Source: a virus (taxonomy: Duplodnaviria; Caudoviricetes). From it: 64,000 nucleotides of DNA. Of this stretch, positions 1-64,000 are shown in pieces; the stretch's first letter is position 1, and the number at the start of each line of letters is the position of its first letter. The notes under the pieces were generated by a model, which was given only the letters and a program-made list of their open reading frames with translations, was not told the origin of the DNA and searched no databases. The DNA lies in the IMG/VR virus record IMGVR_UViG_3300033121_001571. One strand, given 5' to 3'. A program made the position numbers and the translations under genes.

Positions 1-178
1 TGCTTTCTTTGAGCAACGTATGATTCTTTCATATTTTCGTGTTTAATTGCTGGAGACTCTAGATTTTCTGTTGTGATTTTTGCTTTGTTTAGCTCATTCA
101 CTACAACAGACTCAATGTCTAGAGAGCTTAAAAATTGTTGGATTAAGTCTTTTTTATCTTTCATCGTTCTTTCTCTAC

Positions 179-457
179 TTATTCCAACCCATACTCTTTC
201 TCAAATTCAGGCACTGTCACAGAAAACTCTTTTCCATCAGCTGTCTTAAGAACAACTTCTCTTGGAGAGACTGAAACAACCGTGTATTTCAAGTTAGATT
301 TCTTGTGAAAAACCTTCAAGTCTGGACTGATCAAAGTTTTTTCGTCTTCAAAGACTTTCAAGTCAATATCATTGACTTCAGCAATCGCTTGAAGCTTTTT
401 TGCCCACTCTTCTCTAAAGAGAGAAACTATTTTCTCTTCTGTCAAGAGATCTTTCAT
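179..457 (-). CDS. Hypothetical protein, possibly virion-associated
   Basis: 92-aa ORF; TAGTTA motif 5 nt upstream of ATG (463-468). Confidence 0.7.
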   Translation of the reverse strand: MKDLLTEEKIVSLFREEWAKKLQAIAEVNDIDLKVFEDEKTLISPDLKVFHKKSNLKYTVVSVSPREVVLKTADGKEFSVTVPEFEKEYGLE

Positions 458-465
458 GTTAATAA

Positions 466-894
466 CTATGATGCTTTTCCAAGAAGTTCTTTCAAAGAAA
501 ACACTTCAATGCCCGCTCTTTTTAAGAGAGCAAGACCAGAAGTGTCTCTGTACTCTACGTCATATACAACTCTTGAGATCTCTGACCTCACAATCACTTT
601 TGAACACATCAGACACGGAGAGTGAGTAACATACATGATTTTTTTCTTGTGTGTGTCTGGACACATCAAACAAGCATTTAATTCTGCGTGAATAAATCCT
701 GACTTTCCTTCATCTAAAGAGTCGGGCACGTTTGGTTCACCTGGTGAGTTGCCATTGTAACCAAATGACAATATTGAGCTGTTGTCTTCTGGGACTATCA
801 CTGCTGCAACCTTTAACCTGGGATCGTATCCTCTTTGATCCGCTATCAACTTAGCGATATTCATCCAAACGTTTGGCCAAGATCTCACACTCAT
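466..894 (-). CDS. dCMP deaminase (ComEB/T4 cd-like)
   Basis: GYNG, HAELNA and SPCLMC zinc-deaminase motifs; start taken at MSVRSW (894), overlapping the upstream stop. Confidence 0.92.
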   Translation of the reverse strand: MSVRSWPNVWMNIAKLIADQRGYDPRLKVAAVIVPEDNSSILSFGYNGNSPGEPNVPDSLDEGKSGFIHAELNACLMCPDTHKKKIMYVTHSPCLMCSKVIVRSEISRVVYDVEYRDTSGLALLKRAGIEVFSLKELLGKAS

Positions 895-1463
895 ATGATG
901 ATCTTTGCTATTGGATGACAAGAGATACATCTTGCTTCATACATGTCGCTTCCTCCGATTTCGATGTCTTGATCAGACATCGTCTTTTTGTAGGAAAAGC
1001 TTGCTGGTTGAAAACAATTTGAACAAACTGCGTGAAGTTTTTCTACTCTAGTTGCCCATGGCATCATCTTCATGATTTCCTCAAAAGCTTTACACGAAGA
1101 TGACATATCTAAACTTGCAACAGCGACATTAAAACCTGTTCTGTACAAGTAGATCAAAGCGCTTGCACTTTCAGATATCATGAATGCTTCATCAACAGCA
1201 ACTAGGTTTTTTTCAGCATCTCCAGATGCATTTTTAGACACAAGTTCTAAGATGTCTTCACCAGAAGACACAGAGAAAGCTTGTTCACTCATGTTGTCGT
1301 GAGTCACTACTCTCTCAACGCTGTAACGATCATCTTTTTTTGGTTTGATCAGTATAGCATTGAACTTCTGTCGTCTCTTAAAATCAACATACTTCAACAA
1401 ATTAGAAGTCTTGGAAGCATACATGCAACCAGTAAAAATCACAAACTCATTCAAACTTTTCAC
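891..1463 (-). CDS. tdk: Thymidine kinase
   Basis: GCMYASKT P-loop, DDRYS..VVTHD, VDEA, KLHAVC..C and IGGSDMYEARCISC motifs. Confidence 0.93.
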   Translation of the reverse strand: MKSLNEFVIFTGCMYASKTSNLLKYVDFKRRQKFNAILIKPKKDDRYSVERVVTHDNMSEQAFSVSSGEDILELVSKNASGDAEKNLVAVDEAFMISESASALIYLYRTGFNVAVASLDMSSSCKAFEEIMKMMPWATRVEKLHAVCSNCFQPASFSYKKTMSDQDIEIGGSDMYEARCISCHPIAKIII

Positions 1464-2449
1464 GACGAGAAAACCTCCAGCGCCAACTTTGCTGATCTAG
1501 ATAACATACTGTCATAATTGAGTTGAAAATTTAATCTTTTGCACGCCTTGTTCAAGTAAAGTACTTTCAAATCAGTCCAGAATGTCTGTTGCGATTGTGT
1601 AACAGATCTAATCAAAACATCGATATCATCTTTTGATAGTGCATCTGCACACTTCTTCTCGTATTCTAACAGATCTTTAACGTCTGGTTTCGTTGATATC
1701 TTAGGACACTGACAGTTCACAATCTCTGACACAGAATTTCTGTTGTCTGACAACACACTCTCAACCATCTTAAAGTGTCGATCATAGATGTGAATTGAAG
1801 CAGCGTTGTGGTAGTAATTTCCGCACTCTATGTGTTTACCTAATCTTTCTGAAAGTTCAATTGTCATAAGTTCTTGAAAGACAGTAAATGCAGGAACATC
1901 GTTAGCGAGACCCCAGATAACATCTTGTGATCTCATGTTCACAACAGCATGTAGCTTGTTCTGCCTTAACAGGTATTGTAGACTAATCGTGCAAGGTACG
2001 TCTAGCTTTGCATTAACAGTGTCAAAAGCATTTCTTATGTGAATAACACACCTTCTTGAGTCATTGTCTCTAACGAGTTCATCTACTGCTAGAGACCACT
2101 GTGAGTTGTTTGCAGAGTCTATGGGCATAAACATTCGATATCCATAAGCACTGTTAGCTGTCACACCGTCATCAGAAATCTTTGACCACACAGAAGAATA
2201 CTTCTGTATCCAATCAACCTTGTTATTGGCAGACAAGTACCATAACAATTCACCAGCAACGTACTCTAAAGAGAATTTTCTACCATAGACATATGGATAT
2301 CTCTCTCGTGGATCTGTCAACATAAAAGAGAAATTCAGTTTTTCTCTGATTTTTTCTCCTCTTGGAGCTGACTCATAATCAAATTGGTTATAGACTTCAT
2401 CTAATATTTTCACGTAAGCGTGAGTGAAGCTGTCATAACTTTTCATCAA
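1460..2449 (-). CDS. Thymidylate-synthase homolog, probably dCMP hydroxymethylase/modifying type
   Basis: DSRR, PCTISLQY catalytic Cys, MRSQD, GLAND (Asp at the ThyA Asn177 position), SIHIYDRH. Confidence 0.85.
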   Translation of the reverse strand: MMKSYDSFTHAYVKILDEVYNQFDYESAPRGEKIREKLNFSFMLTDPRERYPYVYGRKFSLEYVAGELLWYLSANNKVDWIQKYSSVWSKISDDGVTANSAYGYRMFMPIDSANNSQWSLAVDELVRDNDSRRCVIHIRNAFDTVNAKLDVPCTISLQYLLRQNKLHAVVNMRSQDVIWGLANDVPAFTVFQELMTIELSERLGKHIECGNYYHNAASIHIYDRHFKMVESVLSDNRNSVSEIVNCQCPKISTKPDVKDLLEYEKKCADALSKDDIDVLIRSVTQSQQTFWTDLKVLYLNKACKRLNFQLNYDSMLSRSAKLALEVFSS

Positions 2450-3435
2450 ACACCAACTTTCAACTTTGAAATTAGATCCCAGTTAGCATTGAACCACTGG
2501 TATGTCTTGTAGACACCAACATGAATGTCTATCTTGGGTTGCCAGTACGTTTCCCACTGAAGAAGCTCGTTTGAACCCAAAGTGTGTTTCACATCGCCTG
2601 GGCGTTCTGGCGCCTCTCTCTTTGTAACGTGCACATATGTGTTGATTATGTCAAACAACTCTTGATTTGAAATAGATGTGTTGGTACAGACATTGAACAC
2701 GCGGTTTGATAGATCCTTTTCAGTGAGAACGTGATACACTGCATTAACGACATCTTGTACGTGGATCAAGTCTCTTGTCTGCAATCCGTCACCATCAAAT
2801 CTTAGTTGATCTCCTTTGAATGCAGAAGTCAACCAATTTGATATTGCTGTTGAGTACGCTGATCCACCAATCTGACCTTCACCGTATACGTTAAAAAATC
2901 TTAGTGCAACATAGTCAAAATTGTACAACTTGTGATATAATTGAAGATACTCTTCTATCTGAAGCTTTTGAAGCGCATATGGTGAATTGGGATTAGTTTC
3001 ATCCTTTTCTGTTGATGCTTCTTTAGAAGCTTTGTTTCCATACACTGCTGAAGAACTCGCAAACACAAATCGTTGAACATTACCCAGCCTAGCAGCATCG
3101 ATCAACGAAAGCGTCTTTGTCACATTTGTGTTGTGGCTATCGACAGGATTCTCTACTGAAAAAGAGACTCTTGGCATAGCTGCAAAGTGAACAATAACGT
3201 CAAATTCACCGTTCTTAACTCTTGAAAGAACAATATCAGAAGAAAAATCTGATATCACTAGTTTGTCATTGTTAATGACATCTTTTCTCAAGAGCGGAAG
3301 TTGACTGTTTGACAAATCATCAACTACAGTCATATCAAACTTTGAATCACCAAAGAAACTATTGACAAAGTTCCCTCCTATGAACCCAGCTCCGCCAGTG
3401 ACCAACACCCTCAAACGGTCTTTCTCTTCACTCAT
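2446..3435 (-). CDS. NAD-dependent nucleotide-sugar epimerase/dehydratase
   Basis: TGGAGFIG, ASSSAVYG, YALQK (YxxxK), RFFNVYG, GDGLQTRD. Confidence 0.92.
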   Translation of the reverse strand: MSEEKDRLRVLVTGGAGFIGGNFVNSFFGDSKFDMTVVDDLSNSQLPLLRKDVINNDKLVISDFSSDIVLSRVKNGEFDVIVHFAAMPRVSFSVENPVDSHNTNVTKTLSLIDAARLGNVQRFVFASSSAVYGNKASKEASTEKDETNPNSPYALQKLQIEEYLQLYHKLYNFDYVALRFFNVYGEGQIGGSAYSTAISNWLTSAFKGDQLRFDGDGLQTRDLIHVQDVVNAVYHVLTEKDLSNRVFNVCTNTSISNQELFDIINTYVHVTKREAPERPGDVKHTLGSNELLQWETYWQPKIDIHVGVYKTYQWFNANWDLISKLKVGV

Positions 3436-3486
3436 TTGGTCTTAGAATATTCTTTGAGTGCTCATAGTATATCTACATGTTTCACC

Positions 3487-4800
3487 TCAAAGAATATTCT
3501 GTGTGTCACCAAAAAAGTCTGGCAGTGCTGCGGAGGTTGTTGCTTCGTAAGAGCTGTGTTTTCTCACAGCATTTCGCAGATGCAAGTTATAACCGCAAGA
3601 CACTCGAGTGTCTTTTGAATAAAACTTGCAGTGTTCTATCAGAACAGAGGCAATGTCAGCTAAATTTGAAAGGTCTTTTTTGACAAGATAGGGATATTTT
3701 GTCTCTTTTGAAAGCATGCTGTACTCATTGACATCAACCCACAAAGGAAGACAACCAAGATCAATGCACTCTCTTGACGCTGTTCCACCAAAAGTGTCTT
3801 CTGTGTAAAGAGCTACAACTATGTCTGAGTTTCTAGCAATGAACTTGTATTCATCTCTAGAAAAAGCTCTATCAGTCAGTTTTAAGTAACCGTGTTTTCC
3901 ACACTCAGAGTGCAGTTCTTTGTTGCTGAATTTTTGGTTTGGATTTCCAGCAATCACAACAAAATCTTGTCTTCTTTTCCATAGCTCTGGAAGCACTTCA
4001 AACATGAATTTACCACAATTCGTGTAGTCGCTTGACCTTCCTTTTCCTCCGATTCTATTGGGAACAAACAACACAACTTTGTCTCTTGTTGCTTCGTGAA
4101 ATTCTTTTTCAACATCAAAAGATATCTCAGACAACAACGGTGCAGCGTTCGACTCAGTGACTGAGTACCCATCGTCCCAAGGTTTGCTCTTTGCGATTAT
4201 AGAATCAACAATTTCTTTTGTAAAGACTTTTCTAGCTTCAATCTCAAACTCTTTCAGAGCACTGTCGCACTGCCAAAAGTTGAAATCAGCTCGAATTGCT
4301 GCTTCACACTGTCCCAACCACAAAGAAGTTTCAGTCGGAAATTTTGGAACTGAAGGCACATCTACAAAGTGACTGTGAACAACAAATCTTGGTGACTGCT
4401 TGTTGAGATAGAACAGTGTCTTATAATTTCGAAATTGCATCGGATCGTTGATATAGACTATGTCATATCTCTTTTCACTCAAAGAGAGAGCACTTTGAAG
4501 TTTAGAAAACTGGAAATCGTATCTAGTGACTAGAGCATTTGGGATAACAGGTACAGCAACGTAGTTGAGTCTTGTCCCTTCCCACTTTTCCCACAGATCT
4601 GGATTGATATCTCTGTAATTTGTGAGACACTGAGTGTCAGGACCCATTATGTCTATGACTGTGTCTCTTGTAAGATTCAAGATCTCTCTTGCTCTGTTGA
4701 TCATCATCTGCCAACCAGAGTCAGTCTCTAACATAAAAACACCGTCAGTCGTGTAAGATGATAGCTGCGTCTGAATCAAGATTCTTTTCATTGTTAACAC
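3487..4800 (-). CDS. Putative GT-B glycosyltransferase
   Basis: 437 aa; C-terminal FVPNRI...IARNSDIVVALYTEDTFGGTASRECIDLGCLP resembles the GT-B donor-binding motif; next to the epimerase. Confidence 0.65.
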   Translation of the reverse strand: MLTMKRILIQTQLSSYTTDGVFMLETDSGWQMMINRAREILNLTRDTVIDIMGPDTQCLTNYRDINPDLWEKWEGTRLNYVAVPVIPNALVTRYDFQFSKLQSALSLSEKRYDIVYINDPMQFRNYKTLFYLNKQSPRFVVHSHFVDVPSVPKFPTETSLWLGQCEAAIRADFNFWQCDSALKEFEIEARKVFTKEIVDSIIAKSKPWDDGYSVTESNAAPLLSEISFDVEKEFHEATRDKVVLFVPNRIGGKGRSSDYTNCGKFMFEVLPELWKRRQDFVVIAGNPNQKFSNKELHSECGKHGYLKLTDRAFSRDEYKFIARNSDIVVALYTEDTFGGTASRECIDLGCLPLWVDVNEYSMLSKETKYPYLVKKDLSNLADIASVLIEHCKFYSKDTRVSCGYNLHLRNAVRKHSSYEATTSAALPDFFGDTQNIL

Positions 4801-4833
4801 TTAAACTACTACACAAGAGCTCGTTGTAAACGA

Positions 4834-4839
4834 TAGTTA
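4834..4839 (+). promoter_or_regulatory. TANTTA putative late-promoter motif (representative site)
   Basis: Recurs 4-15 nt upstream of ~16 start codons; see findings. Confidence 0.6.
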
Positions 4840-4844
4840 ACTAC

Positions 4845-5231
4845 GTGAAAATCAAACTTGGTGAACTTCGATCTCTGATAACAGAGACAATTGAAACGTT
4901 CACAAAAAGACACTATGACAAAGCTCTTGCAGTTGCAACACCAGGTTCTGTTTTCCCTGTCAGAAAAGGTAAGTACATAGAGATCTATCAAAAACTTCCC
5001 AGTTCACCAAGGGGTGGGTACAACGTAAGAGAAACGCTTAGTTGGGAAGAGTGCCCAGCAGTAGAGATAACAGGGTTGCCAATAAAAGGCCCAGACTACG
5101 AACAGTTCGGCGTCTCTTCACTAGGACCACTCTATGTTCCCGTAAAAACAAACTTTGGTTTGCAAGGATACCTGTACTATGCAGATCTTGGTCACTTAGA
5201 CATTCCAGGGATTCCTGATATTTCTTACTGA
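4845..5231 (+). CDS. Hypothetical protein with MKIKLGELRSLITE leader
   Basis: 128-aa ORF; TAGTTA at 4834-4839. Confidence 0.75.
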   Translation: MKIKLGELRSLITETIETFTKRHYDKALAVATPGSVFPVRKGKYIEIYQKLPSSPRGGYNVRETLSWEECPAVEITGLPIKGPDYEQFGVSSLGPLYVPVKTNFGLQGYLYYADLGHLDIPGIPDISY

Positions 5232-5242
5232 TAGTTAAGAAC

Positions 5243-5713
5243 ATGAAAATCTCCAAAAAGTTCATTTTTGAATCTCTCGAAGAAAATATTGAAGAACAAA
5301 TTGATGAATTGAGATCATCTCCAGAGATGCAATCTCTTGATACTTTCATCAACTACAAGTTAGACAACGAAGAGTTGTCTTATAACTGGATTGAACTTCA
5401 AGCTCTGTCTAGAAACTTGACAGCACAAAACGCAAAATTTAACAAAGACTATAGTGGTGCAGTCTCTGCAGCAAGTGCTTACGTAATACACACAGTTCGT
5501 AAAACGTTAGAAGAAGAAATGGGATTTGAATTCACTCCAAGAGAAAAGATGAAAGATGTACGTGGTTTCAGTTCAAATCCTCACGGTTCAAATAGGTGGG
5601 TAGGCAACCACGGAGGATCTGGTTTTATAGACCACGTTGGAGCTATGGGTGGAAAATACAACTGGAGCTCAAGCGACAGTAAAAACTTGTCAATGGGCGC
5701 AAAGAAAAAATGA
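5243..5713 (+). CDS. Hypothetical protein
   Basis: 156-aa ORF; TAGTTA at 5232-5237; Gly-rich C-terminus. Confidence 0.75.
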   Translation: MKISKKFIFESLEENIEEQIDELRSSPEMQSLDTFINYKLDNEELSYNWIELQALSRNLTAQNAKFNKDYSGAVSAASAYVIHTVRKTLEEEMGFEFTPREKMKDVRGFSSNPHGSNRWVGNHGGSGFIDHVGAMGGKYNWSSSDSKNLSMGAKKK

Positions 5714-5716
5714 TGT

Positions 5717-6175
5717 TTATTGCGTCACACAACGAGCACAACTACACTTTTCTCGAAAACCACAATTGAAACACTGTGAACAACACGCATGGTCATGCAA
5801 GATCAGATCTTTACCATGACACGAGCAATCACACTCTTCTTTGTCTAGGTGATTACAGTTAATTTCATTAGTTATTTTTGCGTTAGCAATCTTATTTTTA
5901 GACGCTAAAATTTGTTCTGAACGTTCTTGATCTTCACGTCTTAGTTCTAATATTTCACGCAACAGATCGTCTATTCCTGGTCGTATGCACGCAATAGTTT
6001 TTGATATGAAATCTGGACTATTGACTGCGTTCTCAAGGTCATCATTATCCATATCAAGCCAAAATCCCCGGTGGTGTGCGTCTTCATCTATACCTGATCT
6101 GATCAGATCAAGAATAGCCATTCCCAATATGACATCAAACTCAACTTGAGTTTCACCTAAAAAGTACTTTTTCAT
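5717..6175 (-). CDS. Hypothetical protein with Cys/His-rich C-terminus
   Basis: ORF ending CDCSCH...HDHACCSQCFNCGFREKCSCARC. Confidence 0.6.
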   Translation of the reverse strand: MKKYFLGETQVEFDVILGMAILDLIRSGIDEDAHHRGFWLDMDNDDLENAVNSPDFISKTIACIRPGIDDLLREILELRREDQERSEQILASKNKIANAKITNEINCNHLDKEECDCSCHGKDLILHDHACCSQCFNCGFREKCSCARCVTQ

Positions 6176-6528
6176 GTTTTCTGTGCCTTAACTTTTTCGT
6201 TCCGAAGCGCATCCTCGAGCGTCTTTGGCTGCGGGAGCTTGTGTACCATCGCGTAAAGGGCCTCTGTCGCGATTCCAACGCCAGTCGGCCATTCGACCGC
6301 GCCGTGGTCGACATAGGCCTCCGCGAACGCCGAGCGCTTCTGGATGCGGTCGAACGGCGGTTTGAGGACGAGCTTTGTGAAGTCAGCAGTCCCGCTTGTC
6401 CCATCGGAGAACGTCACGTTCAGCTGGAGCGCTCCGGGAACTACTGTCACACTCTCCACCTTGATCGTCGGTAGCTTTCTCACGGGTTGAGCCTTTGAAC
6501 CTTTCTCTATAGTCATTGTGGTGTTCAT
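6172..6528 (-). CDS. DUF2442-like protein, locally GC-rich
   Basis: L.VTFSDGTSGTADF...F..AYVDHGAVEWPTGVGIATEALY matches the DUF2442 pattern as I recall it; start uncertain (6516 or 6528). Confidence 0.7.
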   Translation of the reverse strand: MNTTMTIEKGSKAQPVRKLPTIKVESVTVVPGALQLNVTFSDGTSGTADFTKLVLKPPFDRIQKRSAFAEAYVDHGAVEWPTGVGIATEALYAMVHKLPQPKTLEDALRNEKVKAQKT

Positions 6529-6847
6529 CACAGTGTGCCTTCGCCTGGTCGAAGACGCTACCAAAGAGGTACCTCAACACGCCATCCCTATTAACCTCTT
6601 CTCTAAACTTCTCGACCATGTAATTCACCCATTCCTCACGGTCATACGGTTGGTCAACAACATTTCCAGACTCGTCCCACGAAATGCCATCAAAGACATT
6701 TGAACCTGGGCCGACCAACTTCATCTTACACGCCCCAGACTTAAAGATGATGTGTCCACCCGTTGAGTCTTCGAAACCTGGAACACATTTCTTTCGACCA
6801 TCAAGCATTGCAAACTCAAGAGAAATTCTAAATGTACTACGACTCAT
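6383..6847 (-). CDS. Hypothetical protein; 3' end runs into the DUF2442 gene
   Basis: ORF follows the kinase stop directly; C-terminal ~45 codons overlap the DUF2442 gene in another frame. Confidence 0.5.
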   Translation of the reverse strand: MSRSTFRISLEFAMLDGRKKCVPGFEDSTGGHIIFKSGACKMKLVGPGSNVFDGISWDESGNVVDQPYDREEWVNYMVEKFREEVNRDGVLRYLFGSVFDQAKAHCDEHHNDYRERFKGSTREKATDDQGGECDSSSRSAPAERDVLRWDKRDC

Positions 6848-6850
6848 TTA

Positions 6851-7486
6851 TCACCTCATCACGAAGTCAATGACGTCAAAGACTTCACGTTCAAGATTCT
6901 CATCGTCAACATTTAGACTCAGAAGACGACATTTTGTCCAAGATGCAAATTCTTTGTAGACATCGTGAAGCTTAGCAAGAACTAGTTCAGTGATGCTAGA
7001 ATCAAGGTTGTCTTTGATGTCTTTGTAACTAGATCGGTGACAGAAGACAATGACAGCACCCAAAGCAGCATACGCTTCATCGATGTGTTTCAACATCGTG
7101 AGATCTGTCTCACGACTGAAGACCTTTGAGTATGCATACTCACAAGGAAAACCTCGATCAAAGACAACACTGTGACCAGTCTGTCGTAGGATATCAAGAA
7201 CTCTTGGATCAGCAAAACGAAGTTGATTTAAGAACTGATCGTTCTTTGAAACTCTAGAAGAGAGAAATGACGTGTGTTCTGACGTTGCTTTGAAATAGGG
7301 CACTCTCAACTTTCTAGAGACTTCTTTTGCTATCTCTGTTTTACCACACATATCTGGACCAACGAAGAACACCAACTTTTGGTTGTTGATTGTAATATTT
7401 TTGTGAGAAGTGTGTTCTGGAAACGAAGTAAAACAATCAAGACATAAATCTCTATCTAAATTTAGGTTTAGGTGTTTACAATACAC
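6851..7486 (-). CDS. Deoxynucleoside monophosphate kinase
   Basis: GPDMCGKT P-loop; VVFDRGFPCEYAY (DR motif). Confidence 0.8.
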   Translation of the reverse strand: MYCKHLNLNLDRDLCLDCFTSFPEHTSHKNITINNQKLVFFVGPDMCGKTEIAKEVSRKLRVPYFKATSEHTSFLSSRVSKNDQFLNQLRFADPRVLDILRQTGHSVVFDRGFPCEYAYSKVFSRETDLTMLKHIDEAYAALGAVIVFCHRSSYKDIKDNLDSSITELVLAKLHDVYKEFASWTKCRLLSLNVDDENLEREVFDVIDFVMR

Positions 7487-7539
7487 ACTATAAACATACT
7501 AACACGTTACCATCTGTATTCGTTGTAATACGAACTTGT

Positions 7540-7716
7540 TCACAGCAACTTGTGAATCGCAGACTCTAGATCGTAATCTTTTACCTTTGAAACCATCACA
7601 GCGTCTGTTGGAAGACTTCCATCACAACGCATGTCAAGAGCTTGTTTTCTTGTCAAGACCCAGATGACGTCGCCATCTATCCATTTCTGAAACTCGATCA
7701 ATTCAAAGTACATCAT
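7540..7716 (-). CDS. Small hypothetical protein (58 aa, not in the ORF track)
   Basis: Manual translation MMYFELIEFQKWIDGDVIW...AIHKLL*; fills the gap directly after the zinc-ribbon gene. Confidence 0.55.
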   Translation of the reverse strand: MMYFELIEFQKWIDGDVIWVLTRKQALDMRCDGSLPTDAVMVSKVKDYDLESAIHKLL

Positions 7717-7902
7717 CTAACTCTTCTTGCTGTAAAGATCTCTGTGCCAACCTTCACCCTTGAGTAAAAAACTAGTTCCTCCAGAGATGAGTCTTTTCAG
7801 TTTTTGACCACATTTTTCACAATATCGATCAGAATCATCACTTATGTTGTGTTCTATCTCTGTGACCGTCTGACAACTCTTACACTCGTACTCGTAGATC
7901 AC
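7717..7902 (-). CDS. FmdB-family zinc-ribbon protein
   Basis: IYEYECKSC...CEKCG..LKRLIS..SFLLKGEGW..DLY; GTG start overlaps the DnaE-E stop. Confidence 0.88.
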   Translation of the reverse strand: MIYEYECKSCQTVTEIEHNISDDSDRYCEKCGQKLKRLISGGTSFLLKGEGWHRDLYSKKS

Positions 7903-8942
7903 TCGTTTACCTCTTTTAACTTCCACGTCGTGGTGGAGCACCCAAAATTGTTTCTCTCGACCTCTGCGAGGTGCAGATTGTATAGATTCACGTTTGATTT
8001 ATCTGAGAATCCCCACACGCTAAGTCGAACTGGTTTCGCGCCGAGACCGAGTGCAGATATGACAGCATAACTCTTTTTGTTCTTTGTCATTTTGATCTCT
8101 AAAGACGTGGGAACAAACCAAACAATGTTCTTGTCACCTTCTTCAAGGGTCTCAATCGGATTGATCTCTTTTGTCTCTAGCTTAGCTAACATCTGTGGGC
8201 TGACAACAGATGTCACGTCAAAACTTCCAAATAACTCGATCTGAAACTGTGCTTGTTCTACTTTTGTCCACTCTGGAACGTTATCTCTGTAATATTCAGC
8301 TAACTCTCTCATTCTCTCCACACCAGCATACGGATTCTTTTTTGGCGATTTCTTTATCTCGTCGTTGTGTTCAATCAACACCTTGAATGCTTGGTGCCAA
8401 TTGCTGAATAATTTTCCTTGGCCCACCGCATCAAGAGAACCCAAAGCTTTTATCTTGATCAGAGTCTCTAAGACTCTTTTATTGAACTTTGAGTGTCTCC
8501 ACGTGCCGTCAGAGTTGTACAGCATGTCTTCTATATTTTTGTACGGTCTGTTCTGCAAGATCTCTTGCACAGCCGCTTCGCCGATACTCTTACAAGAGTA
8601 AAATGACGGCATGAACTTTTTCCCTGGAAGCACTGTCCATTCGTCTGAAGCATAGTTGACATCAATCTGAGCTATGTCGTAGCCCAATTGTTTGATCTCT
8701 GAAAATGCTACTGCTTTCTTTTCAGGACTGTTTAACATAGACTCAACATACGCAGTCAACCACTCCTTTTCAAAGTACGTCATCAACCACGCACACCAGT
8801 AACTGTCGATCGCATAAGCAACTGCGTGACTGTTTGAAGTCAGAACACCATTTGCTAAATAGAACTGGTGATCTGGGTGATCAACTTCAAGATCATACGT
8901 TTGGTGTTTTCCGATGGGGGTTATTGATTTGATGTTACTCAT
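7899..8942 (-). CDS. dnaE: DnaE fragment E: IntC3 (37 aa) plus C-terminal Pol III alpha (HhH and OB regions)
   Basis: MSNIKSI...YDLEV..DHQFYLANGVLTSN|SHAVAYA; IDVNYA, KSIGEAAVQEILQNRPY, NKRVLETLIK..ALGS, TKNKKSYA. Confidence 0.93.
   Translation of the reverse strand: MSNIKSITPIGKHQTYDLEVDHPDHQFYLANGVLTSNSHAVAYAIDSYWCAWLMTYFEKEWLTAYVESMLNSPEKKAVAFSEIKQLGYDIAQIDVNYASDEWTVLPGKKFMPSFYSCKSIGEAAVQEILQNRPYKNIEDMLYNSDGTWRHSKFNKRVLETLIKIKALGSLDAVGQGKLFSNWHQAFKVLIEHNDEIKKSPKKNPYAGVERMRELAEYYRDNVPEWTKVEQAQFQIELFGSFDVTSVVSPQMLAKLETKEINPIETLEEGDKNIVWFVPTSLEIKMTKNKKSYAVISALGLGAKPVRLSVWGFSDKSNVNLYNLHLAEVERNNFGCSTTTWKLKEVNE
8832..8942 (-). other. Split intein 3, C-terminal part (IntC3)
   Basis: Block F/G motifs YDLEV...HQFYLANGVLTSN followed by Ser+1. 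Confidence 0.9.
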
Positions 8943-8944
8943 CT

Positions 8945-9280
8945 TTACCTATCACAGCTGGCAATTTTGACAGGCATATTTGCTTCAAGCCACAGTGCTG
9001 CCTCAATCGCGAACTCATCTTTTTCATCGCAGCACGCAACTACTTCACAGTATGAACCAAAATCGTGTGGAAACCACTTTATCTTTAACTGCATAGATGC
9101 ATCTCTGTGCTGTCTATTTTTCTGCAAGTGTTCCCACAGTTGGTCTCGCCAAATTCGGCACTGTGATAACATCTTTGTTTTGTTGTCAGGATCAGAACTA
9201 TCTAACTGAATTGCTTCTTCACTCGGAGAACAACAACCTAGTTCTATCTGAAACATGTGAAATAACCATACTGCAGCCAC
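8945..9280 (-). CDS. Hypothetical phage protein
   Basis: ORF containing KWFPHDFGSYCEVV; true start probably MFQIELG. Confidence 0.65.
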   Translation of the reverse strand: MAAVWLFHMFQIELGCCSPSEEAIQLDSSDPDNKTKMLSQCRIWRDQLWEHLQKNRQHRDASMQLKIKWFPHDFGSYCEVVACCDEKDEFAIEAALWLEANMPVKIASCDR

Positions 9281-9303
9281 AGAAACAGTTACACTGCAAC
9301 GTG

Positions 9304-10305
9304 TTAATCTCTATAAGAATTTTTACTTTGAGCTCTTTTTGCTGCATCATTAGCAGCTTCTTCCGCTAACTTAGTGCCCCACTCTTCTTGGATACTGTCT
9401 CCAAGAACTTGCCCTTCATCAGTAAGGAAAATAAAATCACCTTCTCTGTAAACAAGACCAGAGTCAATAGCCTTTATCATCATATTGGTAAAATCCAAAA
9501 ATGCATTATGTTTAATTGTTTCGTGTTTTTCAATTTCTCTTACTTGAAGATATAGTTCTTCTTCATTATCAACGCCGTTAACGGACATCAGATATGGTAT
9601 GATCTTTTCATAGCGACTTTGTAAGTTAAGAACTTCTTCCATTGTCTGTGCAATTAAACGACCTTCATCATTTAAATCATAAATAGTGTGTTTTCCTTTT
9701 CTACCAACTGGCTCTATGTATGGTTCAAGAAATCCATACCATAATTCAGTATCACGCATCTTAAAACCAAAATGATGAAATCCATTAAATTCTTTTTCTT
9801 TTTTATACACTTCAGGTAGAGTCATGGGTCCAAATTGACTAATTATGTATAAAGGTATTTGTTCTATACTAGAATGTGTATTTACAGTCTTGGGTGTTGG
9901 CGGTTTGTTAGTTCCAATTTTTCTGATGCTAGCAAGATCGATCAGATGTCCCTTAGCAGACATACGTTCTGTTCTAAGAAATTTTTCATAATCACGCTGG
10001 TTACAACTAATATTGTTTACAATCTGCCACATAATTGAATGGTTTTTACTTTGATCTATGACTTTAACAAACTGCATTTCAACTTTACCAAACAATGTCG
10101 ATCTAGTGTTGTGTATATCTACATTCTGAATGGAGTATATAAAATCTTGCTCTATGATAAATGGCCCTTTGTTTGCATATTCTGGTGTATTTACAATGAC
10201 AACATCATAATTTTTGATGTCAGACAACGATTTATAAGATGTCTCTTGCGATTTTTCAAACGCTTCTGAGATTAGCTTCCTGATCTGACCAATTGTAGTG
10301 ATCAT
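9304..10305 (-). CDS. Hypothetical protein, paralog of 10312-11307, with winged-helix-like C-terminal repeats
   Basis: Leader MITTIGQIRKLISEA; shared GPMT, PVG.K, YDLN and LTDEGQVLGD segments. Confidence 0.8.
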   Translation of the reverse strand: MITTIGQIRKLISEAFEKSQETSYKSLSDIKNYDVVIVNTPEYANKGPFIIEQDFIYSIQNVDIHNTRSTLFGKVEMQFVKVIDQSKNHSIMWQIVNNISCNQRDYEKFLRTERMSAKGHLIDLASIRKIGTNKPPTPKTVNTHSSIEQIPLYIISQFGPMTLPEVYKKEKEFNGFHHFGFKMRDTELWYGFLEPYIEPVGRKGKHTIYDLNDEGRLIAQTMEEVLNLQSRYEKIIPYLMSVNGVDNEEELYLQVREIEKHETIKHNAFLDFTNMMIKAIDSGLVYREGDFIFLTDEGQVLGDSIQEEWGTKLAEEAANDAAKRAQSKNSYRD

Positions 10306-10311
10306 TTGTTG

Positions 10312-11307
10312 TTAAATACCCTTTGCTGTCTGTGCTAGAACGTATCCCCACAACTCCTGCGCTTTATCTCCAAGAACTTGTCCTTCATCAGTCAAGTGAT
10401 AGACTTCATCTTCATCTTCATATATGAGACCAGATTTTATAGCTTTACTGATAGCTTTGTTTAGAGACACTATGTTGAATTTTCTAAATGCAATAAATCT
10501 AGCTTGAGTATCTAATAGATCAACTTTCATTGGACCGTTGACAGACAACAAGTAAGGAATTATCAATGAAGCTCTCTCTTCAACAGACAGAGCGGTAGAG
10601 ATTGAGTTATTAGAATTTATTGGTGAAGAGTTCAGATCGTAAACAACTTCTCCGTCTTTTTTACCAACTGGTTGAAGAACATCAGTAACATACTGAAGAT
10701 TTTCATGTCGATCACCAAACCACACGTCAATAAATCCTTCATCATAAGCAGAATACTTGCCTTCAAATTCTTGAACTTTTTCCATGATCTCTCTTGCAGT
10801 CATAGGTCCATTTTGTTTGACAACATACGATATAATGTCCAACATATGACCATCAAAACTTAACTTTTGTGTTCTTGTCTCTTGGTTTCCAACCTTGATC
10901 ACATCTGATATGTCAAAAAAAGCGGACACAGTTTCTGACTCTGACGAAAACAGATCATCATACAACTCTCCAGCGCTAACGTTTTCACAAACATAACAGC
11001 GTCTGATCCTACCATTTTTGATGTTTTTTATCTGCAGCGTAAAACACTTAACTACAGGTTGTTTGCGTTGTGACTTGTTTTTGAAAACAAAATAAGAAGG
11101 TTGGTCGCCATCAGTTTCTATGTCAAGAAACACTTTACGTGATGTGTTGACAACAAACACATCATCTTTGTCAATATTGAGTCTTGTTTGTTTGAACTTG
11201 ATAAGATCTCCGTTCTTAATGTCAAACACAGATCTGTATGTTGTTTCACTCTGGTTACTCAAAGCCTCAGAAATCAATTTTCTTAATTGACCAAGAGAAG
11301 TTATCAC
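10312..11307 (-). CDS. Hypothetical protein, paralog of 9304-10305
   Basis: Leader MITSLGQLRKLISEA; shared C-terminal motifs. Confidence 0.8.
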   Translation of the reverse strand: MITSLGQLRKLISEALSNQSETTYRSVFDIKNGDLIKFKQTRLNIDKDDVFVVNTSRKVFLDIETDGDQPSYFVFKNKSQRKQPVVKCFTLQIKNIKNGRIRRCYVCENVSAGELYDDLFSSESETVSAFFDISDVIKVGNQETRTQKLSFDGHMLDIISYVVKQNGPMTAREIMEKVQEFEGKYSAYDEGFIDVWFGDRHENLQYVTDVLQPVGKKDGEVVYDLNSSPINSNNSISTALSVEERASLIIPYLLSVNGPMKVDLLDTQARFIAFRKFNIVSLNKAISKAIKSGLIYEDEDEVYHLTDEGQVLGDKAQELWGYVLAQTAKGI

Positions 11308-11338
11308 TGGACTAAATAGTCACTGAACCAGTGTCAGA

Positions 11339-11635
11339 TCACAGTATTTCTCCCCAATCACAGTCTTCATCAGGATCAACACCAATCTCATCCCACGAAG
11401 CCCACGTTGTTCCGTCGTGCATCACTTCATTCAAGTGCGTTGGTTGCAAGTTCTTCTGAAGTGCTAGATCAAATGGAATGTGAACAATCACCGTCTTGTC
11501 GGTGTCACTCATCCTCGTGACAAAACACTTTGGGATCCACACGGTGTCTTTCTTAGACACAGATATCTTGACAGCACGCTCAGATTCACGCACCAAAGTT
11601 CCCTTGAACTCGTGAAAACTGTCACTTCTTCTCAT
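11339..11635 (-). CDS. Hypothetical protein
   Basis: 98-aa ORF with ESERAV...VWIPK motif. Confidence 0.65.
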   Translation of the reverse strand: MRRSDSFHEFKGTLVRESERAVKISVSKKDTVWIPKCFVTRMSDTDKTVIVHIPFDLALQKNLQPTHLNEVMHDGTTWASWDEIGVDPDEDCDWGEIL

Positions 11636-11849
11636 CAGTGCCTATCGCTTCGATCACAAGCTGTTGTATCTTTAGAGAACGTTCTGAGTCGATTCCAAAG
11701 ATCTTCTCAGTTTCTTTCAAAGAAGCAGGTTTATTGATAACAACTTTCACACAGTTCTTAATATGTCTTGCTAAACTATCAACTTTGCTAAAACACTTGT
11801 GACACCTGTTGCACTCGAAACTGCTTGACACAACTGACTTCTTTCTCAC
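11622..11849 (-). CDS. Small C2H2/C2HC zinc-finger protein
   Basis: FECNRCHKCFSKVDSLARHIKNC. Confidence 0.6.
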   Translation of the reverse strand: MRKKSVVSSSFECNRCHKCFSKVDSLARHIKNCVKVVINKPASLKETEKIFGIDSERSLKIQQLVIEAIGTDEKK

Positions 11850-12607
11850 GTAGTTTTGATCACACTCTCTCTTGGTTTCATAAGATTGTAGAGAACTTGT
11901 TCTACGTGTTTGAACAAATCCCTGTCAAATCCACACTCTCCTTGAAAGACTCTCAACGCAGAATCAATGTTTAAAGCACGGTGAGTCTTCGGTTGCAAAC
12001 TTCGAAAACGGATGATGCTGTTCAGACAGTGCCTTGCTAAGTCTGGATCATGGGACCTTTCAATCTCTCTGCAGGCACGTTGTGCAAAAAACTCTATCTG
12101 TTGATTGTGTTCAGGTAAAAAACTCATATTTTTGCACCTTGTGATACAGTTCAACGCTTCTTCTCGCACCACTTCTACGTCTGAAGCGAGCGCGCTCACA
12201 AAAAACTCTCCAACAGCTACTTCAAAAAACGGAAGAACATCGATAAACGGATCTAGATTTCCGCAACACATGACATTTAATTGAACACCGTAATCAATTG
12301 GTGTGGGAGACGCAAACAAGAACAAAAAACTATTTTGATCAACTTTAACGTATTGATACATTGTAAACGCTAGATACGACAGCAAACCTATGTCTTTCCA
12401 ACCTGTTTTCACTAAGTGACTAAAGATAACGTAAGGCCACTCATCAAGTCTACGATTTTTACCAACAAAACACTTTAGTGCTTCTGTTGATCTGTTCTGA
12501 TTTGAAAGGTGCTCTGACCACTCTTTGCAGAGCTTATTGTATGTTTTTTCGCTGAAGATCATTGTTGAGTTAAGCAGAGATCTAAGTTGTCTGAAGACAT
12601 ACACCAA
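11846..12607 (-). CDS. Hypothetical helical protein
   Basis: ORF; likely start MIFSEK (~12562). Confidence 0.65.
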   Translation of the reverse strand: MVYVFRQLRSLLNSTMIFSEKTYNKLCKEWSEHLSNQNRSTEALKCFVGKNRRLDEWPYVIFSHLVKTGWKDIGLLSYLAFTMYQYVKVDQNSFLFLFASPTPIDYGVQLNVMCCGNLDPFIDVLPFFEVAVGEFFVSALASDVEVVREEALNCITRCKNMSFLPEHNQQIEFFAQRACREIERSHDPDLARHCLNSIIRFRSLQPKTHRALNIDSALRVFQGECGFDRDLFKHVEQVLYNLMKPRESVIKTT

Positions 12608-13701
12608 TCACTACAATAGTTATTTCCTTCACCACACGCAATAAAAGTACCTGGAATGACTTTTGAACAGTATGAATTTCCTAACTTAAACACACCAGGA
12701 CTTGGATTTTTCAAAATCTTGAACAGATTGTATATTACACGATCACTGAACTTACCTCCTTCTTTGTATGAGAATTGATCGTATGATATACGAATAAGGG
12801 TCCATCCGTGTTGCACTATGTGTTCATCAAGCAATCGATCCATATTCCTAACATCATTAAAAACTTTTTCTCCTTTTATGCGAGGTTCAAAATGAATTAT
12901 ACCATCAAATTCAACATAAATACGTGCTGTTTTATCAGCAATATCAACTTGTTTTCGATGTGATTTATTTGTAAATACACTTGATTTAACAATCTGATTA
13001 TGTTTGAATTCATAAGGACTAGCGGTTAACAACAACTCAAATAACATTAACTCTGGTTTACTGTGCCATTTAGAATGTGCGGCGAGGGTGCATTTTTCAT
13101 AGAACTCATCAAAATGAGTATTACGCCAAGCTGTCAGACGTGCTGTTCGAATTGCAAGGATCTCTGGTCGAGCTGACGTTTTTTTTGCAGTGATGCGTGA
13201 TAGTTCGCGGCCCCTTGGAGACGAATTTCTTGATGCCATAGCTTCAGCTCGGCGTTTACGTTCATTTGGATTCGCCATAACAGCAGTAGAAACTGCAACA
13301 CTCATCTTAGCCTTATATGCAGTCAAATCGTCGCCACGTTCTTTTGCACGCTTCAACCATGCAAAATTCTGACCACGTTTCTTAAACGCAAGCTGTGTAG
13401 TAAGCGAAGTGAGCTCAGCGTCTGGATATGTAGTTATGTACTCCTTCTTGCTCATGTCATGGACTTGTGTCAAGTGTTTTGTAAGAGTACGACCTATAAA
13501 TCCGCAAATTCGACAAGTAACTGTGTCGTTGGCTGAAAGAACAGTTACTAGACACGCTTTTACGTGTTTTTCGTAGGGTCGCTGGTAAGAAAAGTTCTTA
13601 CCGCATCGGTCACAACGATATTGTATCCCTTTTCGTTGATCATCCACAATGGTAGCATCTCTCCCGTTTCCTTCGTCCTGAATTTGTGATTCCACGTGCA
13701 C
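12559..13701 (-). CDS. Putative homing endonuclease (Zn fingers plus DUF559/Vsr-like PD-(D/E)xK domain), directly after IntN3
   Basis: YRCDRCGKNF...HVKAC and CRICG...KHLTQVH; SKPE...QVDIA...VEFDGIIHF...GWTLIRI. Confidence 0.8.
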   Translation of the reverse strand: MHVESQIQDEGNGRDATIVDDQRKGIQYRCDRCGKNFSYQRPYEKHVKACLVTVLSANDTVTCRICGFIGRTLTKHLTQVHDMSKKEYITTYPDAELTSLTTQLAFKKRGQNFAWLKRAKERGDDLTAYKAKMSVAVSTAVMANPNERKRRAEAMASRNSSPRGRELSRITAKKTSARPEILAIRTARLTAWRNTHFDEFYEKCTLAAHSKWHSKPELMLFELLLTASPYEFKHNQIVKSSVFTNKSHRKQVDIADKTARIYVEFDGIIHFEPRIKGEKVFNDVRNMDRLLDEHIVQHGWTLIRISYDQFSYKEGGKFSDRVIYNLFKILKNPSPGVFKLGNSYCSKVIPGTFIACGEGNNYCSDWCMSSDNLDLCLTQQ

Positions 13702-13910
13702 TTTACCTTTTCTCCAGTAGTGAGCTCTACTTCAACTAAGTCGAGAACACCGTGATCATGTTTCATGATCACGGGAATAATAATGTCATTTCCTGAAATC
13801 TCGTCTCTAGATCTGACTAGATCATTAGGGCAAACATCTTTTAACAACTTAGTCTCTCTGTAAGAGCCATCAAAATTATATATATTCAGAGGTTGTAAAA
13901 AGTACAAACT
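13560..13910 (-). other. Split intein 3, N-terminal part (IntN3, Ser1)
   Basis: Starts at SLYFL right after DnaE FNK; block B CTWNH; ORF ends with no IntC. Confidence 0.87.
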
Positions 13911-14282
13911 TTTATTGAAACCGTACCCAGCGAAATATAAGATCTTATCGTAAAGGTTGTTAGCAACATCAGCAGTGTAACCGTTCTTTATGCATCCTTG
14001 AACAAAGCTATCTCGCGTTTCTTGTGCAGCCTTCTTCGCCGCTTCACCGCCCGAGATGCTGCGCTTCATGATGGCGCGGCGAACCTCGTCACACTTGTCC
14101 TTCGGGAAGCCGGCCACCTTCTCGGCCAGTTCCATCACCTGCTCCTGAAAAATTATACAGTTGTGCACCAGAAGGCCATTTGCGAAGAAATTGTGGTTCT
14201 TCTTGACCTGGATGTCGTACACGGGCTGTGCAGGAGCACGCTTGATTGCACGGATCTTGATGGGAACTACATCAGGCATCAT
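13560..14282 (-). CDS. dnaE: DnaE fragment D: IntC2 + 83-aa extein + IntN3
   Basis: PVYDIQV..NHNFFANGLLVHN|CIIFQEQVMELA...FAGYGFNK|SLYFLQ...VELTTGEKVKCTWNHKF. Confidence 0.92.
   Translation of the reverse strand: MMPDVVPIKIRAIKRAPAQPVYDIQVKKNHNFFANGLLVHNCIIFQEQVMELAEKVAGFPKDKCDEVRRAIMKRSISGGEAAKKAAQETRDSFVQGCIKNGYTADVANNLYDKILYFAGYGFNKSLYFLQPLNIYNFDGSYRETKLLKDVCPNDLVRSRDEISGNDIIIPVIMKHDHGVLDLVEVELTTGEKVKCTWNHKFRTKETGEMLPLWMINEKGYNIVVTDAVRTFLTSDPTKNT
13999..14030. repeat. 32-bp direct repeat, copy 1 (copy 2 at 15429-15460)
   Basis: tgaacaaagctatctcgcgtttcttgtgcagc is identical at both sites. Confidence 0.95.
14160..14282 (-). other. Split intein 2, C-terminal part (IntC2)
   Basis: VYDIQV..NHNFFANGLLVHN followed by Cys+1. 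Confidence 0.92.
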
Positions 14283-14754
14283 CCACCTCGACAATATCGA
14301 ACTCATCGAAGCAACACACTTCTTGGTCGAGCTCGCCGCCTTTCAAACCCTCGAAAAGACCCGAACCCGTGCTACGATTGTAGAACATCGCATCATTGTT
14401 ACGATAATCGTCAATGAGTTTGACTTCAGTCCCAGCGTCGAACCATTCATCGGGACGAGAGATGTATTTGACACGCTTAACTGGTTGGAGAGGTGTAGAT
14501 GAAAAGAAGCCTTCCGCCCCATCACGCATCATCTTGACGTGGACAATTCTCTCGTTAAGATGATCTGCTTGCAGGCGTTCACCTTCGTCAACTAGCCTGA
14601 TCACATTGGGACATGCAGTCGTCTTCTCTACCCATAGTGGGTCAAGAGGCGACGGATGGTGTGGACACGCACGCCAGTCGTGTTGACGTTGACGCTCGAG
14701 CAGGCAAAACACACCCGTCAAGTGCGTGTAACAAACAACGTAATCCCTCATCAT
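14272..14754 (-). CDS. Hypothetical protein inside the insert
   Basis: 160-aa ORF overlapping both neighbours in operon-like fashion. Confidence 0.55.
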   Translation of the reverse strand: MMRDYVVCYTHLTGVFCLLERQRQHDWRACPHHPSPLDPLWVEKTTACPNVIRLVDEGERLQADHLNERIVHVKMMRDGAEGFFSSTPLQPVKRVKYISRPDEWFDAGTEVKLIDDYRNNDAMFYNRSTGSGLFEGLKGGELDQEVCCFDEFDIVEVDDA

Positions 14755-15179
14755 TCACACTCCTGTTCGCGATGCATTAAGCACGCAGCACATATATCGC
14801 GGCCAGGTGTTGACGTCCAAAATTGCTCGTGGCAATCAACACACGTTTGCGTTGGGCTGATGGACAACTTCGTTGCTACGCCGTGTGATGACATAGAACG
14901 AGACAACGCATCAGCGTCCAGCACAACGCGACGTGGGTTGATTTTCATTGCCAACGAACTTGCACATAGTTGACACACCGGTCCATGGACGTCCAACACA
15001 CGAGGACCATGATACTCAAGTTCCATATCGTTGCCCACTTCTTCATGGGCTCGAAACGTATCGAACCAATCGGCATAGGTGAGGTCCTCACGCTTAGCCA
15101 CTTCAGGATGTGACTTCAAGGTATTGATGAAATTCTTGAACGAGGTGAGCAGCTCTTCCTCGAAATCTTCGATCTTCAT
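14751..15179 (-). CDS. Hypothetical Cys-rich protein inside the insert
   Basis: CQLC, CVDC and CAAC motifs. Confidence 0.55.
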   Translation of the reverse strand: MKIEDFEEELLTSFKNFINTLKSHPEVAKREDLTYADWFDTFRAHEEVGNDMELEYHGPRVLDVHGPVCQLCASSLAMKINPRRVVLDADALSRSMSSHGVATKLSISPTQTCVDCHEQFWTSTPGRDICAACLMHREQECE

Positions 15180-15181
15180 GC

Positions 15182-15712
15182 CTAAATTGTCCTCAAGTTG
15201 TGTGGGTAGTTCACAGCCTCAGACCCCCAGACGCGTCTCACCACATAACCTCGAGCCTCAGCCGCGCGGGTGAATGATTCATCGAGTCGATACTGTCGCT
15301 TCATCTTGGACGTCAGTTCGTGCTTTTCTGGATTGCCGTGCCAGTAGTCGCCATCGAACTCTACGAGAATGTTCTCATTTGGAACGTAGAAATCGAACTC
15401 ATGGTTGATGCCTTCAACGTGGCATCTGTGAACAAAGCTATCTCGCGTTTCTTGTGCAGCTTTCTTTGCAGCCTCGCCGCCAGAGATGCTTCGTTTCATG
15501 ATAGCTCTGCGAACTTCGTCACACTTATCTTTTGGAAAACCCGCAACTTTTTCTGCGAGTTCCATTACGCTTTCTTGAAATATCAAACAATTATGAACTA
15601 AAATAGAATTTGCAAAAAAATTACCATTCTTCTTGATTTGAAGATCGTAAACGGGTTGTGAAGGAACACGTTTGACCGCACGGATTTTGACGGGAACTAC
15701 GTTAGACATCAC
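15182..15712 (-). CDS. Alternative fragment D': IntC2' + ~53 aa DnaE fused to a DUF559/Vsr-like nuclease domain
   Basis: VYDLQI..NGNFFANSILVHN|CLIFQESVMEL...RDSFV, then HEFDFYVPNENILVEFDGDYWHGNP...GYVVRRVWGSE. Confidence 0.85.
   Translation of the reverse strand: MMSNVVPVKIRAVKRVPSQPVYDLQIKKNGNFFANSILVHNCLIFQESVMELAEKVAGFPKDKCDEVRRAIMKRSISGGEAAKKAAQETRDSFVHRCHVEGINHEFDFYVPNENILVEFDGDYWHGNPEKHELTSKMKRQYRLDESFTRAAEARGYVVRRVWGSEAVNYPHNLRTI
15429..15460. repeat. 32-bp direct repeat, copy 2
   Basis: Identical to 13999-14030; marks the DnaE/nuclease fusion point. Confidence 0.95.
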
Positions 15713-15972
15713 TTGCCTTGTTGATCTGAAACTTTGATCTGAAACTCTTCGACGTTTGACTCATCTGCGCTATCTTCAACACAAAGCACTCGAAGATAAC
15801 GAATTGCACACGCTAAGAACTGTTCAGGAACCAAATTTGGTGTTTCGTGTTTTGGTACTATCTCTCTTGGAGAAAAAGTCTCTTCCACAGAGTCACACCA
15901 ATGTAAGATACCAGTTAGAGTGTTTGTTTTTACCATAAACACAAAACTACTGCACAGATACTTTCTGTTCAC
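15709..15972 (-). CDS. Hypothetical protein
   Basis: 87-aa ORF coupled to the D' start. Confidence 0.5.
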   Translation of the reverse strand: MNRKYLCSSFVFMVKTNTLTGILHWCDSVEETFSPREIVPKHETPNLVPEQFLACAIRYLRVLCVEDSADESNVEEFQIKVSDQQGK

Positions 15973-15997
15973 TTAAGTTTTAAGATCTAAACAGAGA

Positions 15998-16525
15998 TCA
16001 CAGATCAATAATGATATATTTGTCATTTCTTTTCATGACATTATCGCTAGATATGTCCCCACGCATTTTCACATAGATTCTCAAAAAATCTTTGAGATCA
16101 GAATCGGGCAGAGACTCTACGCTTTCTGGGTTGCTAACAACTTCATCTATGATGAATTTTTCATCTCTTGTCAGTTGATCTAACTTTTCCATCACAGCAT
16201 ACACTGCATAAACAATGTTATCACCCACTTCTTCATCATATCCTTTTAACTTGCCCACTTCAAAAATTTTCACAAATAGTTCAAAATCAGGAATAGACTT
16301 TAGTTTATTCAAATGATAATCAACGCCATCGCTGTCTGGAAACATCTCATATGTTGGCACAAGTTTTATCACTTTTCCTGCTGAATATTCCATGATAACT
16401 CCTTCGTTACCAAACGCAACCACGTTTCCAACGTTTGGAGGGAGGATTCCGTCTCTTTTAAGTTTAGGAATGATTGTTTCAATAAAGTATGAATCGTAAA
16501 AACCTTGGTTTCTTTTTGTAAACAT
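15998..16525 (-). CDS. Minimal protein-kinase-like protein
   Basis: FGNEGVI (G-loop), VIKL, VMEKL hinge, GDISSDNVM catalytic loop, IIIDL. Confidence 0.7.
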   Translation of the reverse strand: MFTKRNQGFYDSYFIETIIPKLKRDGILPPNVGNVVAFGNEGVIMEYSAGKVIKLVPTYEMFPDSDGVDYHLNKLKSIPDFELFVKIFEVGKLKGYDEEVGDNIVYAVYAVMEKLDQLTRDEKFIIDEVVSNPESVESLPDSDLKDFLRIYVKMRGDISSDNVMKRNDKYIIIDL

Positions 16526-16528
16526 CTT

Positions 16529-17413
16529 TTATCTGTTCCAATCTGATCTGTCTTTGATGTGTGCTTCAATCACAATGACTTTTCCCCTGATAGCATCTTC
16601 AAAATCTTTTCTTGCAGTTGAGACAATATTTTTTACATTAGAAAGAAGCTCATCTAACTTGGGATCACCCGTTTCATTATAGTGAAATCCTCGAGTGTCA
16701 AGAATAGCCTGAGTAACGATTTCTGATATTACGTCTACCCAGTTGTAATTTCTAAACGCATTAGTAACAGCTGATTTCATTGTCAGCGCAGACACAATTT
16801 TTGGCCAAAAATAAAATTTGAAATAATCGTTCATATATTCGTTTTTTTCATTTTTGAAAGCATCAATGAACATTTTGTTGATAACTTTCATATACTTTCC
16901 CATTACAGAAATATTTGAAGTTTCATCGATCATAGCGTGTATAATCATCCAAGGTGTAGAAAGAAATCCCTTTTGAAGATGTTCAACTAGTGGAACAAGG
17001 ATCGCAGCACCTTGTTTTCTTGCTTCTTCTAATTGAAGAATTCTGTTTGATGGAACTCCAAATCTAGCTAAAATACTAGCATCACTATATCTTTCACGCG
17101 TTCTATCAGATGTTCTTCCCCTGTTTGATGCCCACCATGTAAATGCTGGTACTACGTAGATTGGAACTGACAGGTTCTTGTATAATTTAATCGCACTGTT
17201 GTAAAAGTTTTTGTTGTCAAAAAATTTCTTGACTTCTTTTCTATCTTTTTCGACGTCAGCATCACTTGAATGATTCTTAGTTTGTAAGACATAGTCTGAT
17301 TTTGCATTAACAGTCCAATCTTCTTCTCCAGCTGGCTCAATTCCAGCTAAAGGAGCTTCTGAGATCACTGAAGATCTGATAAGAGATCGGAGTTCGCTAA
17401 GTTTGATTTTCAC
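16529..17413 (-). CDS. Hypothetical protein, paralog 1 (MKIKLSELRSLI leader)
   Basis: Extensive identity with 18110-18997; GTG at 17413 chosen from TATTTA spacing (ORF track start 17419). Confidence 0.85.
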   Translation of the reverse strand: MKIKLSELRSLIRSSVISEAPLAGIEPAGEEDWTVNAKSDYVLQTKNHSSDADVEKDRKEVKKFFDNKNFYNSAIKLYKNLSVPIYVVPAFTWWASNRGRTSDRTRERYSDASILARFGVPSNRILQLEEARKQGAAILVPLVEHLQKGFLSTPWMIIHAMIDETSNISVMGKYMKVINKMFIDAFKNEKNEYMNDYFKFYFWPKIVSALTMKSAVTNAFRNYNWVDVISEIVTQAILDTRGFHYNETGDPKLDELLSNVKNIVSTARKDFEDAIRGKVIVIEAHIKDRSDWNR

Positions 17414-17432
17414 AATCACTAAATATCAACAC
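17312..17432. repeat. 121-bp exact direct repeat, copy 1 (copy 2 at 18896-19016)
   Basis: Base-by-base comparison; covers the promoter motif, the paralog 5' end and the last codons of IntN2. Confidence 0.93.
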
Positions 17433-17711
17433 TTCATCACTGTCTGTCAAAGACCCAGCGTTTACCCACCCACGGTTCTTTGTCATGACTAAGTGGTCTT
17501 CAGTGACAGTGAGTCGTTTTCCGTCCTCTAACTCTATCTCGATCACGTCTCTTACACCGTTCGACACAGCAGCTACAACCACGTCACTCTCTATTTCAGC
17601 AGATTCCTCGTTGTATGACGGGAGAGTGACGCCGACCATCTGCTTATCAACGATTTCCTTGATAGTGATCTCACCGTTGTCTGTCATCACTCTTGAGTCA
17701 CCAGTTAAGCA
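17397..17711 (-). other. Split intein 2, N-terminal part (IntN2)
   Basis: Block A CLTGDSRV; block B TEDH. Confidence 0.93.
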
Positions 17712-18074
17712 ACTGTAAGTCTTCTCAAGAATCTTATTGATTCTATCGTCACCCCAGTCCATCTGCTTGTTGTTATTCTTAGCGTCAATATACAACTTGT
17801 CTACGTCAGCAGCAAGTGGGCCAGGACGATAGATCGAAGTCAGAGTCGCAATGTCAATGATGTTCTCTGGTTTTGCTTTGACAAACAGGCGCTGAGCGCC
17901 CTTGCCAGTGACTTGAAATATGCCAGCAAACTTTGCTTCTTCATAGACCTTATAGACTTCTGGATCTTCCAGATCCATCTTTGATGGATGCATGTGTTCG
18001 CTGTGCCACTCTTTGATCTCATCAAAAGAGATCTTATCATTTGCAACGTTGTTGACTGACTTTACTTTTGCCAC
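17397..18074 (-). CDS. dnaE: DnaE fragment C: short IntC-like strand + extein + IntN2
   Basis: GIFQ...TSIYRPGPL...KILEKTYS|CLTGDSRV...IELEDGKRLTVTEDHLVMT. Confidence 0.92.
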   Translation of the reverse strand: MAKVKSVNNVANDKISFDEIKEWHSEHMHPSKMDLEDPEVYKVYEEAKFAGIFQVTGKGAQRLFVKAKPENIIDIATLTSIYRPGPLAADVDKLYIDAKNNNKQMDWGDDRINKILEKTYSCLTGDSRVMTDNGEITIKEIVDKQMVGVTLPSYNEESAEIESDVVVAAVSNGVRDVIEIELEDGKRLTVTEDHLVMTKNRGWVNAGSLTDSDEVLIFSDCENQT

Positions 18075-18109
18075 AGCGACAGTCTACTGACTGAGCTAAT
18101 TCTTTACAC

Positions 18110-18997
18110 TTAGCCTTGAATATGAGCTTCAATCACAATGACTTTTCCTCTGATAGCATCTTCAAAATCTTTTCTTGCAGTTGAGACAAGATCACTTATC
18201 TTTGCTAAGAGACTATCGATCTCTTGATCACCAGTCTTGTTGTAATGAAATCCTCGAGTGTCAAGAATAGCTTGCGTAAGAATTTCAGCTGCAATATCAT
18301 ACAACGAACGACCCTTAAACTTATAAACTCTAGCTGATTTCATCGTCAGTGAAGAAATAACACCTGGAAGCAGGTGGTTAAAATACCTTTCTTGTTTCTT
18401 GCTCTTAATTTGACCGTCAAAATCTTCGCCTTCTAAAAATAGATAAACGATCTCACTTACATACTTTCCCATGACAGACGACTCTGTCGATTCATCGATC
18501 ATAGCGTGGATGATCATCCAGGGCGTAGAAAGAAATCCTTTCTCAAGATTCTCAACTAGTGGAACAAAGATCGCTGCGCCTTGTTTTCTTGCTTCTTCTA
18601 AAGCTACGATCTTTTCTGGAGGTACACCAAACCCAGCTAAAATACTAGCATCTTCACTTCTTTCATAAGTTCTCTTAATGCGTCCTCTATCATCAAATTT
18701 AGATCCTCGTCCTGCAGCAAACCATGTAAATGCTGGCACTACGTAGATTGGAACCGACAGGTTCTTATACAACTTAATCGCGCTGCTACGAAAATTTTCA
18801 TTGTTAAAGAATTTTTTGACTTCTTCTCTATCTTTTTGAACAGTTGGCACATCATAATTTTTGAATCGAGCAATAGTCTTAGAGTCCATACCTTTAGTCC
18901 AATCTTCTTCTCCAGCTGGCTCAATTCCAGCTAAAGGAGCTTCTGAGATCACTGAAGATCTGATAAGAGATCGGAGTTCGCTAAGTTTGATTTTCAC
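18110..18997 (-). CDS. Hypothetical protein, paralog 2
   Basis: Paralog of 16529-17413; near-identical ends, divergent middle. Confidence 0.85.
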   Translation of the reverse strand: MKIKLSELRSLIRSSVISEAPLAGIEPAGEEDWTKGMDSKTIARFKNYDVPTVQKDREEVKKFFNNENFRSSAIKLYKNLSVPIYVVPAFTWFAAGRGSKFDDRGRIKRTYERSEDASILAGFGVPPEKIVALEEARKQGAAIFVPLVENLEKGFLSTPWMIIHAMIDESTESSVMGKYVSEIVYLFLEGEDFDGQIKSKKQERYFNHLLPGVISSLTMKSARVYKFKGRSLYDIAAEILTQAILDTRGFHYNKTGDQEIDSLLAKISDLVSTARKDFEDAIRGKVIVIEAHIQG

Positions 18998-19016
18998 AAT
19001 CACTAAATATCAACAC
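18896..19016. repeat. 121-bp exact direct repeat, copy 2
   Basis: Identical to 17312-17432 (offset 1584). Confidence 0.93.
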
Positions 19017-19040
19017 CAGCTTACAACGCGTACGCGTCGG

Positions 19041-19340
19041 TCACCAGTAACATGTACAGAACAAAGTGTTAACTCCTTCAATGTCTTTTTTTGAAAAAGA
19101 GTTATGGTGTAAAAAACTAACGAGTATATTTTTCTCTATGTCAAACACAAATTTCAATGTACTTTTTATTGGGTATGCAAAAAGGTTCGGAAATTTAGAA
19201 TTAAGTTCTCCCACGTACAAACCGAATATCTTTTCATTTTTGTCTAATAAAAGAGGTCTGTTGAAATTTGTTCTATGATAATAGACTCTTCCACAAGGAA
19301 GCACTCGAACAAGATTTCCAACTAAAAACTCATTTTTCAT
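19041..19340 (-). CDS. Small PH...CxC family protein (array member 6, C-terminally short)
   Basis: VRVLPCG...GLYV...VFDI...CTCYW*. Confidence 0.6.
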   Translation of the reverse strand: MKNEFLVGNLVRVLPCGRVYYHRTNFNRPLLLDKNEKIFGLYVGELNSKFPNLFAYPIKSTLKFVFDIEKNILVSFLHHNSFSKKDIEGVNTLFCTCYW

Positions 19341-19349
19341 TTAGGAACT

Positions 19350-19700
19350 TTAAGTTTTCTTAGTAGAGTTATGGTGTGTTACGTAACAACTCATACAACA
19401 ACAATGAAGTGCGCTATAACATAGTTCATCACTGCACTGTATAAAATCAGATGTCACAAATTTGACAAGTTTTTTACTTAACAGATCAAACAAAATAACA
19501 CTAACAAAATTCACTGGTCTGTTAAACTTATAACTGTTTATATCTTTTCTGTGAAGATCTGTCACTGAGATCAAATAACCATCAAGATCTTGGTGATCAA
19601 GACTTGTGTCTTCTTCCTCTTTACAGATAGCGTTAACAGCACCGTGAGCAATTATTTTCACAACGGTGTTTTCTAAGCTCTTAGTTAGTATCATCTTCAT
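19350..19700 (-). CDS. Small PH...CxCxxC family protein (array member 5)
   Basis: KIIAHG...GYLISV...LFDL...CCCMSC. Confidence 0.65.
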   Translation of the reverse strand: MKMILTKSLENTVVKIIAHGAVNAICKEEEDTSLDHQDLDGYLISVTDLHRKDINSYKFNRPVNFVSVILFDLLSKKLVKFVTSDFIQCSDELCYSALHCCCMSCYVTHHNSTKKT

Positions 19701-19748
19701 CTAAACACTTGTACTAGTGAGTGCTTTAAAATGAGATCAAAGAATTCA

Positions 19749-20087
19749 CTAATGCTTTCGTTTCTTATCGAAGTGTTTTACAACACAACTTTTGCAGTAA
19801 CAAGTCCATTTCGATTGATCGCTAATAAAGTTTATGATAGAACCAGACGTTCTAAAGATAACAACTGATTTAACACAGACATCAAACATTGTAACTCTCA
19901 CAAAAAACTTGTGTGGATGGTTTGCAAATCTGTTACGATTAGGTAGATCAGACACTGAAATCACATAACCATAACAAATAGTTATGTTCTCTAAACTCTC
20001 ATTTTGTGTCTTTCTAAGAACTCTGACTCTACCATGTGGGTGAACTCTTATGAGAGTGTTAATTGTAGATGTAATGTTCTTAATCAT
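19749..20087 (-). CDS. Small PH...CxCxxC family protein (array member 4)
   Basis: RVHPHG...GYVISV...MFDV...CYCKSC. Confidence 0.68.
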   Translation of the reverse strand: MIKNITSTINTLIRVHPHGRVRVLRKTQNESLENITICYGYVISVSDLPNRNRFANHPHKFFVRVTMFDVCVKSVVIFRTSGSIINFISDQSKWTCYCKSCVVKHFDKKRKH

Positions 20088-20111
20088 TTTTAACGTTTTT
20101 CAAAACTAACG

Positions 20112-20429
20112 CTAATAAAAGATCTTACAACAAACGTTTGTGTACAGATCTATGCAATAAGAACAGCCACACCCAACAATGTTTTTATTGTTGTTGTGTG
20201 CATATCTCATAGCACTGATCAACTGAAATTCAATTAACAAATTTTCACTCAGATCAAAAATAGTGATCGCTGACTTTGTTTTAGACAGAGAACAAATTGA
20301 AACAACGATACCAAAAAATATCTGTCCACGAGGGAAAATTGACTTCTCACGAGAAACACCTTTTGAAATAAAGCCAGTTTCTCCAAAACAATGAGGAGCA
20401 AAAAATTTGAGATCACCAACTTGAGTCAT
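20112..20429 (-). CDS. Small PH...CxCxxC family protein (array member 3)
   Basis: FAPHC...GIVVSI...IFDL...CGCSYC. Confidence 0.65.
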   Translation of the reverse strand: MTQVGDLKFFAPHCFGETGFISKGVSREKSIFPRGQIFFGIVVSICSLSKTKSAITIFDLSENLLIEFQLISAMRYAHNNNKNIVGCGCSYCIDLYTNVCCKIFY

Positions 20430-20438
20430 TGACTACCT

Positions 20439-20753
20439 TTAAGGTATTGGCAAAACGCTTTTACAACTCAAACAAGTACACCTTAAAACATTGTTCACAG
20501 AAACAAGTTCACTCGGCGTAGAAAACTTCATAACGTTCATGTTCATAAATGAAAACATCGTGATCTTGTCTTGCGTTCGAGAAAGAACAAGACCAACGTG
20601 AATGAACGTTGGATTGTGTAAGTACAACGAATACCAAAGAGATAGATCGTGGGGTATTATCTGAATAATCTGTCCCACAGCAAAAACGTGTCCAAGCACT
20701 TTGGCGCTCAATGATTTGTGTGCCTCTACTAAATACTCATACACTCGAAACAC
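20439..20753 (-). CDS. Small PH...CxCxxC family protein (array member 2)
   Basis: IIPHD...GLVLS...MFSF...CTCLSC. Confidence 0.62.
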   Translation of the reverse strand: MFRVYEYLVEAHKSLSAKVLGHVFAVGQIIQIIPHDLSLWYSLYLHNPTFIHVGLVLSRTQDKITMFSFMNMNVMKFSTPSELVSVNNVLRCTCLSCKSVLPIP

Positions 20754-21040
20754 TCACACTTAATCACGCTTAACACGTTATCATAAAGTGATTGTTCAGT
20801 TATCGAAAACTGCACTAACTTACCTAATTTGATGTCTAAAAAAACAACAAGTACCATACCCTCAGACTTCCACTCAGTGTTCAAAACAATACCAATTAAA
20901 GCTGAATAAGGATGAAGAGTAAATGTTTTAAACGTTTTTTCTCCAATGATATCAATCTCACTGTCGTGAGGATGAACTTTGATCACTTTAGCAATAATTC
21001 TATTTTTCACAATTTTCTCACATAGACAACGTTTTTGCAA
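20729..21040 (-). CDS. Small PH...CxCxxC family protein (array member 1)
   Basis: KVHPHD...GIVLN...FLDI...CECFEC; start probably GTG near 21010. Confidence 0.62.
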   Translation of the reverse strand: MQKRCLCEKIVKNRIIAKVIKVHPHDSEIDIIGEKTFKTFTLHPYSALIGIVLNTEWKSEGMVLVVFLDIKLGKLVQFSITEQSLYDNVLSVIKCECFECMSI

Positions 21041-22827
21041 CCATAGATCTTAAATAACTTGTGTTCAAATGCTAGACTCTCTTGAGAAGCTATGTTTGGA
21101 ATAGAACGCACAAGAAAACGATCAAGTCTGTGGTGACAATCTGTCCACCAAAATCTCGGTTTTGTCTCGTGACTCACAACAAAACCTGAACTCAAATAAC
21201 CGTTACCAGAACCACCCAAACGTGTATCACGATATGTCATGATTCTGTCAAAAGAGTTTTCTTTAGCCCAAGTTGCGGCAGCGCTGATCAGTTTTGACAT
21301 TCCTCCCACAACTACCGTGTTCTTCAAAAAAGCAACTCTAGCAATCTCTAGAGTCTTATCACTCCATTTTTTGATCTGGTGTGGCTTTCTAACAGTCAGT
21401 GTTGCTACAGTCTCGCCATTTTCTGTCTCAAGAATAAATCCTTTTGAAGCTGGCACGTTACCATCGATGTGATTTTCAACAAGAAATTCCGCAACAGATG
21501 CTGGATGAACTGCACGTACTCTGAGCCTTCGAGCAAAGATCTTCTTTGCTTTTTGCAGTTTGACTCTGATCATGCTCTTGATGATCTCTCGCTTGGTGAG
21601 ATCTTGCCATTCGTCTTCAAACACATGTAACAAAGAAGTGTTTGTTGTAGAGGCTAGATCTGACTTTTTCTGGTGATACTCACTGTCTGATATCACAGCA
21701 TCAGAGTGCCAGTATAATCCATTACACTCAATCGCAAATCTCTGATCACTTGACAGTATGTCTAGCTCTAACGGAGCTATTCGTTTTCGATCATTAAGCG
21801 TTGCTCCCGGATCGAACGTCAAGACGTATTCATAGATCTCACTCTGCCACCTTGAAATGACACGTGGATTGCAAGTTGAACACAGCTTTCCCTTACATAG
21901 AGATGACAGTTTTACTTGACAAGTCTCTCCGCACTCTTTACAAGAGACAACAATAAGACTTTGAAATCCAGCAACTTCATATGAATCAACATTCCATTTA
22001 TCTTTCACCGATTCAAGTCTCTCAGCGATCATCTCATGAGTGATTCTAAACGGTGAATTCACTCCCAACTCTATGAGTCTTTTTCTTGTCTGAATTATCT
22101 GTTGTTTGACTCTGTCAGCACAAGCTTTGTGTACCCAGTGACTGGATTTGACACTCTCACTGAGGTTTTCAGAACGTCTCTTTATTCTATCATCAGTCTC
22201 AGACGTTTGTCCGTGTTGAGTCCAGTGCTTTTCTTTCTTCCATTTTTCTGTGAGTGTCTTAGATATCTGAACAGCCGCTTGAGCTACTGAAGCACTGTTT
22301 TCTTTCGTCTGCCCAGAGCGCCAGTGACCGTTCTTTTTTATGAAATCTCTGCACTTTGTTGCAGCGATTCTCACAGACTCGCTCGTCTGTTCTGTCAGAC
22401 CCTTGTTCCAAGCTGGAGTGTTATTTCGTTTTCTAGTTTCGGCTCCACGAAGCTGAGAGTTTTTCTTGCTACACTTTCCGCAGAGCCTCTCATAACCAGA
22501 CTGAAATGACAAGAACTTGACAGGCCCAAAACACTGAGTGCACGGTCCTGGGTGAGAGACAAACAACAAATAAGCATCTTCAGCTAAGACACTGTGAACT
22601 TTTGCTAAGTGAGCTCGAACACTGTTAAGACTTGCTTTCATCTGTTGAGAGCAGATCGGACACTTCGAAAGAAGTGATATCGTCGGAGGGCCTGAGGTCC
22701 CTCGCGAAAACTTTTCCTCTTGCGGTGATAACTTCTTGGTCTCCAAACATTCTTTTTGTTGATCCGTCTTCAAGACAGATCTCAATCCATCCTCGTCGTT
22801 GTCTTTCATCTTTGATGATGAGTTCAA
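21007..22827 (-). CDS. Putative Hef-like homing endonuclease (Zn fingers, PD-(D/E)xK domain, C-terminal GNAT-like domain)
   Basis: CPIC..HLAKVH, PAWNKGLT repeats, ELDI...AIECNGLYWHS, HVFEDEW, EIAR...VVGGMSKL; start uncertain. Confidence 0.8.
   Translation of the reverse strand: MNSSSKMKDNDEDGLRSVLKTDQQKECLETKKLSPQEEKFSRGTSGPPTISLLSKCPICSQQMKASLNSVRAHLAKVHSVLAEDAYLLFVSHPGPCTQCFGPVKFLSFQSGYERLCGKCSKKNSQLRGAETRKRNNTPAWNKGLTEQTSESVRIAATKCRDFIKKNGHWRSGQTKENSASVAQAAVQISKTLTEKWKKEKHWTQHGQTSETDDRIKRRSENLSESVKSSHWVHKACADRVKQQIIQTRKRLIELGVNSPFRITHEMIAERLESVKDKWNVDSYEVAGFQSLIVVSCKECGETCQVKLSSLCKGKLCSTCNPRVISRWQSEIYEYVLTFDPGATLNDRKRIAPLELDILSSDQRFAIECNGLYWHSDAVISDSEYHQKKSDLASTTNTSLLHVFEDEWQDLTKREIIKSMIRVKLQKAKKIFARRLRVRAVHPASVAEFLVENHIDGNVPASKGFILETENGETVATLTVRKPHQIKKWSDKTLEIARVAFLKNTVVVGGMSKLISAAATWAKENSFDRIMTYRDTRLGGSGNGYLSSGFVVSHETKPRFWWTDCHHRLDRFLVRSIPNIASQESLAFEHKLFKIYGCKNVVYVRKL
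22625..22792 (-). other. Degenerate Hint/intein half-domain (no block A; block-B TxxH replaced by FGDQ)
   Basis: IEICLEDGSTKRMFGDQEVITARGKVFARDLRPSDDI aligns by eye to IntN2 IEIELEDGKRLTVTEDHLVMTKNRGWVNAGSLTDSDEV. Confidence 0.7.
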
Positions 22828-23512
22828 TTGTTCTCTCTACCAGTCTAAGCGTTTCAAGGCCAAGCAGATCATATTTAATGAAATTTCCGATCGCCTCTAG
22901 ATGTTTATAATTTACTCCCTCTACCCAAGGACTCTGAGGTTCCCCTTTTGATGTGATAAGAGGCATCTTATCAGGAAGATCGTCAGCTATTAGCACTCCA
23001 CCCGCGTGACGACCCAAAGAACGACCCTGTTTGAACAAGACATTCATAGACTCACCCACTTCAGGGTGCTTGTCAATGAAGTCTTTGAAAGGCTTATCGT
23101 ACTTCAGAGCATCTTCATACGTGAGAACAAACAAGTTCTTGTCATCACCGTGCTTTGTTGTTGCTTTTCTGACGCTTTGTTCAACTGTCTTCGTGGCAGC
23201 ATTGACTTCTTCGAACGGTATGCCATAGAACTTGCTGAGATCTTTTAGAAGAGATTTGACTTTAAATGCGTTGACATTTGAGATCGGAACAACGTTTTCA
23301 TATCCAAAGAAATTTCTCAGCTGATCAAGCACGAGATCTCTGTTAGCAAGATCAGAATCGATATCGGGAGACCCAGAGTTATGCGTTAAAACCCAATTGG
23401 TGTTGTCTTGTGATATCCAAAATGTATGATTATTCTCAACTTCTATATCAATAAGACGTGTACTTTCTTCAACTATTTGAATCGATTCTATCTTAGCTGT
23501 GTTTGTTAACAA
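22625..23512 (-). CDS. dnaE: DnaE fragment B: IntC1 + catalytic palm region + degenerate half-intein tail
   Basis: IDIEVENNHTF...VLTHN|SGSPDIDSD; GRHAGGVLI; IKYDLLGLETL. Confidence 0.93.
   Translation of the reverse strand: MLTNTAKIESIQIVEESTRLIDIEVENNHTFWISQDNTNWVLTHNSGSPDIDSDLANRDLVLDQLRNFFGYENVVPISNVNAFKVKSLLKDLSKFYGIPFEEVNAATKTVEQSVRKATTKHGDDKNLFVLTYEDALKYDKPFKDFIDKHPEVGESMNVLFKQGRSLGRHAGGVLIADDLPDKMPLITSKGEPQSPWVEGVNYKHLEAIGNFIKYDLLGLETLRLVERTIELIIKDERQRRGWIEICLEDGSTKRMFGDQEVITARGKVFARDLRPSDDITSFEVSDLLSTDESKS
23378..23512 (-). other. Split intein 1, C-terminal part (IntC1, 45 aa)
   Basis: KIESI...DIEVENNHTF...THN followed by Ser+1. Confidence 0.92.
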
Positions 23513-24482
23513 GACTTTCCTTATGTTTAGAAATTAAATGTTTTGTATTCTTGTAATTACGGTTTTCTAAATTTGGAATTACCTTATAAAGACCTTCATT
23601 ACGTAATGAAGCATAAAAATCTTCCATATAGATAACATCTATAATAATTCCTTGTGCAATTAACAAATTGCGTATTTTCATATTAGAATTTAACAATTTT
23701 GAAAACAGTGAATCACTTTCTCTAACACCTTTTAATTCAATATAACGATTTTCATTGGGAAAGAAAAAATCAGGCGTATAACAAACATCCCTACCTTCAC
23801 TTGTTACATGAAAAGTTTTGCTTTCATAAAGCGGTACATTTGATTTATAGATACAATATCGATAAAAATCTGCCTCAAATGAACTTTTGAAATAAGGACT
23901 ATTCTCAATATCTAAACGCCATCCAGATCTACCATTTATATGGATTGCTATCATTCCTTTTGATTGAGCTTCAAAAGTACATTTTTTACTACAAAATCTC
24001 ATTTTATAACTCTGCTTAGTAGATTTTACTAAGCCACATACTTGGCACACACATTTTATTTTGTTTTCTTTACTCTTTTGCGTACATTTAGCACTACAAT
24101 ACTTTCTTTTTTGATTTTTTGATTCAAAAATCACATTACAATAATTACACGTCATTTGAACAATTGGATTCTTAGTTAGAGTCTTAGAAGTTTCTATTTT
24201 AGAACACGCTCTAGAACAAAATTTTCGCCCCAATTTAGATTGGGGCACAAAGTATTCTTTGTTACATAACAGACAATTTTTCATAAACCGACCTACAATA
24301 AAATTTCTAACGCTAGAGCGCTTTTGTTTGTTTTTAACTTGACACTCAGTAGAACAGTACATTCTAGCTAACTTGCTAGTTGAACCTTTACCCACGCCAG
24401 AGCACTCAATTTGAAATATTTTTTCACAATATTTACAAGTTTTCTTTACTATGATCATAGTGGTACGTATACAACAGATCAT
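23493..24482 (-). CDS. Putative free-standing homing endonuclease between IntN1 and IntC1
   Basis: Four CxxC...(F/Y)CS..C zinc-ribbon repeats; FKSSFE...YTPDF...IELKG (PD-(D/E)xK); overlaps both flanking dnaE fragments. Confidence 0.82.
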   Translation of the reverse strand: MICCIRTTMIIVKKTCKYCEKIFQIECSGVGKGSTSKLARMYCSTECQVKNKQKRSSVRNFIVGRFMKNCLLCNKEYFVPQSKLGRKFCSRACSKIETSKTLTKNPIVQMTCNYCNVIFESKNQKRKYCSAKCTQKSKENKIKCVCQVCGLVKSTKQSYKMRFCSKKCTFEAQSKGMIAIHINGRSGWRLDIENSPYFKSSFEADFYRYCIYKSNVPLYESKTFHVTSEGRDVCYTPDFFFPNENRYIELKGVRESDSLFSKLLNSNMKIRNLLIAQGIIIDVIYMEDFYASLRNEGLYKVIPNLENRNYKNTKHLISKHKESLVNKHS

Positions 24483-24738
24483 CAGTTGTCAATTCATGTG
24501 TTCGTTTCTTTATGAATTTTCCATCCCCAGCACAAACTAACCACTCATGATTTTCAGAACACTTAAATGTCGTACCATTTACCTTAATAAGGTACGTTTT
24601 TGTAACATGTTGCACAGTTTTATATGTTACTCTTTGTAAAGAACCGTCTTGTGTCAAGACTTTATCTCCAACTTTAATTTCATCAAGAGACGTAGTTTTA
24701 TTTTTTTCTAAAAGAACACGAGTATTTGGTTCTAAACA
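24433..24738 (-). other. Split intein 1, N-terminal part (IntN1)
   Basis: Block A CLEPNTRV...IKVGDKVLT; block B CSENH. Confidence 0.93.
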
Positions 24739-26253
24739 CCTATGAACAGAGAGAAATCTGCTAAACGGTAGGTCCCACTTGATTGGATCTAAGTCTGTGA
24801 TCTCTAAAACATAGTTAACAAGTGAACCCGCACCAGAGCCTCTACCAGGACCAACTAGAGTGACGCTTCTAGCAAGTTCCATGATCTTCTGATAAGAGAT
24901 GAAATAATCTGAGTTTTTCATCTGCTTGATGACAGACAACTCTTCTTTAAGTCTCTCTACGTACTCTTCTTTCTCTGCAAGGCCCTTCTTGATCATGCCT
25001 TCTTTGCACAGTTTACACAAGTGACTGAAAGACGAAGAGTCTTCTGGGACAAGTCTTTTGACAGGGAACTTTGGCGTCCTATCAGGTTCAACAACGCCAA
25101 TCACTTGGTGAGCAATGTCGTGTGTTCTCTCAATCGCTGCAGCGATAACTTCGTCATCATAGAACGAAGTGCCCTCTTTAGAACGCAAGTACTCATCCCA
25201 CATCTGAGAAGCGTTCTTTGGATACAATTCACACTTCAAATCATCTTTAGACTTCGGAAGAGAGTCAGGTGAGTATGTCTTGTAGTTCATAAACCCAAGC
25301 TTCTTGTATAACTCTCTTTCTTTCCAGACGTTTGGATTATAGTAGTGAGCATCACCAGTGACCACAAGTTGATCTGTGACACCGTTTCTCTTGGCAAATT
25401 CTAGTATTGATCTGTTTATCAGATTCTGAGCAAGAATTCTGTTAAATTGCAGTTCAAGATAACAGTTGCCCTTTCCAACAATATCTGTCATCAGATCATA
25501 GAAGTTTCCAACTGCTGTAACACACTTCTCCATAAGAGACGGATCGTCCAACAACGACTGGTCCATAGAATCAAACTTGATCTTCTGAAGTTCTTGAAAC
25601 ACGTTATAACTTGGAAGTCCACCCAAGCAAGCAGAGGTGACAATGATGTCACCATCTTTTGCAGCCTCACGAAGGATGCGAGAATCAATTCTGGGGAACC
25701 TATAAAAACCCTTTAAGTAGCCTAAAGCTACTGCCTGAAACATTTTCTGGAGCCCACGTGATGACTTTGGCAGTACCACCAGGTGATGGCGGCGGTTGAT
25801 TGGGTTGAAGTGCTTTGTCGTCTTTGTCTCTTCTTCATCTTCAATAGTCAAAGCATTTGAAACTTCAATGTCTTCAGTCTCATCATTTTGATCAACAACA
25901 GCAATGAGCTTCGTCTGAAGCTCTTCTTGTTTTTTCAGCAGTTTTGCTGCTGTTTTTTTCTCTGTTGCCGCTAGATCGTGTTCCTCTTTGTCTCTCTGCC
26001 ACTGTTGTAGATCAGGGTGAAAATATGCTTCTACGCCTGGGATATACTTGAAGTTTTCCCCCGCCGATTTCCACTTTTCAACAAATAATTGAGCGTGAGC
26101 ATAAGAGTTGCAGTGACCGTGCTCAGTGATTGCGTGTGCGTCTAGACCGTTTTCTTTGCAAAACTTGAAGTGTTCGTCTGGGTATCCCAAACCATCAAAT
26201 GCAGAAAACCCTGTGTGGGCGTGAAGTCCAACGAATTTCTTGGGAAATGGCAC
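24433..26253 (-). CDS. dnaE: DnaE fragment A: PHP domain + N-terminal polymerase region + IntN1
   Basis: FVGLHAHTGFSAFDG, ITEHG, GVEAY, SACLGG, TGDAHY, GPGRGSGAGSLV, FSRFLSVHR|CLEPNT; GTG start at 26253 assumed (ORF track 26307). Confidence 0.95.
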   Translation of the reverse strand: MPFPKKFVGLHAHTGFSAFDGLGYPDEHFKFCKENGLDAHAITEHGHCNSYAHAQLFVEKWKSAGENFKYIPGVEAYFHPDLQQWQRDKEEHDLAATEKKTAAKLLKKQEELQTKLIAVVDQNDETEDIEVSNALTIEDEEETKTTKHFNPINRRHHLVVLPKSSRGLQKMFQAVALGYLKGFYRFPRIDSRILREAAKDGDIIVTSACLGGLPSYNVFQELQKIKFDSMDQSLLDDPSLMEKCVTAVGNFYDLMTDIVGKGNCYLELQFNRILAQNLINRSILEFAKRNGVTDQLVVTGDAHYYNPNVWKERELYKKLGFMNYKTYSPDSLPKSKDDLKCELYPKNASQMWDEYLRSKEGTSFYDDEVIAAAIERTHDIAHQVIGVVEPDRTPKFPVKRLVPEDSSSFSHLCKLCKEGMIKKGLAEKEEYVERLKEELSVIKQMKNSDYFISYQKIMELARSVTLVGPGRGSGAGSLVNYVLEITDLDPIKWDLPFSRFLSVHRCLEPNTRVLLEKNKTTSLDEIKVGDKVLTQDGSLQRVTYKTVQHVTKTYLIKVNGTTFKCSENHEWLVCAGDGKFIKKRTHELTTDDLLYTYHYDHSKENL

Positions 26254-26300
26254 GAGTTTGTGAAGATATACTGCTAGTAAGCAAACAGTTACACAGCACC

Positions 26301-26333
26301 AAAACAAAAGGCAGGAACTGTATAGTTCCTGCC
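26301..26333 (-). terminator. Intrinsic terminator upstream of dnaE-A
   Basis: GGCAGGAACT/AGTTCCTGCC 10-bp stem followed by TTTTGTTTT on the minus strand. Confidence 0.75.
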
Positions 26334-26354
26334 CAAGAGAATTTTAAACTATTT

Positions 26355-27161
26355 TTAGCCCAAGACTTCTTCTAAAATCTTGTCAATCTTTCTTGAGAAA
26401 GACTCACCTTTCCACTTCTGTGTGTGTCCACTCTGTGGATCAGTGACTGTCAAATCACCGTCATCTCCAACAGAAATAGCTGCTTGATCTCCGTTCTTAA
26501 ACCTAGTGTCAGGTCCTGCAAGATATGCACGGCCCTTCAAACGAGTGTGTGCAGGAGCACCCCCTAATTTACCATAAATCTTGTATGTTGTCTTCTTTCC
26601 TTTTCCTGCTGCTTGTTTTGCTTGTTTTTCTGCGGGAGGAACAGGCACTGGTTTGCTGACAGGACGTTCTGCAGGAGGAACTGGAGATTTATCCGTATCA
26701 TCAAGAACCCAATTTAGCAAACTCGAATCAATTTCAGAATCTTTGAAATCTGAAGCTGCTAGACTTGGACTGACTACGGCAGGAACTTGTGGTTCGTTTC
26801 TAACAAGAGAGTCTTCAGAACCCAACGCAGCATCTGCGACTGCTTTAGACACTCGTCCAGGATTACGTCCTTGAGGAAGATTTGGTCTAGACGCAACAAT
26901 TCCATTAGCAGAGTCATAAGCTTTCTTTGCTTCAGGAGTACCAATTTGGTTAATTGCTCTCTTGACTTTTGCCATCAATTCTGGATTTTTCTTTGACTCA
27001 TCGTTATATGATGGGTTCAAAGACCTCTTTAGCTCCGTTGCCGCAGCCATGACGTCCATCATAGATGCACCATCTGGTAGACCTAACACTGCATATGGTG
27101 ATTCTGCCACCTCTGAAATTAAACGCCTAAGTTGCTTAACGTTGATTCGCATCTCAGACAT
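26355..27161 (-). CDS. Protein with a degenerate J-domain and a Pro-rich linker
   Basis: SPYAVLGL...AS...LNPS (for HPD)...AKKAYDS; leader MRINVKQLRRLISE. Confidence 0.7.
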   Translation of the reverse strand: MSEMRINVKQLRRLISEVAESPYAVLGLPDGASMMDVMAAATELKRSLNPSYNDESKKNPELMAKVKRAINQIGTPEAKKAYDSANGIVASRPNLPQGRNPGRVSKAVADAALGSEDSLVRNEPQVPAVVSPSLAASDFKDSEIDSSLLNWVLDDTDKSPVPPAERPVSKPVPVPPAEKQAKQAAGKGKKTTYKIYGKLGGAPAHTRLKGRAYLAGPDTRFKNGDQAAISVGDDGDLTVTDPQSGHTQKWKGESFSRKIDKILEEVLG

Positions 27162-27215
27162 ATGTATTATGAGAATAAGAACTTATCTGAAAATTATCAC
27201 CTTTACATTCAATCT

Positions 27216-28217
27216 TTATGGTGACACATTCAGCATGTTTTTAAAGTAATCGATTGTCATATCTAACCCATCAGACAGATCAATTTTTGGACTCCAATTA
27301 AGTAATTCTTTGGCTTTTGTGATATCTGGTTTTCTTTGTGTTGGATCGTCAACTGGTAGATCTTTGAATTGAATCTTGTCATTAGAGAACTTAGACCCAT
27401 AAACTTTTCTTCCAACTTTTTCTGCTAACTCTAACATAGTGAATTCAACTGGGTTTCCCAAATTCACTGGACTATCTACGCTAGCAACAGAAGCTAACGA
27501 ACAAAGCCCACTTACAAGATCACTGACATAACAAAAACTTCTTGTCTGTTTTCCATCTCCATAAATTGTCATTGGCTCATTTCTCAGTGCTTGACAAATA
27601 AAATTGCTAACAACACGACCATCATGAGGATCCATGTTTGGACCATACGTGTTAAAAATTCTAGCAACTCGAACGTCTACACCTTGTTTTTTGTACTCAA
27701 AACACAGTGCTTCTGCTACGCGTTTGCCCTCATCATAACACGATCTTGGGCCATAAGAATTTACGTTTCCCCTATAAGTCTCTGGCTGAGGAGAACAATC
27801 TGGGTCCCCATAGATTTCACTTGTGCTAGCGTGAACAACTCTACAAGAAAAGAGTTTAGCAAGTTCAAGTACATTTTTTGTACCGTTATAGCAAGCGTCT
27901 AACGTGTGCACTGGGAGATCTTGATAACGTGGTGGAGATGCGGGACACGCTAGATTGAAAATCACATCTATCTTTTTCTTTCTGTCATAAACGGGAGGTT
28001 GTAAGTTTTTAAGTCGCTTTAGAAACTTCTTTTTTGAGATGTCCTGTTGATAAAACATAAATCTTGCATCATCATACAACTCCTGAAAGTGACTTGAACA
28101 AATGCTTGAAGAAGAAAAATCATCAATCCCAATCACAGTATTGTGATTCCGTTCGAACAAACTTCCAGCTAAGTTGCTACCAATAAATCCAGCAACTCCA
28201 GTGATTAAAACTCTCAT
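27216..28217 (-). CDS. UDP-glucuronate decarboxylase (UDP-xylose synthase)-like SDR
   Basis: NLACPASPPRYQ, ASTSEIYGDP, GPRSCYDEGKRVAE, RIFNTYGP, DGRVVSNFI, DDPTQRKPDI. Confidence 0.92.
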   Translation of the reverse strand: MRVLITGVAGFIGSNLAGSLFERNHNTVIGIDDFSSSSICSSHFQELYDDARFMFYQQDISKKKFLKRLKNLQPPVYDRKKKIDVIFNLACPASPPRYQDLPVHTLDACYNGTKNVLELAKLFSCRVVHASTSEIYGDPDCSPQPETYRGNVNSYGPRSCYDEGKRVAEALCFEYKKQGVDVRVARIFNTYGPNMDPHDGRVVSNFICQALRNEPMTIYGDGKQTRSFCYVSDLVSGLCSLASVASVDSPVNLGNPVEFTMLELAEKVGRKVYGSKFSNDKIQFKDLPVDDPTQRKPDITKAKELLNWSPKIDLSDGLDMTIDYFKNMLNVSP

Positions 28218-28273
28218 AATGACTATTATACAACACTAGAATCAACGTGTAACAAGTACTTATCTCAGTAAAA

Positions 28274-28534
28274 ATGACTGACAAAGACAACTCACTTAAT
28301 GAGATAAAACAAACGTTGTTAGAGAGTTTTGGTCCACAATTAGATTCGTTAGAATACTATGACACAGATCAGTTATCAGAGATGTCTAAAAAAGCAGCAA
28401 AATCTTGGACCAAGGGAACAAAAAAGTTCAAAGACAAAGTTAACAAGGCAAAAAAAGCAGGAATGAAAAATCCTGAAGGATTTGCTGCTTGGATAGAAAA
28501 GAAAGCCACGGGACACTGGCCTTCAGAAGATTGA
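28274..28534 (+). CDS. Hypothetical protein
   Basis: 86-aa ORF with KNPEGFAAW...TGHWP; TACTTA upstream. Confidence 0.7.
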   Translation: MTDKDNSLNEIKQTLLESFGPQLDSLEYYDTDQLSEMSKKAAKSWTKGTKKFKDKVNKAKKAGMKNPEGFAAWIEKKATGHWPSED

Positions 28535-29059
28535 TCAACCAAGACGTCTTTTTAACAAATAGATCAGGTTTTCATGGTCATCATAAATCTGTGCCAACAA
28601 GTTATCAACACCCATTGACATTCCACTTGCATTCATCATAGAAACTAACTCATTTATGACCATCAATAAACCGTTTTCAACGGCTAGCGAACATTTCACT
28701 AATTCTTTTTCATCATACGTTGCTGTGTGACAATACTTTGCAACAACTCTTTGAATGTGTTTAGTCTGAAGCACAGCATCAACACCAGTATCATAGCCAA
28801 TTCCAACAGCTTTTTCAGCAACTTTATCAACGTGATCTTGCGTGGTGCTATAGAGTCGTTCATACATCAAGTGATCACCATAAAAAGGATCACCTTTTGC
28901 GCGCCAGTGATTAGTTTGATGTATCAAAGCTGCAGATCTAAGATAGACTAGCAAGACAGACAGTTGAGGTTGGTTAGTAACAGATTCCCACTGTTCTAAT
29001 AAACGACTTAACTCTAGGTCAACGCTGCTTTCAAAGTTGAATCCTGTAACAGCTAACAT
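28535..29059 (-). CDS. Dps/ferritin-like protein
   Basis: HQTNHW..KG..FYGDHL..ERLY....DKVAEK pattern. Confidence 0.75.
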   Translation of the reverse strand: MLAVTGFNFESSVDLELSRLLEQWESVTNQPQLSVLLVYLRSAALIHQTNHWRAKGDPFYGDHLMYERLYSTTQDHVDKVAEKAVGIGYDTGVDAVLQTKHIQRVVAKYCHTATYDEKELVKCSLAVENGLLMVINELVSMMNASGMSMGVDNLLAQIYDDHENLIYLLKRRLG

Positions 29060-30123
29060 TACTTTAGCCTCGAAACAAATCTTACTGTTGAAGAAGACTC
29101 AGGCACCCAAGTGACTGTGACTGGGTGACCTTTAGAATATAGTTCATAGTTAATATTTTTGACATACTTGTCAAGAACTCTCTCGTCCAGTTCTGACAGT
29201 GTACGACCCTTTGGCAAACTTGCTTTTACTGGCACCCACACTGTGCCAGGATCTATTCCTTCACTTAAAAGTGTTCCTGATTTATCTCTAAATTGAGACT
29301 CAATGACGTTATAAAGTTTTGAAACACTATCAACGTATTTATTTCTTGAAATTTGTTTATCAGTTAACAGTCTTTCTCTGATATCTTGTTTCTTTTGCGT
29401 AAAGACAACTTTTGGCAGAGTCACAGACTCATCTTGTCTCTCTTTGTCAATTTCAGCAATCTTTTTTTCTACTGCTTTCATAAGCTTTTTTTCATCAACA
29501 TGATAGTATGTAAAGTTTGCTTGTGCAAATCTCTTGACCGCAAGAAACATCGATTGATAATCCATTCTCTTACCATAGTCTTGTATGATAAGATCTGCTT
29601 GCTGATCGTACCAAAAATCTGACAGATCTAACAAATTTTCATCTGTTTTTTCTGCGTCTTTATCAGTCTTTTCTGGATCTGACAAAGCAAAAGAATAAGT
29701 GCTATCGTTGTTTTTTCTCTCTGATAAAATCATCTCAAGATGATCATCACCATCATACTTTTTAACTGCTTTCTCTAACAACTTTAAATCAGCTCTCTTA
29801 GCAGCAGAGAATCTCACTGTCTGATCGTTGTCAAACAAAAATTTGTTGACTTGAGAAACAGGTAAGAAAAATGTTGCTACTTTTCTAGCGACAGGAATTG
29901 TGCTTTCTGCAAGCTTTAATGTTGTCTTATTCGACAAAGATCTTTGAAGTTTTTTTCCATATAGAGTCTTTGTCTCTAACAAAGAGTGAGCCTCCTCAAG
30001 GACTTCCTCAAGAGGACCATCTCCTAAAAATGAGTTCCCTAAAACATACTTCAGTTCACACACCAGTTCATGCAAGAACTTTGCGTTCTGCACATGGTCT
30101 CTCAATGAAGAAAAGTTAAGCAT
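29059..30123 (-). CDS. Hypothetical protein
   Basis: 354-aa ORF; TAATTA upstream. Confidence 0.8.
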   Translation of the reverse strand: MLNFSSLRDHVQNAKFLHELVCELKYVLGNSFLGDGPLEEVLEEAHSLLETKTLYGKKLQRSLSNKTTLKLAESTIPVARKVATFFLPVSQVNKFLFDNDQTVRFSAAKRADLKLLEKAVKKYDGDDHLEMILSERKNNDSTYSFALSDPEKTDKDAEKTDENLLDLSDFWYDQQADLIIQDYGKRMDYQSMFLAVKRFAQANFTYYHVDEKKLMKAVEKKIAEIDKERQDESVTLPKVVFTQKKQDIRERLLTDKQISRNKYVDSVSKLYNVIESQFRDKSGTLLSEGIDPGTVWVPVKASLPKGRTLSELDERVLDKYVKNINYELYSKGHPVTVTWVPESSSTVRFVSRLK

Positions 30124-30180
30124 TATGACTCTACACGTAATTATAGTTCTAAATATTTAGTGTAGACAATACATAAACAT

Positions 30181-30204
30181 AAAGCGAGAATTTCTTCTCG
30201 CTTT
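30181..30204. terminator. Hairpin, probable terminator
   Basis: aaagcgagaa-tttc-ttctcgcttt. Confidence 0.6.
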
Positions 30205-30227
30205 ATCCCGCCAGTCAACTATTGAGT

Positions 30228-30755
30228 TTATTTTTGAATGAATGTATCCCAGTCGGTGTGCCAAGCAGACGGAGATCCAAAATCCCAAAAGTGCATCTGC
30301 GATGGTGGAACTGGCTTACTAAGCAACTTGAGTTGCGCCTCTTCAGGCGTCTTATTTGCTTTTGCTTTGTTGCAGGGTTTACAACACGCAACACAGTTCG
30401 TCCAGCTAGTTGGACCTCCCCGTGAAGAAGGCAAGATGTGATCAATAGTGATCTCAGAATAAGAGAGCTTCTGAGAACAGTATTGACACTTCCATCCATC
30501 ACGGTTGAAAAGCACACGCTTTCTAAACTTGGGAACTTTGTGTGCTCCCTTGTTATTGATACGATACTTCATCCTGATCGTTGCAGGAATTTTGATAGAC
30601 TGCGATACCGTGCGTAACTCTTCATTCCACACAGACATGCTGTGTTCTGATGGAACAACCTCTGCCTTTCCCTTGTAAACAAGGGTAAAAGCTCTCCAAG
30701 GAGAGATAAAGTGTAACGGTTCGTACGTGGAGTTAAGTAACAAAGTTCGGTTCAT
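30228..30755 (-). CDS. HNH endonuclease (McrA-like)
   Basis: LLLNSTYEPL; RDGWKCQYC...TIDHILPSSRGG..SWTNCVACCKPCNKAKAN. Confidence 0.92.
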   Translation of the reverse strand: MNRTLLLNSTYEPLHFISPWRAFTLVYKGKAEVVPSEHSMSVWNEELRTVSQSIKIPATIRMKYRINNKGAHKVPKFRKRVLFNRDGWKCQYCSQKLSYSEITIDHILPSSRGGPTSWTNCVACCKPCNKAKANKTPEEAQLKLLSKPVPPSQMHFWDFGSPSAWHTDWDTFIQK

Positions 30756-30819
30756 GCAAACCTCTTGCGTGTATAATAACACACAGTTTTGGGCTTTACA
30801 CTGCGTGAATAAATAGTAC

Positions 30820-31422
30820 TTAGCAGAACCAAACTTTACAAAACTCATATAAATCATCTTTTGTTAGAAACAATACTGATGGCGTATAATACTCGCTCAT
30901 TATTGCTCTTTCTGATGATAAGTGGTCTAAGTTCATAGCATGACCAATCTCGTGCATTATGATGACTTTTTTCATAGTTTCACCCATAAGCCTATCAAAA
31001 ACAACATATATTGAAACTCCACATGGACTATCACCTTCAAAAAAGGTCATTCCATACAAATTTTTTGGATAATTGATCTCATCCCACCTTACAACCCAAT
31101 CATCCGTAGATTTAGCTTCAAACACTTTGACGTATAAGACATTACTGACAACGTCTTCTTCATCAGCTGGACTATCACAAGTAAAAACTTTTGGTGCCCA
31201 AGTAAACTTGTTACTTGTGTGCACTCGCCAGCTATCAGCAGCAACATATGTAAAACGCTTGTTCTCTGGAGAGAGAGAAGACACGTCAATTACCATCTTG
31301 ACAGAGTGAAAATCAGAGTATTGAGTGTTTGGTTGTTTATTTACTGTACAACACAAACTGCACAGAACAAAAAAAAGTATCAGTAATTTCTTAAATGTTG
31401 CAGTGACGCTACGGCCACACAC
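30820..31422 (-). CDS. Matrixin-like zinc metalloprotease with signal/lipoprotein-like N-terminus
   Basis: HEIGHAMNLDH plus Met-turn AIMS; hydrophobic N-terminus ending in Cys. Confidence 0.82.
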   Translation of the reverse strand: MCGRSVTATFKKLLILFFVLCSLCCTVNKQPNTQYSDFHSVKMVIDVSSLSPENKRFTYVAADSWRVHTSNKFTWAPKVFTCDSPADEEDVVSNVLYVKVFEAKSTDDWVVRWDEINYPKNLYGMTFFEGDSPCGVSIYVVFDRLMGETMKKVIIMHEIGHAMNLDHLSSERAIMSEYYTPSVLFLTKDDLYEFCKVWFC

Positions 31423-31444
31423 AAATCTAAGTAATAGACATAAT

Positions 31445-32314
31445 TCAGATCGGGTTTATAAGGTGCTTCATAAATGAAGTATAGTTGATATTTTTCTCAG
31501 AAACAACTGCTTCAATAGTTGCTAAAAACAATAGTTCTTCATTATTGAATGACTTCATAATCACGTCATTTTTAAACTTTGTCCAAGTTGGACTTAGTAT
31601 CTTTTCTTTTTTGAATAACTTATTTTCAATAATCAGCTCATTAAAAGCTTTTCGAACAAATTCTTTTGCGTTATCTTGCATAGAAGTTATACGATAGTTT
31701 CTAATGTACTTACTAAGTCTTGTTAAAGTCCACTCTGTTGAAAAATGTGAATCTATGTCTATCGATGAATTGTGTATGAGAGAAAGTACGCGGTTATCAT
31801 AGATCAATTTTTCATGATTAAAAGCAACTTTACAGTTTACTATGTCAAATTTTGACAAGACTTCGTCGATTGGACGACATTGTTTGATTACTTGCAAATG
31901 TGGATATGCAGATTTTGTAAATGGAGATTGCGCTGAAGCTATGTATTTCTCGTGTTCAGTTAAGAAGATGTTATACGCAAAATCTTTAATAGATTTTTCC
32001 ATATAATACTGCGATCTTTTGGATCTAACGTAACATAAAAAATTCTCTAGATCTATGGGATTTTCAAACCAGATATCAATGTCTGAATAGACGCCTTTCA
32101 TTATTTTATTTATTGAATACAGATATGACAGGGCGGCGCCACCAGCAACATATCCCGAACACTCAAAAACTTTGAAAAGAAGATCTGAAAATTGTCTATT
32201 AGAGATAGGTGCAGCTGTTGTTGTAAGCTTGTAAAACACATGTTTTTTATCAGACAGATCTGTCTGATAAGCAACTGTGTCAAGCACTAAATCTGTTTTT
32301 TTGTTGTATGTCAC
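31445..32314 (-). CDS. Nucleotidyltransferase-like protein (CCA/polyA-pol head-like)
   Basis: YVAGGAA...SDIDIWF...FDIVNCK. Confidence 0.65.
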   Translation of the reverse strand: MTYNKKTDLVLDTVAYQTDLSDKKHVFYKLTTTAAPISNRQFSDLLFKVFECSGYVAGGAALSYLYSINKIMKGVYSDIDIWFENPIDLENFLCYVRSKRSQYYMEKSIKDFAYNIFLTEHEKYIASAQSPFTKSAYPHLQVIKQCRPIDEVLSKFDIVNCKVAFNHEKLIYDNRVLSLIHNSSIDIDSHFSTEWTLTRLSKYIRNYRITSMQDNAKEFVRKAFNELIIENKLFKKEKILSPTWTKFKNDVIMKSFNNEELLFLATIEAVVSEKNINYTSFMKHLINPI

Positions 32315-33084
32315 AGAGCGTTCACTATGTTGTTAAAGTACGATTCGTCTTTTTCTACGAGAAAAAACTTTCTACCTTTGTTTCTTGCAGCAAATGCAGC
32401 AACGCCAGAACCTGCAAATGGATCAATGATCCAGTCACCAACATTAGTGTGAACTTCAATCGGTATCTCAAACAAAGAAACAGGCTTTTGCGTTGGATGA
32501 ATTTTGTTTCTAAAGATCTCATTTATGTCTGTCCAGACATTTGATCTTCTGTAAAATTCACTCTTTGCTGGATATTTTTTGTTGAACCCCGCATAACCCC
32601 TCTTTTCAGACAAGAGAGGAACGTTAAAGATCTTTGGTTTATTAGCTATTCCTTTGACAAAATAAGCAAGTTCTTCGCGTGTAAAGAGATAGTTGCTCGC
32701 AGTTCCTATAGCACGTTTTTTCTTCCAAGTGATAAGCGAAGACATCTCAAACTTTTTCTTCTCTTCAACAGCTGAGATATACTTGAAGAAACTTCTGTTC
32801 CCGGGTTTTCCAATTCCACCCCAAACATAACAAGCAGCTCTGTCATCTAACAGAGATGACCACTGTCGTGTCCAGTCTACCATCCATGAAACAAACTTAT
32901 CTTCATCTAATATTTCGTTATCCCAACGCTCTGAAACAATACCGTTGTAAGGAGGATCTGTCAAGATCAAGTTTGTAACTCCGATCTGTTGTTTAGCATA
33001 ATCAACAACACTTTGATCGGTACAATCCCCGTGAACAACTATGCCATCAGCAAAAGTTTTCACTGTGAAATTAGACATACACAA
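32311..33084 (-). CDS. N4-C/N6-A DNA methyltransferase (beta class)
   Basis: TDPPY, HPTQKP, DPFAGSG. Confidence 0.92.
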   Translation of the reverse strand: MCMSNFTVKTFADGIVVHGDCTDQSVVDYAKQQIGVTNLILTDPPYNGIVSERWDNEILDEDKFVSWMVDWTRQWSSLLDDRAACYVWGGIGKPGNRSFFKYISAVEEKKKFEMSSLITWKKKRAIGTASNYLFTREELAYFVKGIANKPKIFNVPLLSEKRGYAGFNKKYPAKSEFYRRSNVWTDINEIFRNKIHPTQKPVSLFEIPIEVHTNVGDWIIDPFAGSGVAAFAARNKGRKFFLVEKDESYFNNIVNAL

Positions 33085-33871
33085 ACTCTCCTGATATCAT
33101 GGGTGAACCGTATTTAGCTTTTCCGACACACACTCTCAAATTTGGTAACACGTATTGATCAAATTGAGAGTGTGTGTGTCCCGATATCGATGTAAATTTC
33201 TTGTTAGGATGTGCTTTTGCAACATCTAACAGAAGATGACCCATAGATTGACACGTGTAAAACGGTACGTATTTGGGATCAGATTGCCCACCTTCAAATT
33301 TGTGGGACTCAGGGAAAGGCGGTACGTGAGTAACAATCATAAATTCATCATAACTAGATAAAGTTTTCATCAAGTTTTTCTTAAGATGTAAGACGCTGTC
33401 TGACGCAAGTTTTCTAGAAACTGACAAGATCTTGTCAGATTTATCGTAACTCTTCTCATAAAAATCACCGATAAATCGCCAATCATTCATAAACACAGTT
33501 CGGTCAATGTGACCAAACATGTCATACCATGAATCATGTCCTATCATGACTGTCTTTTTTGACAATTGAACAAATGTTTTATTTGTCAAATAGTTCAACC
33601 ACGTTGAAGAAGCAACTAATTTTTCAAGAGCATCTCTCACAATAGAAACATAAGAACCCCACATGTCATGGTTCCCACACACAAAATATATTGGTTTCTC
33701 CACTGTGTCAAGTAATTTCAAGTGTTGAATCAATGACGATGCAACAGAGATATCACCAGATAACACGTATCCAGCGTAAGGTTGTTCACGCAACATATCA
33801 ATGAACTCAACTAAAGAATTTTGTTCTATGTGATCTAAGTGAATGTCAGTTAACCAACCGAGTTTTGTCAT
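33071..33871 (-). CDS. Calcineurin-like metallophosphoesterase
   Basis: TDIHLD, SGDIS, GNHD, THVPP, SGHTH. Confidence 0.92.
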   Translation of the reverse strand: MTKLGWLTDIHLDHIEQNSLVEFIDMLREQPYAGYVLSGDISVASSLIQHLKLLDTVEKPIYFVCGNHDMWGSYVSIVRDALEKLVASSTWLNYLTNKTFVQLSKKTVMIGHDSWYDMFGHIDRTVFMNDWRFIGDFYEKSYDKSDKILSVSRKLASDSVLHLKKNLMKTLSSYDEFMIVTHVPPFPESHKFEGGQSDPKYVPFYTCQSMGHLLLDVAKAHPNKKFTSISGHTHSQFDQYVLPNLRVCVGKAKYGSPMISGEFVYV

Positions 33872-33914
33872 CTAGTACCTTTCATTAAGGTAACAACACG
33901 TTGTCACAAGAGTA

Positions 33915-34466
33915 TTATGATTTAACCCTAGACCAATAAAGTTCACTCTTGCTGTTTATTTGCGAGAATAGTTCTTTTCGTAAAGAGGGCCAATTCTTCA
34001 ACGAACGATACAACTTTATCAGCAATAACAATCTAGAAAAGTTCACATATAACCGATCTTTTCTAAAGACAAGAATTGAAATAATGCAAAAAATACTATA
34101 CAACGTAGCATACAAATACTCAAAAATTGAGAGTAGAAAAACTAAAGGAAGAACAAAAGGAAATGTGTAAACCAAAGAAAGTAATAAATTTTTAGGTTTT
34201 CTTTGAAAAAGAAGATCTTCATTACAATCAAAGTTTATTTCATAAAAGCTCATTCCATGAGGATCTCTAAAAAAATACACATTAAACGGTATCTCACCTT
34301 TTTCTGTGTACGAAAATCCACGTACACAATAGATACATTCATTTATCTTAGTGAACTTAAAAACAAAGATATCATCAAGTTCATTGTATTGTTGAATATA
34401 TTTTACATTCCTCCATGACTCAGAGATAACTGTAGAAATCATTTTAGTAAGGTTAAAAGTTGCCAT
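33915..34466 (-). CDS. Hypothetical membrane protein
   Basis: Two hydrophobic segments; AT-rich. Confidence 0.6.
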   Translation of the reverse strand: MATFNLTKMISTVISESWRNVKYIQQYNELDDIFVFKFTKINECIYCVRGFSYTEKGEIPFNVYFFRDPHGMSFYEINFDCNEDLLFQRKPKNLLLSLVYTFPFVLPLVFLLSIFEYLYATLYSIFCIISILVFRKDRLYVNFSRLLLLIKLYRSLKNWPSLRKELFSQINSKSELYWSRVKS

Positions 34467-35424
34467 AGTTCACCTGAAAACATGCAAGACCCAAAGATCT
34501 CCACAACTTAACAACAGAGTCTCTGTCATCAAGAACAAAATTGACATAATATTTTCCATATATGTTGTTGACGTACAGTTCCCTTTTTACAATATCATCA
34601 CTTCTAGAATCACCAGCAGTTCTCATGTACAAATCATAATGAATTGGCTTAGAATTTGGCAACAGACAGTGTGCATCAATAAATGCTTGTGTCTGTTGCC
34701 TGTATGTCTCTGGACGTGCAGAGACAAAGATTACTTTTGTGTTCTTGGTGTTAAAAGTAACAACTACGTCTCTAACTGGAGAGTTGATCTTATCTTTCAC
34801 GTGACACTCTGACGCATCATACGGTGATCGATCGCCTATAATTGCTAGAGTTCCGTCAAGATCACATATGATAGCATGGGGCAAAGAATTGTCTTGTTCA
34901 CTTTGATGAACTGGGATATTAGACACAAAGTTATGAACTTTGTCTTCAGGATAAGAAGATCCAACAGAGAATTGCTTGGCCATTCTTAATATGATTTCTG
35001 AGCTCATTGTCAACTCAGAAGAACACGATTCATTCCTCTTGTCATTTCTTTTGACACATTCATCAAGCGGAGTTCGTATCCACTTTTCCTCTACTGTCAA
35101 ACAAGAGAAATACTTGCTCATAGTCAAGACTTCTTTTACTGACTTTGATTTCAAATGTGTGTCATCACAAACAACATCAAAACCAGAATTTAACATATCT
35201 TTCAACAGAGATAACTTCATGTGTCTGACAAGAGATTCATACTTTTCATCTTTGATTGAAAAATCATACCATCGATTGTGAGGTCCGACCAACATATTTC
35301 TTATGTTGTCTCTGTTGAGTCTTAACATAGTCCCATTAGATTCAGCGACTAGTCTAGCAGCGTACGTAGACTTACCAGAGCCAGGTAAACCACGTAAAAC
35401 AACTATCTTTCTAGACGAATTCAT
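34453..35424 (-). CDS. pseT: Polynucleotide 5'-kinase/3'-phosphatase (T4 PseT-like)
   Basis: GLPGSGKST, NRDNIR, CDLDGTLA, DDRDSVV..WR..GL.CFQV. Confidence 0.93.
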   Translation of the reverse strand: MNSSRKIVVLRGLPGSGKSTYAARLVAESNGTMLRLNRDNIRNMLVGPHNRWYDFSIKDEKYESLVRHMKLSLLKDMLNSGFDVVCDDTHLKSKSVKEVLTMSKYFSCLTVEEKWIRTPLDECVKRNDKRNESCSSELTMSSEIILRMAKQFSVGSSYPEDKVHNFVSNIPVHQSEQDNSLPHAIICDLDGTLAIIGDRSPYDASECHVKDKINSPVRDVVVTFNTKNTKVIFVSARPETYRQQTQAFIDAHCLLPNSKPIHYDLYMRTAGDSRSDDIVKRELYVNNIYGKYYVNFVLDDRDSVVKLWRSLGLACFQVNYGNF

Positions 35425-35428
35425 TCGT

Positions 35429-35850
35429 GGCCGAGAAGCGTACCTTATCGCCCTCGGCCTTCTGTTTATCAACAAGGATGTTGATTGTCCTACGTGAAGA
35501 GAAAATCACACGTTTAAGTCTGAAAGTCAGTCCTTAGACTCGTTAGTTCTACCATTAAACTACCCAGGCACATGTAAGACTCTTTGAGTCTTGGGCCCGA
35601 GGTGAGAATTGAACTCACATTAACGAGCAATTCAGCAATCAGACGGTTGATTGATTTTTTTACTTCTCGTTCAGACAAATCAGTCTTTGGCAATAGACTG
35701 AGTTTGATTACCGCTATGCCTCTGCCAGTTGGGCTATCTCGGCAAGTTTTTTGCCAGCGCCGAGAGAAGGATTCGAACCTTCACTTTTCACAGTATCATT
35801 AGCGTTAGTCTTAAAGTAAGACTGCGCCTTCTGCAACTACGTTGCAGAAA
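35429..35850 (-). ncRNA. Candidate structured ncRNA with two circularly permuted tRNA-like domains
   Basis: Two T arm-acceptor-D arm units with closed acceptor stems (35712-35804 and 35539-35627) plus several further hairpins; intergenic. Confidence 0.72.
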
Positions 35851-35854
35851 TCTT

Positions 35855-36583
35855 TTACTCGAAGATGTAGTTCAACATCTTCTCAGAAACTTTCTGTGCT
35901 TCAATCTCACGACTGTTGCACTCTTCTCTTGCAAATTTCACTGCTTTCTGCAGTTTCTCTACGCGAGAGAGCATATCAGCAACTTTTTGAGCAGGAAGGG
36001 CACCTGAAAACTTCACAGTCTTCCAGGTTCCAACAGTCTTATCTTCATAACCCTCCTTCACCTGAGCAGGATGCTTGTCTGTCGCAGGACTGAGAACGAG
36101 CGGAACAAAGACTTTCTTTGTTCTTGAAGTCTCAGCTGGTCGAGAGACATAAGCACCCACGTTCTTATCGAAGACCCAATCTTCTGAAGGATCAAGAACA
36201 GGAAGCTTGCTAACAAGCGTGTGAATATCTACAAGCTTCTTCTCAAGAAAAAGCAGATAAGTCACTGGTACGCTCTTTGCCAGAACTACATCACCCAGAG
36301 TAATATCAGCAGTCGCTGAGCAATTTGCATAGTCTTTGGTCGCAGTGATATCAAAAAACTCTACAAGAGTCTGTTGAATCTGCTTCAGAGCAGAACTGAC
36401 ATCAACTTGAACCTTAGTTGACTCAGAAGGAAGTTGTTCTCCAACCTCATCATTTGGACGATAAGTCCTAGAGATACCAGACAGCAACGCTGGCTTCTGC
36501 ACCTTCTGATAGAAGTCAGTCAGCGTGTTGTGAGCTTTTGCTTTTACTGATTTTTCAACTGCAACTACCTGACAAAGTCTCAT
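35855..36583 (-). CDS. Conserved-looking hypothetical protein directly upstream of the tRNA-like RNA
   Basis: 242 aa, MRLCQVVAVEK...GISRTYRP..E.GEQLPSES...VPVTYLLFLEKKL...ATDKHPAQV...KFSGALP...AVKFAREE.N. Confidence 0.85.
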   Translation of the reverse strand: MRLCQVVAVEKSVKAKAHNTLTDFYQKVQKPALLSGISRTYRPNDEVGEQLPSESTKVQVDVSSALKQIQQTLVEFFDITATKDYANCSATADITLGDVVLAKSVPVTYLLFLEKKLVDIHTLVSKLPVLDPSEDWVFDKNVGAYVSRPAETSRTKKVFVPLVLSPATDKHPAQVKEGYEDKTVGTWKTVKFSGALPAQKVADMLSRVEKLQKAVKFAREECNSREIEAQKVSEKMLNYIFE

Positions 36584-36676
36584 TTGTTCACCTGTTTCTA
36601 GTATACCGTCCCGTGTGCCAGTGGACAACCCTAGTTTAATACAGTGAAACACTGTGTGAAAACTACAAATGAAAAT

Positions 36677-36744
36677 AGCAAAAAGCAAAACTGAAGACTT
36701 GAAACACCGTCTTAAGTGTCTTGTCTTCAGTTTTGCTTTTTGCT
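36677..36744. repeat. 22-bp perfect inverted repeat, probable terminator
   Basis: agcaaaaagcaaaactgaagac (36677-36698) / gtcttcagttttgctttttgct (36723-36744), right after the Hsp20 stop. Confidence 0.85.
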
Positions 36745-36745
36745 G

Positions 36746-37108
36746 TTACTTGATCTCTATCAACCTCTTTGCTGGATTTCTTTTCTTTAACTTAATGTTC
36801 AAGATACCATCTTCGAGCGTTGCAGAAGCTTCTACGATATCAACTACGCCAGAAGGTAACATCAGATCGTAAGATCTACTCTGCTCCTTAAGCGTATACG
36901 CAATATTGATTTTACCCTCAAGCAAAGTACAAGTCAACGTATCTTTCTTAACCCCAGGAAGCTTTACTTCAATCTCTAGGTCTTCTCCCACACTATTCAT
37001 CGTGTAAGAACAAGAGTCTCTAGCGTAGAAGTAATCATCTATAGGAAACGAACTCAAGATATCATCAAAAACTGACTTACGACTTGGAACTAAGAAACGA
37101 CTTAGCAA
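36746..37108 (-). CDS. Small heat-shock protein (Hsp20-like)
   Basis: IEVKLPGVKKD...ATLEDGILNIKL.K...IEIK. Confidence 0.85.
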   Translation of the reverse strand: MLSRFLVPSRKSVFDDILSSFPIDDYFYARDSCSYTMNSVGEDLEIEVKLPGVKKDTLTCTLLEGKINIAYTLKEQSRSYDLMLPSGVVDIVEASATLEDGILNIKLKKRNPAKRLIEIK

Positions 37109-37168
37109 CTTTTTCTCCTTTCTTGTGTTGCTTGTTAACAGTAAACACTTACACTCACTTGTAAAGGC

Positions 37169-37549
37169 CTAGTATCCTAACTTTATTCTATTTTTATTTT
37201 TTTCACCCTTTTCAAGGAAAACTTTTTTGAACTCTGACATAGAAAAACCAGAAGCAATCACTATTTCAATCAAGTAGTGCATAGCGTCAGATAGTTCTTC
37301 AAGATACATTTCACGATCAAATTCTTTGACTTCTGTTGCACGATGGTGTTTAGAATTTTTCAACAAGACACAAGCTTCATACATCTCTTCCATACAACAG
37401 TGGACCAATTCTTTTATGTCTCGTTGTCCCTTCTTAGACGTTAAATCAAATGGAGACTTTGGAAAGTTTCTTTCTTGAGAAAGAAGATCCATGAATTCCT
37501 TCTGTTGAAGGAACATCTCTTCTAGAGAATCTTTCATGTTAGATCTCAA
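37169..37549 (-). CDS. All-alpha dUTPase/dCTPase (MazG-like, T4 gp56-like)
   Basis: EEMYEA...K.H...LEELSDAMHY...KN..R...GY. Confidence 0.8.
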   Translation of the reverse strand: MRSNMKDSLEEMFLQQKEFMDLLSQERNFPKSPFDLTSKKGQRDIKELVHCCMEEMYEACVLLKNSKHHRATEVKEFDREMYLEELSDAMHYLIEIVIASGFSMSEFKKVFLEKGEKNKNRIKLGY

Positions 37550-37764
37550 TTTTTATCAAGTTGAAAAATCGCTGCTCTATCAAGCAATTCTTGGTGCCAC
37601 TTCACGACCTTTTCCTTGTACGCAGCGCTTAGTACTAAACTATTATCTGTTGGTGACTGTTCTAACTCAATCTCTCTAAAAAGATCTGTGCAATCAATGC
37701 CAGTTATAATAGCTTCTTGAACTATCTGTACTACGCGGTGCCAAACTTCATCATTGACTTTCAT
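37546..37764 (-). CDS. Hypothetical protein
   Basis: MKVNDEVWHRVVQIVQEAIITGIDC. Confidence 0.65.
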   Translation of the reverse strand: MKVNDEVWHRVVQIVQEAIITGIDCTDLFREIELEQSPTDNSLVLSAAYKEKVVKWHQELLDRAAIFQLDKN

Positions 37765-38386
37765 CTGTTTCTTCTTCTTTCGTAAGTTGTAAGATTGCAT
37801 CTCGAATGTCAAGTCCATCAATAGCATCTCCAATGCAAGTCCAACCTTTGAAGTTTCTTCTAGCAAATACTTCCAATTTTTCAACACCTGGAAACATAGA
37901 ATCTAGACTGTGTTGAAGTACATCAGGTTTTATAGAGTGTCCTTTATTTTGTGCCAAACACACAGAACGTTGTGATTTATCCTGAAGATCTTTGTAAACA
38001 CTCTTACCAGACGTACACACTAAAGCGATTTCATGTGCCTGTCTAAAAAGACGACCCATTCCAATTCTTGTGATATTGTTTATATTTTTTTCTTTAGAGG
38101 CGTCTTTTTTAATCTTTACCCACACGTATGTTTGCTTGAGTTTGAATCCCCAACTCTTTGCAACGTCTAAGCCAACGTCTAACAACGTTGAAGGCACCCA
38201 CAAAACTAAAACACAACCACTTGGATCAACAACAGATCTTATGTCTAAGTTTTTAATCTCGTTATTTGACAACTCTTTATATTGAGAAACAGCTGAACGT
38301 TTGGTCTTAGCTTTCATAGATCGAAGCTTATCATCAAAAGACCAGGGAGGATCTACTACGATTACTTTGAATTTCTTTGCAGCCAT
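37751..38386 (-). CDS. MT-A70-family adenine methyltransferase
   Basis: IVVDPPW, LVLWV, SWGF...YVWVK, GMG, HSIKP, LEVFARR..GW. Confidence 0.9.
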   Translation of the reverse strand: MAAKKFKVIVVDPPWSFDDKLRSMKAKTKRSAVSQYKELSNNEIKNLDIRSVVDPSGCVLVLWVPSTLLDVGLDVAKSWGFKLKQTYVWVKIKKDASKEKNINNITRIGMGRLFRQAHEIALVCTSGKSVYKDLQDKSQRSVCLAQNKGHSIKPDVLQHSLDSMFPGVEKLEVFARRNFKGWTCIGDAIDGLDIRDAILQLTKEEETDESQ

Positions 38387-38979
38387 GTCTTAACTTTTGA
38401 AGCTATAATTTCGTGCACTCCAAATGTACTCTTATCAGAAGAAACAATGATTGTGCTGTGCTTACCTGTGACTTCAGTAAGCAATTGATATTGTTCTTTC
38501 ACGGTTGATTGAAACTTGTTGTCAGATTCATAAACGTCTTTTGGAGTTTCTCTGTGACAGCTGTTAAGCAAAACAACTGTAAGATCTGGTTCTATAAGAA
38601 ACCAATTCAAAAATTTTACATACCACTTTGGTACGTTTGAAGCAATTCCATATATCTCAGCTGACAGCTTCCAGCGATCAACAACCACTACGTCAAACTT
38701 TAACATCTTGTAGAAGATAGACATTTGCAATAAAAACTTATTGAAGAACTGTACAGTTTGAAAAAAACTAGGAAATGTTTTAGCATAACCTTTCACTAAC
38801 ATGTAGTCTATCACTTTTCTTGTTCCAAACAATTTCTCACGATAAGAGATTTGAAAACAATCAGAAAAACTGTCTGTGAAAGAATTTATGTAATTGACTA
38901 ATAGGGGTATTTGTGTTGATTTTCCAACTCCATCGGGACCCTCAAACACAACCAAAGACCCGAGTTTGAAAATTTTCAT
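38362..38979 (-). CDS. tmk: Thymidylate kinase
   Basis: FEGPDGVGKSTQ, VVDRW..S...YG, PDLTV. Confidence 0.85.
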   Translation of the reverse strand: MKIFKLGSLVVFEGPDGVGKSTQIPLLVNYINSFTDSFSDCFQISYREKLFGTRKVIDYMLVKGYAKTFPSFFQTVQFFNKFLLQMSIFYKMLKFDVVVVDRWKLSAEIYGIASNVPKWYVKFLNWFLIEPDLTVVLLNSCHRETPKDVYESDNKFQSTVKEQYQLLTEVTGKHSTIIVSSDKSTFGVHEIIASKVKTWLQRNSK

Positions 38980-38995
38980 TAATTAGAGTATACTG

Positions 38996-39265
38996 TCAGA
39001 GCATATTGTTGAACAAGTACAGTTTACTTGCTAATAAATCATATGTTTCACTTTTGATGCTATCAGATAACTTCTCTAAAACGCTTGACATTCTATCTTT
39101 TGATTCTTGATCAAGTCTTGGCACTATGTTAGTGACAATATACGACTCTACGCTCTCTGCTAACTCTTCAGATAGCTGACGTAAAACATACTCTGGCATC
39201 CTACCTGTCAATTCTTCACTTATGATCTTTTTAAGATCAGAGATCTTGATGTCCACGTCAGTCAA
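38996..39265 (-). CDS. Hypothetical protein with IKISDLKKIISEE leader
   Basis: 89-aa ORF. Confidence 0.7.
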   Translation of the reverse strand: MTDVDIKISDLKKIISEELTGRMPEYVLRQLSEELAESVESYIVTNIVPRLDQESKDRMSSVLEKLSDSIKSETYDLLASKLYLFNNML

Positions 39266-39593
39266 CAGAACCCTTCTTTAGAGAAATAGATATAGCATTT
39301 GAAACAAGTGATCTTAAGTCGTCTTCAGTCTGTTTGACAACTTTGTCAACGACGTTTTGAATGTGTTTGAAAGTTACATCATCAAAATTTCTAGTCTCAG
39401 AATCAAACTTATCTCTAAAAGATAGAACGAGATTTTTCTGCATAGTGCTACGCAACTTCTCAGAGAACCCACTGATTGCATCAACTAGATTCTTATTTGA
39501 ATCTACGTTCTGCACGGGTTCAGTCTGAAAGACTGCAGGCGACATAGCAACTTCTTTGATTAACTTCTTTAGATCTCTAACTGAGATTTTCAC
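39258..39593 (-). CDS. Hypothetical protein with MKISVRDLKKLIKE leader
   Basis: GTG at 39593 lies 5 nt after TACTTA. Confidence 0.72.
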   Translation of the reverse strand: MKISVRDLKKLIKEVAMSPAVFQTEPVQNVDSNKNLVDAISGFSEKLRSTMQKNLVLSFRDKFDSETRNFDDVTFKHIQNVVDKVVKQTEDDLRSLVSNAISISLKKGSVD

Positions 39594-39609
39594 GTCAATA
39601 AGTATTGCA

Positions 39610-42123
39610 TCAACACTTACTGACGCCACACGCAGCACAAGTCATACAACCTTGCATGTACTGCAAGTCTTGACTACCACAATTTTCACAAGTTTTTTCA
39701 AGTCTGTATTTTGTTCCATCAGAAACATAACTCTTGCTTAAAACTTTTGCAAGTGCTGTTGAAAATGAAGTGATATCTGAATATTTGTCTTTTCTCAGTT
39801 GTTCAACAATGAAATTAACAGGAACTCCGTGTCGTAGAGACAAAGAAACCATTCTTGTTAAAGAACCATAAGAAGGATTGTCAAATAAGTTAACAATGTC
39901 TTTAAAAACAAGCAAGTCTTTCTCTGAATCATCAACGCTTATTTCTAAGTTATAAGTCACAACACCGTCAGAATTCTTTCCATTTTTAATGATAGTTCCT
40001 TTTTTGAATTTCTTTGGTACTTCAACGTGTTGTGACAAACCTGCAAACACTTCATATGGTTTATCGTTCAACAAACCCACAATTACCAAATACGTCTCTC
40101 CCTTCACGTTGACCCGAGATAAATCACACTTAAGCTCTTTTGGCCTCTTTTGTGCGTTGCCAACTAATATTCCTGAAGCATCCTGACGGTCAGAAGAACC
40201 GTTCTTTGACAAGTTCTCTGTAGAGACAAGCACACCGTTCTTAGACTCATCTCTGTACATGGTTATACCTTTACAACCTAGTTTCCATGCAAGCATATAA
40301 GTCTCTGAGATCTGTTCACTCGTTGCGCTCTTTGGAAGATTTATTGTCTTAGACAGACTGTGCTCACAGAACTGTTGTGCAGTAGCTTGGATCTTTACAG
40401 CTGAAAGGTGAGGAATTTCATTTGCTGTGAAACCCCAATAAGGAGATCTCTTGATATCTGTCTCACCAGTAATATCTTTCCAAAGCTGGAGTCCATGGTG
40501 AGTCACCATGTACTCTTGCCAAGAGTCGCCAGAGTCATCTACGAAATCAATCTTTTCTGCGGAGTCTTTATTGACTTTTCTTCTTCTCCCGTACTCCAAC
40601 AAAAACACAGGTTCAATACCACTAGTTGTCTGTGTCATCGTTGAAACAGTACCAGCAGGTGCAGTGGTAGTCAACGCAATATTTCTACGTCCATATGTAA
40701 CAAGATCTTGTATCTCTTCTGGTAAGAGATATTGCTTTAGTCTGTCTAAGTAAGGATGACTCTCTGCATATCGTTTAGGATCACAAACAGGAAACTTACC
40801 TCTTTCTTTTGCCATAAGAACAGATTCTCTGTGTGTAGCAAGTGCTAGTGTTTTATAGATCTCTTCAGTGAGTTTCAAAGACTCATCACTTCCATATCCA
40901 ATGTTAAGATACGCAAACACATCTCCAAGAGCAGTGATTCCAGTGCCAGTGCGGCGACCTTTCACACCAGCTTCTCTTATTCTTTCCCACAACCTTTCTT
41001 CTACAGAAGAAACTTCATCTGGCTCATTACTACAGTTAACTTTTTCGATGATTTTATTGACTGCTTCTAATTCTAAGTCTACGAGATCATCCATCAACCG
41101 TTGAGCTTTTCTAGCGTCTTTTTCAAAAGCATCAAAATCAAACTTTGCAGCAGACGTAAACGGATCAGAGACATATTTCACTAGATTGATCAACAACAGA
41201 CGACAAGAATCATACTTGGATAGACCAATTTCTCCGCACGGATTAGTCGATATTGTCTCAAATCCTTTATCACTGAAGATATCAGCCATAGAGTCTTTAG
41301 TCATTCTATCCCAGAAAAACACTCCAGGATCTCCACACTTCCACACTGCCAGCGCTAACTGATCCCAAATCTTTCTAGCTTTTACTGTCTTTGTCAGTTT
41401 AGCAGTTTCTGGTGTTGCAGAAACAGGCCAACGCAAAACAAAGTTATCATCATTTTCAACTGCTTGCATAAACTCATCAGTTAACCTGATTGATATGTTA
41501 GCTCCCGTGACATTTTCTTGATTTGTTTTGATATCAATAAATGTCTCTATTTCTGGATGATAACAAGAGATTGTCATCATAAGCGCGCCACGGCGACCGC
41601 CTTGACCAACTTCTCTAGTTGAATTTGAGTACCTCTTCATAAACCCAGCAATGCCATCTGTTGTCCTAGCGGCATTTGTGGTTGGCATTCCTTTTGGTCG
41701 AATGTTAGACAGATCAAACCCTACACCTCCTCGACGTTTGGAGATCTGAACTAATTGCTGGTCGGTCATACAAATCCCACCGTACGAATCTAGTGGAGAC
41801 GGAATGACAAAACAGTTAGAAAGTGATTGTATCTGGTTAGAGTTTCCTATACCAGACATTGGTGATCCTTGAGGAACAATTTTCCAGTTAGAAAACAACT
41901 GATAGATCTCATCATACGTCATTGGATTGGGATACATCGACTCAATACGCAAAAACTCTTTTGCAAGTCTTTTGTGCATGTCGTCTGGTGTCACTTCAAT
42001 GACATCATTTTCGATATTTCGAAGAGCATATTTTTCTACAAAAGCATCTGCTGCTAACTCATCACCCTTGAAATACTTTAACGATTCAGCCTTTGCAAAA
42101 GCGTCTAATTTTTTATTTGTCAT
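39610..42123 (-). CDS. nrdJ: Class II (B12-dependent) ribonucleotide reductase
   Basis: SLSNCFV, GGRRGALM, TNPCGEI, APAGT..TMTQTTSGIEP, KGITMYRD; C-terminal CENC...CAACGVSKC. Confidence 0.93.
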   Translation of the reverse strand: MTNKKLDAFAKAESLKYFKGDELAADAFVEKYALRNIENDVIEVTPDDMHKRLAKEFLRIESMYPNPMTYDEIYQLFSNWKIVPQGSPMSGIGNSNQIQSLSNCFVIPSPLDSYGGICMTDQQLVQISKRRGGVGFDLSNIRPKGMPTTNAARTTDGIAGFMKRYSNSTREVGQGGRRGALMMTISCYHPEIETFIDIKTNQENVTGANISIRLTDEFMQAVENDDNFVLRWPVSATPETAKLTKTVKARKIWDQLALAVWKCGDPGVFFWDRMTKDSMADIFSDKGFETISTNPCGEIGLSKYDSCRLLLINLVKYVSDPFTSAAKFDFDAFEKDARKAQRLMDDLVDLELEAVNKIIEKVNCSNEPDEVSSVEERLWERIREAGVKGRRTGTGITALGDVFAYLNIGYGSDESLKLTEEIYKTLALATHRESVLMAKERGKFPVCDPKRYAESHPYLDRLKQYLLPEEIQDLVTYGRRNIALTTTAPAGTVSTMTQTTSGIEPVFLLEYGRRRKVNKDSAEKIDFVDDSGDSWQEYMVTHHGLQLWKDITGETDIKRSPYWGFTANEIPHLSAVKIQATAQQFCEHSLSKTINLPKSATSEQISETYMLAWKLGCKGITMYRDESKNGVLVSTENLSKNGSSDRQDASGILVGNAQKRPKELKCDLSRVNVKGETYLVIVGLLNDKPYEVFAGLSQHVEVPKKFKKGTIIKNGKNSDGVVTYNLEISVDDSEKDLLVFKDIVNLFDNPSYGSLTRMVSLSLRHGVPVNFIVEQLRKDKYSDITSFSTALAKVLSKSYVSDGTKYRLEKTCENCGSQDLQYMQGCMTCAACGVSKC

Positions 42124-42166
42124 TTTTAACCTAAATTCACGAACTAAGACAGATTACATTCATAAA

Positions 42167-43573
42167 TCAATCTCTAGACTTGTTGCTAGTTGTCTCAGAA
42201 ACAATCTTTTCGCGTTGCAGTTCTTTCCACTTGCTTCTTAACGTTGCTTTGATATCTTCTTCATTTTCTTTATTTGCATCTGCAGGCGTACTAGACTCTC
42301 CCACAACAGTAAAAGAGGATCTACTTGTATCTATCTTGATGGGATAGACAAGACCGTCTCGACCTGATCGGTTTTTTGCTATGTAAATTCTACCAAGGCC
42401 TGTTGCTTTTTCGTGAACTCTTCTAGAGAGACCAAGAATAAAATCAGCAACGTGAGCTTTACCATATGCTTCAGACATATTTGTCATATCAATGATCTCT
42501 GAACTTGCACCCTCTTTGTTAGATTGAGAAGCAGTTGCAATTGGAAATCCCTTTTCATCAGCTAAGGAACGCAGTTCTTCATAGATCAACTTTAATTCAT
42601 GCCTTAATGAATCATACTCTCTAGTAGATCTCATGATGTCTGCATAGTCAACTATGACAAGATCGGGCTTAAATCCCTTTAATTCTAATCTTTCCATGTG
42701 TGCTCTTAACGTGAACACTGACGCAGAGTTAGATGGAAAGTGTTTAATAATGAGTTTCCCTAAGCTCATGTTCTTGTACTTATCCATAACTTGGTCTTTT
42801 GAATCGATAACATCGCTAGCATTGATGTCACACAAATTTGAATCATATCTGACACCTATCACGTGTTCTGCTAACTCAAACGTGTAGTGCAACACATTTT
42901 TTTGCATACGTAAAGCATTTGCACCAAGTGCAGTCAAAAAGTGTGATTTTCCCACGCCAGAACATGCAACAACTACAAACAGTTCACCTTTACCCATTCC
43001 ACCGTTAAGAATGTCTTTTTGATCTAACTCAGCTATTCCTGTTGGAATACAGTCTCTGCTTAATCTAGTAAATCTAGCTTCATAGTCAACAAAAAAATCA
43101 TGACCCATAGACGGGCTTGTACCAACTTGAGTGGCTTTCTTAATCTCTGAAACTATGCTGTCATATTTTTCAGAGTCAGAGTCAATCTTTGAAATTGCGT
43201 TCTCAATAGCCTTCTTAAGAGCTTGTTTACGACAAAATTCAATGCTTTTGTCTTTAACGTATGGTAAATCACCAGGATCTGGGTTTAGTTTAACTTTTTG
43301 TAAATAACTGATTATTTGTGTCTGGATATACTCATCTGCGTTAGTCTTCAACGCATCTTTAACAAGCGTTAACAAAATTGAAAATGAAGGAAACGTCTTG
43401 TATTTTTTTGCATGAGAAAAATACTTCTCTGTCAAAAATGACAGATGCTTTGATTCTATGTACTTTGGATCAAAGACTTCTAACATATCCTCAGCAAATT
43501 TCTGGTCTACTAAAAGCGCTTGAACAAACTTCTCTTGAAAAGAAGAACCAAAATCTGCAAACGAATTAATCAT
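42167..43573 (-). CDS. DnaB-like (T4 gp41-like) replicative helicase
   Basis: ACSGVGKS, YTFEL, IVDYADIM, TASQSN, IAKNRSGRDG. Confidence 0.93.
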   Translation of the reverse strand: MINSFADFGSSFQEKFVQALLVDQKFAEDMLEVFDPKYIESKHLSFLTEKYFSHAKKYKTFPSFSILLTLVKDALKTNADEYIQTQIISYLQKVKLNPDPGDLPYVKDKSIEFCRKQALKKAIENAISKIDSDSEKYDSIVSEIKKATQVGTSPSMGHDFFVDYEARFTRLSRDCIPTGIAELDQKDILNGGMGKGELFVVVACSGVGKSHFLTALGANALRMQKNVLHYTFELAEHVIGVRYDSNLCDINASDVIDSKDQVMDKYKNMSLGKLIIKHFPSNSASVFTLRAHMERLELKGFKPDLVIVDYADIMRSTREYDSLRHELKLIYEELRSLADEKGFPIATASQSNKEGASSEIIDMTNMSEAYGKAHVADFILGLSRRVHEKATGLGRIYIAKNRSGRDGLVYPIKIDTSRSSFTVVGESSTPADANKENEEDIKATLRSKWKELQREKIVSETTSNKSRD

Positions 43574-44528
43574 TCAATTCCTGTCTTGCTAAGTACTGCA
43601 AATCATAACAAACACTCTCAACATCTAAATCAGATATGTGTTCATCATGAAGCAGACGGTACAACGTAATCTTATCAATGTGAGGCTTATTTGTACCACA
43701 GGTATAATCAATCTTAAGCCGTGTCTGTTGAGTCAACATACTTCCATCTAAAAAAACTAATCTCCAATTCTGTTTTACGAGTTCAGCTTCGTCAATCACT
43801 CTCTTGTACAATTTAGAATCACTGATGTGCGTGTGACAATAATTCAACAGATCTTCTACCAAGACTGACTCTTGTGACGACAATATTGGAAACAGTTTAG
43901 AGACAGTCTTAAATCCAAATCCCTTCACTCCGGGAATGTTATCGCTTGGATCTCCACACAAACACTTTGCTAACGCAAAGTTCTGCGGAGTGATTCTGAA
44001 TTCATCAAATATGTTTTGTTCTGACACATACTTTTTCTTGTGAAAACTGTAGATCAGCGTGTTTTCATCTACTAATTGATAGAAATCTTTGTCAGAAGAT
44101 GCAATGATGTTTTTTTGTCCTCTCAGTGCATACTTGCAAAGATACGATATAACATCATCTGCTTCACACTCAGATGCATATAGTTGGTGAACTGGCAAAT
44201 TTTTCAAAAACTGGATAAGAATCACAGTCTGTCTTTGTCTGTTATCGTCTGTTGATGGAATATCTCCCTCGTAATAACGATTAAGTTTTTCTGGTTTTCT
44301 ATTCATCTTATATTCGCTAAAGATGCTTCTTCTCTTGGAAGACCCACCTCCTTCCCACGCGATAAAGACTTGCTTTGGTTTGATCTCTCTAATCAACTTT
44401 TGAAGAGTCTTGACATAACCAATAAAGCCTCCCATTGGTTCACCGTTAGCATCCATAGATGGAAATGCAGACCAAGATCTCAAAAACAGGTTTGCTGAAT
44501 CAATGATTAGGTTAGTAGAATCATTCAT
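43566..44528 (-). CDS. 5'-3' exonuclease/flap endonuclease (T4 RNase H-like)
   Basis: IIDSANLF, YKMNR, EADDVI, SSDKDFYQL, GDPSDNIPGVKGFG. Confidence 0.93.
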   Translation of the reverse strand: MNDSTNLIIDSANLFLRSWSAFPSMDANGEPMGGFIGYVKTLQKLIREIKPKQVFIAWEGGGSSKRRSIFSEYKMNRKPEKLNRYYEGDIPSTDDNRQRQTVILIQFLKNLPVHQLYASECEADDVISYLCKYALRGQKNIIASSDKDFYQLVDENTLIYSFHKKKYVSEQNIFDEFRITPQNFALAKCLCGDPSDNIPGVKGFGFKTVSKLFPILSSQESVLVEDLLNYCHTHISDSKLYKRVIDEAELVKQNWRLVFLDGSMLTQQTRLKIDYTCGTNKPHIDKITLYRLLHDEHISDLDVESVCYDLQYLARQELND

Positions 44529-44578
44529 TACATGTAAATTACAAATACTCAAACTGACGTACAGATAATTACACTTGC

Positions 44579-45193
44579 ATGAGTTCTCTGCTTTTAGAAT
44601 TTCTTTCGCTTTCATTAAATGAAATCAGAAGCAAAACATTTTCACTTAAAACATTCGAACAACTTCCCTCTAGAACGAAAATGATTGACTATGCAAACAG
44701 ACACTTGGTAAGAGCTGGATTGGGAACATCAAGAGCAACTTACATCTTATCTTCTAAGAAAGCGTTAAAGATTGCAAGAAATAACGCGGGTGTAGATCAA
44801 AACATAGCAGAGATAGTTGCATCTGCGAAGTTAAAAAGCGATTTGTTCCCGAAAGTTTATGATTTTGACGAAAATGGTAAATGGATCATTGCTGACTTAG
44901 TCAGACAGCTACGAAATACTGAAGAATTTACTGAAATCACTGGTTACACACCAGATGATTTTTTTAGTGATGTCACTCTTGGCGCAAGCTCTACAGAAGA
45001 ATTTGTAAAAGCATTTCCAAACACAACTCAAACAGGTATAGCATTGTTTGATGAACTATCTACAATACATAAATTAGATCCACAATTTGGAATGGATCTA
45101 GCTTATGATAACTGGGGTATAACTCCTGACAGACGTCTAGTGATGTTAGACTCTGGGATGACAAACAGCATCTACGAAAAATGGTACGAATGA
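44579..45193 (+). CDS. Protein-kinase-like protein
   Basis: GLGTSRATY, ALKIA, QNIAE, DLAYDNWG, MLDSG. Confidence 0.72.
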   Translation: MSSLLLEFLSLSLNEIRSKTFSLKTFEQLPSRTKMIDYANRHLVRAGLGTSRATYILSSKKALKIARNNAGVDQNIAEIVASAKLKSDLFPKVYDFDENGKWIIADLVRQLRNTEEFTEITGYTPDDFFSDVTLGASSTEEFVKAFPNTTQTGIALFDELSTIHKLDPQFGMDLAYDNWGITPDRRLVMLDSGMTNSIYEKWYE

Positions 45194-45885
45194 GACAGAC
45201 AATAACATTAAATGAGTTAAGAACGATCATATCGGATTCTTTGCTGCAAGAATCTGTTATTGACAAACTTAACGATGCTGTCAAAAATAAAGAATCTGAA
45301 GAAGACGCTGCAAAAAAATTGTTAGCTATCGCTAAAAAAAACTTACGAAAGATAGGTTTTGGATCATCAAGAGTATCTTATGCGCTTTCTTCAAAAAAGG
45401 TGCTAAAGATTGCACTAAATTCAAAAGGTTATATTCAGAACAGAGTTGAATTTTTGTTGTCAAACAAACAAGATATCAACAAACATGTCACAAAAGTTTT
45501 TGCAACAGCACCATATAACACTTTCAATTTCATAATCAGCGAACTTGTACGCCCAGCAAATATGCGTGACATCATCAATGTCACAGGCACAATTTTGAGT
45601 AAATTTTTAACATACGTCTATGACGTGAAAAATTCTCCAGAGATGGTTGAATACCTAACAAAAGAAAATAAAATAACACCACAAGGCCTAGAATTAGCTC
45701 AATGGTTGAGCAATCTAGAAGACAAATATGACGTATATATCACAGATCTTTACATGCCAGAACAATGGGGTATGACATCAGATCAGAAACTCGTGGTGTT
45801 AGACACAGGATTCACGGGAGAGACTTCGAACTTCTACGGGTCTTCTAGATATGAAAACGATTGGATCAGCCCGTTAGATGACTAA
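45181..45885 (+). CDS. Protein-kinase-like protein (paralog of the preceding gene)
   Basis: GFGSSRVSY, VLKIA, QNRVE, DLYMPEQWG, VLDTG. Confidence 0.72.
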   Translation: MVRMRQTITLNELRTIISDSLLQESVIDKLNDAVKNKESEEDAAKKLLAIAKKNLRKIGFGSSRVSYALSSKKVLKIALNSKGYIQNRVEFLLSNKQDINKHVTKVFATAPYNTFNFIISELVRPANMRDIINVTGTILSKFLTYVYDVKNSPEMVEYLTKENKITPQGLELAQWLSNLEDKYDVYITDLYMPEQWGMTSDQKLVVLDTGFTGETSNFYGSSRYENDWISPLDD

Positions 45886-47079
45886 TCACTCACTGACAAC
45901 TTCGTCTTGATCATCACTTTCTGATTCTTCATCATCACTTGCTGGTGATCCAAACTGTTTAGTCAAGGCTGTGTCAATGATTTTTTCAATGTAAGTCTTA
46001 TATAATGGATCTTTTCTGATTTGGTCAAATTCATCTTTTCTAAAAGACTTAGAAAGAATTTCTTCTCCCGTTTGGACATTCACAACTTCAAGTTTTTTCC
46101 AACCACCATCACCAGAAATCGAAAGTTTTTGATTGTTATGAACAACTGAATTCTTGTCACAATAAGCTCGCAATACATCAAACAATTCTTCATTTTCATC
46201 AATACCCACACCAAACAAGATTTTAAACTCAAACTTTTGAAATGGTGGGGCTACCTTGTTTTTCTTGATGTTAACAGTGACTTTAATGCCAATCTCATTT
46301 CCTGCTTTGTCTTTTACTGGTGACCCTGAACCTAATCTTATTCTCACAGAAGCGTGAAATGGAATTGCACGACCGCCAGGAACAAAATTTGGATCGCCGT
46401 GCATAACTCCTATGCTTGTTTTTAACTGGTTGATACAGATCAAAGTGATGTTATTTTTAGCCAAGACACCAGATATCTTTCTCATACACTTCGCAATGAC
46501 TCTAGCTTGAAGACCCATTGTGTCTTTGTCATATTCACCCTCTAGTTCTGCTTTTGGTGACGTAGCTGCAACGCTGTCCCAAATCACTAAAATTGGAACA
46601 TTTTTATCAATGATCTGCTTTGCTTTTTCAATAGTGCTTTCCATGATATGGAACACTTCTTCTGTACAGTGAGTATCAACATAAACAAATCTCTTGCTAA
46701 CATCAACACCCATCTTTGCTAACTTGTCTACGGGTGTAGCATTTTCTGTGTCAATATAAACAACTAAACCTCCCAAACTTTGAACATATGACGCAGCGTT
46801 ATATGCTAAGTGTGACTTGCCAGAACTTGGAAGTCCTGATATCTCAATGACTCTTCCTTCTGGATAACCGCCTCCTGCTGCGTTCCTGATCGCGTAATTT
46901 AACTGAACAGAACCCGTGTCTAACCACCTTTTGACAATAGTTGGTGCTTCTGCCTCAGACAAGTTATAAGCAACCCTGAGTCCCATCTCTTTGTTGATAT
47001 CCTTTATCAACTGAGATGTAAAATCATCTACTGCCTTGTTCTCTTTTTCTTTTTTAGACACGTTTCCTCTTGTTTGCAA
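45886..47079 (-). CDS. recA: RecA/UvsX recombinase
   Basis: GRVIEISGLPSSGKS, YIDTENA, WDSVAA, GLQAR, INQL, PGGRAIPFHASVR, KNKVAPPF. Confidence 0.95.
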   Translation of the reverse strand: MQTRGNVSKKEKENKAVDDFTSQLIKDINKEMGLRVAYNLSEAEAPTIVKRWLDTGSVQLNYAIRNAAGGGYPEGRVIEISGLPSSGKSHLAYNAASYVQSLGGLVVYIDTENATPVDKLAKMGVDVSKRFVYVDTHCTEEVFHIMESTIEKAKQIIDKNVPILVIWDSVAATSPKAELEGEYDKDTMGLQARVIAKCMRKISGVLAKNNITLICINQLKTSIGVMHGDPNFVPGGRAIPFHASVRIRLGSGSPVKDKAGNEIGIKVTVNIKKNKVAPPFQKFEFKILFGVGIDENEELFDVLRAYCDKNSVVHNNQKLSISGDGGWKKLEVVNVQTGEEILSKSFRKDEFDQIRKDPLYKTYIEKIIDTALTKQFGSPASDDEESESDDQDEVVSE

Positions 47080-47142
47080 AAATAAATGCTAGTGAGACCA
47101 ACGGCTTCTATGACGTTGGTCTCTTTTTCAAGTGACTACTTT

Positions 47143-48006
47143 TCAGTCTTTTTCAAGATCTTCAAAAGCAGCATCTAACGACATAGTCTTTTTAGGCGCA
47201 GCATCGAGGTCTACAACAGGACTCTTCTTCTTTTTATCCTGTTTTAGTTCTGACTCAAGCTTATCTACAAGATCAAGTTTCTTCTCGCTTGACTTATCAG
47301 TATAAGAACCATCAGAAGCAAATGAAGATGGACTTCCCGCTTCTAGCCACTTATTCAAGATGTCTTCAATTTCGCTCTCTGTCTTAGTATTAAACCTGTA
47401 CAGAGGCATGATATCATCAGGTACTGACTGAAGCCACTTGTTCATCTCATCAACGTCTTTAGAAAGCGGAGATGAACTTCTTGCAACGTCAACAGACAGA
47501 TCAAGGGCACTTTTTCCCTTTGCTTGTGTGGCTTTCACCTTAAGATCAAGACCACTTTTTGGATCCATGATGTCTGCTTGTATCTCTTCATCCAAGTAGA
47601 ATCCTAGCATTCTTTGCATTATTGTCTTGCTGAATGTCCATATCTGGACGCCTAGTTGTGGAGCATCACGATCAATGATCGCAGCGTGACTTCTCAATTT
47701 TGGATTGAGTTGCTTTGCAATCTGCTTGTCTTCATCTTTTCCAGATGAATAAAGTTTCTTCTGCAGATCATAAATTGGATCTGGTTTTCCAAATTGCTTT
47801 GGAGCTACTATTGACTCACCACCAACATAATAGATCCAAAGATCTTTGAAAGGTGTGCCATCTTCTGTAGACTTCCAGGGCACACACCTGATTTTATACT
47901 CGCCTACTGTCTGACACTTCTTCCACTTTTGGAGCTTGTTTGCGTTTTTTGTTGAAAAATCGAATTCTTGCAACTTCTTTCGAATTGCATCTAAGTTTAC
48001 TGCCAT
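47143..48006 (-). CDS. Single-stranded DNA-binding protein (T4 gp32-like)
   Basis: Typical context, GKPDPI and DP..G.D motifs, acidic C-terminus LDAAFEDL. Confidence 0.8.
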   Translation of the reverse strand: MAVNLDAIRKKLQEFDFSTKNANKLQKWKKCQTVGEYKIRCVPWKSTEDGTPFKDLWIYYVGGESIVAPKQFGKPDPIYDLQKKLYSSGKDEDKQIAKQLNPKLRSHAAIIDRDAPQLGVQIWTFSKTIMQRMLGFYLDEEIQADIMDPKSGLDLKVKATQAKGKSALDLSVDVARSSSPLSKDVDEMNKWLQSVPDDIMPLYRFNTKTESEIEDILNKWLEAGSPSSFASDGSYTDKSSEKKLDLVDKLESELKQDKKKKSPVVDLDAAPKKTMSLDAAFEDLEKD

Positions 48007-48030
48007 GTTTTCCTTTTTTTGTTTGAACGA

Positions 48031-48309
48031 TTACGTCTTTTTAGACTTTTTTTCGTAACTATTTTTTCGTTTGTTGGCATTGACATCATCAGCAGATGCG
48101 CCTAATGGTGCCATGTAGCCCATTATAGCGCCAACTCCTGAAAATTCGTCAACATTTTGTTTCTGATCTAATCTGTCTTTGTCGTCTTTTTTTGTGCTCT
48201 TAGCACTTTTGACAGAGTTAGATTTTGACACTAACTGCTGAGGAACTCTTGCATTAGCTTGCTCACTTAAAAGCAAGTCAAGATATTCCTTGAGAAGTGT
48301 CAAATCCAT
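48031..48309 (-). CDS. Hypothetical protein
   Basis: DEFSGVGAIMGYMAPLG; TATTTA upstream. Confidence 0.7.
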   Translation of the reverse strand: MDLTLLKEYLDLLLSEQANARVPQQLVSKSNSVKSAKSTKKDDKDRLDQKQNVDEFSGVGAIMGYMAPLGASADDVNANKRKNSYEKKSKKT

Positions 48310-48332
48310 CGCTTATAAATATACTGCCAACT

Positions 48333-48929
48333 TCAAATTTGACCCTTTTCTTGCTTAGTAGCAATAAGATCAGATAAATGAACTATCGTAGCAAGCTTTG
48401 GTTCTTTCATACTATATTTCTTATTTGCGTCCTCGTACATACCGTCATTCAATAAAATTGCAAGATACTCTTCTTGAGAAAGAGTAACGTTAAAATGTTG
48501 ACACAACCACAGAGATCTGTGTGGCACTAACATATATTTCAAATTCTCATTAACTGCATAGTCTTCTCCAAGTTTTTGACGACGCCATTCTTCTGCAGGA
48601 ACATAATAATCGTTTGTCAAATCACCAGCTTTTCCAATATCATGAAACAACGATGTTAATATGACTGAATCCTTCATAGATTTCCACTCTGATTGTTCAC
48701 AATAAGATTTCATCATCACTACAGCATTCTTACACACTCTAAGAGAGTGATCGACTAAACCGCCAGCAAACGAATTATGATAAGAACGCTTACTAGACGC
48801 GGGACACAGAGCAAGTCTCTCACCAAAATGATCAACTAACTTAAGTGCAGATTCAGATCGATCACCAATCTTAGAAAGAAGATCTCTAAATTGATTAAAG
48901 TTTTCAGTGATCTCTTCAGCAGTCAGCAT
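48333..48929 (-). CDS. HD-domain phosphohydrolase (YhaM-like)
   Basis: PAS...YHNSFAGGLVDHSL...LFHDIGK...HLSD. Confidence 0.88.
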   Translation of the reverse strand: MLTAEEITENFNQFRDLLSKIGDRSESALKLVDHFGERLALCPASSKRSYHNSFAGGLVDHSLRVCKNAVVMMKSYCEQSEWKSMKDSVILTSLFHDIGKAGDLTNDYYVPAEEWRRQKLGEDYAVNENLKYMLVPHRSLWLCQHFNVTLSQEEYLAILLNDGMYEDANKKYSMKEPKLATIVHLSDLIATKQEKGQI

Positions 48930-48953
48930 GTAGTAAGTTTACTATGCAGTGGT

Positions 48954-50156
48954 TTAAAGTTCAAGCTCAGTTATCTTCAGAGGAAATGCTTGAACGTATC
49001 TCTTAGTCTTCACAAAATCAATTGACTTAACAAGATCAACAAATTCTCGTGGTACATCTACATACATAGCATCATGCACAAAAAATAAAGGTCTGATCTT
49101 TTTAGAGATCTGCTCATACTGTTTAATCAAACCAGCAAATCCAAGCAAGACAACATCTACGCCAGAAGACTGTGCAAAATAGTTAACTAAAACATGGTCT
49201 TTTATATCATCAACAAAGATAGGCCGGCCGAAAGCATTCATCACATAACTGTCATCTGCAACTTGTTGTTTCAAACGTTTCACAAGTTTTTTAGTCTTAA
49301 ACGTTGATTTTGCAAATTCATACAACCTACTCTCTTCTGGCAAGAATTCACTACTCTTACCGCTTCCATAGATCTCAGAAATGATGATCTCTTTAATCTT
49401 GCTTCTATCTAACGACGTTACTTGCGCTCTTTCAGCAACCCACGAATACAGATCACTTGAGTTACAAGTACCATTAGCTTCATATAAACATATTCTTGGT
49501 TCAAGTTCTGAAAAATCTACACTTAAAATCACACCATCATCATAGACTGATCTCAGTAATCTTGCTCTGTGTTCTTTCTTTAGAGTCAAAACGTGTGGGC
49601 CAGACATCACTGTTAACCTTCCTGTCAAAGTGTTCATTCTGTCATATTCCACTCTACCAACAAATCCATTTTCATCTGGCAAAAATGTCTTAAGAGATGC
49701 AACGTTCCCATCACGAGCTTGCACAAGATCTCTAAGCACAGACTTATCAACACGTATAGACTTAAGAGCCTGAAGAGACGGTGTTTCTTTCACCCACGTG
49801 CCCTCATAATAATGTTTTGAAACCTTGGGTAGGGTAACCATTAACCTATCCACAAGATTTTTCGTGAAGTCTCTGTGTGCTTTCTGTGAAACGTACTTAC
49901 TCCACACAGAACTTCTTGTAGCACCCAATTGTGACAACATACGATTTATGTTTGATGGAATATCAAACAACATGTCTTGCCTGTAAAGTTTTAAAATTGT
50001 GTTAAGACAATCAGAAGCATTCTGATCGTGATACGTTTTTAAGACATAAAAATCTCTTGGAACGTTTTCTGTCCAATAAAAACTCTCAGGTGATTCACTG
50101 TTAAAACACAAGCTCTTCTCTGTTCCCAACAGAGTGTTAGATACACAAACATTCAC
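48954..50156 (-). CDS. Short PolA-family polymerase domain protein
   Basis: TGRL, DFSELEPR (motif A), K...IYG (motif B), NYFAQS, FVHDA (motif C). Confidence 0.82.
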   Translation of the reverse strand: MNVCVSNTLLGTEKSLCFNSESPESFYWTENVPRDFYVLKTYHDQNASDCLNTILKLYRQDMLFDIPSNINRMLSQLGATRSSVWSKYVSQKAHRDFTKNLVDRLMVTLPKVSKHYYEGTWVKETPSLQALKSIRVDKSVLRDLVQARDGNVASLKTFLPDENGFVGRVEYDRMNTLTGRLTVMSGPHVLTLKKEHRARLLRSVYDDGVILSVDFSELEPRICLYEANGTCNSSDLYSWVAERAQVTSLDRSKIKEIIISEIYGSGKSSEFLPEESRLYEFAKSTFKTKKLVKRLKQQVADDSYVMNAFGRPIFVDDIKDHVLVNYFAQSSGVDVVLLGFAGLIKQYEQISKKIRPLFFVHDAMYVDVPREFVDLVKSIDFVKTKRYVQAFPLKITELEL

Positions 50157-50190
50157 TTTGAATTAGTACAACAAAAAGTGCAAAATTACA

Positions 50191-53043
50191 TCACTTCTTC
50201 GTGGGTAACTGTGAAGGTATACTCTTGATAACATCCAACACGTTTGGTGCACCTTCAAACACTCCGTATGCATCGTAGTAACCCCACGTCCATTGTGTTT
50301 CGAATTTTCCAGGCGTTATAGTGTGAGTCAATCCAGTGACAACATACAAGTTATCTATTGAAGTTCCTGTATTAAAATCAACAAAAAATATCTGTGCCAT
50401 CTGTGCTAACGGACAACCAAGCGTAGACATAGAAAGTGTCGCTGGAATGACTCTTAACGGCAATCCAGAAACACCGGATCCATTTGGCATAATCACGTTC
50501 TTGGCACTGTTTGATCTAAGCATGTTTACAGTGCTAAGCAACGCATCTGCTTTTGATGATAAGTTTGCAGACACTATCGTACTTCCATTTGCACCATATG
50601 TTATGGAAGGAACCATCTTTGAAACAACATCTTTAATTTGACGAACATTTGAAAATTGCGTCAGCTTGATCTTACCAGTCTTTGCATCTAACGTGATTTG
50701 GTTGTTGATTGCGTCTAAGTTTAGAATAGACGACTGTGTTAGTGACTTTTGATCAATGAATTTCTTCGCATAGTCAGTTGACCCCACTTCTATAAATGTC
50801 TTTTCATTTGCATTTTTCAAGATAGTTGCTGCTGCTTTGTGAGGATTAGCTTGTTTATCATAGACGTGAATCCTCATAATTTTTCTGAGTTGTTGACCTT
50901 TTAACTGGTTGTCAAACAACATAGTCGCATCTTTTGCAGAATAAGCAAGAGTCAATAACACATCAGAATCGCCGACTTGCGTGGGACGTTCGTGTGTTGT
51001 TTCAACGTACATCTCTATGACTGGCTTTTTGAAGGGCCCATATCTACTGTTCATTGCAGACAGCGCATTTTCAAAATCTTTTTCTTTGTTCTTCAAAATA
51101 GAAGCATCTTTGTTTTTTGGATCGTATGGTTCATAATAACTTCGTAATCCGTAACCTATCGCACGGTTGTCTAAGACTTGTGCATTGATAACAAGTCTCA
51201 AAAATTCTTCTAGCGTGATCTTCTCCCCACCACGTCTGATGACGTGGTCTCTATACTGATCTAAAAATACTTGAAGATCAATAGGAAACTCAGCGATGCT
51301 GTGTCCAGAAACAGGCCCGCACTGGTCATTTAAAACGTAAAATAACAACTGTAGTTCATCAACAGCGTCAGCACTAGTCATACATTGACCAACAAAAACA
51401 GAAAATAACTTTCCAAATGAGACAACGCCTCGATTAAACTCTTTTACGTTGTTGTTTTTGTTATCATTTTTGTATTTAGCGATCTCTGCTAACAGCGGTG
51501 AATCAACAACAGAAGAATTGTGATCACCGGGCAAAAATGGATCAGGCCCGGAGATAAGCTCTTGAAACTTTTTTCTAACGTTGTCAGCAACTTTTGTTTC
51601 ATACCTAGCTTTAAGATCAAACTTTGTTTTTGACTGATCTTGTTTGTACAGTTTGTTGAGAGCGTCGATAAGTTTTTTCACAGTTGCTGGATCTTTACTG
51701 TCTTTCATATGTTTAAGAGTGTCTATAGCTTGTGAAACATCACTAGGTTTCCAATCTGGAAACTCTCCGATCTCAGCTGAATCTAGAACTTGATGAATTC
51801 TGATCTCTTTGTTAATTCCTTCTGGCGGATCTAGTTTTAACTTCTTTCTATACGAAGAGATATCTTCAGATAACTGTTGTATGTCATCTAATAACTTCTG
51901 CGCATCGCCACGAGTGTCTGATATTTTTAAAGAACGTAGTTCTGAAACGCCTTTTGTATACAATTCTACTCCTATAGACACTTGCCCAACTTGATCAAAA
52001 TTAAAACTTGTGTTTATGATTCCATACGCTTCTCTGACCATCATGTTGTTGTTGATATATTCGAAATATAGATTACCTGTGTTAACAGGTGCTCTCCACC
52101 CATAAGTTACCCAAATAGTAACGTTAGAATACGATCTAGGTCTAAGCAAGTCACTTATCTCTGCGAGTCTAGATCTGTCGTGTAGTTTTAGTTGTAAGTG
52201 CGCTTTCTTATATGAATATGTTCCTACTGCTGGCGTAACTGTCACACTGAAATTTTCAATGCTAGCAAATGGTCTGAATGGATCTAGTATTTCATTGTAC
52301 CTATCACCTTGTGCTTGAGCATTTGGTCTTGGTGACACCATTGTAACAGGCGACGTAAACATCTCAACGCCAGCATAATCAACTTCAATTCCATTTGATG
52401 TGACTTGCTTTCCCTGAAGCATAGCCTTATCAGCAGACGACATGTTTTTAACATCAACATTACCTAACAAAAATCTTAATTGACTCATAGGTGGTAATGC
52501 ACCGTTAGGTTCTCTAGAAACTTGGAATTCTACATCAAGATATGGTACAAGACTAGACACCACAACATTTGGCATACTGTTGAGAAATGTCTCAATTCTT
52601 TTAGTGTGTCTATTTGCTGGATGTAGGAATGGTGCCTTAGACGAAAAAAGCAACACTGGTTTCTTGAGATCAAAGTCTTTGCCGATTATCAAACCAGCAT
52701 CTGAAATTGTCTTGAGGTTTTTCCCGTCTAAGTACTTGTCTGCACCTTTTGCACCAAAAAACTTTTGTGATCCAACGTTAGTGTAGATCGTAAATCGATT
52801 TTCAAGATCTTGTTTGTTGATTGGGTCAGCGCCAGTAGAAAGATCAGTCAAATTTTTGACAAAATCTTCACTCTTGTAAACTCCGTGAGCGTCATTTTCA
52901 ATTAGTCTGCTAAGACGCTTTAGAGGTTTATCAAACTCTTCAAGAGGGCCACCTAAATCAACATCAACACCTGATGCCATATCAATAGGCACCATCATAG
53001 AATTGATCTGTTCTAGCGTTGAAAATTTAGTCATTTTATCCAA
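50191..53043 (-). CDS. Putative baseplate hub/tail protein
   Basis: 950 aa; C-terminal GCP......FFVDFNTGTSIDNLYVVTGLTHTITPGKFET; tail-module context. Confidence 0.65.
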   Translation of the reverse strand: MDKMTKFSTLEQINSMMVPIDMASGVDVDLGGPLEEFDKPLKRLSRLIENDAHGVYKSEDFVKNLTDLSTGADPINKQDLENRFTIYTNVGSQKFFGAKGADKYLDGKNLKTISDAGLIIGKDFDLKKPVLLFSSKAPFLHPANRHTKRIETFLNSMPNVVVSSLVPYLDVEFQVSREPNGALPPMSQLRFLLGNVDVKNMSSADKAMLQGKQVTSNGIEVDYAGVEMFTSPVTMVSPRPNAQAQGDRYNEILDPFRPFASIENFSVTVTPAVGTYSYKKAHLQLKLHDRSRLAEISDLLRPRSYSNVTIWVTYGWRAPVNTGNLYFEYINNNMMVREAYGIINTSFNFDQVGQVSIGVELYTKGVSELRSLKISDTRGDAQKLLDDIQQLSEDISSYRKKLKLDPPEGINKEIRIHQVLDSAEIGEFPDWKPSDVSQAIDTLKHMKDSKDPATVKKLIDALNKLYKQDQSKTKFDLKARYETKVADNVRKKFQELISGPDPFLPGDHNSSVVDSPLLAEIAKYKNDNKNNNVKEFNRGVVSFGKLFSVFVGQCMTSADAVDELQLLFYVLNDQCGPVSGHSIAEFPIDLQVFLDQYRDHVIRRGGEKITLEEFLRLVINAQVLDNRAIGYGLRSYYEPYDPKNKDASILKNKEKDFENALSAMNSRYGPFKKPVIEMYVETTHERPTQVGDSDVLLTLAYSAKDATMLFDNQLKGQQLRKIMRIHVYDKQANPHKAAATILKNANEKTFIEVGSTDYAKKFIDQKSLTQSSILNLDAINNQITLDAKTGKIKLTQFSNVRQIKDVVSKMVPSITYGANGSTIVSANLSSKADALLSTVNMLRSNSAKNVIMPNGSGVSGLPLRVIPATLSMSTLGCPLAQMAQIFFVDFNTGTSIDNLYVVTGLTHTITPGKFETQWTWGYYDAYGVFEGAPNVLDVIKSIPSQLPTKK

Positions 53044-53329
53044 TCAAAGCTGCGACTTCACTCAAGTCAGGAATTTTAACAAGTGTTCCTGCTGGAACTT
53101 GTAATCCCCATCCAATGTCACTAGCAGCTGCAAGAATCCACCAATATCTAGCATCGTTGTAAACAACGCCAGCTACCGTGTCAAGTCTTTCTGCACCACG
53201 GAGAACGATCTCTTTTGTAGAAATTCTGTTATTTTTTACTGCACTTCGAATCGCTTGAATAGTTTTTGATGTACCAAATTGTGAACCAAAGTCAATGATC
53301 GAAGTTCGAGAGTATCTGCTGAATGCCAT
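53036..53329 (-). CDS. LysM-like baseplate wedge protein (gp53/tail X-like)
   Basis: ERLDTVAGVVYNDARYWWILAAAS.IG...VPAGTLVKIP. Confidence 0.82.
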   Translation of the reverse strand: MAFSRYSRTSIIDFGSQFGTSKTIQAIRSAVKNNRISTKEIVLRGAERLDTVAGVVYNDARYWWILAAASDIGWGLQVPAGTLVKIPDLSEVAALIG

Positions 53330-53332
53330 GTG

Positions 53333-56300
53333 TTAACTCTTCTTGTTCTTAACTGGAACAGCTCTTTGTGACATCGTACCAACTGGATACACTGGCGCTC
53401 TGTTATATCCCATGTGATCAATACCTGGCGATATGTCGTGAATTGGTGAAAACGAAACTGTTATCTTGCACATTTTGGGTGCAGTTCTACCAGGAGACAC
53501 TTCCCATGTAACGTTATCGTTCCAGTCAAATCCTAAACTGTCAATCGTACCAGCGATACCTTTTCCTCCAACTTCTTTGAATGATTTTGCTATTGCATTT
53601 GCATCTTGACCATCTTCTTTTAAGAACGTTGACAATAACTGAGCAAACTCATCAGTCTTTGCACTTATTGCTTTTCCTACGATCTTATCAATAGTGTATT
53701 TTGTTGGTCTAAGCATCGTCAGTGGAATCACATATCTTCCACCGATATAACGACTCTGAAACTCACTTGGATTATCGTATTGTTGCTTGATTGTCTGTGC
53801 ATTTATATCCATCCCGCCGAAATCAGCTTCTTCATTAACTTCAACTTTACAGACGACTAACTGGTTATCTAGAATCTTTTCAATACGAACTTGAAAGAAA
53901 TCTGGCACTCCTGTCTGCCAAAACATAAGTGCATTCTGCGGTTTTCCAGAAAAATTGACAGAAATAGTTGAGTCATTGTACAAAGGATACGGAGTGTTTC
54001 CTTGTGGAATAAATGTCAATTCACTTGGAGTTTTCACAGATTCAAGAAATGCTTTAATGAGTTTTTCATAGTCAGCTTGCGTAAGTTTATCAATGTCTGT
54101 GAAAACTTTGTTGTCTAATTTCATAGTTGGATCTCCCAAACCAAACAACCTAGCTAAACCAAATCTAGAATAGTTTGTCTTCCACATATCACCAAGTCTG
54201 ATCCTGACTAACGGGCTTGCACCAATTAACTGAGAAAATGGTTGTGTAAACAAATACTTGCCGTCTTTGTCTTGTAATTTTTTCCCAGCTGTGTATTGAG
54301 GATATACTAAAGTGACTAACTTATTGATCTTGTTCCACATAGCATCAAAGTCTGGAAGTGACGTCGAAACTAGATAAAAGCTCATGGCCATTTTTCTAGC
54401 TGTGCTCTTATAGATCTTTACTGGCTCTACTCTCCCATAATAGTCACCTGATTCATAGTTTGGTGCAAACTCATCTGTAAGAGAAGTCAAGAATGCATGA
54501 AAAGAAATAATTTCATTTGTTCTCACGTCGTGAAAATAAAACGGCACGTATTCTGCGTCTAACATTTTTTCCATAGAATCAACAACGTCTTGTGGAATCC
54601 TCCAACCGTTTGCTTTTGTTCCTATGTGAGATTGTGCTCTAGAATCTAGATCACTTAACACACCAATAGACGGATCAAAAGAACCCAATTCTTTTGCTGC
54701 AATCGCAGATGTTCCAATGTTAGAAGGTAACAAATAAAGTGCTGGTGCTCTGTTAGATGCCCACGCTAATTTAAGACTGTTTTGAAGTCTGTTTTTTGAT
54801 GCTGCATTTCCATTTAAATTTCCATATGCATCCATAGAAGAAACTTTCAATCCTGGACCTATGACATTTTTGTCATAACTTGTCTCTTGAACTGATAAAA
54901 GAGCATCTCCAAGTTGAGCAAAAACGTTACAAGCGTTGATTACCTTAGAAGATTTTAGAAGATCAACGAATGCTAAAAGTTTTTCTACTGCATCAATTGG
55001 ATTGCTTCCAATCTTTGAAAGATAGTCAATGATAACATAGCTAGAACGCACAATTGCTCTGCACACTACAGCGTTAAATCCAGCATCTTGTCCAAAAGAG
55101 TCTGCAACCGCTAGACCAATAGCTCCAAGAGGGTTGTCTGTTTTAAGACCAAAGAACGCGCGGGCGCCCGTTCTCAAACACTCTCCAAAAGAGTGAATAG
55201 TTGGATTGATTCCCACCAAACTAGCTATGTCAAGATTTACAGCAGAAGTAATTGTTCCTAAAAGACCACCAGTCTGATCTTTCTTTTGCCCACTATAATA
55301 ACGACCCAACGCGTATCTTCCCAAAGTGTCTCTAGTTGGATTCTTAGTCTGAGGACTTATAAGATTAAGAAGTGCGCCCAAGCTCTCTATTATGATTTCT
55401 AAACTTGCAACCAGCGCTGCAGAAAGAGGAATCATACCTAACGCATCCATTCCTGAAAATTTATCGCTAGGGTTGTTAAGAGAACCCCAAGAATCAGAAC
55501 CACCAATATCAATGATGTTATCTGTTGGAACTTCTGTGTCTGCTAACTGTTTTAAGATATCCTTTGTTTGAAGCGTGATATTTTTTACTTTAGTGACACC
55601 GAGTTGAGAAGTTCCTGGTAACACTGCAATTGATGAAGCAACGGTTGAACTAGGATCAAATCCTTGGTCATTAGACAATATCTCTGACGTCGCTCTCATC
55701 ATAAGTGCAGGACCAACTTGCATCATCTTTCTAGAAGAAACACTCTCTCCTCCCTTGCTAGATCCCTTTTCTAACCCAACAAGCACTGTAGGATTGTAGT
55801 AGGGAGATACGTTTTCTGTGTCAGGATAAGACACCTGCAAAAATGGAGGAAGATTTGAGTTTTCTTCAATTGGTTGAAATCTGTTGTTTTTCAACACAGC
55901 AGACGTATATTTCTTTATTGTCTTTGAGGTCTCAGTGTCTGCTTTGATCAATAAATCATTTCCGTCTGGAATATTAGCTGAGGACTTTCCTTTCTTAAAC
56001 TCCGTTGCTATCTCAGGAAATTGCTCAGAGTAATATGAGTTTAGTGCTGGCTCAAACCCTTCTTGATTATCCGGAAACTTAATAGGAGTTGGATTACCTT
56101 GATCTGCTGAAAGATTTATCTCAGAGTAACCTGGAGAGACTGGAATATTGTTTGGGACGCCGTTAGTCTGTTCTGTACCAGAGGTAGAGTCACTAAGATA
56201 TTTTGATAGCCTCTCTTTTGTTTTCTTTGTTAGATCTTTTTTAGTGTTATCTTTTTTGATATCGCCAGAAGAATACTGCCCCTGAGAACCTCCTTGGTCT

Positions 56301-56374
56301 TCTGGCACACCTGTGTCATAAGTGTACAGATCTCCATCTATACTAAACCCGCCCGTGCCAGTGTCAATTGGCAT
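53333..56374 (-). CDS. Putative baseplate/tail-tube initiator-like structural protein
   Basis: FHAFLTSLTDEF...YGRVEPVKIYKST.R...SPLVRIRLGD...TWE...APK. Confidence 0.65.
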   Translation of the reverse strand: MPIDTGTGGFSIDGDLYTYDTGVPEDQGGSQGQYSSGDIKKDNTKKDLTKKTKERLSKYLSDSTSGTEQTNGVPNNIPVSPGYSEINLSADQGNPTPIKFPDNQEGFEPALNSYYSEQFPEIATEFKKGKSSANIPDGNDLLIKADTETSKTIKKYTSAVLKNNRFQPIEENSNLPPFLQVSYPDTENVSPYYNPTVLVGLEKGSSKGGESVSSRKMMQVGPALMMRATSEILSNDQGFDPSSTVASSIAVLPGTSQLGVTKVKNITLQTKDILKQLADTEVPTDNIIDIGGSDSWGSLNNPSDKFSGMDALGMIPLSAALVASLEIIIESLGALLNLISPQTKNPTRDTLGRYALGRYYSGQKKDQTGGLLGTITSAVNLDIASLVGINPTIHSFGECLRTGARAFFGLKTDNPLGAIGLAVADSFGQDAGFNAVVCRAIVRSSYVIIDYLSKIGSNPIDAVEKLLAFVDLLKSSKVINACNVFAQLGDALLSVQETSYDKNVIGPGLKVSSMDAYGNLNGNAASKNRLQNSLKLAWASNRAPALYLLPSNIGTSAIAAKELGSFDPSIGVLSDLDSRAQSHIGTKANGWRIPQDVVDSMEKMLDAEYVPFYFHDVRTNEIISFHAFLTSLTDEFAPNYESGDYYGRVEPVKIYKSTARKMAMSFYLVSTSLPDFDAMWNKINKLVTLVYPQYTAGKKLQDKDGKYLFTQPFSQLIGASPLVRIRLGDMWKTNYSRFGLARLFGLGDPTMKLDNKVFTDIDKLTQADYEKLIKAFLESVKTPSELTFIPQGNTPYPLYNDSTISVNFSGKPQNALMFWQTGVPDFFQVRIEKILDNQLVVCKVEVNEEADFGGMDINAQTIKQQYDNPSEFQSRYIGGRYVIPLTMLRPTKYTIDKIVGKAISAKTDEFAQLLSTFLKEDGQDANAIAKSFKEVGGKGIAGTIDSLGFDWNDNVTWEVSPGRTAPKMCKITVSFSPIHDISPGIDHMGYNRAPVYPVGTMSQRAVPVKNKKS

Positions 56375-56377
56375 TTT

Positions 56378-56557
56378 TCACCTGCCCATAAGTACACTGC
56401 TTGAAAAAGTAGATATTGCGTTCACAAACAACGAAAGTAAATTTTTCGTAGTGCTTTCAATCTTGATCTTTTGAGCTTCGTCAGCGTTTTTTAACGCATC
56501 AAGATATAGAGGATCTGATTCAAGCTTTGTCAAGAGTTCATTAAGATCTATTTTCAT
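56378..56557 (-). CDS. Small hypothetical protein (59 aa, not in the ORF track)
   Basis: MKIDLNELLTKLESDPLY...VLMGR*; start overlaps the tape-measure stop. Confidence 0.55.
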   Translation of the reverse strand: MKIDLNELLTKLESDPLYLDALKNADEAQKIKIESTTKNLLSLFVNAISTFSSSVLMGR

Positions 56558-59500
56558 TGAGGACCAAGAGTTATTGGAGGTACTGGTGAATTTCTGTTGT
56601 CTGGTAGAGGTGCTTGTGCAGGTTTGCTCTGATCAGTCAAGAAGTTCAATCTATCTCTTACTATAGATTCTTTTCTTAGAATCATGACTTTTTCAACTTC
56701 ATCAACATTCATTGAGATCTGAAAGTTTACGTTGACAACAACAGCTTTATTAGTGACTTTGTAAACACCCGTCTTACCAATTCCAATTCCCTTTGCAACT
56801 GCCTCTAGTCTAGCTGGAATATCGATCTTGCTACCTGCTGCTAACGCAGTGTCAAGATCATTTACTCTCTTGACCATTTCTTCAACAGCACCAAGAGCAG
56901 TTGCAATACCTCCCGACTTGAGTGCATCCGCTGTTTTATTCAATGGCATCGCAGCGCCTTGCTTAGCGGCACCAGCGGCCATGCTGTTTGCTTTAACTAG
57001 CGCGTTATTTATCTTCTTGGTGAGAACTTCTGGCATGTTCTCGACGCCCTTCTCGAAACCTGCGGTCACATTTTGACCAATGTCTTCAAAAACTTTTGAT
57101 GGTGAGTGAATATCAAAGACTTTCTTTGCAACCTTGATCAAGTCTTTGAAAACAGGAATGTCTAACAGTTCATTTAACTTTTTACCAATAGCATCAACGA
57201 CATTTGAAAATACTTCAGAGATTGCTTTGATACTAAAGACATCTTTGATAGCATCAAATGCTTTTTTAAACGTACTCTTTACAGTTGCAACGATACCATC
57301 GTCACCAACGAAGACGTTCTTTATCTTGTCAATAATACCAGAGAACCAATCAGATGCTTTAGACCAAACACCTTTGATAGAATCCCACGCAGAAGAAAAT
57401 GACGTAGAGATAGATTCTTTGATCTTAGTAAAGATCTTTTGTAACGGTGCAATGACCTTATCATTAAAGAACGTTTCCATAGTTGACCAAATTGCAACAA
57501 TTCCTTCATATGCTTTCTTAAACGGCCACGTTAGTAAATTGACAGCAGAGTTAAAGAAAGAAACTACCGCGTTAAATCCCGCTTTGATAGAAGCCCACAA
57601 GCTGTCAAATGCACTTGAAATTATCTTTAGAACACCTTGTTCTTTAAACGCAGAAACAATCTTTGCTGTGAATTCTCCCAACTTCTTCATAACATCACCA
57701 GCAAAATCGTAAATTTTACTCAGTAACTTGAAAAGCTTACCAAAGACTGGTATGTCCTCTCCTTTCTTTAGAACTTTTGAGATAACGCTGTAAAACTTAC
57801 TCATAAACTCAAACGCAAACTTTACACCCGTAGCAATCAACAAAGGTATAGAGTCAATAGCAAATTCTATACCTTTTTTCACTGTGTTAACTAAGTTTTT
57901 TCCTATTGCTGCAATAGAATCAGCCATCTTGTCTGTGTCACCAGAAAACAGATCTCTGATAAATTGTCCAACAGAAGCAACTAAATCAATCTCAGCAGAG
58001 AGGTATTCTTTGAATCTACCAGTGAAATTTTTGCCAAGTGCGCTTGTCATTCCGTCAAATAGTTGTTTTGATAACTCAGAAGCTTTAGATGCAATCGTCT
58101 GTTGAAAACTTGGAGGCAAGAGTCCAAATGTAAGTGTGTTGATTATACCAAGACTTAACACACCAACTTTTGCTTCAGTTTCGCCAAATTTCTCCGTTAG
58201 AGTCTTTTGATATTTTTCCATAGCCTTACTAGTCTCAACTGCAACACCTGCAATCGCAGCAGCTATTCCAATCTTTCCAAGAGCACCACCAAACTTGCTC
58301 ATAGATTTAGCACCAGATGCTTCAACTGCTTGTGTAAATCCACCAGAAACTAACTCAAATACTTTTGTACCAAGTGTTGGTATGTACTTTACTATTGCTG
58401 AAGTGAGTGCTGTCAATAGCGCCTTTGATAGAACAGGACCGAACAACGCAGTTGCTAAAAATGGAAGCGCAGGACGGATCATATTCAAAAATTCTTCAGA
58501 CTTCAAATAGTTGAATATCTTACCAGCAACTACACTAAACAAGTTCTTTGCAGCTGGCCACAGAACTTTCCAAGCGCCCTCTAACGACTTAGCAATTGGA
58601 CCAAATGCATCTAAAACAAACCCAGCACCCTTTGAACCGCTCTTTAACTTTGCAATAGCTGCTGACGGATCATTTATAAGATCTGCTAAGAAATTCATTC
58701 CTTTTGCTGCAGAATCTGCGACCCACTTGATTCCCTGTGCTGTTATGTTAGCTAACGCCTTAAACATAGTCTTAAACCCGTTAACTATCCTGGCACCAGA
58801 CGAAGAAGAAGCATCAAAAAATGTGAAGAACTTTGAACGTAATTGATTCATAAGTTCAGGCAAAGATGCTTTTCCCTCTGACAGGTCTTTGAAAAATTTC
58901 ACAATAGCATCTGTCACGCCTGATGCTAATTTTCTAAACTTGTCAGGTTTGAAAAAGTCTGCTATTCCGCCTAAGAAATCTTTCATTCCTGGGAATGTCT
59001 GGACAAACATTCTACCCAGTTTGACTCCTTCCATGTACACGACTTGTAGACCCCTCTTGATGTTATAGATGATCTCTCTGAATTCTCTTGATGACTGAAT
59101 ACCTCCTAGTATTCCCTTAATAAACATGTCAAAAAATCCACCAGTCTGAGTTGCACCAGGTTTCACAAGTCTTTCAATGTTATCAGCTAACTTTGACATA
59201 GCTTCTGCTTGTGTCAGTGTCTTCTTTTCAGCGTCACCACCTTTCTTTTTCACTTCATCTAAAGATAACCCCTGATTTTTCAGAGAAAACGCCATTCTTG
59301 CTGTTGCTTCATCAAGACCTGTTGTCTGTGACAACAACTTTAGCTCTTGTCTTGACATGTTTTCTGCAGATTTTCCTGCTGACAAGAAAGCTTTTCTCAA
59401 AGAATCAACTTGAGACGCAGGGTCTTGTGCTTCCATCAACTTGAAAGCATCAACCTGAACTCCGAACGCTTGTGAAAGCTTTGCAGCGTTTTCAGCAGCA

Positions 59501-60552
59501 GAATCAAATGTCTCAAATGCATCTAACGTTCCAACGATCTTCTCAAGTTCTACACCCAACTTTCTAGCAAACACAGACGCTTCAGATATCTGTTTGACAG
59601 TAGCGCCGGCGAAGTGTTTAACATCAACAAGCGCTTTGGCTACATCTTTACCAATAATCTTTGAATCCATAGCAAAGGCTTTACCCATCTCAAGAGCATA
59701 CTTTGCTGTGTCTTTCATAACGTCTGCAAGTTTATCTCCAGCTACGAGTGCTCTTTGAGCAAATGCAGCCATCTGATCATCAGCGACTCCAAGGCCCTTT
59801 TGATATGCTAAGATCGCTCCGCCGTTAGATTGTAGTTCTTTAGTGAGTCTCTGAAATGAAGCACCCATAGCGACAGCAAGTTTTGTAAATGCTTCAATTC
59901 TCTCAGCTAGATTTCCAAAGACTCTCCAAGCCGACAAACCCGTGTCTGAGAACCCTTTTAGGGTCGTAGACATCTCAATTACTGTCTTTGGCGTGGGACC
60001 AGTCAGAGCACCAAACTCTTTTCTTAAGTGTTCAAGAGCTAGTGCTAATTCATTCATACCGCCACCTGCAGCAGCTGCCATATCGACAAGACCTGTAAAG
60101 ATCTTAAGCGGAATTGCTATGATAGCAGCTCCAACGTTAAACAAACCACCCGCGAAACTAGACAAAAAGCTAAGTGAAGATTTGCTTATTGCAACAATGT
60201 TTCGAAATCCCTGGTATAACCCCGACAGCGCGCCAACTGACAAAGCTGCTGCTACGGGGAATTTCTTTTCTAATTGAGTTGAAACTTTTTTGAATTGGTC
60301 TTGTGCCGTCTTAGTTACAGAGCTAGTGTCTTCTATAGATTTTTTCAGTTTTTCAAGATTGATATCATTTAACTCTTCTGCTGATTTTTTCTGCTTGGAA
60401 AAATCAACTTTTTGAGCTGCAGATGCTAATTTCTCCATCAAAGAAATCTGAGTCTCAAGAGATTTCTCAAGTTTCTCTGAAGCTTTTGTAACAGCTTCTA
60501 TTGTTTCATTGAGTTTTTCTGCAAACTCTAACTGAGACTTATCAACAGCCAC
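56554..60552 (-). CDS. Tape measure protein
   Basis: 1332 aa, Ala/Gly/Lys-rich helical, periodic W/F repeats, IHSPSKVF motif, downstream of the tail chaperone. Confidence 0.85.
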   Translation of the reverse strand: MAVDKSQLEFAEKLNETIEAVTKASEKLEKSLETQISLMEKLASAAQKVDFSKQKKSAEELNDINLEKLKKSIEDTSSVTKTAQDQFKKVSTQLEKKFPVAAALSVGALSGLYQGFRNIVAISKSSLSFLSSFAGGLFNVGAAIIAIPLKIFTGLVDMAAAAGGGMNELALALEHLRKEFGALTGPTPKTVIEMSTTLKGFSDTGLSAWRVFGNLAERIEAFTKLAVAMGASFQRLTKELQSNGGAILAYQKGLGVADDQMAAFAQRALVAGDKLADVMKDTAKYALEMGKAFAMDSKIIGKDVAKALVDVKHFAGATVKQISEASVFARKLGVELEKIVGTLDAFETFDSAAENAAKLSQAFGVQVDAFKLMEAQDPASQVDSLRKAFLSAGKSAENMSRQELKLLSQTTGLDEATARMAFSLKNQGLSLDEVKKKGGDAEKKTLTQAEAMSKLADNIERLVKPGATQTGGFFDMFIKGILGGIQSSREFREIIYNIKRGLQVVYMEGVKLGRMFVQTFPGMKDFLGGIADFFKPDKFRKLASGVTDAIVKFFKDLSEGKASLPELMNQLRSKFFTFFDASSSSGARIVNGFKTMFKALANITAQGIKWVADSAAKGMNFLADLINDPSAAIAKLKSGSKGAGFVLDAFGPIAKSLEGAWKVLWPAAKNLFSVVAGKIFNYLKSEEFLNMIRPALPFLATALFGPVLSKALLTALTSAIVKYIPTLGTKVFELVSGGFTQAVEASGAKSMSKFGGALGKIGIAAAIAGVAVETSKAMEKYQKTLTEKFGETEAKVGVLSLGIINTLTFGLLPPSFQQTIASKASELSKQLFDGMTSALGKNFTGRFKEYLSAEIDLVASVGQFIRDLFSGDTDKMADSIAAIGKNLVNTVKKGIEFAIDSIPLLIATGVKFAFEFMSKFYSVISKVLKKGEDIPVFGKLFKLLSKIYDFAGDVMKKLGEFTAKIVSAFKEQGVLKIISSAFDSLWASIKAGFNAVVSFFNSAVNLLTWPFKKAYEGIVAIWSTMETFFNDKVIAPLQKIFTKIKESISTSFSSAWDSIKGVWSKASDWFSGIIDKIKNVFVGDDGIVATVKSTFKKAFDAIKDVFSIKAISEVFSNVVDAIGKKLNELLDIPVFKDLIKVAKKVFDIHSPSKVFEDIGQNVTAGFEKGVENMPEVLTKKINNALVKANSMAAGAAKQGAAMPLNKTADALKSGGIATALGAVEEMVKRVNDLDTALAAGSKIDIPARLEAVAKGIGIGKTGVYKVTNKAVVVNVNFQISMNVDEVEKVMILRKESIVRDRLNFLTDQSKPAQAPLPDNRNSPVPPITLGPQ

Positions 60553-60591
60553 GACTTGCTATAGGTATGAACGCATTCAGTTAGATTTAGA

Positions 60592-60870
60592 TCACAATGG
60601 CCAAGGTATACCCAAAATACGTTCAAACTCTCTAGCAGAGGCGTTTTTAAGATTTAACTTGTGCAACACGCTATCAACTGTAGCTCCAGGTCTGTTTAAT
60701 TCATCCTGAAATCTTTTTGAATTTAACATAGCTCTTGCAACAGCATCAACTTCTTCTGGCGTACCTTTGACTTTGACGTTGACCATCTTGCCAAGCAACC
60801 AGGCAGCTACAGACGCAAAAAAAATCTTTCCAATAAGATTCAATCTTAATTCATTTATTTGTTGCGACAC
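60592..60870 (-). CDS. Hypothetical protein
   Basis: 92-aa ORF ending GIPWPL; TATTTA upstream. Confidence 0.75.
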   Translation of the reverse strand: MSQQINELRLNLIGKIFFASVAAWLLGKMVNVKVKGTPEEVDAVARAMLNSKRFQDELNRPGATVDSVLHKLNLKNASAREFERILGIPWPL

Positions 60871-60913
60871 AACGTAAATATGGACATGTCATCTATAATC
60901 ATAGATAGAGTTC

Positions 60914-61183
60914 TTGAACATTCTTAAACCGGGTTCTCTAATCTTGCTAAAGTGCTATTGTAACACAAAAGAAACAAAATCACACTATCACAAATTATTA
61001 GATCCAATCAATTTACAAAACATATTTGTTCCTATGAACTTTCCTTTGTTTTTTTTGAACATAGAAAGCACCAATAACAGTATGTCTATATTGAAAGGAC
61101 TAGAGATAATAAGCGTCTACTACAACAATACCTTACAAAAGTTGTTGTTGACAAAAAATTACAACTACGTATTGATCACGTAA
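60914..61183 (+). CDS. Hypothetical AT-rich protein on the opposite strand
   Basis: 89-aa ORF filling an otherwise empty gap. Confidence 0.45.
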   Translation: MNILKPGSLILLKCYCNTKETKSHYHKLLDPINLQNIFVPMNFPLFFLNIESTNNSMSILKGLEIISVYYNNTLQKLLLTKNYNYVLIT

Positions 61184-61446
61184 ATCTTCTAAGTCTTGCA
61201 GGCGTCTTGTCTCTGGTCATATTTTGTAATGATCTAGTTGTTGGATCATTGTGATGTAAAGCTCTAGAACGAGCGTCTCCGCCTTCAGTTGATTTTTCTA
61301 ATTCTTTATTGACTCTCTCTATAAAGAATTTCTTGTATGCAACAGGCAAAGTCATAGCTTCAGTGAACGAAAATCCCATATAGTACATCAATAAAAACGT
61401 AGGCTCTAAAACTACAATCTCTTTGTCAGCTTGACTGAGGCCAAAG
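61176..61446 (-). CDS. Tail assembly chaperone C-terminal extension, probably reached by frameshift
   Basis: Reading frame FFGLSQADKE...LMYYMGFSFTEAMTLPV..KKFFI overlaps the end of the upstream gene. Confidence 0.65.
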
Positions 61447-62289
61447 AAACGATGGACCGATCGGAATCGATACCTCCTCTTCGGCTTCACAGCTTGGACA
61501 CACTGAATTTTGTGACATAACAATACCAGGTTCGTTATTTCGAATATAACTTCGAAGTGATAGAGAATCTCTAGCAGGCATAACTTGAATAAATCTTCCT
61601 ATAGCTGCTTTGTCAGTCACAGAATCAATTGCAATTATGTTTTGATGAAGCATTGATGTAACATGTGACTCGCTTGGAAGACCAAGTTTCTTCTGCTTTT
61701 CTTTTGTCTGTGAAGCTTCTTCTTCATCTCTTCCAGTCAAAAACTTAAACTTGACTACTTTTTTCGTAAGTGGAAGAGTGACTTCAAATAGATTTTTTCC
61801 TTCCTCTAACGGATTTATAGTTAATCTCTTGATCTCAAGTTCTTTCAAATCAAATAATCTCTTAGTCTTTGCTTCACACTTACTGCACTCAACTTCTGCT
61901 TCATAGTCTGAACCGTAACCTGTCACTCTAATTGCTACCATAAGAGCAGCGCGGTCACCAACTAAAAGATCTGCGGGATTCACAGTTTTATCAAGTATAC
62001 ATGACTTCAATAACTCAGAAATCGTAGTACCTTTCTTCATAAAAGCTGTAGAGGTCAAGATGTCTTCCTCTTTCGCAGTCATTACTTTAATCTCAATAGA
62101 GTCTTTCATGTAGAAAGGAGAACCAACTGGATACACCAGACCATTTGACGGAAGAGGGACAATTTCAATTGGAACAGAATAAGAAAATTCTGCCTTAGCT
62201 CTGTCAGCTAAAGACATAGCTGGAATACCTTGCACTTGCTGTGGCGTTGTCTGAGAGAACACTGAGTTCTTTGACTCTCTATCGTCCAT
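61426..62289 (-). CDS. Baseplate hub/tail assembly chaperone (T4 gp26-like)
   Basis: LPSNGLVY, MTAKEEDILTS, LLVGDR..LM..IR..GYG, CSKC, CPSC. Confidence 0.8.
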   Translation of the reverse strand: MDDRESKNSVFSQTTPQQVQGIPAMSLADRAKAEFSYSVPIEIVPLPSNGLVYPVGSPFYMKDSIEIKVMTAKEEDILTSTAFMKKGTTISELLKSCILDKTVNPADLLVGDRAALMVAIRVTGYGSDYEAEVECSKCEAKTKRLFDLKELEIKRLTINPLEEGKNLFEVTLPLTKKVVKFKFLTGRDEEEASQTKEKQKKLGLPSESHVTSMLHQNIIAIDSVTDKAAIGRFIQVMPARDSLSLRSYIRNNEPGIVMSQNSVCPSCEAEEEVSIPIGPSFLWPQSS

Positions 62290-62328
62290 GAGTATTATTT
62301 ACCTATTACTTTTTTTATCTACACAAAT

Positions 62329-62535
62329 TTATGCAACTGGAATGACATTGTACTTTACATTGAAAGTCCAGTTGTTGTCTACGAATTGTTCAATCTGTTT
62401 TTCTGAAATGTTAAACACACTCAATATAAACTCCCACTTTTCTTGATACTCTTCTATTTCTATAGAACCCAAAACAAGATCATAGTCTAACCGCTCCTGC
62501 AAAAAGAAAACACTTGTGAGGTTGTACAAAAACAC
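62329..62535 (-). CDS. Hypothetical protein
   Basis: 68-aa ORF in an operon-like run. Confidence 0.5.
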   Translation of the reverse strand: MFLYNLTSVFFLQERLDYDLVLGSIEIEEYQEKWEFILSVFNISEKQIEQFVDNNWTFNVKYNVIPVA

Positions 62536-62885
62536 TAGAAAGGCTGAGGTTCTTGCAAATTTGCATTTGCAACATTCAGATCTTGTTCTGTTGACAAGAT
62601 ATAAGCTTCTACGCTTGGATCAAGACCCAGTTCTACAAGGTCTTTTCTAGATGCGAGACTCAACTCTCCGTCAGCAACTAAATGTTCTAAGAATTTTCTA
62701 GTAGTGTTTATGCTATAACCAATCTCAACAGCGATAGGTCCTATCAAGACTGGTCCACCATCGCGATGCAACAGTCTCATTATCTTATTTCTAACTGATG
62801 GAGGCGGTTGTTGACTCACTCTTGAATTCAACACGCTGGGATCAATACCAGACTTTGTGCCCCAAACTTTGAAGATCTTTGGCAT
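62535..62885 (-). CDS. Hypothetical winged-helix-like protein
   Basis: IMRLL...IGPIAVEIGYSINTTRKFLEHLVADG. Confidence 0.6.
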   Translation of the reverse strand: MPKIFKVWGTKSGIDPSVLNSRVSQQPPPSVRNKIMRLLHRDGGPVLIGPIAVEIGYSINTTRKFLEHLVADGELSLASRKDLVELGLDPSVEAYILSTEQDLNVANANLQEPQPF

Positions 62886-62888
62886 CTG

Positions 62889-63104
62889 TTAACTCTCAGT
62901 TTTATCAAGGTATTTCATCAAGTTTGTCATATATGACAAACAAGACGTTGCTGTCACGTAAACTTTATCTGCAGTCGAACCTGCAGTAGTACTAGTGATT
63001 TTTCTCAAACTCGTTAAAGCAGATATTGCTTTTTTTGCAAATTCAATTGCAAGCTTTCGTCTTTCAGCAAGTGGGATATTGCTATAATCAGTATTATCTT
63101 CCAT
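62889..63104 (-). CDS. Hypothetical protein
   Basis: 71-aa ORF; TACTTA upstream. Confidence 0.6.
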   Translation of the reverse strand: MEDNTDYSNIPLAERRKLAIEFAKKAISALTSLRKITSTTAGSTADKVYVTATSCLSYMTNLMKYLDKTES

Positions 63105-63157
63105 CGCTTCTTTAAGTATCAGCTTGATTTCTTAGTATCAACTATTGAAAATCAATC

Positions 63158-63394
63158 TTATTCAACTTGTTGTAATGTAGACATGTGTACTGTAAACCTG
63201 TGATAGTTAACTTTATCGTCAGTGCGCTTGACTACAACAAGGCTAGGATAACGAAGTCCAAGCCATCGAACATAGGTTACAGGAATTTTCCGACCAGTTG
63301 TTGGACTAGTGTAGATGAATTTGGTACCACGTTCAAATGGTTCCATTAAAGATTCTTTAATCAGATAGACTAGTTGTTTCTTGGTGATTTTCAT
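63158..63394 (-). CDS. Hypothetical protein with MKITKKQLVYLIKE leader
   Basis: 78-aa ORF; TAGTTA upstream. Confidence 0.7.
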   Translation of the reverse strand: MKITKKQLVYLIKESLMEPFERGTKFIYTSPTTGRKIPVTYVRWLGLRYPSLVVVKRTDDKVNYHRFTVHMSTLQQVE

Positions 63395-63605
63395 TGAGAG
63401 CTGCCACTATAACTAGTTATGCGAAACAAGTCGCAATCAAAATGATCAACGTAAATGTACTCTGTTTGCTGTTGTTCCTAAAACAGTTTCTACAGCAATC
63501 TCTATATCACTTAGTTTTTCTAATATCTCTTTGACTTACTGAGTGACCATATCACGTTTTTCTTCTTTGGTCTTGTTTCTAATGTCATCTTTGAGCATGA
63601 CTCTT

Positions 63606-63947
63606 TTAAGTATCCAAGTTATCTCTAAGTATTGATAGTAAGTGATCGTACTCAAGTGTCTCTGCGTAACCGTCACCGGTAAATGTACGTATGTCAACAA
63701 CAACAACGCTTGCGTACCAAGATTTGATCAGTTTAAACATGACATCAGTTAACACTGTATACACCATATCATCAATCACAAATTTTTTGTCTTTTTTAAT
63801 TTGGGGTTTAACTTTGTCAGGATCAAAGTTTCCAATCACTACGATGTTTTCAGCATTATCAATGTACAGATTAGAAACATCTTCTTCTGTAACATACCAC
63901 TCTTCTTGATCAACATTTTCAATTTTTTCTGAACTAAAATCAGTCAA
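63606..63947 (-). CDS. Hypothetical acidic protein, possibly extending past the window end
   Basis: 113-aa ORF. Confidence 0.6.
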   Translation of the reverse strand: MTDFSSEKIENVDQEEWYVTEEDVSNLYIDNAENIVVIGNFDPDKVKPQIKKDKKFVIDDMVYTVLTDVMFKLIKSWYASVVVVDIRTFTGDGYAETLEYDHLLSILRDNLDT

Positions 63948-64000
63948 TACAACATTAACATATATTTCAGTGTTTACGTCATCGTTGTCATATGGATGAA

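Follow-up and report, generated by a model that had tools for sequence, protein, structure and literature searches.

A splicing-dead half-Hint remnant at a break in a phage DnaE gene and its possible role as a clasp between two polymerase chains

The dnaE gene of the Caudoviricetes virus studied here is broken between its fragments B and C, and we propose that a remnant of a half-Hint domain, no longer able to splice, probably holds the resulting two-chain polymerase together. Sequence comparison and modelling support the view that fragment B's C-terminal tail is derived from a Hint domain, of which it represents the second pseudo-symmetric unit, and the N-terminal head of fragment C is modelled as the first strand of an IntC. 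Split inteins and endonuclease-fractured genes are already known. The remnant described here is a recognisable half Hint domain, the same half that serves active split inteins in their first capture step, and selection has maintained it in dozens of phage lineages since the chemistry was lost.

The B/C break and its flanking elements

The window, that is the whole stretch of 64,000 nucleotides that was analysed (IMG/VR record IMGVR_UViG_3300033121_001571), contains the following features around the break:

22625-23512, minus strand: fragment B, which ends in a C-terminal tail of ~59 residues
23378..23512, minus strand: IntC of the true A/B split intein, with terminal HN then Ser (ORF translation, relatives)
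22805..23377, minus strand: extein of fragment B (palm domain, PF07733, by Pfam), whose final helix precedes the break
22628..22804, minus strand: tail at the C terminus of DnaE fragment B (residues 237-295), missing in unsplit relatives
22658..22792, minus strand: tail core (B 241-285), for which sequence and model show homology to IntN residues ~52-100, the second C2-symmetry unit of the Hint fold
21007..22827, minus strand: free-standing homing-endonuclease gene with a zinc finger, a nuclease and a Mom/GNAT-like end (phrog_3339, E = 5e-57; phrog_559, E = 6e-51)
19041..21040, minus strand: six tandem paralogs of ~100 residues ending in CxCxxC, cargo in the gap
18110..19003, minus strand: 297-residue paralog of the gene after fragment C (16529-17419), cargo in the gap
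17397-18074, minus strand: fragment C, with ~10 additional N-terminal residues compared with unsplit relatives
18045..18074, minus strand: head at the N terminus of DnaE fragment C (residues 1-10; start codon GTG), which resembles the first IntC strand and is missing in unsplit relatives
17712..18044, minus strand: fragment C extein, in which the fingers domain starts (PF17657, by Pfam)
17400..17711, minus strand: IntN of the true C/D split intein, with Cys1 and TEDH (Pfam Intein_splicing and Hint matches; alignment)

The limits of the extra material are set by the unsplit relatives, in which B residue 236 runs straight into C residue 11, so that B 237-295 (22628-22804) and C 1-10 (18045-18074) are additions to the polymerase. 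For the extein of B, an alignment with residues 505-650 of E. coli Pol III alpha runs across the junction. In 14/14 split loci, the window included, the tail begins directly after the palm helix with residues of the R/Q/G/I type, and a head of 13-16 residues lies upstream of the F..IK.WY motif, which in unsplit forms stands at a fixed 29-30 residues from a helix anchor. The last ~12 residues of the tail are specific to the window and predicted to be disordered.

None of the catalytic elements of an intein was found at this junction. The first ~50 residues of an IntN are wholly missing from the tails; block A and a Cys/Ser nucleophile at the tail start are absent from the window and from the 13 other split loci, and the same 14 loci have no block F, block G, HN or +1 nucleophile where the head ends. 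In the HMM alignment the TxxH columns of block B read F-G-D-Q in the B tail vs T-E-D-H in the C IntN, and none of the DnaE tails has T/S..H at these columns. All C pieces seen possess a start codon of their own and a head resembling K-I-T-S-I, and in one relative, L015, AAGGAGG precedes the ATG. A search of positions 16000-24000 against Rfam for a group I or group II intron, or another RNA element, returned nothing credible. The initial annotation of this DNA had read the tail as the second half of an IntN only, without block A and with FGDQ in place of TxxH, and the start of C as akin to a first IntC strand without block F, HN or a +1 nucleophile. All these elements are present at the positions it gave, the likeness of the head to an IntC strand resting on a model (see below). 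Its view that B and C should not splice and would form separate chains likewise agrees with the missing motifs, the separately translated genes, the start codon of C and the lack of an intron, and the gene that it placed right behind B as an endonuclease (ORF 21007-22827) is indeed a member of a homing-endonuclease family (phrog_3339).

The material between B and C amounts to 4.5 kb of translated genes. The endonuclease gene overlaps the B tail by its 5' end, in another frame, and has homologues at the same site in two relatives (L014 and L012). Other relatives carry GIY-YIG/NUMOD, Vsr-like or REase-like genes there: across loci the B and C pieces are separated by at least five different nuclease genes, or by none. 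As to the cargo, no family match was found for the six CxCxxC paralogs, and repeats D2-D5, including 121 identical bases, tie the gene at 18110..19003 to its paralog at 16529-17419.

Hint ancestry of the tail and predicted fold of tail and head

The Hint relationship of the tail is visible at several levels of sequence comparison. In local alignments, the tail matched the second half of the C-fragment IntN with a score of 56 (z = 7.0; 0/500 shuffles scored as high), and had no match to the A IntN, the D IntN or the C head. When the tail was compared with the local IntNs by hhalign, the probability was 87.8% (E = 3e-6). Searched against 177,635 PDB sequences, a tail profile returned the NrdJ-1 intein (residues 64-104) and the Sonic hedgehog Hint domain as its top two matches; searched against 1.84 billion proteins, it gave 307 matches at E <= 0.001. 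Among the best 150 of these 307, TxxH was found at the aligned position in 127, of which 99 were C-terminal (true IntNs) and 28 internal, so these matches look like true inteins. Pfam assigned no Hint family at E <= 10 to six tails searched alone: profile searches were needed to reveal the relationship. In tblastn searches with B or the tail, 50,697 phage records yielded only distant DnaE matches, and the tail was in none of them. The exclusive match to the adjoining C/D IntN, together with the paralogs flanking C, first suggested that the tail was a recent partial duplicate of that IntN; this idea was rejected because the tail is present in relatives without any C/D intein (L004, L007 and L009).

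Predicted structures point the same way. The Hint fold is built from two C2-related units (bioRxiv 10.1101/546465), of which the second, consisting of the block-B region and the next strand, is present in the predicted models; the split loci hold no sequence to form the first unit or the closing C-terminal Hint strands. AF2 folded the window tail alone into five strands (pLDDT 77-86, falling below 50 at the end). For a combined model of tail and head we used L015, a natural locus, with readthrough of the TGA that lies in frame there. This model has a mean pLDDT of 84, with ~95 in the tail, and its head forms a strand at residues 87-94. The top 47 Foldseek matches of this model were all inteins or Hint domains. 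By VIA-align, inteins make up 36/38 rows for the window tail model (with Msm DnaB, Z is 4.9 and the rmsd is 1.5 A over 45 residues), and residues 25-95 of the L015 model superimpose on Npu DnaE 55-109 (Z 5.8, rmsd 2.3 A) and on Msm DnaB 46-111 (Z 7.3, rmsd 1.8 A), structural Z-scores (4-8) that are middling for so small a domain. The similarity of the tail to Hint domains, postulated by the initial annotation, is thus borne out by sequence profile, by profile-profile comparison and by fold.

The head is too short for sequence statistics, and its modelled assignment as the first strand of IntC comes from this read-through model of a relative, in which the head strand aligns to Npu DnaE residues 103-109, a 15-residue linker holds the head near the tail and the predictions come from AlphaFold, a program exposed to many inteins. 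The first IntC strand of an intact intein has a second pairing, with a strand from the first unit, the unit that is missing here. A complex prediction with tail and head, run without controls, scored 0.24 against a mark of 0.32, a result that we count neither for nor against binding.

Distribution, selection and the proposed assembly of a two-chain polymerase

The same tail was found at the same DnaE site in 14 distinct metagenomic loci and in 60 protein clusters, in which its length varies from 42 to 70 residues and its hydrophobic pattern is kept. The split state is scattered over the tree of the polymerase extein, where it needs 11 changes, the same as with shuffled labels. A split locus (L007) and an unsplit one (L050) are even sisters, 889 nt in the former replacing 21 nt of the latter. 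This scattered distribution over at least 14 loci and the several unrelated endonuclease genes indicate that the tail, the endonuclease gene and the head behave as one unit, an old and mobile cassette. A catalytically intact intein at this DnaE site, which the initial annotation had suggested looking for in related phages, was seen in none of 57 loci, 90 B-like clusters or the top 150 profile matches, so that decay in place is something we infer rather than observe. The initial annotation had pictured a fourth split intein turned into a docking module. The tail is Hint-derived, motif-free and conserved, as that picture supposes; decay within this phage and domestication by its host do not agree with an element scattered over at least 14 loci and 60 clusters. 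Two other candidates were set aside: a 38-residue in-frame insert at the site in P0230, considered as a fused tail and head, had no match to the tail HMM, and a UvsW match in Salmonella phage S16 proved to be an ordinary, complete split intein.

A mechanism may be suggested from these data. A mobile cassette sits at the B/C break, with a tail of ~45-59 residues on B, at least one free-standing endonuclease gene with cargo, and a head of ~10 residues on C. The tail and head would be the remains of a split intein, namely the second IntN part (IntN2) of the N-fragment and the first strand of the C-fragment, parts whose charges draw them together first in active split inteins. With Cys1, block A, TxxH, blocks F and G, HN and the +1 nucleophile all lost, B and C cannot be spliced, and their translation is separate. 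The three true inteins would splice first, giving a chain A+B and a chain C+D+E, which would then associate non-covalently. The tail would contribute an acidic half-Hint sheet, to be completed by the basic strand of the head in a loop on the surface, between the palm and the fingers. Tail-head binding may in this way aid assembly of the polymerase.

Selection on the tail bears directly on a rival explanation, which we hold to be rather unlikely: that tail and head are tolerated leftovers of the endonuclease cassette, the native palm-fingers interface alone holding the chains. The cassette clearly behaves as a selfish, mobile element, the site of the break is an interdomain loop, and the NrdA halves of phage Aeh1 bind without their tails (PMC3045599); in addition, identity among the tails (24-52%) is far below that of the flanking extein (58-73%). 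However, the tails are under purifying selection: pN is lower than pS in 10/10 tail pairs, with dN/dS of 0.19-0.66 where dS is unsaturated, and while the overlapping endonuclease frame could supply part of the constraint in the window and L014, the result also holds for loci in which tail and endonuclease gene hardly overlap. Leftovers would also have to account for a tail length and hydrophobic pattern that are maintained in 60 clusters, for opposite charges of tail and head in 13/14 pairs (mean net charge -4.1 for the acidic tails and +2.1 for the basic heads), and for the persistence of both elements in L004 (286-nt gap) and L015 (39-nt gap) after loss of the endonuclease gene.

The evidence of selection is silent on the partner, and the tail alone is predicted to fold without the head, so the half-Hint might have been kept for another job, binding a replisome protein or the neighbouring endonuclease, or controlling the stability of the fragment. 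We consider this improbable: in every split locus C starts with a co-conserved head of opposite charge, and the intervening genes vary or are absent, which means that no constant third partner is encoded nearby. It is hardly credible that B and C are joined covalently, by unconventional splicing chemistry or at the RNA level; no support was found for this, and what brings it up is solely that the gene is spliced at its other three junctions. Against it stand the lack of a nucleophile at either junction and of blocks A, B, F and G, the translated genes between the two pieces, the start codon of C with a ribosome-binding site in relatives, and the Rfam result. Non-covalent clasping by the half-Hint remnant is thus the reading that we favour.

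If the clasp works, a mobile element could interrupt an essential gene and do without protein splicing, and the running of a replicative polymerase as two chains would be explained; the ~55-residue element would also be a natural, minimal and orthogonal heterodimerisation pair for protein engineering. It is tempting to speculate further, and we see an even chance, that selfish cassettes of this build, with a half-Hint tail, a homing-endonuclease gene and a head strand, form a class of elements which split essential phage genes and replace splicing by non-covalent strand complementation. One ribonucleotide reductase locus is built in this way, and further cases may be a helicase, a terminase-like protein and others. 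For annotation there is a warning: a short Hint-like tail does not imply trans-splicing.

Relation to known split genes and inteins

The fractured genes of Dassa et al. 2009 (PMC2677866) are alike in that an essential phage replication gene, DnaE included, is broken at a conserved site, that a free-standing endonuclease gene begins at the upstream fragment's stop codon or overlaps it, and that Hint-derived sequence lies on both sides of the break; the other three junctions of the present gene are textbook cases of this kind. Those split inteins, however, have the full set of six motifs and five catalytic residues and are expected to trans-splice, whereas the B/C junction retains about half of the fold and no catalytic residue. 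The words 'degenerate', 'inactive' and 'non-covalent' do not occur in the text of that study (PMC2677866).

The closest precedent is NrdA of Aeromonas phage Aeh1, where insertion of mobE gave NrdA-a and NrdA-b their tails (Crona et al. 2010, PMC3045599). There too, a free-standing endonuclease gene splits an essential gene and both products carry unique, oppositely charged tails that are missing in unsplit homologues. These tails are essential for activity but dispensable for formation of the heterodimer, promoting instead the dimerisation of heterodimers (PMC3045599); tails can thus matter for reasons other than docking two halves. The authors speculated that they might be remnants of a degenerate split intein (PMC3045599), and the DnaE case now supplies sequence and fold evidence for such a guess of decayed split-intein tails. 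The systems differ in that the charge polarity of NrdA is the reverse of that of the DnaE B tail and C head, and in that the present element can be shown to be homologous to Hint domains and is both widespread and mobile. The Aeh1 NrdA tails themselves showed no similarity to our tail profile in hmmsearch (0.4 and -1.1 bits).

In active split inteins, the acidic, disordered C-terminal half of IntN and the basic start of IntC make the first contact (PMC11766414). The parts retained in DnaE correspond to Npu residues ~55-109 and match the charge polarity of the 'capture and collapse' inteins Npu/Ssp DnaE and gp41-1, which differ in having the first C2 unit, blocks F and G and the chemistry that are lost here. 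By analogy, the DnaE remnant, if it works, would stop at 'capture'. Retention of an intein derivative after loss of splicing is also known from yeast, whose HO endonuclease is a degenerate intein that has been domesticated (bioRxiv 10.1101/2020.01.20.913210); in HO the endonuclease function was kept for the host, whereas in the phage polymerase the Hint part itself would serve as the structural connector.

The B/C junction of a fragmented polymerase

A single DnaE-type polymerase is spread over five genes on the minus strand of the window, with complete split-intein halves at the A/B, C/D and D/E junctions:

24433-26307, minus strand: fragment A, with the PHP and palm domains and a C-terminal IntN (N-terminal split-intein half) with Cys first
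22625-23512, minus strand: fragment B
17397-18074, minus strand: fragment C
13560-14306, minus strand: fragment D
7899-8942, minus strand: fragment E

The B and C genes lie 4.5 kb apart, and their junction maps between the helix that follows the conserved D-F-L-G-L motif and the start of the fingers domain, about residues 560-580 of E. coli Pol III alpha; it contains no intron-like RNA. Unsplit relatives join B residue 236 straight to C residue 11, and the split-specific material is therefore B 237-295 (22628-22804, the tail) and C 1-10 (18045-18074, the head). Both lack block A, block F/G, HN and any nucleophile at the junction. Over its last ~55 residues, B aligns with the latter half of the fragment C IntN (local alignment, score 56, z = 7.0, reached by none of 500 shuffles); by the same method, the tail did not match the A IntN, the D IntN, any IntC (C-terminal half) or the C head. 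In the HMM alignment, B has FGDQ at the block B TxxH columns, where the C IntN has TEDH. Directly behind B, the ORF at 21007-22827 is a member of a phage family of homing endonucleases (phrog_3339, E = 5e-57). The initial annotation had described exactly this, half an IntN at the end of B, missing catalytic motifs and an adjoining endonuclease gene, and its observation stands as written.

This 606-residue ORF overlaps the B tail in a different reading frame (22625-22827, minus strand): its zinc finger has the first Cys at about 22662, upstream of the B stop codon, and the frame is open back to 22827. Its homologue in the related locus L014 also overlaps the tail there, by about 150 nt. Dual coding with the endonuclease ORF may account for the greater length of the window's tail compared with the other tails.

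Six tandem paralogs of ~100 residues with a common C-terminal CxCxxC motif occupy 19041-21040 within the B/C gap and have no Pfam or PHROG family. A 121-nt exact repeat (17312-17432 and 18896-19016), which takes in the last codons of the C/D IntN, lies at the 5' ends of two ~296-residue paralogs flanking C; outside the repeat they are only about 79% identical, a pattern suggestive of recent gene conversion. A second IntC and a partial D copy are fused to a Vsr-like nuclease end (15182-15712); this copy is 77% identical to the real D over 290 nt (13992-14281) and lies in a GC-richer stretch (0.476 for 14001-16000).

Hint ancestry of the tail

Several independent tests, on sequences and on predicted models, make a derivation of the tail from the Hint (Hedgehog/intein) fold well supported. 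A six-tail profile compared with all PDB sequences ranked the NrdJ-1 split intein first (residues 64-104, E = 0.004) and the Sonic hedgehog Hint domain second (E = 0.006). Profile-profile comparison with the local IntNs placed the tail on IntN columns 53-96 (probability 87.8%, E = 3e-6). Pfam models alone did not detect the tails. Searching 1.84 billion representative proteins with a 14-tail profile gave 307 matches at E <= 0.001; among the best 150, 99 were C-terminal with TxxH (true split-intein N-fragments), 28 were internal with TxxH (contiguous inteins) and 23 had no TxxH at the aligned position, 14 of these being C-terminal. Loss of catalysis at B/C is likewise well supported.

In the related locus L015, one reading frame is common to the tail, a TGA stop, a 13-residue spacer, the head and the rest of C. 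We modelled it as a natural read-through, with TGA read as Trp; the remaining tails and heads entered the alignment as partial rows. AlphaFold2 (mean pLDDT 84) predicted five strands for the tail at about 95 and a strand for the head at residues 87-94 (pLDDT in the 80s to 90s), the head placement being that of a tethered chain from a relative. The top 47 Foldseek PDB matches were all inteins, bacterial intein-like or hedgehog Hint domains, each with a probability of about 1. With VIA-align, residues 25-95 of this predicted model superimposed on the Npu DnaE intein (55-109; Z 5.8, rmsd 2.3 A, 53 residues), gp41-1 (42-99; Z 6.1) and Msm DnaB (46-111; Z 7.3, rmsd 1.8 A), Z-scores that are middling for so small a domain. 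Modelled alone, B 144-295 of the window gave the same five strands (pLDDT 77-86) with the last 12 residues disordered, and 36 of 38 VIA-align rows were inteins (e.g. residues 53-101 of the Npu IntN chain). In the published dissection of gp41-1, the region matching the tail corresponds to the second C2-symmetry unit; the natural split falls within this unit, immediately ahead of the strand that opens IntC (bioRxiv 10.1101/546465).

Split and unsplit relatives

We compared 57 loci from scans of IMG/VR and metagenome contigs. About 30 distinct loci are unsplit at the B/C site; in unsplit forms the helix anchor and the F..IK.WY motif of C are a constant 29-30 residues apart. Fourteen, the window included, are split at the exact same point, and all 14 carry an alignable 43-58-residue tail after the helix and a 13-16-residue head before the motif; all C pieces begin at a start codon of their own. 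A protein search recovered B-like fragments with a 42-70-residue tail at this position (60 clusters at 90% identity), none of which has a full IntN there. The relatives with a full intein at this site that the initial annotation had suggested seeking were absent from the surveyed loci and clusters, as was any active intein there.

One otherwise unsplit DnaE, P0230, departs from the fixed spacing seen in all other unsplit forms: it has a 38-residue in-frame insert exactly at the B/C site, after the D-L-L-G-L helix. By eye the insert ends in a head-like K-K-I-T-F-I stretch; it did not match the tail HMM.

Gene content of the gap varies between loci:

Content of the B/C gap in split relatives
L001, L009, L018: GIY-YIG/NUMOD endonucleases
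L007, L019, L034: a second GIY-YIG-like type
L014, L012: homologues of the window's 606-residue nuclease
L048: Vsr-like gene
L047: REase-like gene
L017: gene of unknown kind
L004, L015: empty

The L004 and L015 lineages (L004:8204-8745, L015:453-881) lost the endonuclease gene and remain split, with tail and head in place and gaps of 286 nt and 39 nt; in L015, AAGGAGG lies within the 39 nt from the B stop to the C ATG.

Mapped on a tree built from the flanking exteins, the split state requires 11 changes, no fewer than with shuffled labels; well-supported branches force at least 6 of them. The split L007 and the unsplit L050 are sister sequences in which 21 nt of L050 are replaced by 889 nt in L007, comprising tail, endonuclease gene and head, with boundaries exactly at the tail start and the head end. 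The scattered split state and this replacement thus indicate that the three elements behave as one mobile unit.

The same architecture is found in a ribonucleotide reductase gene. In locus L058 (4691-5105, protein P0009), an NrdA fragment ends its extein with a 43-residue half-Hint tail without TxxH; the next gene, 10 bases downstream, opens with a 14-residue K-I-V-K-K-type head before NrdA resumes at I-A-L-C-T-L. In four other proteins the C-terminus matches the tail profile, with no TxxH and no room for the first Hint unit; by sequence these may be further half-Hint tails: a DEAD-box helicase (P0071), a 1013-residue protein adjoining a 5'-3' exonuclease gene (P0072), a short post-IntC fragment (P0030) and a terminase-like protein (P0093). 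In Salmonella phage S16 (NC_020416.1, 104626-107352; L062), a complete split intein (Cys1, TGNH, HN then Cys) divides the UvsW helicase into gp114 and gp115, with the nuclease-like gp114.1 between; the record labels the pieces only 'DNA helicase' and 'hypothetical protein'.

Function, origin and known systems

The tails appear constrained: pN was below pS in all 10 pairwise comparisons, dN/dS was 0.19-0.66 where dS was unsaturated, and the remaining pairs had pS of 0.8-1.0 against pN of 0.3-0.5. Net charge averages -4.1 in tails (negative in 13 of 14) and +2.1 in heads (positive in 13 of 14). In the capture-and-collapse model of split inteins, the basic IntC first meets an acidic, disordered stretch of IntN (PMC11766414, citing Shah et al. 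2013). A docking function is plausible, being favoured by selection, charge and modelling. Splicing of the three true inteins would leave a tail-bearing chain, A+B, and a head-bearing chain, C+D+E. The strand of the head would complete the half-Hint sheet of the tail, aided by the opposite charges, and the pairing would link palm and fingers with no peptide bond between them. We infer both this binding and its importance.

As to origin, an ancestral split intein at the B/C site may have lost its first Hint unit and the catalytic end of IntC. Alternatively, an endonuclease gene may have moved ectopically from a fractured gene, together with the DNA flanking it there: exactly the 3' end of IntN on one side and, on the other, the 5' end of IntC. 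The initial annotation had proposed a fourth split intein decayed and domesticated within the window's phage. Its Hint ancestry and lost catalysis hold; the local decay does not, as the tail, endonuclease gene and head are a widespread mobile cassette (14 loci, 11 tree changes, the L007/L050 replacement) and not a local product of this phage.

The fractured-gene layout is known from split inteins with full activity (Dassa et al. 2009, PMC2677866), whereas the B/C tail and head of the window lack catalytic motifs; a term search of that paper found none of 'degenerate', 'inactive' or 'non-covalent'. Literature searches on degenerate or inactive intein remnants as connectors returned nothing closer. 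In Aeh1, mobE splits nrdA at the same inter-cysteine site as the NrdA break of L058; the Aeh1 tails, which Crona et al. speculated might descend from a degenerate split intein, have no similarity to the half-Hint tail family. The concept of such tails has been proposed earlier, and what is new here is their demonstrable Hint ancestry, the precise half retained, their spread and their mobility.
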